Of a stretch of 64,000 bases of DNA, positions 1 through 64,000 are shown piece by piece. The stretch spans positions 328,209-392,208 of the forward strand of contig CAVYNY010000016.1 in NCBI GenBank assembly GCA_963769935.1. Reading direction: 5' to 3'. The notes beneath the pieces are model-generated. The model was not told the origin of the DNA, did no database searches, and saw nothing but the letters and a program-made list of their open reading frames with translations. Numbering within the stretch: the first letter of the stretch is position 1; every line of letters begins with the position of its first letter. Source of the stretch: an uncultured delta proteobacterium (GTDB lineage: Bacteria > Desulfobacterota > Desulfobacteria > Desulfobacterales > JAFDCJ01). Position numbers and translations under genes: made by a program.

Positions 1-50
1 CTTTGGTGAGCTTCAAAAAGAAGTGCAATTTAACCGAGTTTGAATGGAAA

Positions 51-2426
51 ATGGATTTGACGCGAATACCTACCTATGAAGAATTAGAGGAACGGGTTCG
101 GGAGCTTGAAAACGCGGAACGCGAACGCAAGGAGGTCGAAGAGGCTCTCCGTCAGGACGTGGACAAATTCCGGCGGTTGTTCGAACTGGAGTCGGACGCG
201 CTGGTCCTTATCGACAACGCGAACGGCCGCATCCTGGAAGCCAATCGATCGGCGACCGAGATCTATGGCTACAGCCGGAAACAACTGTTAAAACTGCGCA
301 ATGTCGATCTTTCAGCCGAACCGCAGCGCACCAGTCAGGCCACCCGGGACGAACTGCCGATAGTACCGGTGCGCTACCACCGAAAAAAAGACGGGACCGT
401 CTTTCCGGTGGAGATCACGGGGAGCCACTTCGAATGGCGGGGCCGCAAAGTGCACATCGCCGCCATCCGGGAAATCGGCTGGCGCCTGCATATTGAGGAG
501 GAGCTTCGGGCAAGCGAACAAAGATACCGGACCCTGTTCGAACGGAATCTAAACCCCATCGCCATCATCGATAGGACCGGCCGGTACATTGAGGCGAATC
601 CGGCGTTCCTTGAATTTACGGAAAAAACCAAGGAACAACTCCTGCAAATGACCTACTTCGATTTTGCGCCTCCGGGAAAAGAGGATATCCAGGAAAAGTT
701 AAGTCGCTCGTTTTGGGAAACCGGAGGGACCTTTGAAAAAGAATATTTTATCGACGGAAAGCTGAAAATCCAGGAACTCACCGTCTCGCCCATTTCCTAC
801 CGGGGGACCGATGCGGTGGTCGGTGTGGGAAAAGATATTACCGAACGCAAGCGGTCCGATGCCAACCGGAAAAAAATGGAAGAAGAACTGATAAAACGCA
901 ATCAATTCATTGAAACCATTTTGGATAATCTACCCATCGGATTGGCTGTCAACTATATCGATGAAGGAAAAGCAACCTACAGCAATAAAAAGTTCGAGGA
1001 AATATACGGGTGGTCGAAGGAGGAGCTTGATGATGTCGAAAATTTCTTTCAAAAAGTTTATCCGGATCCCGTGTATCGAGAGAAAATAAAAAGGCAGGTT
1101 TTCCAAGATATTCAATCCGGGGATCCGACAAGAATGATTTGGGAGGGCTTGGAGGCAACGGGAAAAGATGGACGCAAAAGGATTATTTTCGCCAAGAATA
1201 TTCCTCTCTTAGAACAGAACTTGATGATCTCTACGGTTCAGGACATTACTGAAAGGCAATACTTGCAGAACCGGCTCCAGCAGGCGCAAAAACTGGAGGC
1301 CCTCGGCACACTGGCCGGCGGTATTGCCCACGATTTCAATAATATTCTGTCGGCGATCATCGGATACACAGAACTTGCGCTGGATTCCCCTGAAAAGAGC
1401 ACAACTTTCCACGATAACCTGCAGCAGGTTTTCGCCGCCGGGATGCGGGCGAAAGAACTGGTAAAGCAAATATTGGCCTTTGCGAGACAGTCGGAAGAAG
1501 AGCTCAAGCCGATTCGGCTGGATAAAAGCGTACGTGAGGTGCTTAGATTCATTCGCTCATCGGTTCCCACAACGATCAAAATAGAGCGAAGCCTGGAGAC
1601 GGATTCCGTTGTCATGGGCAACGCCACTCAAGTCCATCAGATATTGATGAACCTATGCACCAATGCCGCGCAGGCCATGGAGGCAGAGGGCGGGGTACTG
1701 GAAGTCAGCTTAAAGAGTGCCAAAATTGACGGCAGCTACCAAACAGGAAAAACGATATTGAAGCCGGGAGAATATGTCGAAATCAAGGTGTCGGACACGG
1801 GCGTCGGTATTTCACCTGATATTATCGAGTCCATTTTTGACCCGTATTTTACCACCAAGGGGCCGGGCGAAGGAACCGGCATGGGCCTGGCGTTGGTTCA
1901 TGGAATTGTCGAAAGCTACGGCGGGAAAATTACGGTAGACAGCAAACCGGGAGCGGGAACCGTCTTTACGATCTACCTGCCGAAGGTAAAAAAGCAAAAG
2001 GAAATTATCTCTCACGAAGCGGAAATCCTGCCGGGCGGAACCGAACATATTTTGTATGTTGACGATGAGCTTCCTCTCGCCAGCATGGGCGGCCGCGCCC
2101 TTGAAGGTCTGGGTTATACGGTGACGACAAGAACCAGCAGCGAGGAGGCGCTGGAGCTTTTTCGGGCCAAACCGAACGAATTTGATCTGGTTATCACCGA
2201 CATGACCATGCCCCATATGACGGGCGATCAGCTGGCGGCTGAAATGATGAAAATACGGTTTGATATCCCGATTATTCTTTGTACCGGATACAGCAAAAAA
2301 ATATCGGGCAAAACAGTATCCGATATCGGTATCAGGGCTTTTGCATACAAACCCATCGTAAGGGCTGATTTGGCCAAAACGGTCCGCAAAGTGCTGGATG
2401 AGGCCAGTCAGAATTCAAAAGCTTGA
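51..2426 (+). CDS. Multi-PAS hybrid sensor histidine kinase with C-terminal receiver domain
   Basis: Three PAS-like repeats, H-box [12 protein letters not shown]-box [15 protein letters not shown], receiver LYVDDE...DMTMP. Confidence 0.95.
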
Positions 2427-5233
2427 AAAAGATTAGAATTCTAACAGGCAAATGGGTGCCGGTGATCGGGCTATCCGTAACGATAATCTCGTATGGCTTT
2501 ATCACCTATTTGGCCGTCCTGCTGGGCAGCCTCCAATTCGAGACAACGCCTCTGCCTCACAAGCCCCCGGTTGAAGATGTCTTCTTTCTCGTCTATGCCA
2601 ACTATCTGGAATATACGTTGCAGCGAGGCATTCTCTGGTTGGGAATCGCCGCATCATATCTTTTCCTGCCGGGCTTGGTCTCCGCCCTTCTCTCACTGCC
2701 GGTTTCTTTGGCGTGGAGACTCCCACTGAGGGTTCTCGTCCTTCGCCGCTTCGGAGCGCGGAAGAGGAGCAGGAGCCTTCGAAAAGCGCTTCGACAGCGC
2801 GTGGCCCCCATGGGTCACGTGTACACCCTGGCAGACCGGGACTTCAAGACGCCGTGGTACATTCGGTTTCCGCTTATCTTCGCGCAGCTCGTTTTCCTTC
2901 ACTTTCGAGAGCGTCGGATCAGGTCGCCGAGAGGCATCCGCCGTGTCTCCTCAAGCCTCGACGTTCTCTGGGCTCGGAATATAAACTGGGTGGTATCCTT
3001 TTCCAAGGCGTTCTCTTTGCGTTCTTCGGACACGGTCTGGAGAGATCTGGTCCAATCTCTCACGGCCAAGGTCGAGGCAGTACTTATCGATGTGCATGAG
3101 GGTTCCCCCAACCTCGAGTGGGAGATTAGAAAGTGTGTAGAGGAAAACTATCTGCACAAGACCATGTTCATGACCCCGGGCGATCGGCGCGAAGAGGCGG
3201 TTTGCCTGCTCGCCAAGCTTGGGCTCGGACACCTAACCGGCGATAAGCTCGTCGTCTACGACACAGTCGGGTTGGAAGAAGACGCGCGACTTCGCACCTT
3301 CCTTGAGTCGCGCCAGGCCTTGGAACCTCGGCCGGGTCGTGCTCGGCTGACGAGCCACTTTAAGGCCGCCTCGGTCATGATCGGACCGATCCTATGGGTA
3401 CTGATATTGTTTGTCGCCCTGCACGCTTTCCTGGGGGAAGACAGACACCCAGAAGCGAACCGTTTCGGGCCTCTCGTTGGGCGTCTCCGGCAAAAGCCGA
3501 CCCGGGACGCAGCGTTCGGCGATTTGCATCGCGCCGTGTCCATATCAGGGACAACACACAGCGCTCCATGGATTGATGATTTCGATAAGGCCGTCACACC
3601 GGAGCTGAAAGAGCTGTGGGAAGACGAACCGGGCCGCCGGCGGGAAATCTTGGCCGTACTTAAAGATGCCGGCACCCCTGGTGGAGCTGAGATCTGGAAG
3701 CGGGCTCTCTCGGACGCCGGGCAAGTGGGCGGACTGACCTTCGATGAGGTCATCGGGGGTATCGCCGCTGCGCGTTCGACAAAAAACCTTCCGGATCTTC
3801 TCAAACTATTCAGGCAGGGTGAGCCTGATACGCGGCTCAAGGTCCTCCGGGCGCTGGGTGAGCTTGGGGATAACTCGGTCGTCCCCATCCTCCTGGCCGA
3901 TATTATTCTACAGCCCGAGGGAGCGCAACCGCTTAAACTGATGCAAGAGGCGACCTCGGCGCTTCAGAAGATCCTCCGTCCCAAACCACCGTTACGGGCG
4001 ATCGGGCCTAACAGCAAACCGGCCGCGCTCATTGCCGTGCTCAGTTGCCCGGGATCCGATCAGGCTTCACTCCTGTACAGACTGATGCCCTTCATTGCCA
4101 ATAGCCATTGGAAGCAACACAACACAAATTTTCGCGGCACCGAGCCGAAGATTATACTGTACGGGAAGATTGAGACCCGAGATCTCCTTGTATCGTACCC
4201 GACGACAGCAGGGTACCGAGTCTTTCAAGAGTTTCCCGATCTGAGATATCGGTGGAGCGGCCTGATGGAGTACGGAGAGCGGCTTGATGCCGTCTTATTG
4301 GAGGTGAGCGCCACTCGCGGTATCGACGCCTTAGTGAAGCAACACGTCGCCGTGGCCCATATGCTGGGCATTCCAAGAGTGGCCGTGCTTATCAACACCG
4401 GGAATGCCCCGTTAGAAACGGGTCGCCTCGCCTCGTTGGAAAGGGAACTGCACGAACTGCTGGGCGGGACCGGATTCGTTGATTCAAACGTGGTCATCGT
4501 GGCTGGTCCTGTGCCCAATGTGGACGAAATTTTCAACGACAATGCCGCTCGTACCGGTGTCAAAAAGCTCTTTGCGGCCATCGACGCTTGGCCGACGCGC
4601 CCGGCGCTGGCGGAGCGACCGACGCGTTTCCCGATCGGCGGCGTCTTTCAGATTCCTGACAAAGGTACGCTGGTAACCGGATTTCTTGAGCAGGGTGTCC
4701 TATCGCCGGGAGACGTTCTGGAGGTCGCCGGCGACACCGCCGGCGCGCAGGTGGTGGCGGGTGAGCGCCTCGACTTTCCGGGGTCTGATGATGTTGTGGG
4801 ACTCTGGATTCGAGACGGAAGAACCGAGCGGTTGCGGGCAGGTCAGGTCCTGGCGCAGCCCGGCACGCTTACGGCCCACGACAAATTCGCAGCCTGGGCG
4901 TATGTGCTGTCGGAGGAAGAAGGCGGCCCGCGCAACCTTGTTGTCGGCACGATCGGCGGCGTGCAGGAGGAAAAGGCCGCCTTTTCTCCGGGCGCGGTAT
5001 TCGCGTTCCAGTTCTGCAATGCGTTTGTCAGCCCCAAGCACCTGCGTTGGGGCTCGCAAGTGGACACACCGCCCGAAGAGTTGCGGCTGGCAGATTTCAA
5101 ACCGGCCCGGGGCTGGGTCACTCTTGAGGTAAGTTTGGAATATCCGGTTCCGATTCAACGCGGTCAGCGCTTCCGGCTCTTCTCCGACGGCGAGCTCGTG
5201 GCAGCCGGAGCAGTGACGGAGGTCATAGAGTAA
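2423..5233 (+). CDS. Membrane protein: TM helices + TIR/NDT-like domain + HEAT repeats + degenerate EF-Tu (G, II and III domains, GTPase motifs lost)
   Basis: C-terminal ~405 aa colinear with EF-Tu by eye (FPIGGVFQIPDKGTLVTG, GQVLAQPGTL, YVLSEEEGGPR, GQRFRLFSDGELVAAGAV); HEAT-like RLKVLRALGELGDNSVVPIL. Confidence 0.8.
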   Translation: MKKIRILTGKWVPVIGLSVTIISYGFITYLAVLLGSLQFETTPLPHKPPVEDVFFLVYANYLEYTLQRGILWLGIAASYLFLPGLVSALLSLPVSLAWRLPLRVLVLRRFGARKRSRSLRKALRQRVAPMGHVYTLADRDFKTPWYIRFPLIFAQLVFLHFRERRIRSPRGIRRVSSSLDVLWARNINWVVSFSKAFSLRSSDTVWRDLVQSLTAKVEAVLIDVHEGSPNLEWEIRKCVEENYLHKTMFMTPGDRREEAVCLLAKLGLGHLTGDKLVVYDTVGLEEDARLRTFLESRQALEPRPGRARLTSHFKAASVMIGPILWVLILFVALHAFLGEDRHPEANRFGPLVGRLRQKPTRDAAFGDLHRAVSISGTTHSAPWIDDFDKAVTPELKELWEDEPGRRREILAVLKDAGTPGGAEIWKRALSDAGQVGGLTFDEVIGGIAAARSTKNLPDLLKLFRQGEPDTRLKVLRALGELGDNSVVPILLADIILQPEGAQPLKLMQEATSALQKILRPKPPLRAIGPNSKPAALIAVLSCPGSDQASLLYRLMPFIANSHWKQHNTNFRGTEPKIILYGKIETRDLLVSYPTTAGYRVFQEFPDLRYRWSGLMEYGERLDAVLLEVSATRGIDALVKQHVAVAHMLGIPRVAVLINTGNAPLETGRLASLERELHELLGGTGFVDSNVVIVAGPVPNVDEIFNDNAARTGVKKLFAAIDAWPTRPALAERPTRFPIGGVFQIPDKGTLVTGFLEQGVLSPGDVLEVAGDTAGAQVVAGERLDFPGSDDVVGLWIRDGRTERLRAGQVLAQPGTLTAHDKFAAWAYVLSEEEGGPRNLVVGTIGGVQEEKAAFSPGAVFAFQFCNAFVSPKHLRWGSQVDTPPEELRLADFKPARGWVTLEVSLEYPVPIQRGQRFRLFSDGELVAAGAVTEVIE

Positions 5234-5615
5234 CCCGCCTTTAGGCACCCCTCTTACAGCGTAACAAGGACCCCTCTAAAAATTGATTCACCAGGAATTG
5301 ATGCGTGGCCCGACCCCCAATCCGAATCCGGTCAAATTTCGGATTGCCTTGACTTGACATATTCCAATGGCCATATTTCCTGATTATCTGTTGATATTCT
5401 CCATCCGGCCATATCCCTTCACACGTCTCTTGGAAAGGCCCGAGTTGATAGAAAGAATCTATCGAAGCCTATTTTAAAGATCTGAAACCAGATTTTGAAG
5501 ATGACGATACTATCATCAAAATTGAATTTACTATTGAATGATGGTTCTGTCATATGATGTTCTTGCGGGGCTGAATATGCTGTGTTAACTGCTGCGGGCA
5601 TTCTTATTATAACTC

Positions 5616-7139
5616 TCACGCCGCGGGTACGGCCTTGCGGGCAATGAGCGGTACCAGGACGGCACCGAGCGCGCAGGTGACGAGCAGGTACGTCATGGCG
5701 CCGCTGTAGCCGACCATAAAGGAGTGCTTGAAGATCGGCAGGATCTCGGCCTCGAGGCCGGCGGTGAGCTTGCCCAGCACCTGCAGGACTTGGCTCGGGT
5801 CCGAGAGCAGGCTCCTGACCAGGTCCTGATCTTGGCCGCTGAGCACGATGTGATGTTGTGCGAGCGCGGCCGTCAGACTGCGCCGGTCGAGCTCCTCGAA
5901 TATCAAGCCGCCGATGGCCAGCCCGACGCTGGAGCCGAAATTCCAGATCGAATAGAGCACGCCGATGATCAGGCTCGCCGAGGCCGGAGGGAAGGCCGAG
6001 GTAGCGGCCAGCGCCGAGGTCGCCTGTTGCAGTCCCCAGCCGAACCCGAAGAGCCCTAGGCCGACCAGGACCAGCCACACCGGGCTCGCCGGCTCGAAGA
6101 AGATCTGCACCAGCGCGGCAATGGCCAGGAAAATCTGTCCGGCGACCAGGAACGGCATCGGCCCGTTACGATCGACAAGTTTACCGATCACCGGCGGGAC
6201 GATGACCACCAGCGATGAGATCGGCAGCAGCATCAAACCGGCGACATAGGGAATTTCATTGCGGACGGTCTGTAGGTAGAGCGGCGCCATGAAACTGCCG
6301 AGGGCGATGAAGCCGCCGAGCGTTAGGGCCATCACGCTGCAGGCTAAAAGTTGCGGACGTCGCAGCAGCTTGAAGTCGATGATCGGCGACGATACGCGCC
6401 TCTCGATCCCGATGAAAACGCTGAGTAAGACCAGGGCGGTGGCGCCGGTCGCAAGGGTGGCCGGCGCATCCCAGCCCCAGTTGTTGCCTTTTATGATCGC
6501 CGTTACCAGCGCCGCCATTCCGGGGGTCAGAAAAGCGAGACCCAGCCAGTCGACCCTTTCGTGCATCAGGCGCGGCGTCTCCTCGACCGACCGCCAGGCG
6601 ATGGCAAAGCCGAGGATGACCACCGGCACGTTGACATAGAAAGCCCACCGCCAGGAGAGCGCCGAGAGGCACAGGCCGCCCAGCACCGGCCCTACCGCCA
6701 TGCCGAAGCCGGTGACGCTCATGAACACCGCCATCGCTCTCCCCTGCTCGGCTTCGGGAAAGTGATGGCTCACCAAGCCGACCGCGCAAGTCAGCACGAT
6801 CGCCCCGGCAATGCCCTGAGCGAACCGGCAGGCGATGAGGAACTCCGGATCTTCAGCCGTCCCGGCCAGAAACGACGCCAGCGCAAAGACAATCACACCG
6901 GTGTAGAGGACGCGTCTACGGCCGTAGATGTCGCCGAGCCGCCCCATCGTGACCATGAACACCGTCAGCATCAGGAAGAAGGCGTTCATCACCCATTGCA
7001 ACTCGTCGACACTGGCGTGAAGCTCCCGTTGAATGCCGGGAAGGATGGTGTTGACGATGGTGAAGTCTATGAAGACGACAAAGCTGAGGATGCTGATCCC
7101 GATCAGGGCCAGCCAACGCTTTTGAGATTCACCAGCCAT
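5616..7139 (-). CDS. MFS transporter, DHA2 (EmrB/QacA-like) family
   Basis: DFTIVNTILP motif, GRLGDIYGRRR motif A, about 14 hydrophobic segments. Confidence 0.9.
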   Translation of the reverse strand: MAGESQKRWLALIGISILSFVVFIDFTIVNTILPGIQRELHASVDELQWVMNAFFLMLTVFMVTMGRLGDIYGRRRVLYTGVIVFALASFLAGTAEDPEFLIACRFAQGIAGAIVLTCAVGLVSHHFPEAEQGRAMAVFMSVTGFGMAVGPVLGGLCLSALSWRWAFYVNVPVVILGFAIAWRSVEETPRLMHERVDWLGLAFLTPGMAALVTAIIKGNNWGWDAPATLATGATALVLLSVFIGIERRVSSPIIDFKLLRRPQLLACSVMALTLGGFIALGSFMAPLYLQTVRNEIPYVAGLMLLPISSLVVIVPPVIGKLVDRNGPMPFLVAGQIFLAIAALVQIFFEPASPVWLVLVGLGLFGFGWGLQQATSALAATSAFPPASASLIIGVLYSIWNFGSSVGLAIGGLIFEELDRRSLTAALAQHHIVLSGQDQDLVRSLLSDPSQVLQVLGKLTAGLEAEILPIFKHSFMVGYSGAMTYLLVTCALGAVLVPLIARKAVPAA

Positions 7140-7362
7140 TCTTTCCCCCTTTACGAACAGATGCCGTTGTGGTCTCGGGCACCTTTTCCGGAAGACGACC
7201 ATCGGTCGGTGTGTCCCACCCCCGGCCGCTGACGCAGGGTTCGTCGGAAGTAAAAATATAAGAAATCGCTGCTGTCCCGTTAAAATTCATATCATAATCA
7301 CTAATCGCGGTTTGACACCCATTTCCCCGGTAATGCGATATTCGAGTCCGGTCACTTTTCTA

Positions 7363-7587
7363 CTAACGAGGCAGGTATGCAGAATCAACTACAGAAAAGT
7401 CGGATTCGCGAATGATGAGTCGGACGTTACGACCTTTTGCATACATGTTTGTTCGCACAGACCAGACCTTTTCTCCGGAAGGCAGCGACCGCAATTGTAC
7501 TTCGACAGGTTCGATCCAAGGCCATGACTGATCAGACACAAATGATTTGGCAACTTTGATAATCTGTTCTTTTATGATTTCCATCAC
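7363..7587 (-). CDS. Small protein, candidate immunity protein
   Basis: 74-aa ORF immediately downstream of an HExxH toxin-like gene. Confidence 0.45.
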   Translation of the reverse strand: MMEIIKEQIIKVAKSFVSDQSWPWIEPVEVQLRSLPSGEKVWSVRTNMYAKGRNVRLIIRESDFSVVDSAYLPR

Positions 7588-7596
7588 ATTCTCTCG

Positions 7597-8590
7597 CTAT
7601 TCTGGAGGTGCGCACACCGGCGGCGGAGAGGCAACGACGACTTGCACTGAAAACCTTTGTGTCCCCACTAGGATTGTCCCAATCTCAGAACCCTCGAAGA
7701 CAAGCTGCTGGAGGGTGACATAGCCGTTCGCAATCGGGAATCGTACTCCTCGCAGGAGACCAATGACACCATAAGCCGCAAGCTGACCGACACTTTCAGC
7801 CAAAGCCTCCTCAAGGTATTGCAGGATTGCCGAGCGCATATAAGAAGACATCGCGAGGCGGGCACGAAAAGTTCGCAAGACTCCCAGCCACGGGGATAGA
7901 AATCAATGAACCGGTTCATGCACCCTCGCCAGCTGTTGTGTAGTTGCGGAACCAGCTGTCGAATAGGTCACATCCCCAAATGCGGTCGTCATCCCCTCAC
8001 CTGCCGGCAGCGAGGCATCTCCCGTCACGGATGGGCGTCGCCATAAACGTCCGGCCTGTACATCCGGCCCCACCTGGGCTAAACCAGGATTTCGAGGTCG
8101 TATAGCGACAGCTACGATTGTCCCGCGTGTGGCCTGAATATTACGCGCGCTTCTATGCAGGAAAAGAGCCATTACAGCAGTCAATCCTCCAGTTACGACC
8201 GCTCTTGCGAATGCTTGAGCGGCAATATCAATATCCTCATCCGTACGCGCATTAATGGATTTGGTTGCGAAAATTAGTAGGTCTTTTGCAACATCCGTGA
8301 TAGACCATCCTACAAAAAACGCCCCCACTAAAAGAAGTCCAACATCGACTATTTCACCAACACCAAAGAAATGTGAACCGGCCCAAATACCGAGCGTGCC
8401 GACTAATATGACCAGTGCTTGCGGTGTAAGGAGTGGACCAATCTGATGTGCCAGGTTGGCGGGCATATACGCTTTTGAACGTAGTGATCGCCTCCTTAAC
8501 GCGATCTGTACCGGAACAAGAGGTAGTAAAACGCGGCACGATAATCTCCTGAATTTCCGCCGCCGCCGGTGAGCAGTGGCCCAAGCTCAT
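7597..8590 (-). pseudogene. Toxin-like protein with hydrophobic N-terminal region and HExxH metallopeptidase motif, interrupted
   Basis: ORFs 7903-8466 and 7597-7878 are in frame across one TGA: HEPVH*FLSPW...YLEEALAE; a probable frameshift lies near 8470. Confidence 0.55.
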
Positions 8591-8618
8591 ACCAAACTTG
8601 CACGGCCTTTACGTAAAA

Positions 8619-8690
8619 CTGCAATCTTCTCGATGCAGTGCCGGGGCGAAGCTCACGAAGGCGAAGTCTGGCCTGCTCGAATGGTTATAC
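8619..8690. repeat. Degenerate attC-like hairpin
   Basis: TCGATGCAGTGCC/GGCCTGCTCGA imperfect inverted repeat ending in GTTATAC; orientation ambiguous. Confidence 0.35.
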
Positions 8691-8770
8691 GCTATGGCTA
8701 AATTAGATTATAGACATAAAATCCAAGGAGTAAAGCACCTCTAGTGCCCGCAAACGGAATTGTATGCGTC

Positions 8771-9610
8771 TTAAAGCCAAGGGATAACTTGTCGGTGCTG
8801 GATAAGCTCTCCATATGGAGCCCCAACCCGAGGCGGCAGCGTGGCGAGCCGGACCACGTCCACCGCTGCCTGAGCGGGACTCTGGGCCGAAGACATATCA
8901 TTAAACCACGGTCGGGATGCATCCGTGTCCACCATCCCCGGGCAGGCCGAATTGATGAGAATTCCTCTTTTTGATGCCTCATCCTTCATCAGACGTGCCA
9001 AAATCTTGGTCGAGGCGACTTGCGCGATCTTAGATGGGATGTTGATCCATTCCGGCCACCCAAGGACCGTTGCCTGACCTGTTTCTACGAGATGGACATA
9101 TTCGTCCATCAGCCTCTCGATGTCTTCCAGCGATTGGGTTGCAATATCGAACTTCCGATGGAGGTCGGTCGGCAGATTGCGCAGCGTTCCAAACGCACTT
9201 GCCACAACGATGAAACGCGCATTGTCCTTTAGCATCGGCCCGAACTCGCGGATCATCCGGAAGGTGCCGTGATTGTTCGTGTTGACGAAAAGCGCAACCT
9301 GTTCGGCCTGGGAAATGTCGGGGGAGATCCGGGCGGCTGCATTGGAGATCACGATGTCCACTCCCCCATGCCGTGTTCGAATCGTTTCGGCGAAAGCGGC
9401 AACACTTGCGTCGTCGGTAACGTCGAGCAGGTGAAAGATCGGCGAGAGACCTCGATCACCCAGCTGACGGATCGCATGCTCCCCTCGGGCGGCATTGCGC
9501 GCGGTAAGATAAACGGAGGCTTCCGGTCCAAGGTCCCGGCAGAGAGCTTCCACGAGGGCGAAGCCCAGTCCCTGGTTCGATCCGGATACGAGAGCGACTT
9601 TGTTCATCAT
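8771..9610 (-). CDS. SDR family oxidoreductase (carbonyl reductase-like)
   Basis: VALVSGSNQGLG, ISNAA, CPGMVDTD; the YxxxK Tyr appears replaced (NIPSK). Confidence 0.85.
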   Translation of the reverse strand: MMNKVALVSGSNQGLGFALVEALCRDLGPEASVYLTARNAARGEHAIRQLGDRGLSPIFHLLDVTDDASVAAFAETIRTRHGGVDIVISNAAARISPDISQAEQVALFVNTNNHGTFRMIREFGPMLKDNARFIVVASAFGTLRNLPTDLHRKFDIATQSLEDIERLMDEYVHLVETGQATVLGWPEWINIPSKIAQVASTKILARLMKDEASKRGILINSACPGMVDTDASRPWFNDMSSAQSPAQAAVDVVRLATLPPRVGAPYGELIQHRQVIPWL

Positions 9611-9647
9611 GAGCCTCAGAGAAAAAGGGTCTTTTTGCCCCCGAAAA

Positions 9648-9720
9648 ACTCAACATAGGCCTATTTCAGAGGGCAGAATTGGCAATTATCCGCTCCATAT
9701 CAATCAGCTGGCGTGGCCCC
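9648..9720. repeat. Dispersed ~70-bp repeat, copy 1
   Basis: 41/46 nt identical to the copy starting at 17658. Confidence 0.8.
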
Positions 9721-9768
9721 AGACTCTGATCGAGCACACGTGGGCCCCGTGTTGGACCGCGATGCTGT

Positions 9769-10485
9769 CTATCGCAGGAACGATACCCGGCCCGTGGCGA
9801 CATCATGCATCGCGCCGACCAACTTCAGCCGGTTTCCGACAACGAGATCTTTTAAGACCGCACTTCGCTCGGTTAGCGCTTGCACGGTCAAGCGCACGTT
9901 CTCGTCCGCTACCTTCTGAACAAACGCTTTGTTCCCGGAAGTCCGATCGTCGCGGATGTCCTTCACCGCATAGACGGCCGGAGCGATGTTGCTGAGGGTC
10001 TGCGTCAGGTTCCCGAGTCGAACGTTGTCACACGCCCCCTTGATCGCGCCGCACTCTGTGTGGCCCAGCACAACGACGAGCTTTGCTCCGGCAAGCTTGG
10101 TGGCAAACTCGATACTGCCGATGATATCGGTGTTGGCGAAGTTGCCGGCTATCCGAGGACTGAAGATGTCGCCAATCCCCTGATCAAAAACAAGTTCAGG
10201 GGGAACACGCGAGTCGATGCAGCCCAGTACCACGGCGAACGGGTATTGCCCCGCAGCCGTCTCCCGGACTTGTGCCATCAGGTTACGCTGCAGCATCTTT
10301 CCGCTTATGAATCGCTCGTTGCCTTCCTTGAGCGCGCTGAGCGCGTGCTCCGGCGTCATGTTGCGCTGCGACTCTTTTGACATCGCTGGAATCTCAGCCG
10401 CTAACGTGCGGCCTGACACGGTAAGCAAGGCTCCAGCCGCGGCTGCGACGGGCATCAATTTGAGTAGTTGGCGTCTGTTCATCAT
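9769..10485 (-). CDS. Beta-class carbonic anhydrase with Tat signal peptide
   Basis: NRRQLLK twin-arginine motif; CIDSRV and HTECGA zinc ligands. Confidence 0.92.
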   Translation of the reverse strand: MMNRRQLLKLMPVAAAAGALLTVSGRTLAAEIPAMSKESQRNMTPEHALSALKEGNERFISGKMLQRNLMAQVRETAAGQYPFAVVLGCIDSRVPPELVFDQGIGDIFSPRIAGNFANTDIIGSIEFATKLAGAKLVVVLGHTECGAIKGACDNVRLGNLTQTLSNIAPAVYAVKDIRDDRTSGNKAFVQKVADENVRLTVQALTERSAVLKDLVVGNRLKLVGAMHDVATGRVSFLR

Positions 10486-10518
10486 TTTGTCTTTCTTTCC
10501 TGCAAAACCGTTGCGGTG

Positions 10519-10578
10519 GTTTAGCGCTCAGCGTGAGCGGGGCGGCTTTTTGCGTCCGACTCCACGCTTTTGTGCAGC
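10519..10578 (-). repeat. Degenerate attC site
   Basis: GCGTGAGCGG/CCG(A)CTC(C)ACGC arms with two unpaired bases; core sites mutated. Confidence 0.55.
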
Positions 10579-10674
10579 TATTTATTTCTCCAATAAATAG
10601 CCTGGGGTATAGAATCTCCAGGCTCTCGACACAGCCTGAATCAAGAGGCAAGCCATAGGGCCATACTTTAAATA

Positions 10675-11013
10675 CTAAATGTTCTTGTTAACCAGCTTGG
10701 TGCCTATTCCTTTTCTTTGATACTCTTTAGTTACTGAGATGTCATTAATTTCACCGAAGTTTTTATACAACCGAGTTGATGGATATGTCCGCAATAATGA
10801 AAGACTAAATCCGACAATTTTACCATTATATTTCGCAACCAATGGTAAAGCGCAGTCATTACCGACCTGTTCAATGAACCAAAGGGCGCAATCCTCATGA
10901 CCCGTTGCTTTTAATGTGAATATAGGATCATTCTGAGTATGGAATTCTACCATCTCCCTGAAGAGTTCGGCAATTATGTCCTTATCAGATTTATTAACTT
11001 ATCTAATATTCAT
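10675..11013 (-). pseudogene. GNAT acetyltransferase, interrupted and 3'-truncated
   Basis: SVTKEYQRKGIGTKL acetyl-CoA motif; TAA at codon 5; AT-rich. Confidence 0.75.
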
Positions 11014-11022
11014 GTCCGATCA

Positions 11023-11090
11023 TGCTAACGCCCAACTTGATGGGTGCGCATGAAGCGTGACGGAATGAGCATCCTTCTCAAAGCTGATGC
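11023..11090 (-). repeat. Degenerate attC site
   Basis: Plus-strand TGCTAAC (minus GTTAGCA core) just 5' of the GNAT start, followed by an imperfect palindrome. Confidence 0.55.
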
Positions 11091-11100
11091 CTTGTCAAAA

Positions 11101-11871
11101 TCATGGGTAATCCTGGCGCGTGGGGCGAACGACAATATTGCTTATATGCACGTGGGGCGGCTGGGTGACAATATGGAGGATTGCATTTGCAATGTCATCT
11201 CCTATCAGCAATGGACCGAATTTCTCATGAAAGCTAGTCACCAATTCTTCGCTGTAGCCGGCTCCTGCCTGAAACCCGCTCAGTACGGCCCCCGGCTCAA
11301 CCAGCGAAACGCGAACTCCTTTTGATCCGACTTCTCGCCGCAGTCCTTCAGCCAGTGCATGCACCGCAAACTTGGTAGCCCCATATACTGCGCTGAAGGG
11401 CGATATATTTCGCCCGACAGTCGATCCGATTATGACGATGTCGGCCGCCGATTTGGGATAGGCATTTTGTTGAATATCCACCATTTTTTGGGCCGCCTTT
11501 TGAATAAGAGCAAGCGCGCCGCTCACGTTGATTTTTAAAACTTCCTCAAATTGGGTCAGATCAGCGTCTTTGACTGAACCGCCCAGGCCCCTGCCTGCAT
11601 TGGCAACGACAATGTCGGCCTCTCGTCCGAAACGATCGGTAGCCATGGCAAAGAGTTGCTCCACTACAGTATGGTCGGCGGCATTCCCGGCGACACTGCA
11701 AAACGCAGCGCCGATTTCATCTTCAAGCCCGGCCAGTTTTTCAGCGTTTCGCCCGTTGCCGACCACGCCAAAACCGGCAGCCACAAACTTTCGCAGCGTG
11801 GCTTCACCAATACCGGAGGTGGTGCCGGTTACTATGGCAATACGTTTATATTTACCAGACATATTTTTCAC
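11101..11871 (-). CDS. SDR family oxidoreductase
   Basis: TGTTSGIG, NAG, YGATK motifs. Confidence 0.92.
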   Translation of the reverse strand: MKNMSGKYKRIAIVTGTTSGIGEATLRKFVAAGFGVVGNGRNAEKLAGLEDEIGAAFCSVAGNAADHTVVEQLFAMATDRFGREADIVVANAGRGLGGSVKDADLTQFEEVLKINVSGALALIQKAAQKMVDIQQNAYPKSAADIVIIGSTVGRNISPFSAVYGATKFAVHALAEGLRREVGSKGVRVSLVEPGAVLSGFQAGAGYSEELVTSFHEKFGPLLIGDDIANAILHIVTQPPHVHISNIVVRPTRQDYP

Positions 11872-12108
11872 TTTCTCCTGGAATAATTATTAATAAGGAA
11901 CTGGATGTCAAATTTTGATCGGTGATTAATTGATATTCTATAATCACAGATCAAGACCCCATTGTCTCTAATTTTAGTACTCAAAAATTTGAGGTTCAGC
12001 AAGTCAACTCAGTCAACCACGTGCCTTACTTCCCATAAATCATCGTTTTGTTGCGAATAAAACCGAGGCAGGATGCAGGGGGCATTCGGTATGGGCCCCC
12101 GAGTTTAT

Positions 12109-12930
12109 TCAGCGACGGCTGAGGACAAATTCAAGCACCGTCTGGTTGAACTTCTCCGGCTCTTCATAGAACGGCATGTGCCCGCTGTGTTCAAAGAACA
12201 CTGTTTTGGCACCTGCGATCTTTTCGCCCACATACGCGCTGCCCTGCCACGGGAACACCTTCGACTGCCGCCCCACGCACACCAGCACCGGCAATTTGAC
12301 CTGCGGGAACAGATCACGCCAATCCAAATGCGTGTGGTCGGCCATGATGTCGGCCCGCACTTTGGGCGGGCATTTGTCGATCTCCCGGGCAAGTGATTCG
12401 ACTTCTTCAGTTGTCGGCTGATAGGTCCCGCCGAAACACCCGGTTACCAGTCCCCGGGCCACGCCTCCCGCGTCATATTCCAGCCGGACGGTGAGCACGG
12501 ACAGGGCCTCGGCGTCATAGCAGCCCGGCTGCCCCCAGCGCCATGTTTCGTTGTAGTACTGCCGCGGCGACTGATCCACACTCACGTGCCCCGCGAGGTG
12601 TTCGTTCCCAAAAAGATCCAGGTAACTCCAGATAATGCCCGCCCCCATGGACCATCCCAGCACCGTGACCCGTTCCAGACCCAGGGCCTCAATGAGATCC
12701 CTGACATCTTTGGCATAGCGCGCGATGCGATGTCCCCAGGTCACTTTCTCTGAGTCGCCGTGTGCACGCATGTCCGGGGCGATGACGCGGCAGGACTGCG
12801 CCAGGGGGGCAATATTTTTCCGGAAGAAGTTATGGGTACATGTCCACCCGGGGATCAAGATAAGCGGTGGACCTTCGCCGAAATCCTCATAATAGAGTTG
12901 GACCCCATCATTGGTTGTGATAGTCGGCAT
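12109..12930 (-). CDS. Alpha/beta hydrolase (non-heme haloperoxidase/arylesterase-like)
   Basis: GWSMG nucleophile elbow, C-terminal SGHMPF. Confidence 0.9.
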   Translation of the reverse strand: MPTITTNDGVQLYYEDFGEGPPLILIPGWTCTHNFFRKNIAPLAQSCRVIAPDMRAHGDSEKVTWGHRIARYAKDVRDLIEALGLERVTVLGWSMGAGIIWSYLDLFGNEHLAGHVSVDQSPRQYYNETWRWGQPGCYDAEALSVLTVRLEYDAGGVARGLVTGCFGGTYQPTTEEVESLAREIDKCPPKVRADIMADHTHLDWRDLFPQVKLPVLVCVGRQSKVFPWQGSAYVGEKIAGAKTVFFEHSGHMPFYEEPEKFNQTVLEFVLSRR

Positions 12931-13120
12931 AACAATACGCTCCTTTCTGAAGTATACTGAAAACCGCGCCGAGCGCGAAACTGAGAGGCCGGGCGGGGGG
13001 CTAAAAATTAAATGATTTCAAATGCCCCAGCTTGCAAGGCTATAGAGCACCTTCATATTCGATTCGCCAGGCACGTTTCATGGAGCTTTTTTAACAAAAC
13101 CCAGATAAACATGTCAATCC

Positions 13121-13282
13121 TTAGGGTTCACGAAAAAATTAATTCACAATTTTAGGCGTTGCGGCGCCCGGCTGGCAAGGCGTGAAAACGCAGGAACATC
13201 TGGATATTCCGAGCTTTCGCAACGCCGCCAAGCGGGATGCAGCGGCATATAAAATGTGAAGTTATTTCTGAGTGAGCCCTTA
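13121..13282. mobile_element. MITE-like long imperfect palindrome (~160 bp)
   Basis: Ends TTAGGGTTCAC...TTCACAATTT and AAATGTGAA...GTGAGCCCTTA are complementary; interior also partly palindromic. Confidence 0.55.
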
Positions 13283-13601
13283 CTCACAAACCAAGATTTG
13301 ACAACCGTTTTTTACGATTTACAATCTTACGGGCGGGATGGCTTCGTTGGGCGTGCCCGCGGCCGCGGGAGCCGAATACGCCTGCAATGACTTGAAAGCA
13401 ACGACAATCCTGCCTTATGGATGACGAAGGAAAAAGTGGGTCTCAACTTTTGTCCTTCGTCATCGGTCGCCCGTTCCGCACGCCGGGTGGGGACAATGCA
13501 CCTGCAGGGTGAAACGCGGACCGAATGTCAATGATACTCGAATTTAATGAAAGGCAGGGTGTTGCAGCGGTAAGCGATCGCGAATGTCCCTGAACAGATA
13601 A

Positions 13602-14735
13602 ATGGCCATCGATTTTTCTGATATTCCGATTTTGGACCAGCATGCCCACTCGCTTCTGCGCCAACCACCGGCCGAGCTGCGTGATTGGCTGCAGTTTTTT
13701 ACCGAAAGCGCCGATCCCGATATTATTTCCCATCACGTGCCCCACACACTGTTCTTCCAATTTGCCGTCAAGGCACTGGCCGGATTGCTGGGTTGCGAGC
13801 CGAAGCCGGAATCGGTTCTGGCGGAGCGTGACAAGCTGGGCCAGCAAGGCTGGGCCGAGCGCGTGATTCGAGATGCCAACATCACCGGCATGCTGATGGA
13901 TTACGGCTTCCAAAGTGAAGGAAGCTATACGCACAAAGAACTTACCAAATTGCTCCCCTGCCGGGTTGAGCCGATTTTACGCTTGGAGACGTTGGCCCAG
14001 AAACTGATTTTGCAGTACGAAACATGGGACCAGGTGCTCGATGCATTTATCGCTGAGGTCGAAGGCGCGAAAAAGGCCGGCTATGTTGCGCTCAAGAGCA
14101 TCATCGCCTACCGTACCGGCCTGAACATCCGTGAGTGGCCGCGCAGTGAAGTTAAGGCCGCCTTTGGGCAGACAAAGGAGTTGGCCCGGCGCCAGGGCCA
14201 AATTCGCCTGGCGACCCAGCCGCTCAACGACACCCTTGTCATTCACGCGCTGGACATATCCGAAAGCCAGGGTTTGCCGTTCCAGTTTCATACGGGTTTC
14301 GGCGACGCGGACGTCGACTTGCGCCTGGCCAATCCGCTCAACTTTCGGCCTTTGCTTCAAAGCGCCAAATACACGCATGTGCCCTGGGTGCTTTTGCATC
14401 AGGGATACCCCTATGTCCGCGAGGCCGGCTATCTGGCCGGCATCTATGCAAATGTCTACACTGACTTATCGCTGGCAATCCCTTTTGCGGTGAGCGAGAC
14501 CGACATGCTGCTGACCCAGCTCCTGGGTTTGGCGCCGACCAGCAAACTGCTGTATGCCTCTGACGGTTTCAGCGTGCCTGAGCTATTCTGGCTGGGGGCT
14601 AAAGCGGCCCGCGCCGGGCTGGAACGCGTGCTCGGTCTTCAAGTTGACAACGGGGTGCTCAGCGTCGGTGAAGCATATACGACGGCCGAGCAAATATTGT
14701 TCCGAAACAGTGAACGGCTCTATCTTCTGAAATAA
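13602..14735 (+). CDS. Amidohydrolase family protein (FluG N-domain-like)
   Basis: DQHAH, KSIIAYRTGL, QFHTGFGD, LYASDG motifs. Confidence 0.88.
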   Translation: MAIDFSDIPILDQHAHSLLRQPPAELRDWLQFFTESADPDIISHHVPHTLFFQFAVKALAGLLGCEPKPESVLAERDKLGQQGWAERVIRDANITGMLMDYGFQSEGSYTHKELTKLLPCRVEPILRLETLAQKLILQYETWDQVLDAFIAEVEGAKKAGYVALKSIIAYRTGLNIREWPRSEVKAAFGQTKELARRQGQIRLATQPLNDTLVIHALDISESQGLPFQFHTGFGDADVDLRLANPLNFRPLLQSAKYTHVPWVLLHQGYPYVREAGYLAGIYANVYTDLSLAIPFAVSETDMLLTQLLGLAPTSKLLYASDGFSVPELFWLGAKAARAGLERVLGLQVDNGVLSVGEAYTTAEQILFRNSERLYLLK

Positions 14736-15701
14736 TCTTTCCGATCATTACCTCACGGGGTAATAAGTAGGATTCATGGATCACTATCCCACAATTGGGA
14801 ATTAGTTTTGGGCAATCTTTTCCCAAACAAGCTGCACCAGATCTTCTCCACCCCCTCCGGCATAAGCACGCACAAGGTACTGTTTCACCATCCTCGTCGA
14901 GTTGAAATAAGATGCATTGACGGCTATCGTGCTTCTCATAACCTGAAGATAACCCGGCGGGTTGTTGTAAAGTAAAGATCCGGGTCCAGAGGCCCCGCCG
15001 AAGGCGGGGTTTGACTACACCCCGGAGGGGTGGTGTTGGCCGTTCGAGAACCCATGGAATAATGGAATACTGGGGATCAAAAGCGGCTGCTGGACTGATT
15101 TTATTTTCTGGTCTTTGCCAGCCACATAAAAAAGATCTAATTCCGCCAAACCCAGTATTCCAACATTCCAATATTCCATCACTCCACGGCTTACGTAACG
15201 GCCAAGCCAATTTCCTATGACCTGGCCCGGCTTCCGGCCCGTAGGGCCTACAGCCCGGAGGGAGAACCAGGTTTTCAATGTTAGAATAACACCAATCCAC
15301 CCCCATCCACTCGATAAAAATCCGTATTTTCGAAAGTAAGGACGAGAAGAAACTGCCTCAATCCAAGCCTAATCAAAAATATGGTACTATTTGTCATCAG
15401 TAACGACTCATTACAAAAAAACAAATAGACAAAAATATGTATTTTGGCTTTTTTTTTAGCGTATGCGCGAATTTAGGCGACCTATTGAAAATTCCTGCTG
15501 GATGTGAGTTGAAAACCGCAGATTCAATGAGGATATCTGGTTTAATCTTTAACTGAATATTCACTTATACAGTCCCGCAGAGTAGGGTTATTTTCTCATA
15601 TAAATAGGTGATTGACCCTATTTTCTTAAGGCCATTAAAGAATTATCATACATACAAATGCCGTTAAGGCCGCATTTTTTTCAACCCAGCGCTGACAGTG
15701 T

Positions 15702-16079
15702 GTGCATTTAACTCTGATTGTACCAATGGTTCCAATCAACAATCAGAATTCACATCTAATCCCAATTTTTAATCTGCTGCAGCAAAAAGAAGAATATCAG
15801 AAGAAGATGGAAGCCAAACTGCAAAAATTTGACCAAGATATACAGCAACTACAGGACAAGGTTCAATCCAAAGCGTCCGACCTGAAAGAGGAAAGCAAAG
15901 CGAAATTTAATCAGGCCTTGGAAGAGTTACAGAAAAAAAAGCAGGAGGTCTCTGATAAGTTGACGGAACTTAAGTCTGCAACCGGCAAAGCGTGGGATGA
16001 CACGAAGGCCGGTGTGGATTCGGCCATGGACGAGTTGGGCAAAGCATACAACCAGGCACGTTCGCACTTTGAATCATGA
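15702..16079 (+). CDS. Small coiled-coil stress-response-like protein (start uncertain)
   Basis: KEEYQKKMEAKL...AWDDTKAGVDSA helical pattern. Confidence 0.6.
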   Translation: MHLTLIVPMVPINNQNSHLIPIFNLLQQKEEYQKKMEAKLQKFDQDIQQLQDKVQSKASDLKEESKAKFNQALEELQKKKQEVSDKLTELKSATGKAWDDTKAGVDSAMDELGKAYNQARSHFES

Positions 16080-16195
16080 AAGCAAAGGAAAACTGACACC
16101 ATTCATAGCTTCAAATTTTCTTATACCTGAAATTGACTATTTCGCTTTAAGTGAATTTCATTGAGGCATCTGTTCTTCTATTCGGCCAATTTAAT

Positions 16196-17608
16196 ATGAA
16201 CCGGTCCTGGATTAGTATCATTTGCAAGCTGCTTGTCATCCTTAATTCAGGAATTTTCTTTGCATTCATCAGCGGTTGTGGTCCTTCGCTGCCGCCTATC
16301 GACGATGTCATCCTTGAGGCATCAGAATCAAACAGATTTCCTGAAATCATAGGTCCTCAGGGCCCTCTGCCGAACTTCGAAGCTAAAGCGATCATCAAAA
16401 CGCTCGAACAAAAGACTTGGTGGAGCGACATTTTACGGCGACAAATTTCGCTGGCCGAATTGATCGGGGGGTCACCCTTATCAGCCGGCAACAAAGCCAC
16501 CTTGCTGGTGGACACTTCCTCCACCTATGCCGCCATGCGAGAGATAATTCGAAACGCGAAGGATCATATCAACTTTGAAACTTATATTTTTGATAACGGT
16601 GAAACCGGCCGGGAGTTAGCCGATTTGTTGCTTGAAAAACAGGCCGCGGGAGTGCAGGTCAACCTCATTTATGACAGCTTTGGCTGTTTAAGCACTCCGG
16701 CAGCCTTCTTTCAGCGCCTTCGCGACGGTGGTGTAAAGACCCTCGAGTTCAATCCAATCAATCCTTTGGCAAGGTCGCGCGGCAGCGATTACCCCCTTGA
16801 GAGAGATCACCGCAAGATCCTGATAGTCGACGGTTCAATCGCAATAACCGGCGGCGTAAACATCGGTTCCCGTGTCTCTGAAAGTCTGCAGGGTGAATAT
16901 CCACAAGAAGTTAAGCGCAGACCGTGGCGGGATACCGATGTTCAAATTGAAGGTCCGGCCGTAGCCGAGTTTCAGCGGCTTTTCCTGCACACGTGGGCAA
17001 GACACGATGGACCTCCGCTTGCGCCGAGCAAATTTTTCCCTCCCCTTAAGAAAAGCGGAGATCAACTGGTAAGAGTTGTAGGCAGCAGTCCGGGCGAGAA
17101 AAACCGACTCACATACATGATGTATGCCGGTGCCGTCACCTTTGCTGAAAGTTCCGTCCACATCACCGCTGCTTACTTTGTGCCAGACAAAGAGGTTGTC
17201 CGGGCGCTCACCGAGGCCGCTGCGCGCGGTGTAGACGTGAAGCTTATCCTGCCGTCAACCAGCGATCATTCTTTAGTTTTCAGCGCCGGCCGATCTTATT
17301 ATACCCAGCTGCTGAAATCGGGGATTAGGTTGTATGAGCGCCGCAACAGGCTGCTGCATGCCAAGACCGCGGTTATAGACGGGGTCTGGTCTACGGTTGG
17401 ATCAACCAACATGGACCTGTGGAGTTTTTTGAGAAATGACGAGGTCAACGCGGTGATTCTCGGCAGGGGTTTTGCAACCCAAATGGAAGCGATGTTTGCA
17501 AACGACTTGGAAAAATCGAATCAGATTACTCTGGACAAATGGGAAAAGCGTCCATTGACAGACCGTATCGCGGAGTGGTTTGGGCGTCTTTTCGCTTATT
17601 GGTTCTAA
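16196..17608 (+). CDS. cls: Cardiolipin synthase / phospholipase D family
   Basis: Two HKD motifs (HRKILIVD, HAKTAVID); lipoprotein-like signal ending ISGC. Confidence 0.9.
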   Translation: MNRSWISIICKLLVILNSGIFFAFISGCGPSLPPIDDVILEASESNRFPEIIGPQGPLPNFEAKAIIKTLEQKTWWSDILRRQISLAELIGGSPLSAGNKATLLVDTSSTYAAMREIIRNAKDHINFETYIFDNGETGRELADLLLEKQAAGVQVNLIYDSFGCLSTPAAFFQRLRDGGVKTLEFNPINPLARSRGSDYPLERDHRKILIVDGSIAITGGVNIGSRVSESLQGEYPQEVKRRPWRDTDVQIEGPAVAEFQRLFLHTWARHDGPPLAPSKFFPPLKKSGDQLVRVVGSSPGEKNRLTYMMYAGAVTFAESSVHITAAYFVPDKEVVRALTEAAARGVDVKLILPSTSDHSLVFSAGRSYYTQLLKSGIRLYERRNRLLHAKTAVIDGVWSTVGSTNMDLWSFLRNDEVNAVILGRGFATQMEAMFANDLEKSNQITLDKWEKRPLTDRIAEWFGRLFAYWF

Positions 17609-17657
17609 AATTCATAATATTGCGCTTGTTGAATGCCAAATAAAAATTGTCTATATC

Positions 17658-17724
17658 GGCCTATTTTAGAGGGCCGAATTGGCAATTGTTCGTTCCATAT
17701 CAAATACTTCGCGTGACCCGACCC
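17658..17724. repeat. Dispersed ~70-bp repeat, copy 2
   Basis: Matches 9658-9720. Confidence 0.8.
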
Positions 17725-17862
17725 TCGAACCTCTCTTTTCACTTTTAATTTGCAGCTATCACACCGGGCTTTGCGATACAATCAAATAGATTGAATATCA
17801 AGTCTCTGCTTGACTCGGAGTTGCCGAAGGATTCCGGATGGCAAGCGGGCCGCGGTTGCTGT

Positions 17863-18303
17863 CTATGATCCAAGCAAACACTTCTCTGACCTGTTGTGTC
17901 CCTCATAATACCGCGCTTCAATGAGGTTTCTTTGCGGGTCTCGAAAATAAATGGAAGTCCCGGTACCGTGTGCACCCCATCGTGGAACAGGCCCTTCCTC
18001 TATATCAACATTGTTGGCCTTGAGTCGCTCTCGTAGTTCCTCCCATGTCTCTTTACTCAGAGCAATACAGAAATGATTTAAATTGTCACGGCCCTTCCCG
18101 GTCGTCGAGCTTTTCTGCCATAACTTTTTCGGAAACAGGTCTATAATCGTATCTGAATTCAGTCGCACAGACGGAAATGGTACTTTCCCTGCGCGGTACT
18201 CCTTCAATCGCTCAGAAGCAAGCATCAATACTTTCGAATAGAAAGCAATCATCTTTTCATCGTCTTCCATATTCAAAACTATGTGATCCATTAAACATTG
18301 CAT
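17863..18303 (-). CDS. VOC/glyoxalase family protein
   Basis: MDHIVLN, LNHFC, SIYFRDPQRNLIEARYY. Confidence 0.9.
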   Translation of the reverse strand: MQCLMDHIVLNMEDDEKMIAFYSKVLMLASERLKEYRAGKVPFPSVRLNSDTIIDLFPKKLWQKSSTTGKGRDNLNHFCIALSKETWEELRERLKANNVDIEEGPVPRWGAHGTGTSIYFRDPQRNLIEARYYEGHNRSEKCLLGS

Positions 18304-18313
18304 AGTCAGTCCC

Positions 18314-18421
18314 TCCAATATTTTCCGCCAGTAAGCAGCGGCCCGAATTAATTCCAAATCTGCAATGCCTTTGCGTAAAACCGCTACCTATACGCCGTCT
18401 GCACCAGTGGCCTTGTTATGT
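18314..18421 (-). repeat. Degenerate attC site
   Basis: Minus-strand ACATAAC inverse core, arms CCAGTAAGCAGCGGC/GCCGTCTGCACCAGTGG, directly 5' of the VOC gene. Confidence 0.55.
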
Positions 18422-18809
18422 TCTCCACCATCCCATCTTTTGTGATATGCTTTCGGACAGGATACCGCCGAGTCGATCTAAAAAATCATCACGGGCGGGG
18501 TCAACGAAAAAAACTTTCTTCGATTAATTGCCCTCACAATGATATGATGCAGCGCTCCGCGAGCTTCTGTGTGGGCTTTTCGAAGCATGTCAACCAGGTA
18601 TCAAATAAATCCGAATTGGTAATCCGTAAATCCGAGGAACGTCCCCGATAGCTCCTCGATAGCTCCTAATTTACCCTCTGTACCCTGCAAATTTCTACTT
18701 GCAGGGTGACTCTGACCTCCCCAGCACACAAGCTTTACCCATATGCACAACCGGACTTCTTGAACAATGGATTGAAAACGACCTTGCAGGTCGTGTCAAT
18801 CCCTATGGG

Positions 18810-19286
18810 TTAGGCAACACTCGGTGCGCCGAGTACGGCGGCCTGGTACTGGCTGAGAAGCTGGGGGTCATCTATGGAGCCATGGTGATGCACCTGGCGC
18901 CACGAGCCATTGACCTTCGAGAAGATGCGAGAGGTGCGAATGGCCAGGGGCAGATCGAGGCTCTGGACGCGGAAGTGACCGCGCTCGCGGCCAACCGCAT
19001 AGAACATTTCGGGCGACTCATGGATGGTGTAGTCCCAGAACTCGACGTAGACCTGTGCCGAACCCGTGAAGAGGCGCTCGTAGACGGGACGGATAGAGTC
19101 CCAGCCGCGCTTGATGCCACCGAGTGGGTTGTCCATGGCAATGTCCTCGGAAGAGGCCCAGTTCGCTGCCATAAGCGACATATCCCGGCCGTTGAAGGCA
19201 CGGTAGAACTGAACGAGAGCCAGATAGGATGACGGCTGGCCGGCGTCGGGTTCTGTGCCGGTGATCGCTGACTGGATGGTATTCAT
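18810..19286 (-). CDS. NTF2/SnoaL-like protein, first integron cassette
   Basis: FYRAFN...WRQVHHHGS; GTTAGGC just before the ATG and GCCTAAC overlapping the stop. Confidence 0.85.
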   Translation of the reverse strand: MNTIQSAITGTEPDAGQPSSYLALVQFYRAFNGRDMSLMAANWASSEDIAMDNPLGGIKRGWDSIRPVYERLFTGSAQVYVEFWDYTIHESPEMFYAVGRERGHFRVQSLDLPLAIRTSRIFSKVNGSWRQVHHHGSIDDPQLLSQYQAAVLGAPSVA

Positions 19287-19294
19287 GAGGTCTC

Positions 19295-19340
19295 CTGTGT
19301 TGCCTAACAAGTGATTAAGTGGTTTCCGTTTATCATGCGA
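19295..19340 (-). other. Putative attI site
   Basis: GTTAGGC core at 19302-19308 between the first cassette and the divergently transcribed intI. Confidence 0.65.
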
Positions 19341-19468
19341 AAGTTGAATAAACCTGTTGTTTAATTCCAATATTTAAAAATAATTGACAACGAATATTTG
19401 AATTATAGCAGTTTTCTAACTGTTTAACACTCTATAAATCACATTAAACGGAGGCTGGATAAGTACCA

Positions 19469-20324
19469 ATGAGAAAATTGCCTGCCGAACTGTTATCATC
19501 CTACAAAGTCTTGTTAGTTTCAAAAAATATTCCTGAAGGATATCACGCCCATTATCTGAAATGGCTGCGATACTATTTGGATTTTTGTAATAAATATCAA
19601 TTCAACGAATCCAATCCGAAAAGCCTCCCGGATTTTATCGGGAAATTAAACAGAAAAAAGGCAATCTGCCGCTCAACAAAAACAGGCCGATTTGGCGGTC
19701 CGTTTTTATTACGAAATAATTCAGGCAGAACATGATGAATCCCGGGAAAAATCTAACCGAAAACCGGAATCTCCTTTAATCATTAAAGAAAATCCAAAAT
19801 CTTTCCAGCCGCTTTCTTTTAAAGCCAAATTTAAGCCAAGTTCAAGCAAGCAAGCTCCAGAGAAGAAAATTGCAGCTTATAAAAATCTTAATGAAAAATG
19901 GAACGTCACCCTAAACGACCTGGCCAATGAAATAAAGGTCAGGCACTATTCACCAAAGACGCTGAAATCCTATTCCACAAAAAAGTACAAAAACTGCGCC
20001 AAAGAGTTTGTTTGGCAGTGGTTTTTTCCTGCCAAAACGCTCACATTTGTTCCCGAGACCAGGGAATACCGCCGATATCATCTCCACGAAACTCACGTTC
20101 AAAAAGCTATCAAGCGGGCGGTCAACAAAGCCAAAATCCCCAAACGGGCCACGTCTCATACCTTCCGCCACAGTTACGCCAGCCATTTGCTGCAGGCCAA
20201 CTACGACATCCGCACGATACAGGAGCTGCTAGGCCACAGCGATGTCAGAACCACCATGATTTATACCCATACCGTCAAAAGCGTCACCATCAAAGAGGCC
20301 AGAAGCCCGCTGGATTTCGAGTGA
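19469..20324 (+). pseudogene. intI: Integron integrase, frameshifted and internally deleted
   Basis: [11 protein letters not shown] joined directly to the IntI-specific insertion KKY...WQWFFP...[15 protein letters not shown] and [15 protein letters not shown] retained; box I absent. Confidence 0.9.
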
Positions 20325-20809
20325 TTTCATGAACCGGTATTAACGCCCTGCTGGCTGGATTCTGGTTAATGGTTTGGGAATGCCAGCTTGATGTTCAACG
20401 AGATTCAGAGGCGGTTTTTTATCGCTTCAAAAACAATCATCCCGAATTCCAGAGATCGCTTTCTATGTAACTTTTTTCGTAAAATTTTTCAATATTACAG
20501 CTACTTGCCCGAAATCGGCAATGTAAACAGGGTAAGGAACCGGGGAAAAAATACACGCATCCGCTCGTCTGGAGTTCCATTCCAATGCCATGCTGGGGGC
20601 CCACCCAAATCCATTATCTAAGCGCGTGTATTTTTTATGTAAAACTGCTTTGCAGTTTTATTTCGGGGTGAGAATTTTAGACTTGTTTTTTAATAATAGC
20701 CGAAAAAATGTTAGATGTAAATCCGCATTTATACTCATAATCAAATGCGTATTAATACCTAACGATTGAGTAGAAATACCTAATCTCGAGAAGGCTAAAG
20801 GTTAAAGGA

Positions 20810-21080
20810 GAAAGGTTAAAGGATAAGGTGCTGCTTGAATCGGGGAGGCGGTGAAACGGAGAATCGGGGAAACGGCGAAAAGAAAGAAGGTGAGAAGATC
20901 AGAAGCCCAGATTAAGAAACTGGGAAACGGCGGGAAAGAAAGAAGGTGGGAGACGAATAGAGGGCCAGAAGGTGAGAGGGTGCGAGGGTGGGAAAGGGAT
21001 AGAAGATCAGAAGCTGAGAAGATCAGATTAAAAAACGGTATTGAAAGGATACAATGGAGAAACGGAGAGTGGTGGTGAGT
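20810..21080. repeat. Purine-rich degenerate 7-8-mer tandem repeat tract
   Basis: GGAGAAAC/GAAACGG/AGAAGATC units; related tract at 25580-25770. Confidence 0.75.
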
Positions 21081-21156
21081 TTTTCTCAATTTATTGACAT
21101 CATCCAGCTGCATGATATATATTTTGGTATCTATCAAAATCAACCGGAGGTGTCCC

Positions 21157-21387
21157 ATGCAAACTGCAAAATTATTCATTAATGGCCGCAGCCAGGCTGT
21201 AAGACTGCCAAAAGATTTCAGGTTCTCCGGCAATGACGTTTTTATAAAAAAAATCGGAAAGATGGTCGTCCTTTTCCCAAAAGAAGACCCCTGGTCCTCA
21301 TTGGTCAATAGCCTTGATCAGTTTACCGAAGACTTTATGAACGACAGAAATCAACCTAATCAGGATTCTCGGGAAAATTTCCGATGA
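21157..21387 (+). CDS. vapB: VapB/AbrB-family antitoxin
   Basis: TAKLFINGRSQAVRLPKDFRF. Confidence 0.92.
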   Translation: MQTAKLFINGRSQAVRLPKDFRFSGNDVFIKKIGKMVVLFPKEDPWSSLVNSLDQFTEDFMNDRNQPNQDSRENFR

Positions 21388-21845
21388 AATTCATGCTTGA
21401 TACAAATATTTGCATTTATATCATAAAGCGAAAACCACCTGTTGTAATAGAACATTTCAGGCAAACTAAAATTTCTCAAATCGGCGTCTCTGCGATTACA
21501 CTCAGCGAACTTTCATATGGTGTTTCGAAGAGTTCAAAGCCGGGACAGAATCAAGTGGCTTTGGCTCAGTTCATTGCGCCGCTTGAGATCTTGCCCTATG
21601 GCGATGATGCCGCTCAATATTACGGCAATCTTAGAACTCATTTGGAAAAACAAGGAACGACCATTGGTTCTCTTGATATGCTAATCGCCGCTCATGCTCT
21701 TTCAATTGGCTGTACCCTAGTTACCAACAATGTGAAAGAATTTGTCCGAATACCGAATTTAAAGGTCGAAAACTGGGTGAAGGATAGAAACGGACGCACA
21801 CCTCGGCGCTTAGCGCAAACCGCGCAAATTCTCCCGTCTGGATGA
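21384..21845 (+). CDS. vapC: VapC PIN-domain toxin (C-terminus possibly read-through)
   Basis: MLDTNICIY, DMLIAAHA, LVTNNVKEF; ATGA overlap with vapB. Confidence 0.92.
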   Translation: MKFMLDTNICIYIIKRKPPVVIEHFRQTKISQIGVSAITLSELSYGVSKSSKPGQNQVALAQFIAPLEILPYGDDAAQYYGNLRTHLEKQGTTIGSLDMLIAAHALSIGCTLVTNNVKEFVRIPNLKVENWVKDRNGRTPRRLAQTAQILPSG

Positions 21846-21847
21846 GT

Positions 21848-22270
21848 TCATGGTTCGCGATCTTCTTCATACCAGTCTATCTCTTCCCATTCTTCCCAAG
21901 TCACGCCGAATGGAGCTCCTCCCGGTGTGTATCCGGCAATGTAGGCAAAATTCTCGTCGGAGTCCGGTTCAATTCCATGATAGGCATCGAACTCAAGGCG
22001 GCTGATTGGCATATGTATTTTCTCATCCTGGAGCTCTCGTGATATGGTCTCACGCAGCCGTGCAAGATAGACGGCATCAAATTTCACGCCAAGTGCGGTA
22101 AGGTCAAAAATGGCACACTCCCAGTCGATCCCGAAATATTTTCGGTATTTCTTCAGCATGTTCGATGGCTTGCCCCTATGTACCACAGCCCAGTCGGGTC
22201 CTTTGGCTAAACGGCGCTCTCGTCCTTTGAGCTTCTGCTTTGGCTTTTTCCTGGATTTTGGTTTAGTCAT
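21848..22270 (-). CDS. Hypothetical protein (cassette-like)
   Basis: Compact ORF with FAYIAGYTPGGAPFGVTWEE; attC-like site immediately upstream. Confidence 0.7.
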   Translation of the reverse strand: MTKPKSRKKPKQKLKGRERRLAKGPDWAVVHRGKPSNMLKKYRKYFGIDWECAIFDLTALGVKFDAVYLARLRETISRELQDEKIHMPISRLEFDAYHGIEPDSDENFAYIAGYTPGGAPFGVTWEEWEEIDWYEEDREP

Positions 22271-22284
22271 TTTGCTCTATAGGG

Positions 22285-22411
22285 TGCGAACCGACCGCTT
22301 CAGTGGCTGTAAAAAAAACTCTGGAGCGAATAGATGATTTTAAACACCTAAAAGCTCCTGATAATAAAGGCCGTCCGCCTTTGCAGCCCCTCTGCAAATG
22401 GAATGTCAGGC
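22285..22411 (-). repeat. Degenerate attC site
   Basis: TGCGAAC...CCGCTTCAGTGGCTGTAAA / TTTGCAGCCCCTCTGCAAATGG...GTCAGGC arms. Confidence 0.55.
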
Positions 22412-22427
22412 GGCATGCACTAAGGCA

Positions 22428-22904
22428 TTATTCCTCAAATGTTACATAAAATTCACAAACGTCATGGCCATTGCCTATGGATTTAACAAGTTCCACGCTG
22501 ACTGGCCCTCGACAGACTAAAGAAAAAAGGCTCTCCATCATGCCTTGCGAACATAAACAATGGACCGGATTAGGCTTGGCAAGACCAGCTTTGACAAGGG
22601 TGCAGTTACATTCTTCGAGAATCAGATGAGCCGTATTGCCTTGTTTTTCCCAAAGATTGCTGAGATTATGGTTTTGTGATCGCCGCTTGTTCATAGCCTC
22701 GAGAAGCTCGTCAACAGATTCTGGAATTTTTCCAAGAACTTGCCTGCAGTCATCAAAGAGTTGAACTGAACATTTTTCTCCAGCCGCTTTCATCACTGCT
22801 TTAGTCAGATCCTGATTGCCATGTCCGGCAAGACAAGTCTCCAAAGCTTCAATCCAGTTCAGGTTCAGCTCAACAGCTTTTTGTGGAATTCCATCTTTGA
22901 CCAT
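22428..22904 (-). CDS. Cys-rich hypothetical protein (V4R-like/DUF6144-like)
   Basis: CNC, HCLCS, C-terminal SIGNGHDVCEF. Confidence 0.6.
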   Translation of the reverse strand: MVKDGIPQKAVELNLNWIEALETCLAGHGNQDLTKAVMKAAGEKCSVQLFDDCRQVLGKIPESVDELLEAMNKRRSQNHNLSNLWEKQGNTAHLILEECNCTLVKAGLAKPNPVHCLCSQGMMESLFSLVCRGPVSVELVKSIGNGHDVCEFYVTFEE

Positions 22905-23043
22905 CGTTGTTTCTCCTTGAAAGAAACCCTAACTTGTGGCCTAAGTACACCCATTTATAATTACGATGACGTATTCACAGTAAAATTCTTCCACCACTGA
23001 GTCAAGATTCAATTCGTTCATCTTCATGCCTATTCGAATGCTT

Positions 23044-24024
23044 TTAGTATGGGCCACGGATTTGGCTGTGAATGCTGTTCAGGTACATATCGGAAAGCAC
23101 CTGGTGAAGCGCTGCCGGAAGCGGGGGGATCTCCGAAACCGCGGCATTTGTTCTTGCCTGTTCCGGGGAACTGGCGCCCGGAATAATCACCGAGACGGCA
23201 TCGTGGTCGAGGATCCAGCGCAGCGCCAATTGGATCATGGACATGCCCTCCGGAAGCACCGCTTTGATCCTGTCGGCCAGCTCGACACCCGTTTCGAAAG
23301 GCAGGCCGGCAAAGGTTTCGCCGACGTTAAAGAACCGGCCATCCCGATTGTAATTCCGGTGGTCCGTTTTCGCAAACGTCGTGTTTTTAGTGAATTTTCC
23401 ACTTAGCAGGCCACTGGCAAGGGGCAGACGCACGATGATGCCGACGCCTCTGGATTTTGCCTGGGGAAGCAGCTCCGAAGCGAGTTTCTGGCGGAAAATA
23501 TTGAAAATGACCTGCAGGGAAAGCAGTTCATCCTGCTCCAGGCAGAGCAATCCTTCCGCTACGGTTTCCACACTGGCGCCGAATTCCCTGATCAGACCTT
23601 CCTGCTTGAGCTTGCGCAGCCAATCAAAGATTTCCCCCTGCCGGAGAACCTCCGGCGGAACGCAGTGCAGCTGCAGAAGATCAAGACTGTTCGCGCCAAG
23701 TCTTTTGAGTGACCCCTCCACCGAGCGGCGCAGGATGTCTTCCGAATAGTTGTCCGGATAGACATCATCCCCGCGGCCGAACTTGGTTGCCACGGTTACG
23801 GGACTGGGACACTGCTTGAGAAAGCGCCCGATCAGATTTTCGCTGCGCCCTGCCCCATACACATTGGCGGTGTCGAAGAAGTTGACGCCGTTTGCCACAG
23901 CCGCTGCCATAATGGACATCGCCGTCTCTTCCTGCATGTCGCCGAAATCACCGCCGAACTGCCAGCAGCCAAGACCGACTTCGCCGATGTGAAAACCATC
24001 TTTACCCAGTTGTCGTGTTTTCAT
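23044..24024 (-). CDS. Aldo/keto reductase
   Basis: GLGCWQFGG, FDTANVYG, DLLQLH, IIPGAS. Confidence 0.93.
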   Translation of the reverse strand: MKTRQLGKDGFHIGEVGLGCWQFGGDFGDMQEETAMSIMAAAVANGVNFFDTANVYGAGRSENLIGRFLKQCPSPVTVATKFGRGDDVYPDNYSEDILRRSVEGSLKRLGANSLDLLQLHCVPPEVLRQGEIFDWLRKLKQEGLIREFGASVETVAEGLLCLEQDELLSLQVIFNIFRQKLASELLPQAKSRGVGIIVRLPLASGLLSGKFTKNTTFAKTDHRNYNRDGRFFNVGETFAGLPFETGVELADRIKAVLPEGMSMIQLALRWILDHDAVSVIIPGASSPEQARTNAAVSEIPPLPAALHQVLSDMYLNSIHSQIRGPY

Positions 24025-24464
24025 ATTTTACCTTCTTTTGTTTGTCAATTTCACCGCAGCGCTGAGCACGCAGAGAAATTGTGTTATTTTTTTGCTTTCA
24101 GGTGAGAGGGTGGAAACCAAAAATCAGCAACCCTTAGGAACCTTAACTTGCTGCTGTGAACAAGATATCGCATAAGTGGCTTGATTATCTATCAAGGCTC
24201 AAGACTTAAGGGGTTAATTAGCGCATTTGTCAAAATTAATCAATCATATGCCGAATTGTGCCCTTCCAAGTTTGCAGAACCCTGGGAATCGGGGAGACGG
24301 AGACGGCGTGAAACGCCAGCTCATAGTTCATAGCTGATAGACAAAGGCTCAAAGGAAAAAGCCCTTTTCGTTTCCGCTGTCCGAACTTCCCAATAGTTAC
24401 TCGGAAGAATCGTATAGCTGATGCTGGCGCGTTCCCCGCGTTTCAGCTCCAGCGTTCCCGTGCC

Positions 24465-24587
24465 TGCGATGCGGAAATGCGGAGTTGCCGGAATTCGCCC
24501 AACCGAAAGGTTTGCTTTGATAATCATCTGCTTCGCGCTTTTTAACCGTACAAATTCGCCCGTCAACTGCCACCTCGGCATTCGGCG
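24465..24587 (-). repeat. Degenerate attC site
   Basis: Minus-strand GTGG(C)AGTTG(A)CGG pairs with CCGGCAACTCCGC. Confidence 0.45.
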
Positions 24588-24681
24588 TAAAAATTAAATG
24601 AAAATGATTTTTACAGACCCGATCCGGAAATTGTGTTATAGTACAAAGCGTAATGCAAAAATATGTATTTGTGGAGAAAAA

Positions 24682-24906
24682 ATGAAACAATTTAAGATAG
24701 TTGTCGAAAAGCATCCTGATACATACGTCGCTTATCCGCTCGGCATTAAAGGGGTAGTAGTTGGGCAAGGGGAGACATATGAGGCCGCATTAGCTGATGT
24801 CAAATCGGCTATTAAATTCCATATCGATACTTTTGGCGCTGACCAAATCGAAACCGACCCACAGATTTTGGAAGCTTTTATTGCCGAAACGGGGATAGCC
24901 GTTTGA
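24682..24906 (+). CDS. hicB: HicB family antitoxin
   Basis: VVGQGETYEAALADVKSAIKFH. Confidence 0.85.
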   Translation: MKQFKIVVEKHPDTYVAYPLGIKGVVVGQGETYEAALADVKSAIKFHIDTFGADQIETDPQILEAFIAETGIAV

Positions 24907-25142
24907 TATCGCAATTTCCCGCAGATGCTCCAATTAGAAAAGTGATGAAAGCCCTGGAGCGTTTAGGATTCACTGTGGTTCGTGAAGGGAATCATATCGC
25001 CATGATAAAAGAAAACCCCGATGGAACTCGAACTCCCCTTACGATGCCCAATCATCCAACAATAAAGAAATCCACCCTACGAACTATCCTGGCCCAGGCA
25101 AAAATTTCAAGAGACGACTTTCTTGAAACATATGACTCCTAA
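24903..25142 (+). CDS. hicA: HicA family toxin
   Basis: LERLGFTVVREGNHIAM...MPNH. Confidence 0.85.
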   Translation: MISQFPADAPIRKVMKALERLGFTVVREGNHIAMIKENPDGTRTPLTMPNHPTIKKSTLRTILAQAKISRDDFLETYDS

Positions 25143-25195
25143 GGAGCTTCCCAACGATTCGATCTTCGCTGGACATGACCATTTGTTGGTTCGCG

Positions 25196-25452
25196 TCAGC
25201 GATAAATATCTTTCCGGTGTCCAACTTTTACAACCCAGACCGTCAATTCATCATCTTGTATAGAATATAAATTGCGATAACGCCCTTGCCGCAGCCTATA
25301 CTCTCTGGCCCTGTCAATTTATAGCATCCGGAGGGACCAGGATCTTCGGCAAGCGCTTCGATGCGTTCGAGAATTTTTTTCAAATCCTTCTTGGGGATTA
25401 CATAAAAATCCTTCTCCACCGACTTTTTGAAAAAAATCTTAAATGCGGCCAT
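25196..25452 (-). pseudogene. relE: RelE/ParE family toxin, frameshifted
   Basis: IPKKDLKKILERIEALAEDP... then QGRYR...VWVVKVGHRKDIYR in another frame. Confidence 0.8.
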
Positions 25453-25582
25453 CTTTTTTCAGCCTCTTGACCATTTCTTCATAGCTGATCAGCGCTTCAT
25501 CAGCTCTTTCATCAAATGCCGATAAATCTTCAGCATCATCTGAAAGCGCTTCTCCAACGGCTTCATTTACAAGATCTGAAAC
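25439..25582 (-). pseudogene. RHH/CopG-type antitoxin, 5' part replaced by a repeat tract
   Basis: SVSDLVNEAV...EDLSAFDERADE...LKKDGRI overlapping the relE start. Confidence 0.7.
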
Positions 25583-25782
25583 GGAGAGGGAGAGAGACGG
25601 TGAAACGGTGTGAAAGAAACTGAGAAGATCAGAAGAGCAGAAGCGCAGATTAAGAAACGGAATTAGAAGAATGAAACGGAGAAACGGTGAGTGCGGGAAG
25701 TGGGGAAACGGCGATGGGGTGAAAGGGAGATAAATTGAATCTCCCATTCACCGATTCACCGTTTCTCCGTTTCATTTATTCG

Positions 25783-26500
25783 TTAATCCCGGCCCCATTT
25801 TTTAAGGTAGGCCCCGCACAGCTCCTCTGCCGTGGGGACGTACTCTTCCTTGGGGATCGCCAGCAGGGTGTAGTTGAGAAAGTTCTCCCAGTTGATGTTG
25901 CCGCTAGATGTTGCCGGCCCAGCTGCCGCAGCCGAGCGAGTCGGTCGTGGGCAGACCGGAGTTCCAGCCGCCGCTGTTGGCATGCGCATGGGGCATGTTG
26001 CAGACCACCCGCCCGACGTTGGCCCGCAGCGCCAGTTTCACCCGCCGCTCGTCGTTTTCCGTGTGAATCGATACGGAATGGCCTTCGCCGGAGAACTTGA
26101 GAATCTTCTCAACGCGGTCCAGCATCTCGTCAAAATCGCTCCACCTCCAGACGGTGAGCACCGGCGAGATTTTTTCGCCCGAAAAGCGGTCTGCCGGACC
26201 GATATTTTCGCCGATGACCATCAGAAAGCGGGTGTTTTCCGGGAACCGTCAACCCGGCATGTTCGGCAATGAATGTCGCCGGCCGGGCCACGATGTCCCG
26301 GTTTAGGTGGCTGCCGTCCGGCCACATGTAATTTCTCAATTTTTCACGCTCATCCGTGCTGCACAAGTAGCCGCCTTCGGCTTTCAGGCATTCGATCATT
26401 TGATCGTAAATATCCTCATAAAGCGCCACCGCATTTTCCGAGGAGCAGGAGGCCGAATTGTTGGCGATTTTTGAAAGCCGGATCTTGTGGGCGGTCGCTG
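25783..26500 (-). pseudogene. Acylating aldehyde dehydrogenase, 3' half only, frameshifted
   Basis: SCSSEN catalytic Cys motif, FSGEKISPVL, SLGCGSWAGNI. Confidence 0.8.
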
Positions 26501-26779
26501 CCAAATCGCACAGGGCAGATTCGGCCGGCCGGCGCTCACCCCAATGGCGCCGACGGCTGACGGCGACATGGAATGCTCCATGAACACCCCCATTTCGTAC
26601 TTGAGCATCTTTTCCTCTTCCTCGGTGGGAATTCGATTCTGGTACAATACAAACAAGGCATCGCAGAATGAATACCCCTCCTCGGCCAGCTCACTCAGAT
26701 CATAGCCGCGCATGACGGTTTTTTCTTCCGTCTTGTATGAAATGGCAGTCTTTCTGCGAATCAGCGGATCTCGATTCAT
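26500..26779 (-). pseudogene. Citrate synthase/citryl-CoA lyase-like protein, 5' part only
   Basis: TAISY...MRGYDLSEL...MEHSMSPSA; sequence switches to ALDH at about 26500. Confidence 0.7.
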
Positions 26780-26972
26780 AATTTCCTCCCATATATTAGG
26801 TTTAAGTTATTGCCTGGTGGGAGTGGTTTCCAACCACGATTTTAAATAGCGGCCGGACCGAGTTGATCGCGCTTGCCTCCAGCCCGCAGGGCTTAAGCCC
26901 CGGAGGGAAAACCGCTCCCACAATCAAAAAGGACCATTTTACGAACCTGAATAGGCAATTTTTCAGGGCGGA

Positions 26973-27845
26973 TTAATTGCTAAACCCGATAAACACCACC
27001 CCGAGTGCGATCAACACGGCGCCGGCGATTTTCTGCGGTGCATGGGATTCTTTCAGCCAGAAAATCCCCAGCAGGGCTGAAAAGACAATGCTGACCTCGC
27101 GGGCAGCGACCACATAGCTGACCTTGCTGACTCGAAATGCAAAAAGGATCATCAGATATGTGAATAGCACCAGAAAGCCGTCGATCAAAATCGGCCCCCG
27201 GTTGACCTGCCATTCCAATTTCAGGGCCGCGCGCTCTTTGACCAGCACATAAGGCGACAGCAGCAGCAGGGCAATGACAAACATCAGATAAATGTAGACC
27301 GGCGGGTAAACGAGGCCGACCCCCACCTTGTCGACCAGGGAGTAGCCGGCAATGGTTCCGCCGGTGCAAAGCGCCCAGAGCGACGCGCTGCCCCGCATGG
27401 CCCGCAGGGGTTCGAAAAAGGAGTTTACGGTAAAGGCTTTCAGATGAATAACATAGATCCCCAGGACCACCAGGCCAATTCCAATGCCGCCGGTCAACGC
27501 GAGCCGCTCCTGGAGAAATATTACGGCCAGAACCGGCACAAACAGGGGCCCCGAACCTCGGGAGAGCGGGTACACAAGGGATAGATCGCCCCTCTCGTAG
27601 GCGCCTCCCATGAACCAGAAATACAGCGCGTGCAGGATGCCGGTGGCGATGATGCAAGCCCAGCCGGCCGGTGTCGGATCGAGGCTTGGCCGGAAGTACA
27701 GAAACATCGGCAAGTAGCCGATGGTGGCGATCAGCACAAACCACCAGATGAACGCCATCTTTTTTCGGCTTTTTTTGGCCAGCAAATTCCAGCCGGCGTG
27801 GAAAAGCGCGGCAACCAGAACGATTCCCAGGGCCAGGCCGCTCAT
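26973..27845 (-). CDS. DMT/EamA family transporter
   Basis: About 10 TM segments; AYERGDLSLVYPLSRG, SYVVAARE. Confidence 0.9.
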   Translation of the reverse strand: MSGLALGIVLVAALFHAGWNLLAKKSRKKMAFIWWFVLIATIGYLPMFLYFRPSLDPTPAGWACIIATGILHALYFWFMGGAYERGDLSLVYPLSRGSGPLFVPVLAVIFLQERLALTGGIGIGLVVLGIYVIHLKAFTVNSFFEPLRAMRGSASLWALCTGGTIAGYSLVDKVGVGLVYPPVYIYLMFVIALLLLSPYVLVKERAALKLEWQVNRGPILIDGFLVLFTYLMILFAFRVSKVSYVVAAREVSIVFSALLGIFWLKESHAPQKIAGAVLIALGVVFIGFSN

Positions 27846-28461
27846 AAAAGAGGCTCCATACGGATTTCTCTCTCCATTGAATCAAGCAACGGTTAGGGCA
27901 TTATTAGTAACAAAAGATAGGGGCTGGAAGGCTTGCAAGCTTGGGGGCAAAAGCATAGTGGGCTTTGTGTAAGTCCCAGCATCCTCGCTTCCCGGTTTGC
28001 CGGCTTCCCAGCCATTGCCCCAATAGGAAGGTCATCAATCCCACTCTCCAATAACTAATAACCAATAACGAATAACTATTCTTTACGGCAGAACCGCCAC
28101 GCGAACGGCTTGGCCGGAATCAGCCAGTCGCCTCCCCTCGTTGATGTTCTCCAAGTTTAACCGGTTGATGGGTCCCTTCCAGCGAGTCGGGACAGCTCAA
28201 TTCGACTGAGATGGCCGTTCTGTTTCCGAATGCAATCACAAGGATTTACCGGTTTCGATGGTAACTCGGTCGCATGAAATAAAGCATAAGTCAAAAGAAA
28301 TAATTTCATGGATTGCATAATAAATAGTTATTTTTTGAGCCGGCTAATCGTTAGTTACATTACAGGCCTTTTGATATTCAAGAAAATCTTAGAGACAGAT
28401 CCCCGGAGTTGAGGTAGCGATTGAGATCTTCGGGGCCGAATCGCCAAATCATCCGAAGATT

Positions 28462-28951
28462 TTAGTTTCCAAGGTCCAGGGTCTTTTCCCAGAGCCAGCG
28501 AATTCGTTCCTGATGTTCCGGCAGCTTGCCGTATCTTTCCAATATATAGTCCAAACGTTCGTGGAGTCCGACGATCCTGTCATGCAGCACCCGCTTGTCG
28601 GCGTAATTGATAATCTCCGCCTCCCCAAGCGTTACCGGATCTCGGATATGCATCCAGCCTGACATGCTGTCGAACGAGTTCACCGACCTCGGGATAGCCA
28701 CGCTCGGCCAGGAATTGACCGCCGGTCAGCGCATGGTTTTCTTCGGTTTTAAAGCTGCGGGTCTTGGTGATGTCATGCAGCAGGGCCGCCGCCCGGATCA
28801 AATTATAGTTGAGCCGATGGTGCTGTGCGTTTAAATTTTGCGCCAGGAAGGTCGCCACCCCGCAAACCTGCAGGGAGTGGCGCACAATATGGTCCATCAT
28901 CTTCATTTCACACATCAGAAGATAGCACTGTTCAATGGTTGGAATCTGCAT
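28462..28951 (-). CDS. HD-domain protein (one frameshift near 28640)
   Basis: HSLQV, AALLHDITK, INYADKRV split over two frames. Confidence 0.82.
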
Positions 28952-29145
28952 ATTAAAGTACACTTTCATTTCAGTTTTTCATCAGGAATTGATGCGATCT
29001 TGCTTAAAAAAGTGCTAAATTTAAATGCTTCCCCGATTGGTATTTGTCAATCTTTAATTATTGCGCCCCGAAAATCGGAGATTGACAAAGTCCTTACAGC
29101 CATTTAATGAATCGGGCAGCCCGGGAGTTTTTTGCGATATAGTTT

Positions 29146-29219
29146 GTCATTCCTGCGAAAGCAGGAATCCCGAGAATTCGGTGCCGAGTGGCCTGGATGC
29201 CCGCCTCCGCGGGCATGAC
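29146..29219. repeat. REP-like inverted pair
   Basis: GTCATTCCTGCGAAAGCAGGAATCC / GGATGCCCGCCTCCGCGGGCATGAC. Confidence 0.75.
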
Positions 29220-29289
29220 CAATAGCATCCCGGCCATTCAATTAATCTGCGCTTAATTACCGTATTGTTAAAGGCCCCAGGAGGTACAA

Positions 29290-30021
29290 TTGAAGGTCGT
29301 TGTTGTCAGGGAAGCACCCGAAGATATAAAGCAGTTGATTGCCGAACAATTTCCTGCCGATTGGCAAATCGTTACAATACCGGCTCAATTTTTAATCGAT
29401 GAAATCGGTGATGCGGATGCGCTCATCCCCGAGGGCGCCCGGATCGACGCCGCCGTTCTGGAACATGCCAATAATTTGAAACTCATTCAGACCGGAGCCG
29501 GCTGCGACAACGTCGATATCGATGAATGCCGCCGCAGAAGCATTCAGGTGGCCAATGCATCCGGTGTCAATGCCCGGGCGGTGGCCGAGCGCTTCCGGTT
29601 TTTCGCAGCGAACATCGCCCGGCATGATGCCGGTATGCCGATTTTGAACGAATTGCAGCGGGTCGGAAGCGGTGCCAAAAAGGCCGGCAAGGCAATTCCC
29701 CGGATAATTCTGCCCGAAGGGTATAACGGCAAAATCCTTCTGGTGTCGATATCCGGCGACGGCATTGAAAACTCGGTAATCCTGCGATCCGGCGACCTCT
29801 GGCACCGTGAAATACTGCGCAATACGGAGAAAGAAATTCGCGATCTCGGATTCAAAAACGCACGCGTCCACGAATTAGGCGGCGCCTACCTGCGTTTTGA
29901 ACCCGACGGGACCATCGTCATCCATGGCTTCAGCCAGCAGTATGGCGCCTGCGACAAGGAATATGCCGCCAAGCTTGTCAGAGCCGCGTTTGTAGGAAGA
30001 CGCGTGGCGGGTGAAGATTAA
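29290..30021 (+). pseudogene. Chimeric ORF: N-terminus of a D-2-hydroxyacid dehydrogenase fused to an unrelated C-terminal domain
   Basis: LKLIQTGAGCDNVD...NARAVAE then abrupt loss of similarity; no NAD-binding domain. Confidence 0.6.
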
Positions 30022-30109
30022 CCTTAACGTTGCACAGATCAGTATAAATTTTCAAGAGGGGTAGGCGCAAATCAAAATCTCAAATTATTTGGTGCTTGGA
30101 ATTTGGAAT

Positions 30110-31489
30110 TTATACATTGCCGGCGATTTCTTTCAAGGGGCTCTTACCGACCCCCGGCCACACCCGCACCACCCCGAACACGGCCCGTATCCATATCCAG
30201 GCACAGGTGATAATCCACAGCCAGGTCAGGGCATCCGCCCGGGTTTGATCGACCAGAAAAACAGCCGACCCGCAGCAGAGGGTAGCCGCCAGCATGACAT
30301 TGCGCAGAAAACGAAAGTCTCCGGTACCCCAGTGAATTCCGTCGGTGGCATAGGCCAGGGCATTGACCGGCTGCGAAACGGCGGATACAATCCAGGCCGG
30401 AATAAAAACCGCCGCAGCCGTCGGCGGTACAATCAGGTCTAAAATTGCACCCTGTCCGAACAACATCATGAGCGCCAGCGCCAGTCCGGTTGCCGCACTC
30501 CAGCCAAAAACATAATAGGCCACCCGCCGCGCCTGTCCCCGCAAAGCCGGTCCCATAAAAAAGCCCACCAGGCTTTGAGCGGTCACGGCATAAGAATCAA
30601 GCAAAAGCGTGGTAAAGAGCCAGATCTGCCGTATGGCCTGATGGGCCGCCCCGGCGTCGGGTCCGATGCGGGTGGCGACGCGGGTCGTCAGGAGAAAAAA
30701 AGCAGTGGCCAGACCGGTGCGGATAAACATTTCACCGCCGATCTGAAACAGCCGCTGAATATCGCGCACCCGAATGCCGCCGGGAATGCCGATTTTGCGG
30801 TACAGAACCACTCCTGCTGCCGCGGCCCCGACCCATTGACTCACTACGCTCGCCAGCGCAGCCCCGGCCACGCCGAGTGCCGGAAGCACCCCAAATCCAA
30901 AGATCAGAAGAGCGTCCAGGATGATATTTAAAACATTGATGATCAGCGCAATCCACAATGGACGGCGCATGTCCTGCAGCCCTCGGAAGATGCCGAAGGC
31001 TGCCAGCGTGAACAAAACGGCGGGAGCACCCCACAGCCGGATGCTCAGGTACTGGGTGGCCAGGAAGTGGACAGTACCCTCCGCCCCCATGGCCGTTGCG
31101 AAATAAGAAACCAGCGCCAGACCGGCCGCCAGGAGCAACAAGCCGAAGATAACCGCCAGGGCCAGCGCCAGCCCGCCTATTTCAGCGACGCGCCGCAGGG
31201 ACTGCCGGCCAAGGGATTGGGATACTTCGGTTTGCGTCCCAATACCCAGAAAATTAAAAATCCAGAAAATGCCGGACAATCCGACGGTGCCGACGCCAAG
31301 GGCCGCCAGCGAGACAGATCCCAGCCGGGATATAAAGGCGGTGTCCACCAGTCCGGTCAACGGCTCGGCAATCAGCGACAGCAAAACCGGCAGGGACATG
31401 GCAATCAAAGTGGTATTGGGGGCGTGAATAAAGGGATGGGCGCGAGGCGCCGCGGAGCCGGCAATTATGTTAGAATCGGAGGGGCGCAT
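30110..31489 (-). CDS. MATE family efflux transporter (DinF-like)
   Basis: AEPLTGLVDTAF, FRGLQDMRRP, about 12 TM segments. Confidence 0.9.
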   Translation of the reverse strand: MRPSDSNIIAGSAAPRAHPFIHAPNTTLIAMSLPVLLSLIAEPLTGLVDTAFISRLGSVSLAALGVGTVGLSGIFWIFNFLGIGTQTEVSQSLGRQSLRRVAEIGGLALALAVIFGLLLLAAGLALVSYFATAMGAEGTVHFLATQYLSIRLWGAPAVLFTLAAFGIFRGLQDMRRPLWIALIINVLNIILDALLIFGFGVLPALGVAGAALASVVSQWVGAAAAGVVLYRKIGIPGGIRVRDIQRLFQIGGEMFIRTGLATAFFLLTTRVATRIGPDAGAAHQAIRQIWLFTTLLLDSYAVTAQSLVGFFMGPALRGQARRVAYYVFGWSAATGLALALMMLFGQGAILDLIVPPTAAAVFIPAWIVSAVSQPVNALAYATDGIHWGTGDFRFLRNVMLAATLCCGSAVFLVDQTRADALTWLWIITCAWIWIRAVFGVVRVWPGVGKSPLKEIAGNV

Positions 31490-31503
31490 GTGCAATGTTA
31501 AAG

Positions 31504-32298
31504 TTATAATTCGGCCAGAAGTATATCCACCATTTCGGCAAATCCATAGCCTCCCTCGCGTTCCACCATCCAGGTGGGATAACACTCCAGCTGCCCCTTG
31601 AAATTTTTGACGTTGGCCACGCCGACTGCGTTCGGGAAATAGGCAAACATGGGCGCATCGTTGGGCGAGTCTCCCGTGTAAATGACCTGCTCCTTGATAT
31701 CCGCCAGGCGCCGATCAAAGACGTCTTCAAACAGGATGCCGGTCATGGTGAGTTTGTCATAATCGCCGAACCAGCCGTTGACGTGAATCGAGCTGACCTT
31801 GGCCCGGGCCCCGGCCCCGGCAAAACAAGCTACAATGGCATCGATGTCTTTTTGGGGCAGCCGCTGGATGTCTTCACAGTAGTCGATGGCCAGATCCGCT
31901 TCCCGGTAGGCCTGATCCGCCGACACCCGGCAGCCGGGAATCTTCTGCAAAATCTGGTGCCTGAGGTTTTCCAGGCGCCTGCGATCCGCTGCCCGCTGCT
32001 TCTCCGGTTTGAAATAGCGCCGCAGCATTTTCTTTTGGGATTCATCGTAGCGGAAGTAAAAGGCGCCGTTTTCACCCACCAGCCCCTCGACGGGCCACAT
32101 GCGCGCGATGTGGTCACACCAGCCGGCCGGCCGGCCGGTAATGGGTATGGTAGGAATGCCCGCCGCTTTTAAGCGTTCCATGGCTTCAAAGACCACCGCC
32201 GGCAGCCGGCCATGATTGGTGAGGGTATCGTCGATATCGGTCAAAACATATCTGATGTTTCTCTTTACTGAGGCAGGAATCTGCTCAAAGGGTTTCAT
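31504..32298 (-). CDS. HAD-IIB family hydrolase
   Basis: DIDDTLT, ITGR, GDSPNDAPMF. Confidence 0.9.
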   Translation of the reverse strand: MKPFEQIPASVKRNIRYVLTDIDDTLTNHGRLPAVVFEAMERLKAAGIPTIPITGRPAGWCDHIARMWPVEGLVGENGAFYFRYDESQKKMLRRYFKPEKQRAADRRRLENLRHQILQKIPGCRVSADQAYREADLAIDYCEDIQRLPQKDIDAIVACFAGAGARAKVSSIHVNGWFGDYDKLTMTGILFEDVFDRRLADIKEQVIYTGDSPNDAPMFAYFPNAVGVANVKNFKGQLECYPTWMVEREGGYGFAEMVDILLAEL

Positions 32299-32605
32299 TT
32301 TCAAGTCACTTTCGGGATAATTAACTTTAACGCTGCACAAATCAGCATAGCTAATTTTAAAAGTGTAGACATAAGACCGCCGCTTTTGCGAGATCGATGC
32401 TGGATGCTCGATACTTGATGCTGGATATTCAGGAATGGACCCGGAATGAGATCCAGAAAAAACAAGTATCCGGAGAACCAGTATCTCTCCGAGGCGCAGG
32501 CTCTACGAGCCGGAGGCCAGGATCGCGTGATATTGCCAATACTCCAGCACTCCAAGGTCGAGGCATTCACGGGCTTCTGACAAGTTTCAAGTGCTTTAAT
32601 ATTGT

Positions 32606-35600
32606 TTATGGTTTCGTAAAACTGTGGAGAATACCTTCTTTGTGAGGACTCTTTAACTCATGGGGATGCGTTAGGCAAGCAGATTTTTGATGAACCTGAA
32701 TTGAGCGATTGCCGGGCGAATGTGATTTTAGTCTTTTAAAATTCCGATTTCGAATTTTCGCAACGGCAGGGTTTAGTAGAACCAAAAGAACCGGCAGCAA
32801 AATTATTGCCGCTAATCCCAGCTTCCGTGCCTGCTGCCAAAGGGACGCCGGTTGGTCCGGCGGTTGATTGCCGCTGCCGGCAGCGGCCGATATAAAACAG
32901 GTGAGATCTTCCGGAATGATGCCGTCAAACAATTTATCGATCGGCGAATCGGAGCCGCCGCCGTTCGGGTCGGTTTCCGATCCAAAGGCCAGAGGATCGA
33001 CGATGATTCCGTTCGCGATGCCGTCTGCGTCACCGAATCCCCCGTCTTTAATGGTTAGATACACCTCTTTGCGGTTGGCGCTGAATTCGGTGAAGTCGGA
33101 ATAATCCAGCCAGATCCCGTCAACCGGATCATATTTGAAGCAATTTCCTTCTTTGAAAGCCGACTTGGAGAGATAGATGGTAACCGTCGTCTCATCGCCG
33201 GGTTGGTTCACCAGCAATTTGAAATCAAGCAATCCAAATTCGATAAAGTTCGGCTTGCCTTTGGTTTTGGCAACCAGCTGCGGGTCGGCAGGGTCTTCGG
33301 CTCCGAGCGAAATGATTGAATTGGCATTTCCAGCGTCTCGAATGCTGACACAAATTTGAACGTGGCCCTCTTGCTCGGCCACGTTCACACACTTGATGTC
33401 GGTTTGAGCGATGTCCATGGTACCGTCGCGATCAATATCCTGATATTCCGAAACTTCCTGATCATCCGGCACCCCGTTTCCATTCAGATCCTGCAAGGCA
33501 TCAGCGGTGGTGAATTCTCTTTCAGCAGACCATTCCGACGGTGCATCCTGGCTGTCGATAAATCTGGCTTGCCAGATATACTCGGTGTCTGGCTTCCAGG
33601 ATCTGTCTGGGGATCGTCATCGAGGTCAATGAGGCTGAAGAGGTGACATCAAATACACACTGATCATCAAAGGCCCGGATCACTTTCCACCGGGTTTTTC
33701 GATGAACATCATTGACGTTGGCATCCGAAAATTCGCCGGTTCCCAGCTGCGGCGTCAAGTCCGACCGTCGCCTTGTTTTCGGGAGTCAACAGGGCCGGCG
33801 GATCCGGTTTGAAATTTCCTTCATTGTAATTCGGTTGGCTGCCCAAATTGTACTCGTTGATATTGCTGATCTCGTCACCGTCCGGATCATCGGCGGCATC
33901 ATTCTTCAATGGATTCAGGCCGTATGCAATCTCCCAGGTATCCGGCATGCCGTCATTGTCGTCGTCCTCATCGGCGTTGTTGCCCAGGCCGTCGCCGTCC
34001 GTATCGATTGTTTCTGTCGGATCCAGCGGGAAAGCATCCTGGTCGTCGGCCACACCGTCCCCGTCGCTGTCGACTACCGCCGGTTTGGTGATCTCAACCA
34101 CACACGTATCGACATCGGACAGACCGCCGGCATCCATTACGGTGAGTTTAAAGGTTAACTGTTCTCCGTCTGTCAATATCTGGGGTGCAACAAAGGTGGT
34201 TTCGGACTGGTTGGGAGTTGAAAGCGTCACCGCTGCTCCACCGGTCTGTTCCCAGGTATAGCCGACAATATTATGGTCGGGATCAGTTGAACCGGAAGCA
34301 CTGAGTATGACGGCAGTGCCTTCTTCAACGGATTGATCGCTGCCCGCATTGCTCACCGGTGCTGAATTCTCGGTAGATATCGTCACCGTATCCGGTGCGC
34401 TGCTGACCGTGCCGTCGTTGACAATCAGCTGGAGGGTGTAGGTTCCGGCGGCATCAACCACAAAGGCCGGTTTCTGAACTTTGGTGTCGGCCAACGTTGC
34501 GTGGCTGCCGCCGGGTTTCGCGACAAACGACCAGTTAAAAGACAGGCTGTCGCCATCCACGTCGCTGGAGCCGCTGCCGTCCAGCTGCACCGTGTCGTTG
34601 ACCAGGACCGCCTGATCCGCTCCGGCATCGGCCACCGGAGCTGAATTCTCCGTGGATATCGTCACCGTATCCGGCGCACTGTCCACCGTTCCGTCGTTGA
34701 CGATCAACTGCACCGTGTAAGTACCGGCGACATCAACATCGAAAGTGAGGTTTGACGACATGGGTATTGGACAGCGCTGCATGGCTGCCGCCGGGTTTAG
34801 AGACTATTGACCATCGATAGGTCAATGCATCGCCATCGGCATCGCTGGAGCCGCTGCCGTCCAGCTGCACCGTGTCATTGACCAGAATCGCCTGATCCGC
34901 TCCGGCATCGGCCACCGGGGCCGAGTTCTCAGTGGATATCGTCACCGTATCCGGCGCACTGTTCACCGTGCCGTCGTTGACGATCAGCCGCACCGTATAG
35001 CTGCCGGCAACATCAACGTCAAAGGTGGGCTTCATGGCGGTGGTGTCGGACAACGTTCGCCTGGCTGCCGGCCGGCCGGGAGACAAACGACCACGTAAAG
35101 GACAGACTGTCCCCATCCACATCGCTGGAGCCGCTGCCGTCCAGCTGCACCGTGTCGTTGACCAGCACCGCCTGATCGGCTCCGGCCGCAGCCACAGGAG
35201 CTGAGTTTTCAGTGGAAATCGTCACCGTATCCGGCGCACTGGTCACCGTGCCGTCGTTGACGATCAGCCGCACCGTGTAGGTACCGGCGACATCCACTAC
35301 AAAGGTGGGTTTCAAAACTTTGGTGTTCGACAGCGTGGCGCTGCTGCCTCCCGGACGGGAGACAAATGACCACGTAAAGGACAGGCTGTCCCCATCAACG
35401 TCGCTGGAGCCGCTGCCGTCCAGCTGCACCGTGTCGTTGACCAGCGCCGTTTGATCGGCGCCGGCGTTGCTGACCGGGGCCGAATTATCGGTGGAAATCG
35501 TTACCGTATCCGGTGCACTGTTCACAGTGCCATCATTGACGATCAGCCGCACCGTGTAGGTGCCGGCAACATCGACGATGAAAGTGGGTTTCACGGCATT

Positions 35601-36877
35601 GGTACTGGACAGCGTCGCGTTGCTGCCGCCCGGTCGGGAGACAAACGACCAATTGTAGGTCAAACTATCGCCATCCGCATCGCTTGAATTGCTGCCGTCA
35701 AGCTGCACCGTGTCATTGACCGGGACGGTTTGATCAGCGCCGGCGTTGCTGATCGGCGCCGAGTTCAGCGTAGTAACGATCACCGTATCCGGTGCGCTGT
35801 TCACAGTTCCATCATTGACGATCAGCCGCACCGTGTAAGCTGCCGGCGACATCGACCACGAAAGGTGGGTTTCACGGCTTTGGTGTTGGATAATGCCGCG
35901 CTGCTGCCGCTCGGTCGGGACATAAAAGACCAATTGTAAGTCAGACTGTCCCCATCGGATCGCTTGAATTGCTGCCGTCAAGCTGCACCGTGTCTGACAC
36001 CAGGACCGCCTGGTCGGCGCCGGCATTGCTGACCGGCGGTTGATTATCGGCCACGAAGCTTGCCGCAATCGTATGATCGCTGGCTGACATTATGGAAGGT
36101 ATACGTCGTTACAGCACCGACAGAGGATCCATCAACTACTACATCTGCAACATGATAGTATTGATTCGGGCTGATGGAAAAGGATTGATCGGCCCCGTTG
36201 CTTACCTTTACCGGACCGGCGGGAGAAATGCTGCCGTTTGCACCGGCTGAAGCAGTGATGGTGTGCGGTTGAATATCGATGCTGAGGTCCAGACAGGCCG
36301 ACCAGCCGGATGCGGCATTGTGGGTGTCCTGCGACTGGGCTTTTATGCAATAGCTGCCGACCGAGGAAAAGGCGTGTGTCCGGGAGTCGGCGCCGCCCCA
36401 GCCCGAGGTATTGCCGTCGCCCCAGTCAAATCGATAGGTCAGCGAATCTCCGTCAGGGTCCGTCCCGGAGGTATTGAAGGCGTAACTCGTTTGGACGAAT
36501 CCGCTGGCCGGACCTGTCGGCTTGGCGGGCGTATTGGGTGCCGAGTTGGCAGTCGGCACAGTGTAGACGAGTTCCTGAGAGTAATCGCTTGCGTTGTCGG
36601 ATGTATCGTAGGCCTTGACTGCAAAGTAATAGGTCGTTCCTTCAATAAGACCCGTCAGGGTGTATTCGGTATTATTGCCCACATCGATGCTGTTTGAATA
36701 ACTTCCGCTGGAGGTGCCGTAGAAAAATATATAACCGGCCAGATCGGACTCGTTGTTGGCGTCCCAGGCAACTGTGACATCCGCCGCCGAAGCGCCGGAC
36801 ACCGCCAACAGGAGAAATAAAGGAAGTAAAGCAATTAATTTAAAACACTTTTTAATGGGTAACGGTAAGCTATTCAC
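32606..36877 (-). CDS. Large secreted/surface protein: Fn3, PKD/Ig repeats, DxDxDG calcium repeats, C-terminal CFI-box-like anchor (split by several frameshifts)
   Basis: Signal peptide, AWDANNESDLAGY Fn3 motif, repeated NSAPVADAGADQ...LIVNDG, DSDGDG repeats, TCFISAA followed by a hydrophobic tail. Confidence 0.82.
34365..36045 (-). repeat. Six tandem ~279-bp PKD-domain repeats
   Basis: Recurrent GCCGTCCAGCTGCACCGTGTC and GTCACCGTATCCGG at about 279-bp spacing. Confidence 0.88.
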
Positions 36878-36938
36878 ATCAGCACCTCGACAAACTTTTT
36901 TTGCTGCACGAACCGGACTCAGCAAAAGTGCTGATGTC

Positions 36939-37027
36939 GCTCGGCAGCCCTGCTACCTTTCCAAGGGTAAAGGATTACGGCCAGTGGCTTTGCGTCCCGT
37001 CCTTTCAGACGGTTTGCCCTTACGAGC
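36939..37027 (-). ncRNA. Cyclic di-GMP-I (GEMM) riboswitch
   Basis: Minus strand GCTCGTAAGGGCAAACCGTCTGAAAGGACGGGACGCAAAGCCACTGGCCGTAA...GGTAGCAGGGCTGCCGAGC; P1 GCUCG/CGAGC, GAAA tetraloop. Confidence 0.92.
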
Positions 37028-37058
37028 TTAAAAAATCATTTCCCGCGGAAGTTCTTAG

Positions 37059-37074
37059 AGCAAAACAGGTGCCA
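37059..37074 (-). promoter_or_regulatory. Sigma-54 (-24/-12) promoter
   Basis: TGGCACCTGTTTTGCT matches TGGCAC-N5-TTGC, about 30 nt upstream of the riboswitch. Confidence 0.8.
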
Positions 37075-37475
37075 TGATGTAGTCGGCAGGTAAAAAAAGA
37101 GAAGTTCGCCGGAAACCCGGCGGCAGATAAGTACAAAAAAATATTCGAAATTTTTATAGGGTTGAGAGGATCTTGCTTTTAGAAAGAAAATTTGAACATT
37201 AATGCAATCCGCGCAAAGAATTGCAAAAAGAAATGATTATGAGTAAATTGTTACCTAGACTCCCGGCTTGCGATGTATGAATAATTATTCGTGGATCGTA
37301 TAATTTAGAATACACGCGGCGGGGAAAAGACGGAAGAACAGCTGGGGCCGAAGGTACTACACTAAAACCGAAATCAGGCTTGGTAGAAGTGGCACCTGCA
37401 AAGGCAGGAAATTAATAGCACTCAGTAACATTGACCACATTTTGTCGATGTCGGTTTGTTTGGCGCCGAATTGAT

Positions 37476-39236
37476 TCAGGTCTCCTTTGATTCATCGATC
37501 ATCAGCAAACTTAACGGGATCGGACGGGCCGGCGGCCGGGTGGTCACCATTTTAATTTCGGCCGGGTCGGCGCCAAACTCCCGGACCAGTATGGCGGCAA
37601 TGGACGGCTGGCAATTGGTGCCCTGGCAGTACCCCATTCCGCTGCGGGTCCGTTTTTTGATATCATTCAGGTTCATTGTTCCCGCCCGGGCGGCCTTGCG
37701 GATCTCACCGGCCGTGATACCCTCGCAGCGGCACACGACGGTATCGTCGGTCACATTGGCATACAGATCCGGGTAAACCTGATAGATTCGATCCATGGCC
37801 CGCCGGAACCGGCCCATGGATTCAAGCCGTCTGAGTTCAGGCAGGGCCGCCTGCACGGCCTGATCCCGGGAAATGCCGCCGGCATGGGCCGTCGCATGCA
37901 GTCCGGCAATGGTGCCCTGCATTTTCGCCACCAGCACGCCGGCAATGCCGGCGCCGTCGCCGGCCACAAAAATTCCGGGCTGGTCGGTCTGCATGTTTTC
38001 ATCAAAATAAGGCACCCATCCGCCCATCAGCGGATTATAAACATGCCGGCAGCCAAGCATACCGGTCAGCCAGACCGACGGTATCAGACCGTAGCCGATA
38101 CACACCGTATCCACTTCAAAGGTCTTCTCGGAGCCCGGCACCGGGCCGCCGCGGGAATCCACGGCAACGACCACGGCGGCCTTCACCTGCCCTTCGCCCT
38201 GAATGCTGCGCAGCGCATGGGATCGCAGCATCTGAACCCCGGCGCGTTTGAGGCGGTACATGTAGGTGAGCCCCTGCCTGATCAGGCCCGGCTGGCGCAG
38301 TAAATCCGGCAGATACCGCCAGGCGCGCAGCGTCGCTGCCGATTCCGCCAGGGCCACGACCTCCATTCCGGCGTTGAGCATCTGATTGGCCACCACCAGC
38401 GGCAACGGTCCCGTGCCGGCCAGCAACACCCGGCTGCCGGGCCGCACCCGCTGGCTTTTCAAAAGCACCTGGGCGCCGCCGGCCGTCATGACCCCGGGCA
38501 GCGTCCAGCCGGGCACCGGCACCGGGCGCTCGTAGGCGCCGCTGGCGACAATGATCGCCCGGGCATCCAGCAAAATCAGCTCATCATTGCGGGCGACCGC
38601 CAGCTGGTTGGATTCAAATGCCGACCACACCAGAGCGTCGTTCCAGATTTCAACAGTGTCGGAAAGCTCCCGCACCTGTCCGAGCAGCGATTTTCCATCC
38701 GCATAATCAGATCCCAGGATGGTGGAATCTTTTACCTGAAAGGTAGGCGGAAGCTGCCGGTAGATCTGTCCGCCGGCCTGCAAATTTTCATCGATCACCA
38801 GAACCCGGGTGCCGGCCCGCGCCGCGGCAATTGCAGCACTGAGGCCGGCCGGGCCGCCGCCGACAATGACCAGCGGCACTTTTTTGCGCACCAGACGACC
38901 CGGCGCAGGTTCGGGTGCCTCAAGTTCTATCCGGCCATACCCTTCCTGCAGCGTGATTTGCTGACCGGCGCCGACCGGCGTAATGCACGCTCTGACATTG
39001 GGTCGGCCGTCAACCGTGACCAGACACCCGTGGCAGGTTCCCATGCAGCAGTAAAGGCCCCGGGGGTCTTTGGCCTGCTCCGTCCGGCGAAATTCCCGGA
39101 TGCCGGCTGCCGCCAGCGCCGCTCCGATGCTCTCGCCTTCATAGGCCCGCACCGGCTGCGCATTGACGAAAATTTCAATTTCCTTGCCGCGGGTAATCCC
39201 GCTTTGAATGCGATTGTCCTTAATTGGTTGATTCAT
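37476..39236 (-). CDS. Fused 2Fe-2S / FAD-dependent oxidoreductase / BFD-like subunit (HcnAB/OoxA/sarcosine oxidase alpha-like)
   Basis: CCMGTCHGC...RAC, IVGGGPAG, VCRCE...GYCQG. Confidence 0.88.
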   Translation of the reverse strand: MNQPIKDNRIQSGITRGKEIEIFVNAQPVRAYEGESIGAALAAAGIREFRRTEQAKDPRGLYCCMGTCHGCLVTVDGRPNVRACITPVGAGQQITLQEGYGRIELEAPEPAPGRLVRKKVPLVIVGGGPAGLSAAIAAARAGTRVLVIDENLQAGGQIYRQLPPTFQVKDSTILGSDYADGKSLLGQVRELSDTVEIWNDALVWSAFESNQLAVARNDELILLDARAIIVASGAYERPVPVPGWTLPGVMTAGGAQVLLKSQRVRPGSRVLLAGTGPLPLVVANQMLNAGMEVVALAESAATLRAWRYLPDLLRQPGLIRQGLTYMYRLKRAGVQMLRSHALRSIQGEGQVKAAVVVAVDSRGGPVPGSEKTFEVDTVCIGYGLIPSVWLTGMLGCRHVYNPLMGGWVPYFDENMQTDQPGIFVAGDGAGIAGVLVAKMQGTIAGLHATAHAGGISRDQAVQAALPELRRLESMGRFRRAMDRIYQVYPDLYANVTDDTVVCRCEGITAGEIRKAARAGTMNLNDIKKRTRSGMGYCQGTNCQPSIAAILVREFGADPAEIKMVTTRPPARPIPLSLLMIDESKET

Positions 39237-39365
39237 CCCTACACTCATTCTTTGTTTAAAATTCAAGGAATGGATTCTTTTATATTTTAAAAAAGTAAAA
39301 TAGAATCCATTCCACCAATCAATTCCAGCTTTGGAATCTCTAAACCCGAAGCCTTTCAACCCGCG

Positions 39366-40463
39366 TTAGGCAAACCGCCCGGGGCTGAAGGCTTCCATAG
39401 GGTGTTCGGTGCGGCCGTCGACAATCATTTCACTGACGGCTTTGCCGGTGCTGGCACTGAAGCGCACACCGGTGCGCCCATGGCCGGAGGCGACCAGCAG
39501 CTTCGCGCAGCCGGGCACTGAACCGATCACCGGCAGATTGTCCTCGCAGATGGGCCGGAAACCGGCAAAAAAGCGCAAGGCCCGCACCGCGGCCAGCATG
39601 GGTACAGCCCGGATGAAAGCCCGGGTGAAGGCCGTTAATTTTTCCAGCGTAATCCGGTTTTCGAATCCCACAAATTCCGTGTGGCTGCCAAGATAAAAAT
39701 TACCGCTGGCCGTTTGTCGGGCATACAGGTGATCGACAAACAGGAGCACCCGGTCGGTCATCCGGGGACAGGCTTCGGTAAGAATAACCTGGCCGCGGGC
39801 CGGCACGATGGGTATCTGAAGCCCCAGGGAAGACAGGATTTGCGGGGTGTGCGCGCCGCCGGCCACCACCACCCAATCGCCCTGAAAATCGCCCCGATTC
39901 GTCACCACCTTTTCAACCTTGTCGCTGCCGACCACGATATCCTGAACCTCAACGCCGTATTCAACCCGGCCGCCCTGCCGCAGCGCAGCATTCAGATAGG
40001 CTTCACCCAGACGAAACGGATTCACATGGAAACTTGCCGGGTTGAAGATCGCGGCGGTCACCTGCGGTGCCAGCAGCGGCTCAAAATCAAGCGCCTCCCT
40101 GCCGTCCAGCAGCCGGCAGTCGATGCCCATCTGGCGGATTTCATCATAAAACGGCCGGATTGCGCCGGCTTCCTGCTCGTCAAAGGCTGCATACAGGGAC
40201 CCGCCCCGGATAATTTCAAGCGGCGGGTCAAAATTCTGCTCGTGATCCAGGAACAGCTGGTAGCTTTCCAGGCTTAACGGCCGCAGCGGTGCCGGTGTGC
40301 TCCCGCTGCCGCTGATGCTGATAATCGCCGCGGTGCTGCCGGTGGCGCCGCAGACCAGATGGTTGCGTTCCAGCACAAGGACCTTCGCACCCCGCCCGGC
40401 CAGAAAATAAGCGCAGGCCGTTCCGATAACCCCACCGCCAATGATAATGACATCCGATTGCAT
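39366..40463 (-). CDS. FAD-dependent D-amino acid oxidase family protein (HcnC/OoxB-like)
   Basis: IIGGGVIG, PARGQ, AGFRP, SGHGRTG. Confidence 0.88.
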   Translation of the reverse strand: MQSDVIIIGGGVIGTACAYFLAGRGAKVLVLERNHLVCGATGSTAAIISISGSGSTPAPLRPLSLESYQLFLDHEQNFDPPLEIIRGGSLYAAFDEQEAGAIRPFYDEIRQMGIDCRLLDGREALDFEPLLAPQVTAAIFNPASFHVNPFRLGEAYLNAALRQGGRVEYGVEVQDIVVGSDKVEKVVTNRGDFQGDWVVVAGGAHTPQILSSLGLQIPIVPARGQVILTEACPRMTDRVLLFVDHLYARQTASGNFYLGSHTEFVGFENRITLEKLTAFTRAFIRAVPMLAAVRALRFFAGFRPICEDNLPVIGSVPGCAKLLVASGHGRTGVRFSASTGKAVSEMIVDGRTEHPMEAFSPGRFA

Positions 40464-40781
40464 TCCGTAAGCATCCTATTCGCTTTAGCGTTATTTTTCT
40501 TCTCTATAATTAAATTTTAGATTTGCCAATAGCAAAGTATCCAAGCCCGGAGGATCAGGTTTTCTAAATTGGATCGGTTTTTTTCTTGACCTGCAAAAGG
40601 AGACCCGGGTAATAACAAGCTACGGGCTTCGCCCCAATCGGTCTGCGGCCCTCAGGGACTGCTCCTCTAAGGGAATGTTGGAATTTTGGAAAATCGGTTG
40701 CAGAAGCTCCGAGACGCGGCAGCCTGAACGACCAGCACATTATTTTGTCGAATAAACATTCTTTGCGGGATCATTGCGAAT

Positions 40782-41351
40782 ATGGCACAAAAACGGATTA
40801 ACTATCAGTCGGTTGTGCTTATCATATTAATCTCTGCTGCCCTGTTGGTGTTTTTTGCCCTGCGGCAGAAGGACTCGCTTTTACAATACCTGAATCCGGA
40901 AGCGGTGGCCGTCAACCGGCCGGCCCCCGATTTTACATTGCCCGACCTCGACGGCCGGATGGTCAGCCTGTCCGGCCATCGCGGCAAGGTTGTGGTCGTC
41001 AATGTGTGGGCCACCTGGTGCCCTCCCTGTGTGGAAGAGATGCCGTCGTTGGAAAAATTGTACCGGGAATTTAAAGCGGAAAACTTCGCAATCCTGGCCG
41101 TCAGCATCGATTCGGCGGGAGCCGCTGCCGTGGCGCCGTTTATGAAAAAGCACGGACTGACCTTTCCCGCCTTGATTGACCCCCAGGCAACCATTCGAAC
41201 CAGTTATAGAACCACCGGCGTTCCGGAAACATTCATCATCAACAAGAAAGGCATATTGATGAAAAAGGTCATCGGCCCTCAGGACTGGGCCGCTCCTGAA
41301 ATCCTGCGCTATATCCGCCAACTGGTTCAAGAGCCTTATTCCGCAGAGTAA
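40782..41351 (+). CDS. TlpA/ResA-like thiol-disulfide oxidoreductase
   Basis: N-terminal TM helix, WATWCPPC, GVPETF. Confidence 0.92.
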   Translation: MAQKRINYQSVVLIILISAALLVFFALRQKDSLLQYLNPEAVAVNRPAPDFTLPDLDGRMVSLSGHRGKVVVVNVWATWCPPCVEEMPSLEKLYREFKAENFAILAVSIDSAGAAAVAPFMKKHGLTFPALIDPQATIRTSYRTTGVPETFIINKKGILMKKVIGPQDWAAPEILRYIRQLVQEPYSAE

Positions 41352-41438
41352 AATGCCGGAGCCGCGATTGCAACGCCATATATAGCTGCCAAGGCGGCAT
41401 TAAATAGATAAGATACCAAAAATATTAAACTTTCAATC

Positions 41439-41595
41439 TTGATGAAATCGTAAAAGGTAGCGATTCCGGATTTTTATGGATTCCCACCTGCGCGGCAATG
41501 ACAATAATTATATTGATATCGGTTAGTCAAAACAGCTGTCATACCCGCGCAGGCGGGGATCCAGTCGTTAGAATCACTTTTTACCATATCATCAA
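41439..41595. mobile_element. MITE-like element containing REP-like palindromes
   Basis: Ends TTGATGAAATCGTAAAA / TTTTACCATATCATCAA; internal GGATTCCCACCTGCGCGGCAATGAC and GTCATACCCGCGCAGGCGGGGATCC. Confidence 0.55.
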
Positions 41596-41628
41596 TCTTT
41601 AATTTTCAATCAAAAAGTGAGCTGAAAA

Positions 41629-41877
41629 TTGTGCGATCAATTACTCAAGGCCATGCAAAACGCCATCCGGGAAGTCCGGCGATGGCCCAAAAAAGAAGTT
41701 CAATGGTTTCACGTCGAAAATCGATTTGCACCCATGGGGGTCAAAATGATCGGGGTCTTCTGCGACGCCGTCAAGAACGCGGCCTATGTTGATCCGGAGC
41801 GCTATGTAGCCGGTTTTCAAATTATTCCGGACCAGATTCCGGGCTTCGGTTCGGTATCGGGGATCAGTTTGTGTTAA
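41629..41877 (+). pseudogene. Internally deleted gene remnant (possibly DHH-type phosphoesterase)
   Basis: Short protein-like ORF with an apparent junction after KEVQWFH; family assignment weak. Confidence 0.3.
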
Positions 41878-42128
41878 ATGAGGTGCCGGGCTATAAAAAG
41901 AAAAAAGAACACCAGCAGGTTGATTCCATTAATCACATGATGGATGTCATGCAAATCGACGTCAAAAAAAATCCCATCAAAATCACCTTCGGCGGATCGG
42001 AGTTGGCCGGCTCAGGTGTCGGTGCCAGCGCCGCCCACTGCGTTTCACTGGCCCGGGCGCTGAATGCGGAATTCGACCGCGGTCTTTCCATCGAGGAAAT
42101 CAATCATTATGGAAAAGGAGGGCTATAA
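41871..42128 (+). pseudogene. GHMP kinase (mevalonate kinase-like) internal fragment
   Basis: AGSGVGASAAHCVSLARAL GHMP ATP-binding motif; both ends missing. Confidence 0.6.
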
Positions 42129-42176
42129 GGTCATCCGGGCCGCGGTGGGGGGGTATGTCGTGAATACTTGATATTC

Positions 42177-42236
42177 GTAGGTTGGGTTGATCCGCCTAGG
42201 CGGACAACATCATCGATCGGGCTCAACCCAACCTAC
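42177..42236. repeat. GTAG-type REP-like palindrome
   Basis: GTAGGTTGGGTTGA...TCAACCCAACCTAC. Confidence 0.75.
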
Positions 42237-42347
42237 CATAAATCGGACTTTTCGTTTAGGCACCAGTTAAGAAGCCCACCCCGGATTCCAACCCATAGGG
42301 TTTTCAACCCGGAGTAGGGATCAAATTTTCAATGTTAGAACGAATGC

Positions 42348-42617
42348 CTATTTAACAGCCTCTTTTAATGATTTGCCGGCCGTAAATTTGGGAGCTTTGG
42401 ATGCCTTGATCTTGATCTCTTCGCCGGTTTGGGGATTGCGTCCCTTTCTAGCTTTTCTTTTCGTCACTTTGAAGGTCCCAAAACCAACCAGGGTCACCGC
42501 ATCTCCCTTTTTCAACGCCTTGGTGATGGATGAAAATACACAATCCACTGCTGCCTGAGCATCCTTTTTGGTACCGACAACTTCGGCCACTTCGTTGACT
42601 AAATCGCCTTTATTCAT
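42348..42617 (-). CDS. hup: DNA-binding protein HU
   Basis: MNKGDLV...GFGTF...[12 protein letters not shown]. Confidence 0.96.
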
Positions 42618-42810
42618 TCTTTTCTCCTTTCATCAATTCTAATTTTATGAAATGCCTTTGTACGTCCGGCGGCACTTTCGAAAAATCGAGGCTTTGGATT
42701 ATTCCATTAAAAACGCCTTTTATTGTGCTTGGTTCCGATATTATACAATATCCGCTGTGTCAAGGTTTTTTGAATAATTTTTCGTAATCCCTAACTTTTC
42801 CGGTAAAATA

Positions 42811-44958
42811 TTAAAATGCGGTACCGACACTGAAGTGAAATACAAAAAAATCCTCATCACGCTGTGAATCACGATCGGGATTGAAGGCAAAATCGATCCG
42901 CGCCGGTCCGACCGGCAAAAGATATTGCAGACCAAACCCCACGCCGGGACGAAAGCCTTTGAAAAAATCATCGAATGTATCGGAGATGACTTGGGAGCGG
43001 CTGTTATAGGACAGCCGGCCTTGCTCTTCCCGGGTTCGATTGGGCGCAATATTGCCGTAGTCCAGGAATAGCGTGCCGATGAGATTGCCGATCAGGCGCT
43101 GCCGCAATTCGAGGTTGAACACATTGAATCCGTATCCGCCGACCGGGTCACCGGACGGATCCTGGGGGCCCAGCTCCGACTCCTTGAAACTGCGCACCGT
43201 GTTTTCCCCGCCGTTGAAGAATCTTTCAGACACCGGCAATGTTATCTCACCCGGTCCCGGTAAGAGAAGCCCGGTCGTATAACGCGTCCCCAGAACGGTG
43301 TTTTCGGCCACATGGAAGAAAATCCGCGCCCCTCCGGTCAAGCGCGTGAGATTAATGCCGCTGCCCAGCAGCCTGTCGGCCTGTTCAGCCGAAGCGAAAA
43401 AACGCTGGCCGGTGGTCGGAAAAAAAATATCGTTGCGGGTATCGTAGGTAACCTGCCCCTTGAGGCTGGCAAAATTGTAGCTGCCCTGCGACTGCGCTTC
43501 AAATCTATCGACGCCTGTAATGTCGGTGGTCCGGATCATGTATTCGGCCGATGACAGCAAATTTTCAGTCAAATACCTGCTCAAGGCAAACGTCATACCG
43601 ATGTCCCGGCGCGTAAACGAGGGCTCTTGGCGGTGATTGTAAAAGGCGGTCAGATCGGCCTTGATATCGGTGTTTAAAAAAAACGGATCCGACAGGTTGG
43701 CGGACAGGGTCTGGGCTTTGATGGACCCCGTGGCCTGGGTTCGAAAAACACGGCCGGTCCCGAAAAGGTTTTTTTCCTGAAATCCCACGCGCAGCCGCAA
43801 TTTTTCATAGGATCCCCAGCCCGGTTCAAAGAAAACCTCCTTGGCAAGTGCCTCTTCCACCTTGATTACCAGCACGCGTTTGGTGGGATCGTCGGTCTTT
43901 TCGAGCTCGAAGTCGACTTTGGAAAAGATCCCGGTCCGGTAAAGATCCCGGAAGCTTTCCTTCTGCAGCGCCAGATCGTAACGATCGCCGGGTTTCAGCC
44001 GGATTCGATTGCGGATGAAATCGGAATGGGTTCGCTGATTGCCCCGTATTTCAATGGCGGCAATCGTAATCTTCAGCCCGCTGTGTATGAAGGCGTCCAG
44101 CACGACCTGGCCGGGTTCACCGGCCGATCGACGCTCTATTTCAACCGCTGCATCGGGATAGCCGGTGTTGCCGTAAATTTCAAGTATGCCGGCCTGCAGA
44201 ATCAGCTTTTGGCGATTGAAATACGGTCGGCCGATCAATTCCCGGCGTAATTTATCCAGGCCGCCTTGTACCGCGGAAAGCACATCGCCGCGAAAGTCGA
44301 TCCGGTGCACCGTGTATCGAACCCCTTCCGTAATTTTGATCGTTATATCCACCCGACTGCGGCTCGCGTTGAATTTCAGATTCGGGTCTTCGACCACAGC
44401 GTCCAGATAACCGTGTGCGATATAGCGCTCGCGAATCTCATCTACCGCCGCCTCGACATCCGAGCGCACGAATAAAAGTTTACCCAGATGGAGAAAACCG
44501 GCGCGATCCTTTTCAAAGTAGGCCTTTAAAACATCATTATCGAAGGCCTTGTTGCCGACTGGGATGATGCCGCGGATAATGACGCGGGGACCCTCTGAAA
44601 TTAAAAAAGTTATCGTGGTCACGCCCTCTTTTGTTTGGATTTGATAATCGACCGCGGCGAAGGCATAACCGCCTTTGCGGTAGGCTATCTGCATTTGAAA
44701 AGCGGCATCATCGATATCCGCCGGCCGGTGCCCCTCCTTATCGAAGGCCTCGAGTTCGGCGGCGGCAGCCCGGCGCAGCTCCGTTTCGCTCAGCGCCGCA
44801 TTGTCCTGAAAAAGTATTTTATAAGAGTTTGCGTTTTGGGTTTCCGATTTGACTTCAGCCGCAGCCTGGGGAAGCAGGTACAAATTGGCGGCCGGCGCCG
44901 CGATGAAACAAAGCAGCACCAGCAGGCGGCGCCCACGGAGAGACAACGGCGCAATCAC
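42811..44958 (-). CDS. tamA: Omp85/TamA-like outer membrane assembly protein
   Basis: POTRA-like repeats, RFFNGGENTVRSF, PVGPARID, terminal Phe; follows tamB. Confidence 0.82.
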   Translation of the reverse strand: MIAPLSLRGRRLLVLLCFIAAPAANLYLLPQAAAEVKSETQNANSYKILFQDNAALSETELRRAAAAELEAFDKEGHRPADIDDAAFQMQIAYRKGGYAFAAVDYQIQTKEGVTTITFLISEGPRVIIRGIIPVGNKAFDNDVLKAYFEKDRAGFLHLGKLLFVRSDVEAAVDEIRERYIAHGYLDAVVEDPNLKFNASRSRVDITIKITEGVRYTVHRIDFRGDVLSAVQGGLDKLRRELIGRPYFNRQKLILQAGILEIYGNTGYPDAAVEIERRSAGEPGQVVLDAFIHSGLKITIAAIEIRGNQRTHSDFIRNRIRLKPGDRYDLALQKESFRDLYRTGIFSKVDFELEKTDDPTKRVLVIKVEEALAKEVFFEPGWGSYEKLRLRVGFQEKNLFGTGRVFRTQATGSIKAQTLSANLSDPFFLNTDIKADLTAFYNHRQEPSFTRRDIGMTFALSRYLTENLLSSAEYMIRTTDITGVDRFEAQSQGSYNFASLKGQVTYDTRNDIFFPTTGQRFFASAEQADRLLGSGINLTRLTGGARIFFHVAENTVLGTRYTTGLLLPGPGEITLPVSERFFNGGENTVRSFKESELGPQDPSGDPVGGYGFNVFNLELRQRLIGNLIGTLFLDYGNIAPNRTREEQGRLSYNSRSQVISDTFDDFFKGFRPGVGFGLQYLLPVGPARIDFAFNPDRDSQRDEDFFVFHFSVGTAF

Positions 44959-44962
44959 ATGT

Positions 44963-47900
44963 TCAACGAAAACGAAAAACAAGTTTGATCCCTCCGTTGT
45001 AATAGTCGAATAGGTCCCGCTCCCCGGTAAGATACAGGCTGTCCCCCTTTAAAAAAACGCCATTGGCAATTAGAAACTGGGAATTGATCGTGTCCTCCCC
45101 CTGCTGGGTGATGCCCCTTCCGACCTCGACATCGAATCGATCCAGGATGGAATCGAAAGAATCGTCTGAATCGCTGCCGAACAGGCGCGAGATCAGATCC
45201 CGTCCGAGAAATACGGCGATATTCAGTCCCTGGCGGCTTGTGTTCGAACGCGCACTGCTGTTTTTCGGCGGCTGCCCCGTCAGCAGGAGCATCAGCAGCT
45301 CCTCGTTGGGCAGCGGCGGTATCGAAGACAGGGTAATGACCGGCTCATCATACGGACCGTCGATTACCGCGGTAATGTCGTAACCGAGCATGGTCGAGGT
45401 TCCGATCAAATCGAGTTTGGGGCGGTCCGGGTCCGCCTGCTCGAAACGCACCAGACCGTTTTCCAGCTGCATGCGGCCGGCCGGCAGGTACAGTCGGGTG
45501 GATTCGACATAGACCTTGCCGACCAGCAGCGGAACTTCACCGGTCCCGGTCAGCACAAGATCCGGACGAACCGCACCTCGGACCAGATTGTTGCGGATGA
45601 TAAACGGCTCTTTGGCGGTTATCCGGACGTCAAAGACCATGTCCCGCAGAGGCGGGTCGCGAAAGGAAAACAGCCTAAAACCGCCCCTGCTGTCGGATTT
45701 TCCGGCGGTGGCAATCCCCTCGATGACACCGAAATTCCTGGCAAAGCGCCCATCGGTGACGGCAACCTCGCCGGCCAGCTCCAATCGCGCAAGCGGCCCT
45801 TTCAGCGTCAGGTCGGTATCGGCCCTCAGCCGCAAACTTTCGTCGCGATACAATAGGATATTTTCACCGCGAAGCCTTAAGTCGGCCGCAGACCCGGTCG
45901 CCGTCCCCAGCTGCCAGGTCCCGGTCAGCTGAAAGGAGGCGCCCCCCAGTTCTCCGGTAAGCGAGCGGATATTCACCGCCTGCGGTGTTACCGCGGCTTC
46001 CAGGTTCAATCCCTGCAGCGAGGCCATATCAACGTCAGGCGCAAACTCGGCCTTCGACAGCTTGATGACCGCATCCGCACGCGGTGACGTTATGGGCCCC
46101 TGCAGGGTCCCCTGCGCTTCGAGCCGGCCGGTCAAGCGGCGCACGCCGTCGACCTCCCGGGCAATCCAGCTTAAGTCGGAAACAGTCAGAGATCCGGCGA
46201 GGTTTACCTGCCCGGTCAGCCGGTGTCCATCGGATTTGATCAACCGCGCCGGCGTCGGCGCTCCGCGCCACTGGCCTTCGGCCAGGATTTTCCAGCCCGC
46301 CGAATAGGCCTCCAGCGACTCCAGCGCCACCAGGTCGCCGTCGATTCGCACATCCCCTGTGACGGTGTAAGGCCCCGGCGGCAGCGGTCGAATGTCGGCC
46401 GGCCGTTTCAGATCGTGCACAGCCAGATGAAGCCGGCCGGACGGACGCTCCCAAGTGCCGGTCAGATTAAGATCGCACTGGATCGATCCGCCCGTACTTG
46501 CGGCCCACGGCAGGATAAACCCCAGCACACTGGCATCGCTGATGCGGGTGCGCCCGGTCAGCGCAATTTGACCGGCTGCAAATATATTCCTGCTGAAAGG
46601 ATCAAGGGGCAGCGCGCCTGCCAGGTCAATCTGCTGGCCTTTTTGTCCCAGCCATTCAAATTGATGGATTTTAAAAACCTTGTGGGCGTAATTCAGGTTG
46701 AACCGGCCGGAAAACGCCATGGGAAACTCGGGGCTGCCGAGGTTGTCGAGGGTGCCTTCGACGGCGAAGGCAGGCGCAGCCGGTTGGCCGGCAACCTTGA
46801 TGCGGGCGTTCAGGCCCTGAAACTGCAGGCGGTCCCCCACCAGCAGATCGAGCCAGCCGTCGCCGTTTAAGCCCGCTGTGCTGATCAGCAGATTGGAGGC
46901 GCCGTCCGGTTCAAAGCGACCGTCGACGGACACCCGGCCGGCCGAGCCTGACAGGGCCAGATTCCTGAAAACCATACGGCCGTTGCGGAATATTCGGCAG
47001 CCGGCCTCATGCTCGAGGGCCAGCAGGGTCCTGCCCCCACGGATTAGAGACGCTTTCCTGAAGGTAATGCCAAATTCGGTATCGGCCGGGCTGCGCCGGA
47101 TATCGCCGGCCAGCTCGACCTGGTGCCGGCCTATGGTTGCTTCGGCCGTTTCGATTCTCAACAACCGGCCGCTGCTGCGGATTTTGGTATTTAACTTATC
47201 CAGCCGCAGAGCGTTGAAGTGGAAATTTTCAACCTGCAAATCGGCTTCAGCCTCCGGAAGCATGAGATCGCCCGCAGCCTGCAGCCGGCCCTGCAGCGAC
47301 CCGGAAAGACCGGATAACGCCGCCGGCAGCCAGGGACCCTGATACGCTGCCAGATCGGCAATGGCGACCTTCAGCCGGATGTTCTCAAGCAATTTCTGAT
47401 GCAGCCGGATCGATCCGCTCAGATCCAAGCTGTCATTGAAGTTGCGAAACACCGCCGAGGAAACCTGCCAATTGTCGTCGGAAAACTTCAAATCTATATT
47501 CGCATCACCCAAAGGAGTGCTTGCGACGCGGATTTGACGGGCCTGCAGTTTCAGACTGCCGGCGGGCCCGGTAAAAGACCCGCCAAGGTTAACCGCGGCT
47601 TTCAAGCCGCCGTCGATGCGGACGATCTTCACCGACGACGGAAGGAACAGGGGCAGCAGATCTGAAAAATAGGGTCCCAGATCTGAAACCGAAAGCTCAA
47701 CCTTGACGCTCTCAAAGGACGCGTGCGCCAAATTGATCGTACCGCGCGCGCTGGCCCGGTCTTGGCCTCTTTCCAGCACTGCCGACTCGACCGTGACGCC
47801 CTTAATGTCACCTTTCGCCCGAATCGTCAAATTGCCCAGCGCCCTGTTCCGGTAAGTCAGCGCCCGGCCGGAAATGTCGGCTGCGCCCCCGGGGGCCTGA

Positions 47901-49406
47901 AGGCTGCCGGCCACTTTTATTTGCCCCTGAACAGCGCCGCCTATGGCCGGCAGTGCGAAGATCCGGCTAAGAATTTCCACCTGCGGCAGGTCAATGCTCA
48001 AGTCGCCCGCCAGAGCCGAATCCTTGAGGGTCCGCTCTCCGATCGGCAATCCAATATCGGCCGTTTTCAGCAGGAGATGGCCGCCCTCGGCATCCAGGCG
48101 GCCTTCGGGTATGATCAGATTACCGTCTTCCATGCGGCCGTTTAAAACCAGCCGGTGGGACGGTATCCGATCAGCGTGTCCCTCAAGCGCCAGGTCGAAA
48201 AACTTGAGCACGGCCGGGACGTCGGAGGCTTCAAGCCTCCAGTCCACCTTCAAGGACCGCAAAAATGCGTCCAGATCGTCCCCGTAGACGATGTCCGCCG
48301 GAGCGGAGGCCTGGCGGATGGTTAACCGGTTGGGGCCGTCGGTCGTTACCAGGTTGGCCACCCGCAGCTGCCGGGGGTCGGCGCTGAACCGGAAGGCAAG
48401 TTGTTCGACAGTGGGGGAATTGATGAATGCGTTGACAACCTGGGCGCTGAGATCACTCACCAGTTCTTTGGGTTTATCAAATGGCAAATCCAGCTGCCCC
48501 TTCAGTGTCAGGCGCCCGCCGAAGGGCACCGTCGGCGGCGCCAGCAATTCGGATATGCTGCTCAAATCGATATCGCTGCCGGACAAGGCGACCTTTAAGC
48601 GGTCGGCTGCCAGTTGGCCGGCGGCCGCCAGTCGACCGCCGGCCAGGTTGAACTTCACCTCAAAAGGCATCCGGTTCGGCAGTTCGTGCAATTCGAAATT
48701 GGCCGATTTTACCAGCAGCTTTCCATCGATCAGCAGTTTTTCAATGCGCAGGCTTTCCCGCGAGTAGGATAGTTCGGCTGCCAGGGGAACCGCGACCGCC
48801 CGCAGAGCGGGATGATCCAGCGACCATTGCGCTGCCTGCAGCCGGAGCCGGGATGACCCCTGATCAGCAGCCTGCGCTGCCAGGGATAAGCCCCTGAAGC
48901 GGGTTTCATAGTCGGAGCCCTTGATTTGAACGGCGCTGTTTTGGACACTGATCCGCGGCAATCTCGGCGGCAAAAAGATATTTTTCAGCACACTATTGTC
49001 ATTGGAGGCGGTCGTCTCCCCGGTCAGATCGATGGACAGCCGGGCACCCTCGATGTCAATAGCGGCTCCGGCCAGGAAAGGCTGCCAGCCCTTTAAAAAA
49101 TCCCACAGGCGGTAGGTCAACTTTAGGCGGTGTACTTGCAGATCGGCCAGCGGCTCGTGGGACAGGCGCTTGACCGTGGTTATGTTTTTCAGCTCTATAT
49201 CCGAGAAAAAGCTACCTCCTAAATATCCGATGGATATCTGCAGCCCCAGGTTGGCGGCGGCCGTGCGTTCCAGGAATGCGATGGCATCGGGGTGCAATTA
49301 ATACACCGCGCAGGGCATAAATTGCGACCAGCAGGACGATGCCGCCCACCAGCAGCCAACGGCCGATTCGCCGCGGTTTGGGTATGGATTTTTCCTCGGT
49401 TGGCAT
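44963..49406 (-). CDS. tamB: Translocation and assembly module TamB (frameshift near 49295)
   Basis: About 1480 aa, N-terminal TM, C-terminal DUF490-like LSSIPPLPNEELLMLLLTG. Confidence 0.82.
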
Positions 49407-49839
49407 ATTTTGCAAATTCTGGGGCCGGAAAGGGGCTTTTCAGCTGAATGCGGCATAAATTGCGTCGCTGTAAAAACAACTATCGGGTTTCAATCAGACG
49501 CTCGTTCCCCCGTGGCCTCGCAAGGCCCCGGTGATGGTCAGATGGGCGGGATTTATAGTTTGTGCATCGGATATTAAGTGATCCCAAATGATTAGAAAAC
49601 GCCCTAAATTGATCAAACGGATTTATATGATTATATATTTATTCAGTCGCTTATAATTTTCAACCCATATTTTACCGACCATGGGGATTTAGCGGACCAT
49701 TGCTGCGGACAGCCTTTCGCCCCGGCACCCGCTGTCATTTTCCATTCGTATTTATGACATTTTTGAAAATATAGCAAGCGATCGATGGATTGTCACCCCG
49801 ATTGCTTTATATATCTCTGAACCTTCGAACCTTGAATTC

Positions 49840-51258
49840 CTAAACCGAATACAAATAATCAAAAACCCCGTAGATCAGCTCGGTAACCTGCTGATTGCCT
49901 TCGAGCGTGCCGGCCAGTCCGTACAGGGCGGTGGTTTCGGCCGCAGTGCCGACTTTGGTTTGGGCGTATTCCACCCCGGCTCGCAGGTCTTCCAGAAAGC
50001 GCTCGGCAACCCCGGCGACAAAGGTCTGGGGCATGGTGACGCAAAAATGCAATGCCGGCGGCAATTGCAGGACATTAAAGCGCCAGCCTTTAGCTTTCAT
50101 AAAGTCGTTGATATGGTAGACGTCCACCTCCTCGGAACGGAAGCTGATTACGAAGGTCGGCTCGCCGATGAGCATGAGCTCCGGGATCCCCTGGACACCC
50201 TTTTTGATTTTGTCGGCCACCGCCATGATGGCCCGCGCCGCTTTCAGGTACCCTTCTTCACCCAGATAGATCATGCTGGCCCAGGTCGCCGCCGTCAGGC
50301 CGCCGGAACGGCTGCCGGCTGCGGTCGGAGACGCATACAATCCTCCCGGCCAGTCCGGGACGTTGAAATACTGATGGCGGCGCAGATTGTTGTTGCGATA
50401 GAGTACCACCGAGGTGCCCTTCAGGGCAAAGCCGTATTTGTGGGTATCGGCCGACATGGAGGTGACGCCCGGCAGACGAAAATCAAACGGGGGTATCGCG
50501 TATCCCAGCTTCTCAATCCAGGGAAAGATAAACCCGCCCAGGCAGCCGTCCACATGGAAGCCGATATTGTGCTTCAACGCAATGTCGGAGAGCTTGTCCA
50601 GCGGATCGATCAGGCCGTAGGGGTAATTGCCGGCACTGCCGACAATGGCGGCCGTTTTTTCATTGATCCGGTCTTCGACGGCTGCCGGGTCGACCCGGAA
50701 ATCCGGCCCTGAAACAGGGATGTGCACCATCTTGATGCCGAAATATTGGTCGGCTTTATCAAAAGCCGGATGGGCCGTATGCGGCATGATGACTTCCGGG
50801 GTGCGGATGCCTTTCTCCGTGCGGGCCCAGTCACGGTAAGCCTTCATGGCCATGAGGATGCTTTCGGTGCCGCCGGAAGTGAGGGTTCCGCAAACCTGGT
50901 CCCCGGGGGTGTGCGCTTTGACGGCATCTGCGTTGAGCATCCTGGCCGTCATGGCGATGATTTCGCTTTCCATCTTGAACATGCTCGGGCACAAATCGAA
51001 TTGAATGGTATTTTCGTGCGAGAACAGGGAGAAAACCTTGTTCAAAAAAACGCGATGCTCGTCGCCGGCATGATAAAATGTACCCGAAACCTGCCCGGAT
51101 TTCCACTTGGCGTTTTCCTCTTCGGCCATAATGGCCAATTCGCCGATAATATCATCTTTGTCGCGCCCTTTGGCGGGAATTGAGCGATGCTCTGCGAACC
51201 GTCCTTTATACGGCTTAAAAGGATCGACGGGTTGGGTTTCATTGGCTTGTTCTGACAT
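49840..51258 (-). CDS. PLP-dependent group II decarboxylase, sphingosine-1-phosphate lyase-like
   Basis: TSGGTESI, HVDGCLGGF, SADTHKYG, SPTAAGSRSG. Confidence 0.85.
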   Translation of the reverse strand: MSEQANETQPVDPFKPYKGRFAEHRSIPAKGRDKDDIIGELAIMAEEENAKWKSGQVSGTFYHAGDEHRVFLNKVFSLFSHENTIQFDLCPSMFKMESEIIAMTARMLNADAVKAHTPGDQVCGTLTSGGTESILMAMKAYRDWARTEKGIRTPEVIMPHTAHPAFDKADQYFGIKMVHIPVSGPDFRVDPAAVEDRINEKTAAIVGSAGNYPYGLIDPLDKLSDIALKHNIGFHVDGCLGGFIFPWIEKLGYAIPPFDFRLPGVTSMSADTHKYGFALKGTSVVLYRNNNLRRHQYFNVPDWPGGLYASPTAAGSRSGGLTAATWASMIYLGEEGYLKAARAIMAVADKIKKGVQGIPELMLIGEPTFVISFRSEEVDVYHINDFMKAKGWRFNVLQLPPALHFCVTMPQTFVAGVAERFLEDLRAGVEYAQTKVGTAAETTALYGLAGTLEGNQQVTELIYGVFDYLYSV

Positions 51259-51400
51259 AAACATCCTCCATTGAAATTATAAAGGGACACAGATAAACAC
51301 GGATCATACGGATATATTTGATAGCTTTTGCTATACCTCAGAAGAAAAAATAATTCACTGAAATTCTGTGCAAGTCTGTGCAAATCTGCGTCCCGATAAA

Positions 51401-51856
51401 TTAATCCTGTAAGTTCAGTGCCGTAAAAATCTTCCTATTCCGCTTGAACAACTGGCGATACTGGGCATACATATGGTCATAAACCATCCGCTTGGATTCA
51501 TCCGGTTCATACACCTTTTTTATCTTAGCCAGTTTCGGAATATCGACAAGGGAGCGATATCCCAGCACGGCGAATGCCAGAAAAGCCGTACCTCGAACCG
51601 TGGCGTAGGCCGGTTCGTCGACCTGATGAATCGGCACTCCCAGCACATCCGCATGGATTTGAGCCCACACATCGGACAAGGCTCCTCCACCTGAAAAACG
51701 GAAACTCTCGATGCGGCGTCCGATGAATTTTTCAGCCGCCTCCCGGGTCCAACGGTTGTTATAGGCCAGTCCTTCCATGACGGCCCGGCTCATCTGACTG
51801 CGGGTGGTGCTCAAAGACAAGTTGACAAATCCTCCCCTGACATGCGGATCTTGCAT
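51401..51856 (-). pseudogene. FGGY carbohydrate kinase (xylulokinase-like), C-terminal fragment
   Basis: RAVMEG, GGGALSDVWAQIHADVLG; N-terminal two thirds absent. Confidence 0.75.
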
Positions 51857-51862
51857 ATGGCT

Positions 51863-53011
51863 TCACTCCCACAAAGCATCGGCGGCCAATTCATCTGAAA
51901 ATTGTCTGAAGGGCATAACATCGATTCCATCCTGGGTTTTCATGGCCGGCCCCCGGGGGTAGACGACTATTCGGCGCCGTAATCCATCAAGCGTTTCGAT
52001 GACGCGCAGGCCCTTGCACCATGAATTTTTAAAGGTTCGACCGGATTTTACCTCTACGGCGATCAGCTCCGAGCCTCGGATCAGGATGAAATCCACTTCC
52101 TGCGTGGCTCGACCCGAAGGAGCCCAGTAAAATATGTCGTCGCATAGGCTGCGGTAGTCCTTGTATGCTCGCAGCAACTGAGCCACCAGTCCCTCGAACA
52201 AGGCGCCTTCCTCCTCCGGTGCCAGCGGCCCCGCAGTGCGCTTCATTGCCCTGACAATGCCGGGGTCGCACCAATACCATTTAGGCAGTTTCCGCTCGCG
52301 TACGCGCAGCTTGGCTTCATATGCGGGCAGCCTGAAACAGAGAAGGGTTTCTTCAAGAATGTCGAGGTATCCTGTTACCGTTGTTCGTGCCACGCCGGCT
52401 TCACGCGCGATGTTGGTCACATTGATATTCTGTCCGTGAAAAAGGGCGGCAATCGGCAGAAAACGGGCAAACCCCGGCAGGTTGCGGACGAGGGCCTCTG
52501 CCTGGATCTCTTCTTTAAGGTAAAGCTGCACGTAGGCGGAAAGTGTTTCCTGGCTGGCAGTCGAGTCCCACACAATGGGCAGAGAACCATACTGCATGAT
52601 CTCTTCCAGGTCGAATTCTTCACCAATTTCCTCGGGGACGAAGGGGTGCATGAATCGGCGCAGGGCCCTGCCTGCCAGCAGGTTGACTCCGGCGCGTTTG
52701 AGTTTACGGGCACTCGAACCACATAGGATGAATTTTAGCCGCTTCTCTTCGATAAACCGCTGCACTTCGTTGAGAAGATTCGGCAGCCGCTGCACCTCGT
52801 CCACAAGCACCCAACGGCCGGTTGGAACCGTGCGCAGTTCATCCGCAAATTGACCCGGGTTAGCCAGCAGCCGCTGGTAGGTTTCCTCGGACAGAAGGTC
52901 GACCACATGGGCATCCGGGAATATGGCTTTGAGCCAGGTACTCTTACCGGACCCACGTGGACCCAAAAGGAAAAAGCTCTGTTGCGGGATATTTACGATT
53001 CTATTTAGCAT
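51863..53011 (-). CDS. AAA+ ATPase with DUF4143-type C-terminal nuclease-like domain
   Basis: GPRGSGKST, LVDEVQR, EVDF...AVEVK. Confidence 0.88.
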   Translation of the reverse strand: MLNRIVNIPQQSFFLLGPRGSGKSTWLKAIFPDAHVVDLLSEETYQRLLANPGQFADELRTVPTGRWVLVDEVQRLPNLLNEVQRFIEEKRLKFILCGSSARKLKRAGVNLLAGRALRRFMHPFVPEEIGEEFDLEEIMQYGSLPIVWDSTASQETLSAYVQLYLKEEIQAEALVRNLPGFARFLPIAALFHGQNINVTNIAREAGVARTTVTGYLDILEETLLCFRLPAYEAKLRVRERKLPKWYWCDPGIVRAMKRTAGPLAPEEEGALFEGLVAQLLRAYKDYRSLCDDIFYWAPSGRATQEVDFILIRGSELIAVEVKSGRTFKNSWCKGLRVIETLDGLRRRIVVYPRGPAMKTQDGIDVMPFRQFSDELAADALWE

Positions 53012-53265
53012 AACCTGATAAGGTCGTCGTCAAATTTCCATGAAATTTGACGATAACCTTATCCAAATTTAATAAAATGTCAAGTACACTATTTTGGCTT
53101 TGCATAGGCAATTCTTTATTCGGGAGTGCAAGCAGCGCTGAATTCCCACTGCCTAGTAAGAAATCCTGGCCCTGACCGTTTTTAACATAAACCTAATTTT
53201 AACTATTTTTTCTAGTCAGGACAGAAATGCTTTAAATTCTCAGTAAGTCGCACCAGGGCGGGCCA

Positions 53266-54639
53266 TCACTCCACGGCATAGGTTCGCGGCTGCGTAATAC
53301 CGATGGAATCTTTGCCGGTCTGCTTAATGTGGAACATGGCCTTGTCGGCCAGGGCTAATAGACCCGTTCGCGTAGTGGTGTCTTCCGGAAAGGTTGCCAG
53401 CCCGAAACTGGCTCCGAGACGAATATTGTGTCTCTCTTTGGCCAGGTAGTCGGTCAGCTTCATCCGGGCCCGAATTTCTTCGGCCTTTTCTTTGGCCTGA
53501 AGTTTACCGGCGCCGGGCAGCACAACCACAAATTCATCCCCGCCATAGGCCACGCCAAAGCTAGGCTTTCTGAGACATTTTTTGATGGTGGCAGCCACCT
53601 CTTTGAGCGCCTGGCTGCCGTTGAGATGACCGTAGGTGTCCACAACACGCTTAAAGTTGTCCATGTCCATGAAGATAAGGGAAAATATTTTCCTGGTAAG
53701 ATTGCTTTCCTCGATCAACTCATCCAACGCCTTATAGAGATACCGCGTGTTATGAAGCCCGGTTAAGTTGTCGTGGTTGGACAGATTGCGGAATTTCTGC
53801 CGATCGCGCCGGAGCTGTTTCTCAAAGGCTTTGTTTTTGGTATTGTCCACCAATATACCCTCGAGTATGGCCTCACCCTTGTCATCACGGATCAGCCGAA
53901 TATTGGCCAAAATCCATATCGGCTTCCCATCCTTGCGTTTGAACTGCAGCTCATAATTAACGACGGCCCCTTTCTTTTGGACGGCGCGGATCATCCTGGT
54001 GCGGTCCTCATCGCTGAAATAGAACCGCTTGGCGCCTTCTTTGAGCGCCAGTACCTCATCCGGGGAGCTGTATCCAAGCATGGATGCAAAGGATGGATTC
54101 ACGCCAATGAGTTCACCAACCAGCCTGCTTTGAAACATACCCTGCACAGCGTTTTCGTACATACTGCGGTATCGCTGCTCCGCTCTGCTCAATTCTTCCT
54201 GGGTAGCCTTCAATTCGGTTAGGTCCGTTAAAAAATACATGTAGCCGTTACTGCGGCCTGCATCATCTTTAAGCGTGCTGCGGCTGAAAAGCATCGGAAT
54301 CCGGCGGCCGTCCAGGGAATAAAATGACGCCTCAAAACTGAGATGCTCACGGCTGGCGGAATAAAAATCGACGGTTGCTTTATCGTAAAATTTCTCGATC
54401 GGCTGAGCGAGAAAGTCCTGCCGCGAGTAGCCTGAAACTTTAATTAAAGCGTTGTTGACTTCAGTTATCTTTTGATTGCGATCCAGCAGGATGAATCCTT
54501 CCGATGTGCTTTCGAGAACACGCCGGTATTTGAATTCATTTTCCCGCGCCAACTCCCCGGCATAACTGCATTGCGCCAGTTCCTTTTTCAGGGATTCTAC
54601 CTGTTGCAACAGGCTTTCATAAGATGTTGCCGATATCAT
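53266..54639 (-). CDS. PAS-PAS diguanylate cyclase
   Basis: DNLTGLHN, DMDNFK, YGGDEF. Confidence 0.92.
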   Translation of the reverse strand: MISATSYESLLQQVESLKKELAQCSYAGELARENEFKYRRVLESTSEGFILLDRNQKITEVNNALIKVSGYSRQDFLAQPIEKFYDKATVDFYSASREHLSFEASFYSLDGRRIPMLFSRSTLKDDAGRSNGYMYFLTDLTELKATQEELSRAEQRYRSMYENAVQGMFQSRLVGELIGVNPSFASMLGYSSPDEVLALKEGAKRFYFSDEDRTRMIRAVQKKGAVVNYELQFKRKDGKPIWILANIRLIRDDKGEAILEGILVDNTKNKAFEKQLRRDRQKFRNLSNHDNLTGLHNTRYLYKALDELIEESNLTRKIFSLIFMDMDNFKRVVDTYGHLNGSQALKEVAATIKKCLRKPSFGVAYGGDEFVVVLPGAGKLQAKEKAEEIRARMKLTDYLAKERHNIRLGASFGLATFPEDTTTRTGLLALADKAMFHIKQTGKDSIGITQPRTYAVE

Positions 54640-54785
54640 GTGCGTTTCCCTCCGACATTATTGCAGCAGAGCACGCAACCACGGGTGGTAGCTTAAAGTA
54701 AAGAACCCGGCCCAGAGGACCAGGCTTTCAATGTAGGAATAATGTTAGGCCGACAGCAGAAAATGTCAATCTCGGAAGGATTTGC

Positions 54786-55536
54786 TTATCTGAATGTAAA
54801 ATGCAGGCGACTGATGTCGCTGCGGTGACACCCGTAGTAATATTCAAAGGCGCGGCCGTCTGCAAGATAGGCACAGGACTCGATGCCCACCACCGGGGTA
54901 TCAGGAGAAATTTTCAACAGGCCGGCCTGTTTTTCCGTCGGCCGGATGGCTTCAATCCAGCGTTCGGAGGACGCCGGCACCAGCCCGTAGCGTCTTCTCA
55001 GAACATCGTAAATGGACCGATTGCCCAGGTTGACATTTTCGAAACCGCTGACGAGATCAGCCGGAAATGACATGTCAACCAGCAGCCGCGGCGTGTCGCC
55101 GATGTACAACAGTCGACGAATCTGGACGACCCGCTGCGGGCTGGTGAGACGAAGCATCCTCTGTTCCCGCTCGCCGGGGTCGGCCAGTTTCTGCTGGAGG
55201 ATTTTGGTCAGAACCTTGCGGCCCTTGCCGACCATTTCGCCGGAAAAGCCGATATTGGAGCCGGCGTAGTCCTGCTCTTCCCTGCGGCCGGATATGAAGG
55301 TTCCCTTGCCTTGAATACGATAAATAAAACGATCGTGCACCAATTCGCTCAGGGCTTCCCGCACCACGGTACGCGACACGCCGAAAATTTTGCACAGTTC
55401 ATTCTCCGAATAAAGGCGCGAATCCGGCAGAAGTTCTCCGTCTTGAATTTGGCCCTGAAGAATCGATTTCAGCTGCATCCAAAGCGGGCTATCCGCCTCC
55501 CGGTCAATGGACGGCGCAAGGTTTTGATTTTTGCAT
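54786..55536 (-). CDS. GntR/HutC family regulator with UTRA domain (probable 1-nt homopolymer frameshift near the start)
   Basis: LYSENELCKIFGVSRTVVREAL, QGKGTF. Confidence 0.88.
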
Positions 55537-55600
55537 ATTAATATGTTGCACTATCTGCCTTTTTCAAAATTTTAAAATATAGGCCTGGATTTTGCCGATT

Positions 55601-56632
55601 CTAAGACATCCCGGACAAAACAAGCTTGCCGATCATGCTGCCGGATTCGAGCTTTCCATGGGCCCGGCGCAGATTTTCGGCGGTCAGCGGTCCATAGTTT
55701 TCCGTCATGGTAGTCTTCAGCAGCCCCTCATCGAGCATCCGGCCGGCCTCGTTTAAAAGGTCGTGTTGGGCCTGCATGTCGGGGGTTTGAAACAGCGGCC
55801 GCGTGAACATCAACTCCCACATGAAGGCCACGCTCTTGCGCTGGAACACATTGATATTGACGGGCTGGCTGTTTTTGGTTTCCACAATGGCGCAGACCTT
55901 CCCCTGAGGCTTGATGACATCGGCCATGTTCTGGATGTGCATTTCGGTGCTGTTGAAACAAAGAATGTAGTCCACCTCATCGGCGCCGATACGTTTGAAT
56001 TCTTCGGTAAACGGTTCATGGTGGTTGATGATCTCATCGGCCCCGAGTTTACGGCACCACTCGGCCGACTCCCCCCTGGAGGCCGTGGCGATGACGGCCA
56101 GCCCGGCCTTTTTTTTGGCCAACTGAACGGCAATTGAGCCGACGCCGCCCGCCCCGCCGATGATAAGTACCGTGCGATGTGAGTCATCGACCGAAGACGA
56201 CCGGTCAACGCCCAGGCGGTCGAACATGGCTTCCCAGGCGGTGATGGTCGTCAACGGCATCGCGGCGGCCTGCTCGAATGAAAGTGAGACGGGCTTGCGG
56301 CCCACAATGCGTTCGTCAACCAGGTGGTACTGACTGTCGCAACCGGGCCGACTGATATCACCGGCGTAGTAAACTTCATCCCCTGCTTGAAACAAGGAAA
56401 CATCACTGCCGACCGCCTCGACAACGCCGGCGGCGTCCCAACCCAGTATGCGCGGTTTTCTTAGAATGCCTACCTGCCGCGCCCGCACTTTGGTGTCAAC
56501 CGGGTTGACGGACACCGCCTTGACCCGCACGAGCAAATCCCGGCCCTGCGGTTCGGGATCCGGCACCTCGACTGCCAGCAAGCTTGCCGGATCTTCCACC
56601 GGCAGGTACTGGTAAAATCCGATCGCTTTCAT
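55601..56632 (-). CDS. Zinc-binding alcohol dehydrogenase/quinone oxidoreductase family
   Basis: AVSVNPVDTKVR, GWDAAG, IGGAGGVGS. Confidence 0.92.
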   Translation of the reverse strand: MKAIGFYQYLPVEDPASLLAVEVPDPEPQGRDLLVRVKAVSVNPVDTKVRARQVGILRKPRILGWDAAGVVEAVGSDVSLFQAGDEVYYAGDISRPGCDSQYHLVDERIVGRKPVSLSFEQAAAMPLTTITAWEAMFDRLGVDRSSSVDDSHRTVLIIGGAGGVGSIAVQLAKKKAGLAVIATASRGESAEWCRKLGADEIINHHEPFTEEFKRIGADEVDYILCFNSTEMHIQNMADVIKPQGKVCAIVETKNSQPVNINVFQRKSVAFMWELMFTRPLFQTPDMQAQHDLLNEAGRMLDEGLLKTTMTENYGPLTAENLRRAHGKLESGSMIGKLVLSGMS

Positions 56633-56922
56633 GGGTCTAACCTCCTTGGCCTATGAAACACATAAGTCTCTAGAAAGAGGACGTGCCCTCGTATGACTAA
56701 GTCTTATGCACTTTTCATAGTTTATCCGGGTGCCGGTTCAGCCAACTGCAGAGTCCGGTAGAGCTCGCAGAGATTATTTAGAATTCTCCTTTTAATCGCA
56801 TTCGGACTTTCTCGGCGTTCTCTGCGGTGAACTATTATGTTTTCTTTTCGATCAAACTGGTCGCCACCGGCCGCCGGCGGCGGGGCTAACATCAATTTGA
56901 GCGAATACAGCTCAATTTGAGG

Positions 56923-57805
56923 CTATCGCTCCTGCTTTAAGGTGTTGTATAAGTCGAATGCCTTCTGCGGGGTTTCATTTTCGTGGACCACGGCTTTGAC
57001 GGCCTGGATCATGGCGACCGGGGCATCGGACTGAAAGATATTGCGGCCCATGTCGACGCCGGCGGCACCCTGCTGGACGGCATTATAGGCCATGGTGAGC
57101 GCGTCTTTTTCCGGAATCTTTTTGCCGCCCGCCATGACGATGGGCACCGGGCAGGAAGCGGTTACCGTTTCAAATCCTTCGTCAATATAGTAAGACTTGA
57201 CATATATGGGCGCCAAGTTCGGCACAGATGCGGGTTGCCAGCCGGAAATAGCGCGCATCCCGGGCCATGTCTTTGCCGACCGCCGTCACCGCCAGGGTCG
57301 GGATGCCGTAGCGGGTTCCCTGATCCACCATCTTGGTCATGTTGATGATGGACTGCCGCTCATATTCCCCGCCGATGAACACCTGCACCGCCATGGCACA
57401 CACGTTCATGCGAATGGAATCCTCGATATCCACGGCTATTTCCTCGTTGGAAAGCTCTTTTAGGATGCTGGTTCCGCCCGAAACCCGCATGACGATCGAT
57501 TGTGAAATCGATGGCGGCACAATCGTTCTGAGGATGCCCCGCGTCAGCATCAGAGTATCCGCATACGGCACCAGGGGCAGAATGTTGAGATCGATCCTTT
57601 CAAGGCCGGTGGTCGGTCCCTGAAAATAGCCGTGATCGATGGCCAGCATGACGGTGCGCCCGGATTTGGGATTGAAGATGCGGCTGAGCCGGTTTTTCAT
57701 GCCCCAGTCCAGGGAATTGGATCCTTTCAGAAAGAACCCTTCGGTCTTCTGGGGGATATCGCTATAGTATTTTTTTCCTTCTTTCAATTCATCAACATCC
57801 GGCAT
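56923..57805 (-). CDS. lsrF: LsrF-like thiolase/class I aldolase (frameshift near 57200)
   Basis: [17 protein letters not shown], VKx[15 protein letters not shown]. Confidence 0.88.
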
Positions 57806-57909
57806 GGTTTTTCCTCCTTTTTTATTTAATTTATATTTAGGTTAAAAATTAATATGACCAACTCTAATATGCACCGGCATAAGCCATAAGCTTTTGCCGA
57901 TTTTCGCCT

Positions 57910-58727
57910 TTAGCCCGATTTCCCGTCTTCCATTCCGATACTCAATCCGATCAGCTGTGAAATAAGAACCGCCGGAATAATCCGATCACCATTTTGCGGG
58001 ATAAATTCGGATTGATTCTTTTGTTCGAACTGCATCTGACAGTAAGTGCACGCCGTGCATACAAAATCAGCCCCGGCCTGTTTGGCATTCAACAATTTTC
58101 TTTGCATCTGCTTCAGGGCAAGCTTCCGGTTTTTGTCCCATTGCGGATTCCCGCAGCATTCCGTGCTCATCGACCAGAAAACACTCTCGGCACCCGTCAG
58201 CGCCACCAGGTCATTAAAAATACCGGGAGCCAGCGGGTTGTCGAACCGGGTCACATTGCCGGGTCGCAGGGCATGGCAGCCGGTATGGACGGCCACTTTT
58301 AAACCTTCAAACGGATTGACGACCGCAGCGCGCAGCGCGTTGACGCCGACATCCTGGTGCAGAACCGTCAAAAGGTGCCTGACGGTTATACGGCCCTCCC
58401 ACCGCAGCCCTTCCGGTCGAAGCATGGCATTGATTTGATCTTTTATTCCCCGCGCTGTTTTAAATAGTGTTCAACAAATTTAAGACTCCCGAAGCAGCAC
58501 TTGCAGGGCGTTACAATGTCGGTGTTTTTCTGCTCGGCCAGGGCCAGATTCCGGGCACCCGCAAGCAGAAACGACTGAAAATCGATATCGCGCACCGGAT
58601 AGCCGCAGCAATTAAATTCCAAGTCCAGCAGATCGATGCCGAATCTGTTCAGCAGCGCCAGCGCTGAGTCGCCGTATTCCGGCAGAAAATAGGGAATTTT
58701 GCAGCCCGCAAAAAAGCTATATGCCAT
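57910..58727 (-). CDS. Heterodisulfide reductase subunit B-like CCG protein (frameshift near 58445)
   Basis: FAGC, NCCGYP, PCKCC, HTGCH, ECCG, ACTYC. Confidence 0.85.
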
Positions 58728-58834
58728 TCACATCTTCCTTAACTATTTGATAGCATAGAATAGCGCAAATCGGTTCATATCTTCAATCTTCGACTGCATT
58801 GCTTCGACCCTCATCGAATGATATCGACATTCGC

Positions 58835-59915
58835 CTATGAATGATACTGGCGCTTTAGGTTCTTTAATTCTTTATACCCTTTATTCCTTAGCTCATACAT
58901 CATTTCGGCAACCGGAATCTGTTTGGGGCAATGCTCCTGGCATTTAAAGCACATAAAACAATCCCAGGCCATCTTCGAATTCACCACCCGATCCGTGATG
59001 CCAAGCCGATAGGCATTCACAATCTGCTGGGGCGTCAAATCCAGATACCCCATCAGCTGCGGGTCCTGCTGATAATCGGCGACCACCGGGCACACATTGG
59101 TGCAGGTGCCGCATTGAATACAGGCCGCAAAGGAGGCCGGGTGGCCGGAATAATCCAGCAAACAGGGCTCAGGATCGGCTGCAGCAGAAGATTTCCGGCC
59201 GGGCCGGGAGTCCGGTTGCCCGAAACGCAACCCCGTTGCGCACTTGCCGATAGGGCGCCGACGGCCCCTCGATGCCAGGTCGTCTTTGGAAGCCAGCCAC
59301 AGGTCCTGCAAATTTATCCCGGCCGGGCAAACCTGGGTGCAGCGATAACATTCGGTACAGATAAAGCTGCCTTCATTAAAATCTGACAATTCGAAATCGG
59401 TTGCCGACCTTTTTTGAACATATTTTTTTAATGACCCCAGTTTATGGGAAGGCAGAATGTTCGGATTTCCCAGTGCACGATTGATCGGCTTCACCGAGCA
59501 ATGCAGGCTGCATTGACCGCAGTTCATGCACGCATCCAGGGAGATGACGCGCCGGGTGATCCGGTTGGCCGGTTGCATGGCGCCGTTATCTTCCAGGCTG
59601 CGCACCATTAAGCTGACCGAACTGGTGAAAAGATGCATAAACTTGCTGAAAGGCAAATAGGCCAGCATCGCAAAGCAGCATAGAAAATGAACCTGCCACA
59701 GGATAAGATCGAGTCGAATCGAATTTGCCCAGACTCCGGCCGGTTTGATTATGCGGCTGAGCGGTTTCGATACAAAGGCCGCGGAGGGTCGGGCATGACA
59801 GTCGGCACAGTTTTCCTGATGAACCTCCCGGCCGGCTTAGATGAGGTCCGGGTCGCTTAAATCAGGCGCAGCGGCAAAAACCACGCCGTAATATTTGGCC
59901 CAATAGCTCTGCAAG
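58835..59915 (-). CDS. HdrC-like 4Fe-4S dicluster membrane protein with CxxCH, 5'-truncated at the fold-back point
   Basis: CADCH, YLPFSKFMHLF, four CxxCxxCxxxC motifs. Confidence 0.78.
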
Positions 59916-59919
59916 GCCG

Positions 59920-61100
59920 AGCTATTCGGCAATTGCTCCGCGGTCGTGGTTTTTCACCGCTGCGCCTATTTAAGCGACCCGGACCTCATCGAAGCCGGCC
60001 GGGAGGTTCATCAGGAAAGCTGTGCCGAATGTCATGCCCGGCCCTCCGCCGCATTTATATCGAATCCAATCAGCCAAATGATCAAACCGGCCGGCGTTGG
60101 GCAAATTCGATTCGACTCGATCTTATCCTGTGGCAAGTTCATTTTTTGTGCTGCTTTGCGATGCTGGCCTATTTGCCTTTCAGCAAGTTTATGCATCTTT
60201 CACCAGTTCGATCAGCTTAATGGTGCGCAGCCTGGAAGATAGCGGCGCTTTGCAGCCGGCCAACCGGATCACCCGGCGCGTCATCTCCCTGGATGCGTGC
60301 ATGAACTGCGGTCAATGCAGCCTGCATTGTTCGGTGGAACCGATCAATCGTGCGCTGGGGAACCCGAACATTCTGCCTTCCCATAAACTGGGGTCATTAA
60401 AAAAATATGTTCAAAAAAAGCCGGCAACGATCTCGAACTGTCCGATTTTAATGAAGGCAGCTTTATTTGTACCGAATGTTATCGCTGCACGCAGGTTTGT
60501 CCGGCCGGTATAAATTTGCAGGACCTGTGGCTGGCGTCCAAAGACGACCTGGCATTGAGGGGCCGTCGGCGCCCTATCAGCAGGTGCGAAACGGGGTTGC
60601 TTCGGGCGGCCGGACCACAATCCGGCAGGGAATCTGTCTGCTGCCGCCGATCCGAGCCGTGTTTTCTGGATTATTCCGGCAGCCCGGCGTCCTTTGCGGC
60701 CTGTATTCAATGCGGAACCTGCACCAATGTATGCCCGGTGGTCGCCGATTATCAGCAGGACCCGCAGCTGATGGGTTATCTGGATTTGACGCCCCAGCAG
60801 ATTGTGAATGCCTATCGACTTGGCATCACGGATCGGGTGTTGAATTCGAAGATGGCCTGGGATTGTTTTATGTGCTTTAAATGCCAGGAGCATTGCCCAA
60901 AAGAGATTCCGGTGGCCGAAATGATGTATGAGCTAAGAAACAGAGGGTATAAAGAATTGAGGAAGGCTGAAGCGGCTCAGAGGGATATGATAGGTGATGT
61001 CTACATGTTGATTAGTCGGATAGGAAGGTCGAAGCAAGAATACGTATCTGAAGCATATCAACTCAATCTGTCGCCTAATCCAATCAACCCAAATCAGTGA
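59920..61100 (+). pseudogene. Second copy of the HdrC-like gene, 5'-truncated, multiple frameshifts
   Basis: CAECH, CMNCGQC, CIQCGTC, CFMCFKC in shifting frames. Confidence 0.75.
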
Positions 61101-61112
61101 AGGAAGATAGTG

Positions 61113-61987
61113 ATGGCATATAGTTTTTTTGCGGGCTGCAAGATCCCCTATTTTCTGCCGGAATACGGCAACTCGGCGCTGGCGCTGCTGAACAGATTCG
61201 GCATCGAACTGCTGGACCTGGAATTTAATTGCTGCGGCTATCCGGTGCGCGATATCGATTTTCAATCGTTTCTGCTTGCGGGTGCCCGGAATCTGGCCCT
61301 TGCCGAGCAGAAAAACACCGACATTGTAACGCCCTGCAAGTGCTGCTTCGGGAGTCTTAAATTTGTTGAACACTATTTAAAACAGCGCGGGGCAATAAAA
61401 GATCAAATCAATGCCATGCTTCGAGCGGAAGGGCTGCAGTGGGAGGGCCGTATAAACGTCCGGCACCTTTTGACGGTCTTGCACCACGATGTCGGTGTCG
61501 ATGCGCTGCGCGCTGCGGTCGTCAATCCGTTTGAGGGTTTAAAAGTGGCCGTCCACACCGGCTGCCATGCCCTGCGACCCGGCAATGTGACCCGGTTCGA
61601 CGACCCGCTGGCTCCCGGTATTTTTAATGATCTTGTGGCGCTGACGGGTGCCGAGAGTGTTTTCTGGTCGATGAGCACGGAATGCTGTGGGAATCCGCAA
61701 TGGGACAAAAACCAGAAGCTGCCCTCAAGCAGATGCAAAGAAAATTGTTGAATGCCAAACAGGCCGGGGCTGATTTTGTGTGCACGGCGTGCACTTACTG
61801 CCAGATGCAATTCGAACAAAAGAATCAATCCGAATTTATGCCGCAAAATGGTGATCGGATTATTCCGGCGGTCCTTATTTCACAGCTGATCGGATTGAGT
61901 ATCGGATTGGAAGACGAGGAATCGGCATCGGCGAAAAATCGGCAAAACTTTTGGCTCATGCCGGCTAATCTAATATCTATGCAATAA
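61113..61987 (+). pseudogene. Second copy of the HdrB-like gene (frameshift near 61720)
   Basis: Near-identical protein to 57910-58727. Confidence 0.8.
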
Positions 61988-62143
61988 AGACGATTAGTGT
62001 AAGATTACTCCGGAATGCCGGAAATGAACACTGATACCGAAAGTTAGCTCTCAGGGTCATTTATCATGGTATTTTGCGATTCGTAAAATGATTCATTAAA
62101 TTGACCTGATAATTACTATCAATCAAAAAAAGGAGGACAAACC

Positions 62144-63018
62144 ATGCCAGATGTTGATGAATTGAAAGAAGGGAAAAAATACTACACGGATATCCCCCAG
62201 AAGACCGAAGGGTTCTTTTTAAAAGGATCCAATTCGCTGGACTGGGGCATGAAAAACAGGCTGGCCGCATCTTCAATCCCAAATCGGGGCGCACGGTCAT
62301 GCTGGCCATTGATCACGGTTATTTTCAGGGGCCGACCACCGGTCTTGAACGGATCGATCTAACATTCTGCCCCTGGTGCGTATGCGGACACTCTGATGCT
62401 GACGCGCGGCATTCTCAGAACGATTGTGCCGCCATCGATTTCACAATCGATCGTCATGCGGGTATTCGGCCGGGACAAGATCCTCAAGGAGCTTTCCAAC
62501 GAGGAAATCGCCGTGGATATCGAGGAGCCATGCGCATGAACGTGTGCGCCATGGCGGTGCAGGTGTCCATCGGCGGCGAATATGAGCGGCAGTCCATCAT
62601 CAACATGACCCGGATGGTGGATCTGGGGCTCCGCTACGGCATTCCGACCCTGGCGGTCACCGCGGTCGGCAAAGACATGGCCCGCGATGCGCGCTATTTC
62701 CGGCTGGCAACCCGCATCTGTGCCGAACTTGGCGCCCATTACGTCAAGACCTACTATGTTGACGAAGGATTTGAAACGGTAACCGCCTCATGCCCGGTGC
62801 CCATCGTCATGGCCGGCGGCAAAAAAATTCCTGAACTGGACGCGCTTACAATGGCCTACAATGCCATCCAGCAGGGTGCATCCGGCGTCGATATGGGCCG
62901 AAACATTTTTCAGCCGAAGCCGGTAGCCATGATCCAGGCGGTCAAAGCCGTGGTCCACGACAATGAAACCCCGCAAAAGGCTTTCGACTTATACAACACC
63001 TTAAAGCAGGAGCGATAA
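62144..63018 (+). pseudogene. lsrF: Second copy of lsrF, multiple frameshifts
   Basis: Near-identical to 56923-57805. Confidence 0.8.
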
Positions 63019-63269
63019 TATCTAATTGAGCTCTAATACGCTTAATTAGGAATGTCCAAATAATAGTTCGCAGAGAAGGCGAGAATTTGTGAATGGATAT
63101 GAAAGAAATTATGAATAATCTCCCTCGGTCTTGCTAATTCTAATTTAAAATGGACAAAAATAGAAAAGTTATGAATTCATAAGTTTCATACAATTTCTCT
63201 CACCAGGTAAGATTGATAAATTTTAAAAAAAATGTATTCATAAACGTCAGACCAAGGAAGGAAAGACCC

Positions 63270-64000
63270 ATGAAAGCGATCGGTTTTTATCGGTACTTGC
63301 CGGTGGAAGATCCGGAAAGTTTAGTGGAAGTCGAGGTGCCGGATCCTGAACCGCAGGGCAGGGATTTGCTCGTGCGGGTCAAAGCGGTGTCGGTCAACCC
63401 GGTTGACATTAAAGTTCGTTCGCGGCTGGAAGGCGTTCAGACGGAGCCGCGTATAATGGGTTGGGACGCCGCCGGGGTGGTCGAGAAGATCGGCAGTGAT
63501 GTTTCCCTGTTTAAGGCAGGGGATGAAGTTTATTACGCCGGTGATATCACTCGGCCGGGTTGCAACAGTCAATACCACCTGGTTGACGAACGCATCGTCG
63601 GACGCAAACCAACCTCCCTCTCATTTGAACAGGCCGCCGCGATGCCGTTGACGACCATCACCGCCTGGGAAGCAATCTTTGACCGGTTGGGTGTTGACCT
63701 CGTCTTCGGTCAGCAGGACTCACAACGATCGGTCCTTGTCATCGGTGGTGCGGGCGGCGTCGGCTCGATTGCCATTCAGCTGGCAAAAAAGATGGCCGGG
63801 CTGGCGTCATCGCTACGGCTTCCAGAGGTGAATCCGCCCAGTGGTGCGCAACTCGGGGCCGATGAGATCATCAATCATCATAAGCCCTTTGGCGAAGAAT
63901 TCAAACGGATCGGCGCCGATGAGGTGGATTACATTCTTTCCTTCAACAGCACCGAAATGCGGCAACTGTCCACCAATGTGGTCAAAGCCAGCGAATGTTG
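63270..64000 (+). pseudogene. Second copy of the zinc-binding ADH family gene, frameshifted and running off the window
   Basis: ATGAAAGCGATCGG start mirrors 56632; sequence mirrors 55915-56632. Confidence 0.8.

Follow-up and report, generated by a model that had tools for sequence, protein, structure and literature searches.

A membrane-bound TIR/NDT-like protein fused to a GTPase-dead EF-Tu copy in an uncultured delta proteobacterium, and its possible role as a conflict receptor

The 64,000-nucleotide stretch of DNA analyzed here ("the window", from contig CAVYNY010000016.1 of an uncultured delta proteobacterium) encodes, at 2423..5233 of its forward strand, a 936-aa protein (TTG start, no internal stop) of the architecture TM-TM-[TIR/NDT-like]-TM-HEAT-[pseudo-EF-Tu]. 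Established here are the fusion itself, its EF-Tu fold, the loss of its G-motifs, the conservation of the arrangement across phyla, the selection acting on it, and, within its N-terminal domain, a site made up of invariant acidic and Arg residues. Judging from its sequence, the protein joins a copy of a host target to a predicted immune effector, i.e., it has the architecture of an integrated decoy, and we tentatively read it as a Toll-like conflict receptor encoded by one gene, in which the ectodomain derived from EF-Tu would sense incoming proteins and activate a cytoplasmic nucleotide glycosidase, while granting this reading a little less than an even chance.

The homology to EF-Tu proposed by the initial annotation, running from about aa 531 through all three domains (aa 531-936; 4013..5230, forward strand, as are all features below), is agreed upon by phmmer (best PDB match E 2.2e-29), NCBIfam, Smith-Waterman and AF2/Foldseek. 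The Smith-Waterman score is 282 against E. coli EF-Tu (61 at most for 500 shuffles), 291-319 against the EF-Tu of relatives and 116 against SelB of the same genome, and the NCBIfam EF-Tu profiles give 106.8 and 104.4 bits, which is below both curated cut-offs (449 and 522.4, respectively). A SelB or CysN origin of this part was considered as well and is ruled out by the NCBIfam and Smith-Waterman scores. An AF2 model of aa 340-936 (pLDDT 82.9) matches all three EF-Tu domains (Foldseek E 5e-27, target TM up to 0.86). The nucleotide-binding motifs are replaced just as had been claimed, with G1 reading SCPGSDQA for GHVDHGKT (aa 541-548; 4043..4066), G3 EFPD for DCPG (aa 603-606; 4229..4240) and G4 NTGN for NKCD (aa 658-661; 4394..4405); G5 is replaced as well (PVP for SAL), leaving one of the 16 key residues. 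Compared with ordinary EF-Tu, the three-domain fold and the C-terminal position are alike, whereas the query is fused and membrane-bound, keeps 1/16 G-motif residues and 2/8 residues of the aminoacyl-tRNA pocket, and is 25-27% identical to the EF-Tu of its own order.

The open 936-aa frame is notable because the assembly is indel-prone: the two ordinary tuf genes of the host genome, both on contig C22, are both read with frameshifts, as the initial annotation's remark on an intact frame amid frameshifts would have it. An assembly chimera, which that annotation named as a possible undoing of its case, is ruled out by P0004, a 936-aa counterpart (97% identical) encoded on a 9-kb JGI contig of another assembly, and by short-read contigs bridging the kinase/ORF (X2, 2106-2692), TM3/HEAT (X4, 3286-3809) and HEAT/EF-Tu (X1, 3538-4626; X4, 3818-4263) junctions, no single one of which covers the whole gene, and of which X1 may come from the window's own sample. 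No joints or indels are listed in the short-read contigs over the stretch in two comparisons; two further runs (X9 and X11) give almost no coverage of it, and no RNA dataset carrying the gene is listed. The EF-Tu part is under relaxed purifying selection, with pN/pS about 0.4 (0.37-0.48) and a synonymous excess at p 0.0004-0.006, rather than evolving neutrally.

Homologues of the same architecture, the search for which had been suggested at the outset, were found in the form of four further proteins (P0006, P0007, P0008 and P0011) and a split two-gene form (locus L011), scattered patchily across phyla; the full-length architecture is conserved in five 50%-identity clusters. No full-length homologue was found in 40 relatives, searches with the domain profile in other genomes of three phyla gave matches at 1/300, 5/400 and 0/400, and the N-terminal domain had zero matches in 50,697 phage and 72,556 plasmid records. 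All 7 EF-Tu-linked members fall within one 13-row clade (SH-like 98) of a domain family that otherwise swaps its ectodomains among HEAT, WD40 and FGE-sulfatase, most members having HEAT without EF-Tu; a quick EF-Tu tree shows long branches meeting, and a single origin of the fused EF-Tu domains is not demonstrable from it. The loss of GTPase motifs is not family-wide, as P0008 and P0011 retain them (16/16 and 15/16 residues), followed by gene B of L011 (8/16), P0006 (4/16), the query and P0007 (0/16). Could the EF-Tu part then be a slowly decaying passenger of an old fusion, with TM-TIR-HEAT working alone? The relaxed pN/pS, the very long branches and a close clade relative ending right after HEAT (P0154) are what such decay would leave behind, yet the fused members, though merely 21-38% identical to each other, all keep three EF-Tu domains at the native C-terminal position, three distant members agree with one another in 79/349 columns (and depart from EF-Tu in 32 of these), and the link survives as a two-gene operon at L011; together with the synonymous excess and the indel-free short-read comparisons, this makes the passenger explanation very improbable.

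The part called "Rossmann-like" by the initial annotation, which otherwise described the TM helices and HEAT repeats correctly, looks like a TIR/NDT-like, flavodoxin-fold domain (aa 101-281; 2723..3265; model pLDDT 87.9), an assignment that rests on structure matches and conservation and is not decisive between TIR and neighboring folds. In the VIA structure matches, SEFIR (Z 11.0, rmsd 3.2, 128 aligned) ties with DNPH1 (Z 11.0, rmsd 3.0, 127 aligned), TIR-STING (Z 10.7, 2.5, 124), MAL TIR (Z 10.4) and a deoxyribosyltransferase (Z 10.2) being next, with GTPase and other flavodoxin-like folds close behind at Z about 10 and with DNPH1, PpnN and LOG-type hydrolases scoring as high as TIR. Searches otherwise yielded little: Foldseek with the N-terminal domain found no match at E<=0.001, Pfam TIR_2 hit 1 of 66 family members weakly (E 0.014), a PDB sequence search with the domain profile returned TM-helix noise only, and the ESM Atlas just unnamed clusters, all <0.9. 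Conservation is striking nevertheless, with R108 (137/137), D138 (138/139), D/E223 (136/136) and E234 (134/135 covering rows) belonging to a family-invariant set that also includes F110, W189 and W206. Judged by fold and motif spacing, Glu234 (codon 3122..3124), which forms an S228-x5-E234 motif and lies on the helix that succeeds the D223-terminated strand (helix 170-181 of the N-terminal model), would be equivalent to the catalytic Glu of TIR/NDT enzymes, from which we infer a putative N-glycosidase activity on NAD+ or a nucleotide. The domain thus resembles Thoeris ThsB, TIR-STING, SEFIR and NDT/DNPH1 in its flavodoxin-like fold (Z 9.6-11.0) and putatively in the near-invariant Glu of the helix that follows its central strand, but differs from them in having no sequence-level family match, an insertion of roughly 50 residues, TM helices on both sides and a predicted activity.

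As for topology, a simple hydropathy scan combined with charge bias suggests that TM1 (aa 14-32; 2462..2518; 4 K/R in aa 1-13, 1 K/R and 3 D/E in aa 33-60) runs in-to-out and TM2 (aa about 69-98; 2627..2716; one long model helix, 12 K/R and 0 D/E in aa 99-128) out-to-in, leaving TM3 (aa 315-333; 3365..3421; KD 2.51, 5 K/R before, 2 K/R and 3 D/E after) as the lone crossing between the enzyme and HEAT+EF-Tu. This third hydrophobic helix, absent from the initial annotation, is the most hydrophobic segment of the protein. The HEAT/ARM repeats (aa 346-524; 3458..3994; Pfam HEAT_2 E 1e-4, about ten model helices), with no further TM predicted in their linker by the hydropathy scan, and the EF-Tu part are thereby predicted to be periplasmic, and the TIR/NDT-like domain cytoplasmic; an outer membrane of the host is indicated by Omp85 and TamB genes. 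Family counts, in which kin are not independent, point the same way: among 75 proteins with a tail >45 aa, a single hydrophobic segment follows the domain in 50, three in 13, two in four and none in eight; where one segment leads into a long soluble tail (43 proteins), 30 have the higher net charge in front of the segment and 10 behind it; and in 119/134, K/R are more numerous after than before the last TM that precedes the domain. Gene B of the split form has five predicted TMs, again placing EF-Tu outside, and in an unrelated protein (P0259) a TM is followed by an OmpA-like domain (Atlas lead, 0.91) that leads to EF-Tu without a further TM.

This topology bears on a version of the initial annotation's proposal in which the EF-Tu copy is a cytoplasmic integrated decoy baiting EF-Tu-directed phage or toxin factors (Gol, Q-beta replicase, Doc, Lit or a caspase), for which TM3 must not cross the membrane, and which we hold to be quite improbable. 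GTP/GDP supply is not expected in the periplasm, so the intact G-motifs of P0008 and P0011 are hard to explain there and would suit the cytoplasm; a parallel is offered by soluble proteins that join EF-Tu, at 61-74% identity to the E. coli protein, to TIR, caspase or CHAT domains, and binding of EF-Tu by the T4 capsid and its cleavage by Lit and the Thoeris caspase are also documented. TM3, however, combines its hydropathy with an in-to-out charge bias, six fused members have no second TM after its equivalent, and the EF-Tu copy, because it is predicted to be periplasmic, would be inaccessible to Gol, Doc, Lit and Q-beta. Moreover, the partner sites compared, i.e., the Arg-Gly site of Lit/caspase (Lit/G2), Thr382 (the Doc target), the aminoacyl-tRNA pocket (mostly, the 259-264 hairpin being deleted) and the CdiA-NC101-binding hairpin, are lost in the query and kept in P0008. 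The residues contacted by CdiA-NC101 were taken from PMC5737660. What stands of the integrated-decoy idea is a conserved, selected fusion, an N-terminal domain resembling an immune-type enzyme and the repeated joining of EF-Tu to conflict effectors; bait for the named cytoplasmic factors is not supported.

The modeled EF-Tu part adopts an open, GDP-like arrangement (target TM 0.75-0.86 to open EF-Tu forms vs 0.47-0.54 to GTP-analogue/kirromycin-type forms), which AF2 may favor whatever the EF-Tu modeled, and identity to E. coli EF-Tu is higher in domains II and III (35% and 30%) than in domain I (19%). It might thus be a built-in structural cofactor, the open EF-Tu barrels bracing a HEAT sensor which itself binds the ligand, with GTP binding made unnecessary by the fusion, all the more so as most family members carry HEAT without EF-Tu and as Avs7 uses GDP/open EF-Tu via domains II and III as a structural enhancer (10.64898/2026.01.04.697583). 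We nonetheless rate this as rather unlikely, since P0008 and P0011 keep domain I far better than II (54% vs 32% and 46% vs 29%) and there are fusions of EF-Tu with caspase, TIR and kinase proteins in which a HEAT sensor is missing. The query does resemble the Avs7-EF-Tu-major capsid protein complex (10.64898/2026.01.04.697583; PMC13581612) in its helical-repeat sensor, open-form EF-Tu and downstream effector; Avs7, however, is a cytoplasmic STAND ATPase borrowing host EF-Tu, whereas here EF-Tu is a fused degenerate copy, the membrane lies between sensor and effector, and a STAND NTPase domain is absent (no Pfam, PADLOC or NCBIfam match, every region being assigned otherwise).

The defence-island setting looked for after the initial annotation is absent at both full-length loci with flanks (the window and L010), where the genes are solitary among signalling and housekeeping genes; PADLOC has no match for the query, P0006, P0007, P0008 or P0011, no Thoeris-type partner (ThsA-type or caspase effector gene) is found at the window, L010 or L011, and no telling repeats of a mobile element occur in 2200-8000. 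The ORF is 14-16 kb away from an integrase fragment and a PIN gene, and distant relatives of the domain occur beside an nSTAND1 ATPase and in a clostripain+CHAT cassette whose insertion separates trpE from trpG. The start of the ORF overlaps the stop of an upstream PAS histidine kinase gene, and this coupling, the lack of defence context and hydrolase scores equal to those of TIR would suit a non-immune role in envelope signalling or nucleotide scavenging, in which the ectodomain would tune a membrane nucleotide hydrolase on binding some molecule of the periplasm, be it misfolded protein, peptide, RNA, or nucleotide from lysed cells. We doubt it: the kinase link is not conserved at L010 or L011, the distribution is very sparse and the ectodomains are swapped, as is typical of conflict genes, and the other fusion partners of EF-Tu are death/immune domains.

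Among 119 long EF-Tu protein sequences, 13 combine EF-Tu with a caspase, CHAT, TIR, kinase, lipase or dynamin-like domain. Many long EF-Tu proteins, being read-throughs (EF-G/EF-Tu or IF2/EF-Tu), fungal genes with inteins or extensions in the wrong frame, were set aside. Host-target copies within immune receptors are known from plant NLR integrated decoys, and an ectodomain-TM-TIR logic from Toll-like receptors; the query is bacterial, has neither NB-ARC nor LRR and places TIR N-terminal to the ectodomain, so the likeness is an analogy only. The literature searched holds no description of the TM-TIR/NDT-like-HEAT-pseudo-EF-Tu architecture, in line with the initial annotation, but the general idea of EF-Tu domains and dead enzymes as conflict-system decoys is already in print: Kaur et al. 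2020 (PMC7159879) name Elongation Factor Tu as one of the variable domains found C-terminally in caspase fusions, a slot that also takes TM plus extracellular domains, and propose inactive enzyme copies as decoys and interception at the membrane. The query shares with this EACC1-caspase system, as described there, EF-Tu as the C-terminal domain of a proposed conflict protein, and differs in having no EACC1 gene and no caspase match (the upstream gene being the PAS kinase), and in being a single gene with a multi-pass TIR/NDT-like constant part and a GTPase-dead, predicted-periplasmic EF-Tu.

To return to the conflict receptor, the protein would sit in the inner membrane, its cytoplasmic TIR/NDT-like glycosidase joined via one helix to periplasmic HEAT and dead EF-Tu, and binding of an incoming foreign protein by the ectodomain would turn on the enzyme. 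Clustering is the probable means of activation, and cell death, dormancy or a second messenger the probable outcome. The likeliest triggers would be T6SS/CDI toxin domains that need EF-Tu and cross the periplasm, followed by ejected phage proteins; Rhs2 (at the GDP site of EF-Tu), Tse6 and several CdiA toxins bind or need EF-Tu, the part of EF-Tu in Tse6 entry being disputed. Within a larger family of receptors, a single clade probably acquired EF-Tu in a single event; the acquired EF-Tu may first have kept its GDP site (as in P0008 and P0011) before being remodeled in the query lineage, so that the query is no longer a close EF-Tu mimic and its ligand has probably been retuned. Counted against this reading are the missing PADLOC/defence context, the low identity to EF-Tu of its own order, the lost toxin-contact surfaces, the disputed Tse6 role, relaxed selection, the intact G-motifs of P0008 and P0011, the non-decisive TIR/NDT call and the simple topology scan.

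A bolder version, which we consider unlikely as a whole, is that of a bacterial Toll-like family of cytoplasmic TIR/NDT enzymes with swappable periplasmic sensors, one clade of which uses EF-Tu to trap EF-Tu-dependent T6SS/CDI toxins before they cross the inner membrane. The family would then be one instance of a broader class of integrated decoys built on EF-Tu, which arose repeatedly (fusions with TIR, caspase, CHAT, kinase and lipase). If true, it would mean the sensing of a whole toxin class independently of immunity proteins, and a periplasmic EF-Tu trap would bear on why Tse6 and Rhs2 need EF-Tu for intoxication. Phages and interbacterial toxins are known to converge on EF-Tu, and a receptor sensing with its own EF-Tu copy was not found in the literature searched. 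The N-terminal domain is the hallmark of a large membrane family, TIR/NDT-like and as yet unnamed, that goes unrecognized by Pfam and PADLOC, and the series from intact to dead GTPases within one architecture makes the idea of bacterial integrated decoys directly testable.

The gene at window:2423-5233 (+) is an uninterrupted frame of 936 codons, beginning at a TTG that shares bases with the stop codon of a PAS hybrid kinase gene, and its C-terminal 406 residues are, as the initial annotation had proposed, an EF-Tu copy: phmmer against the PDB gave E 2.2e-29, the local alignment score was 282 (500 shuffles reached 61 at most), scores against EF-Tu were 291-319 versus 116 against the SelB of the same genome, and an AF2 model of aa 340-936 (from 30 sequences, pLDDT 82.9) matched GDP/open EF-Tu entries at target TM 0.75-0.86 and GTP-analogue or kirromycin-type entries at 0.47-0.54, while the 106.8 bits against the NCBIfam EF-Tu model lie well below its cut-off of 449. 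The replacement of G1, G3 and G4 was likewise read correctly, G5 being replaced as well and one of the 16 key G-motif residues left. As had also been noted, the frame stays open despite surrounding frameshifts; since the host genome has two ordinary tuf genes, with frameshifts read in both, the gene represents an additional EF-Tu copy in an indel-prone assembly.

That the fusion might be an assembly chimera, or a product of neutral decay, had been considered from the outset. It is genuine, as a 936-aa protein ~97% identical to it (P0004) occurs on a different JGI contig, 9 kb long, and the junctions between kinase and ORF, TM3 and HEAT, and HEAT and EF-Tu are each crossed by short-read contigs, no indels or joints appearing there among the rows listed. 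No single contig covers the gene from end to end, and the best of the runs could be the source sample itself. Among the differences listed for the EF-Tu part in four runs, 52 are unique (25 silent and 27 residue-changing), which puts pN/pS at 0.37, or at 0.44-0.48 when transitions are weighted (binomial p 0.0004-0.006), a value made imprecise by the shallowness of several underlying contigs and by 22 rows that lie beyond the listing. The silent excess speaks against neutral decay, and the pattern shows purifying selection, but relaxed; a reading of the EF-Tu part as a passenger is very improbable.

Among 1.84 billion representatives searched there were 1607 matches, and the best 150 of these contain the whole architecture in four other clusters (P0006, 926 aa, from a Verrucomicrobiae MAG; P0007, 1053 aa; P0008, 1104 aa; P0011, 1053 aa), so that the homologues the initial annotation had wanted sought do exist, together with a split form in a Planctomycetota MAG (L011), where a TIR-like gene is followed 5 bases on by a TM-HEAT-EF-Tu gene. 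Two C-terminal pieces (P0014, P0022) are of the same degenerate type, and a partial protein from a Deltaproteobacteria MAG (P0003) ends within a recognisable P-loop. As G-motif retention grades from 16 of 16 residues in P0008 through 15 (P0011), 8 (gene B of L011), 4 (P0006) and 1 (our protein) to 0 (P0007), GTPase death is derived; when 132 N-terminal domains were placed in a FastTree, all 7 EF-Tu-linked rows fell within one 13-row clade (support 98). The gene type is rare: the N-terminal domain profile found one weak match among 300 further genomes from the host phylum, 5/400 in the phylum of L011 and 0/400 in that of P0006, and 40 relatives yielded no full-length homologue, tuf/SelB-type matches only. 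One segment in the TM region of gene B of the split form (L011:3659-5923), before HEAT and EF-Tu, weakly resembles MotA/ExbB (E 0.019), and three stand-alone, EF-Tu-sized, divergent proteins (P0147, P0149, P0153) keep 12, 8 and 7 of the 16 residues.

For the N-terminal domain (model of aa 60-345, from 66 sequences, pLDDT 87.9), Foldseek returned no match at E<=0.001, and the top rows of a wide VIA search were SEFIR (Z 11.0), TIR-STING (10.7) and MAL TIR (10.4), the same group holding an IL-17R/ACT1 assembly, a PpnN-like protein and a deoxyribosyltransferase (10.2), with translation GTPases also near the top (Z about 10); in a second VIA comparison DNPH1 came out on top (Z 11.0, 14% identity). 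In an alignment of 141 rows, every row that covers R108, F110, L136, W189 and W206 keeps them, D138 occurs in 138/139, the residue at 223 is acidic throughout, and E234 is present in 134/135. The latter sits six residues past S228, in the helix after the central strand, a spacing that we take to match that of the TIR and NDT catalytic Glu; an active N-glycosidase is therefore predicted, of either TIR or NDT type.

The initial annotation was silent on topology. K/R counts (4 at aa 1-13, 1 at 33-60, 12 at 99-128, 5 at 295-314, and 2 plus 3 acidic residues at 334-353) predict a cytoplasmic N-terminus, two TMs, the enzyme inside and TM3 (aa 315-333) leading outward. In 63/75 proteins of the family the domain is followed by one or three segments, in 4 by two and in 8 by none; the charge bias there is in-to-out in 30/43 and opposite in 10/43; in six fused members the HEAT linker has no further hydrophobic segment above KD 1.49; the host is a diderm. 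From these features, by a simple hydropathy scan, the EF-Tu copy is predicted to be periplasmic, opposite the enzyme. In other members the slot after TM3 is taken by a domain of HEAT, WD40 or FGE-sulfatase type. That P0008, P0011 and P0259 have intact G-motifs counts against a periplasmic EF-Tu, or needs an added explanation; P0259 (1401 aa) is of unrelated architecture, with a TM, an OmpA-like stretch (a lead, at Atlas 0.91 on only 105/256 shared features) and then EF-Tu.

As bait for known EF-Tu-targeting factors, the role first suggested for it, the copy fares badly. The Arg-Gly site at which Lit and the Thoeris caspase cleave is lost, as are 6/8 aa-tRNA pocket residues and Thr382, the target of Doc. 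Also absent is the hairpin carrying Glu260/Phe262/Arg263, reported as CdiA-NC101 contacts (PMC5737660), and remodelled is the GDP site, which Rhs2 is reported to bind (10.1101/2025.10.28.685041). With all these sites altered, it would be a poor mimic for every partner checked; P0008 would be a good one for G-domain binders. Our protein, P0006 and P0014 are identical at 79/349 columns, 32 of which differ from EF-Tu, suggesting a new conserved surface.

A search for long EF-Tu-domain proteins gave 198 matches, and counts rest on the 120 listed. Of the 119 besides P0008, at least 13 have immune/death-type domains, read at protein level only, and many of the others look like read-through artefacts; the 13 are of the types TIR (P0244, P0257, P0270; one with TRADD-N), caspase (P0188, P0268), CHAT (P0228, P0252), Ser/Thr kinase (P0261, P0264), DUF900 lipase (3 in this count; P0124, P0195, P0227 and P0277 are so named) and dynamin/DO-GTPase (P0215). 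Their EF-Tu is near-intact, 61-74% identical to that of E. coli, and scatters among ordinary EF-Tus in a rapidly built tree with 40 rows (tree search unfinished), which suggests that conflict-domain proteins captured EF-Tu repeatedly. These soluble forms would suit a cytoplasmic decoy better than does our protein, for which this role, given the lost sites and predicted topology, is quite improbable. Separately, P0111 (568 aa; N-terminal TM, dead P-loop, aa-tRNA pocket 8/8, domains II-III at 60-69% identity) would fit a textbook decoy pattern. P0182, P0222, P0240 and P0259 carry EF-Tu at the C-terminus behind what we take to be vWA-MoxR-system components; P0242, P0243, P0256, P0258 and P0263 form a small family in which a TM at the N-terminus and a charged coiled coil precede an EF-Tu whose P-loop is altered; and seven fungal mitochondrial EF-Tu genes (P0076, P0234, P0266, P0269, P0273, P0274, P0276; Coemansia/Kickxella where named) are interrupted near G3 by a Hom_end Hint (intein-like) domain.

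Context support for a defence role is thin. A defence-island setting had been proposed for checking; the gene is solitary in the window, as is P0006 at its locus (L010), PADLOC had no match for it or for P0006, P0007, P0008 and P0011, and of six further loci only those of two distant relatives have conflict-type neighbours. A non-immune signalling protein, which the solitary setting would favour and the conflict-domain EF-Tu fusions speak against, is unlikely. At one of these two loci the genes of a multi-TM TIR-like protein, a clostripain C11 and a 1871-aa lipase+CHAT protein stand as an inserted three-gene cassette between trpE and trpG (L030:7120-16037, G105), a candidate undescribed TIR-protease system; at the other an nSTAND1-like ATPase converges on a distant TIR/NDT-like membrane-family member (L026:1239-4356, G556). 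Elsewhere in the window, a 187-aa hydrophobic ORF at 7903-8466 (-), beside other short ORFs and with no Pfam match, gives the mere impression of a polymorphic-toxin or Rhs-type fragment; at 19692-21845, 14-16 kb from our gene, part of an integrase gene together with a PIN (VapC-like) gene suggests a small mobile patch; and two similar, oppositely oriented blocks (zinc-type oxidoreductase, aldolase-like and Fe-S genes) at 55601-64000, near the contig end, reflect either an inverted duplication or a fault of the assembly.

The architecture is real, conserved and undescribed, no description having been found in the literature searched (subscription journals mostly not covered) and nothing relevant in Kaur 2021 and the CoCoNuT paper. 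Host EF-Tu is reported to play a structural role for Avs7 (10.64898/2026.01.04.697583; PMC13581612), and its role in Tse6 entry is unsettled according to a review (PMC7690452); that the EF-Tu part is a structural cofactor, as with Avs7, has a small chance. Tentatively, and short of an even chance, we prefer a one-gene conflict receptor, in which a cytoplasmic TIR/NDT-like enzyme would be joined to a periplasmic EF-Tu-derived sensor, both predicted. Kaur et al. 2020 (PMC7159879) count EF-Tu with the domains that are joined to caspase in EACC1 systems, and propose inactive-enzyme decoys and interception at the membrane; two of the paper's supplementary files lack the string EF-Tu, and its source data could list more architectures. 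The type of system to which this protein may belong has thus already been predicted in print, as a prediction only.
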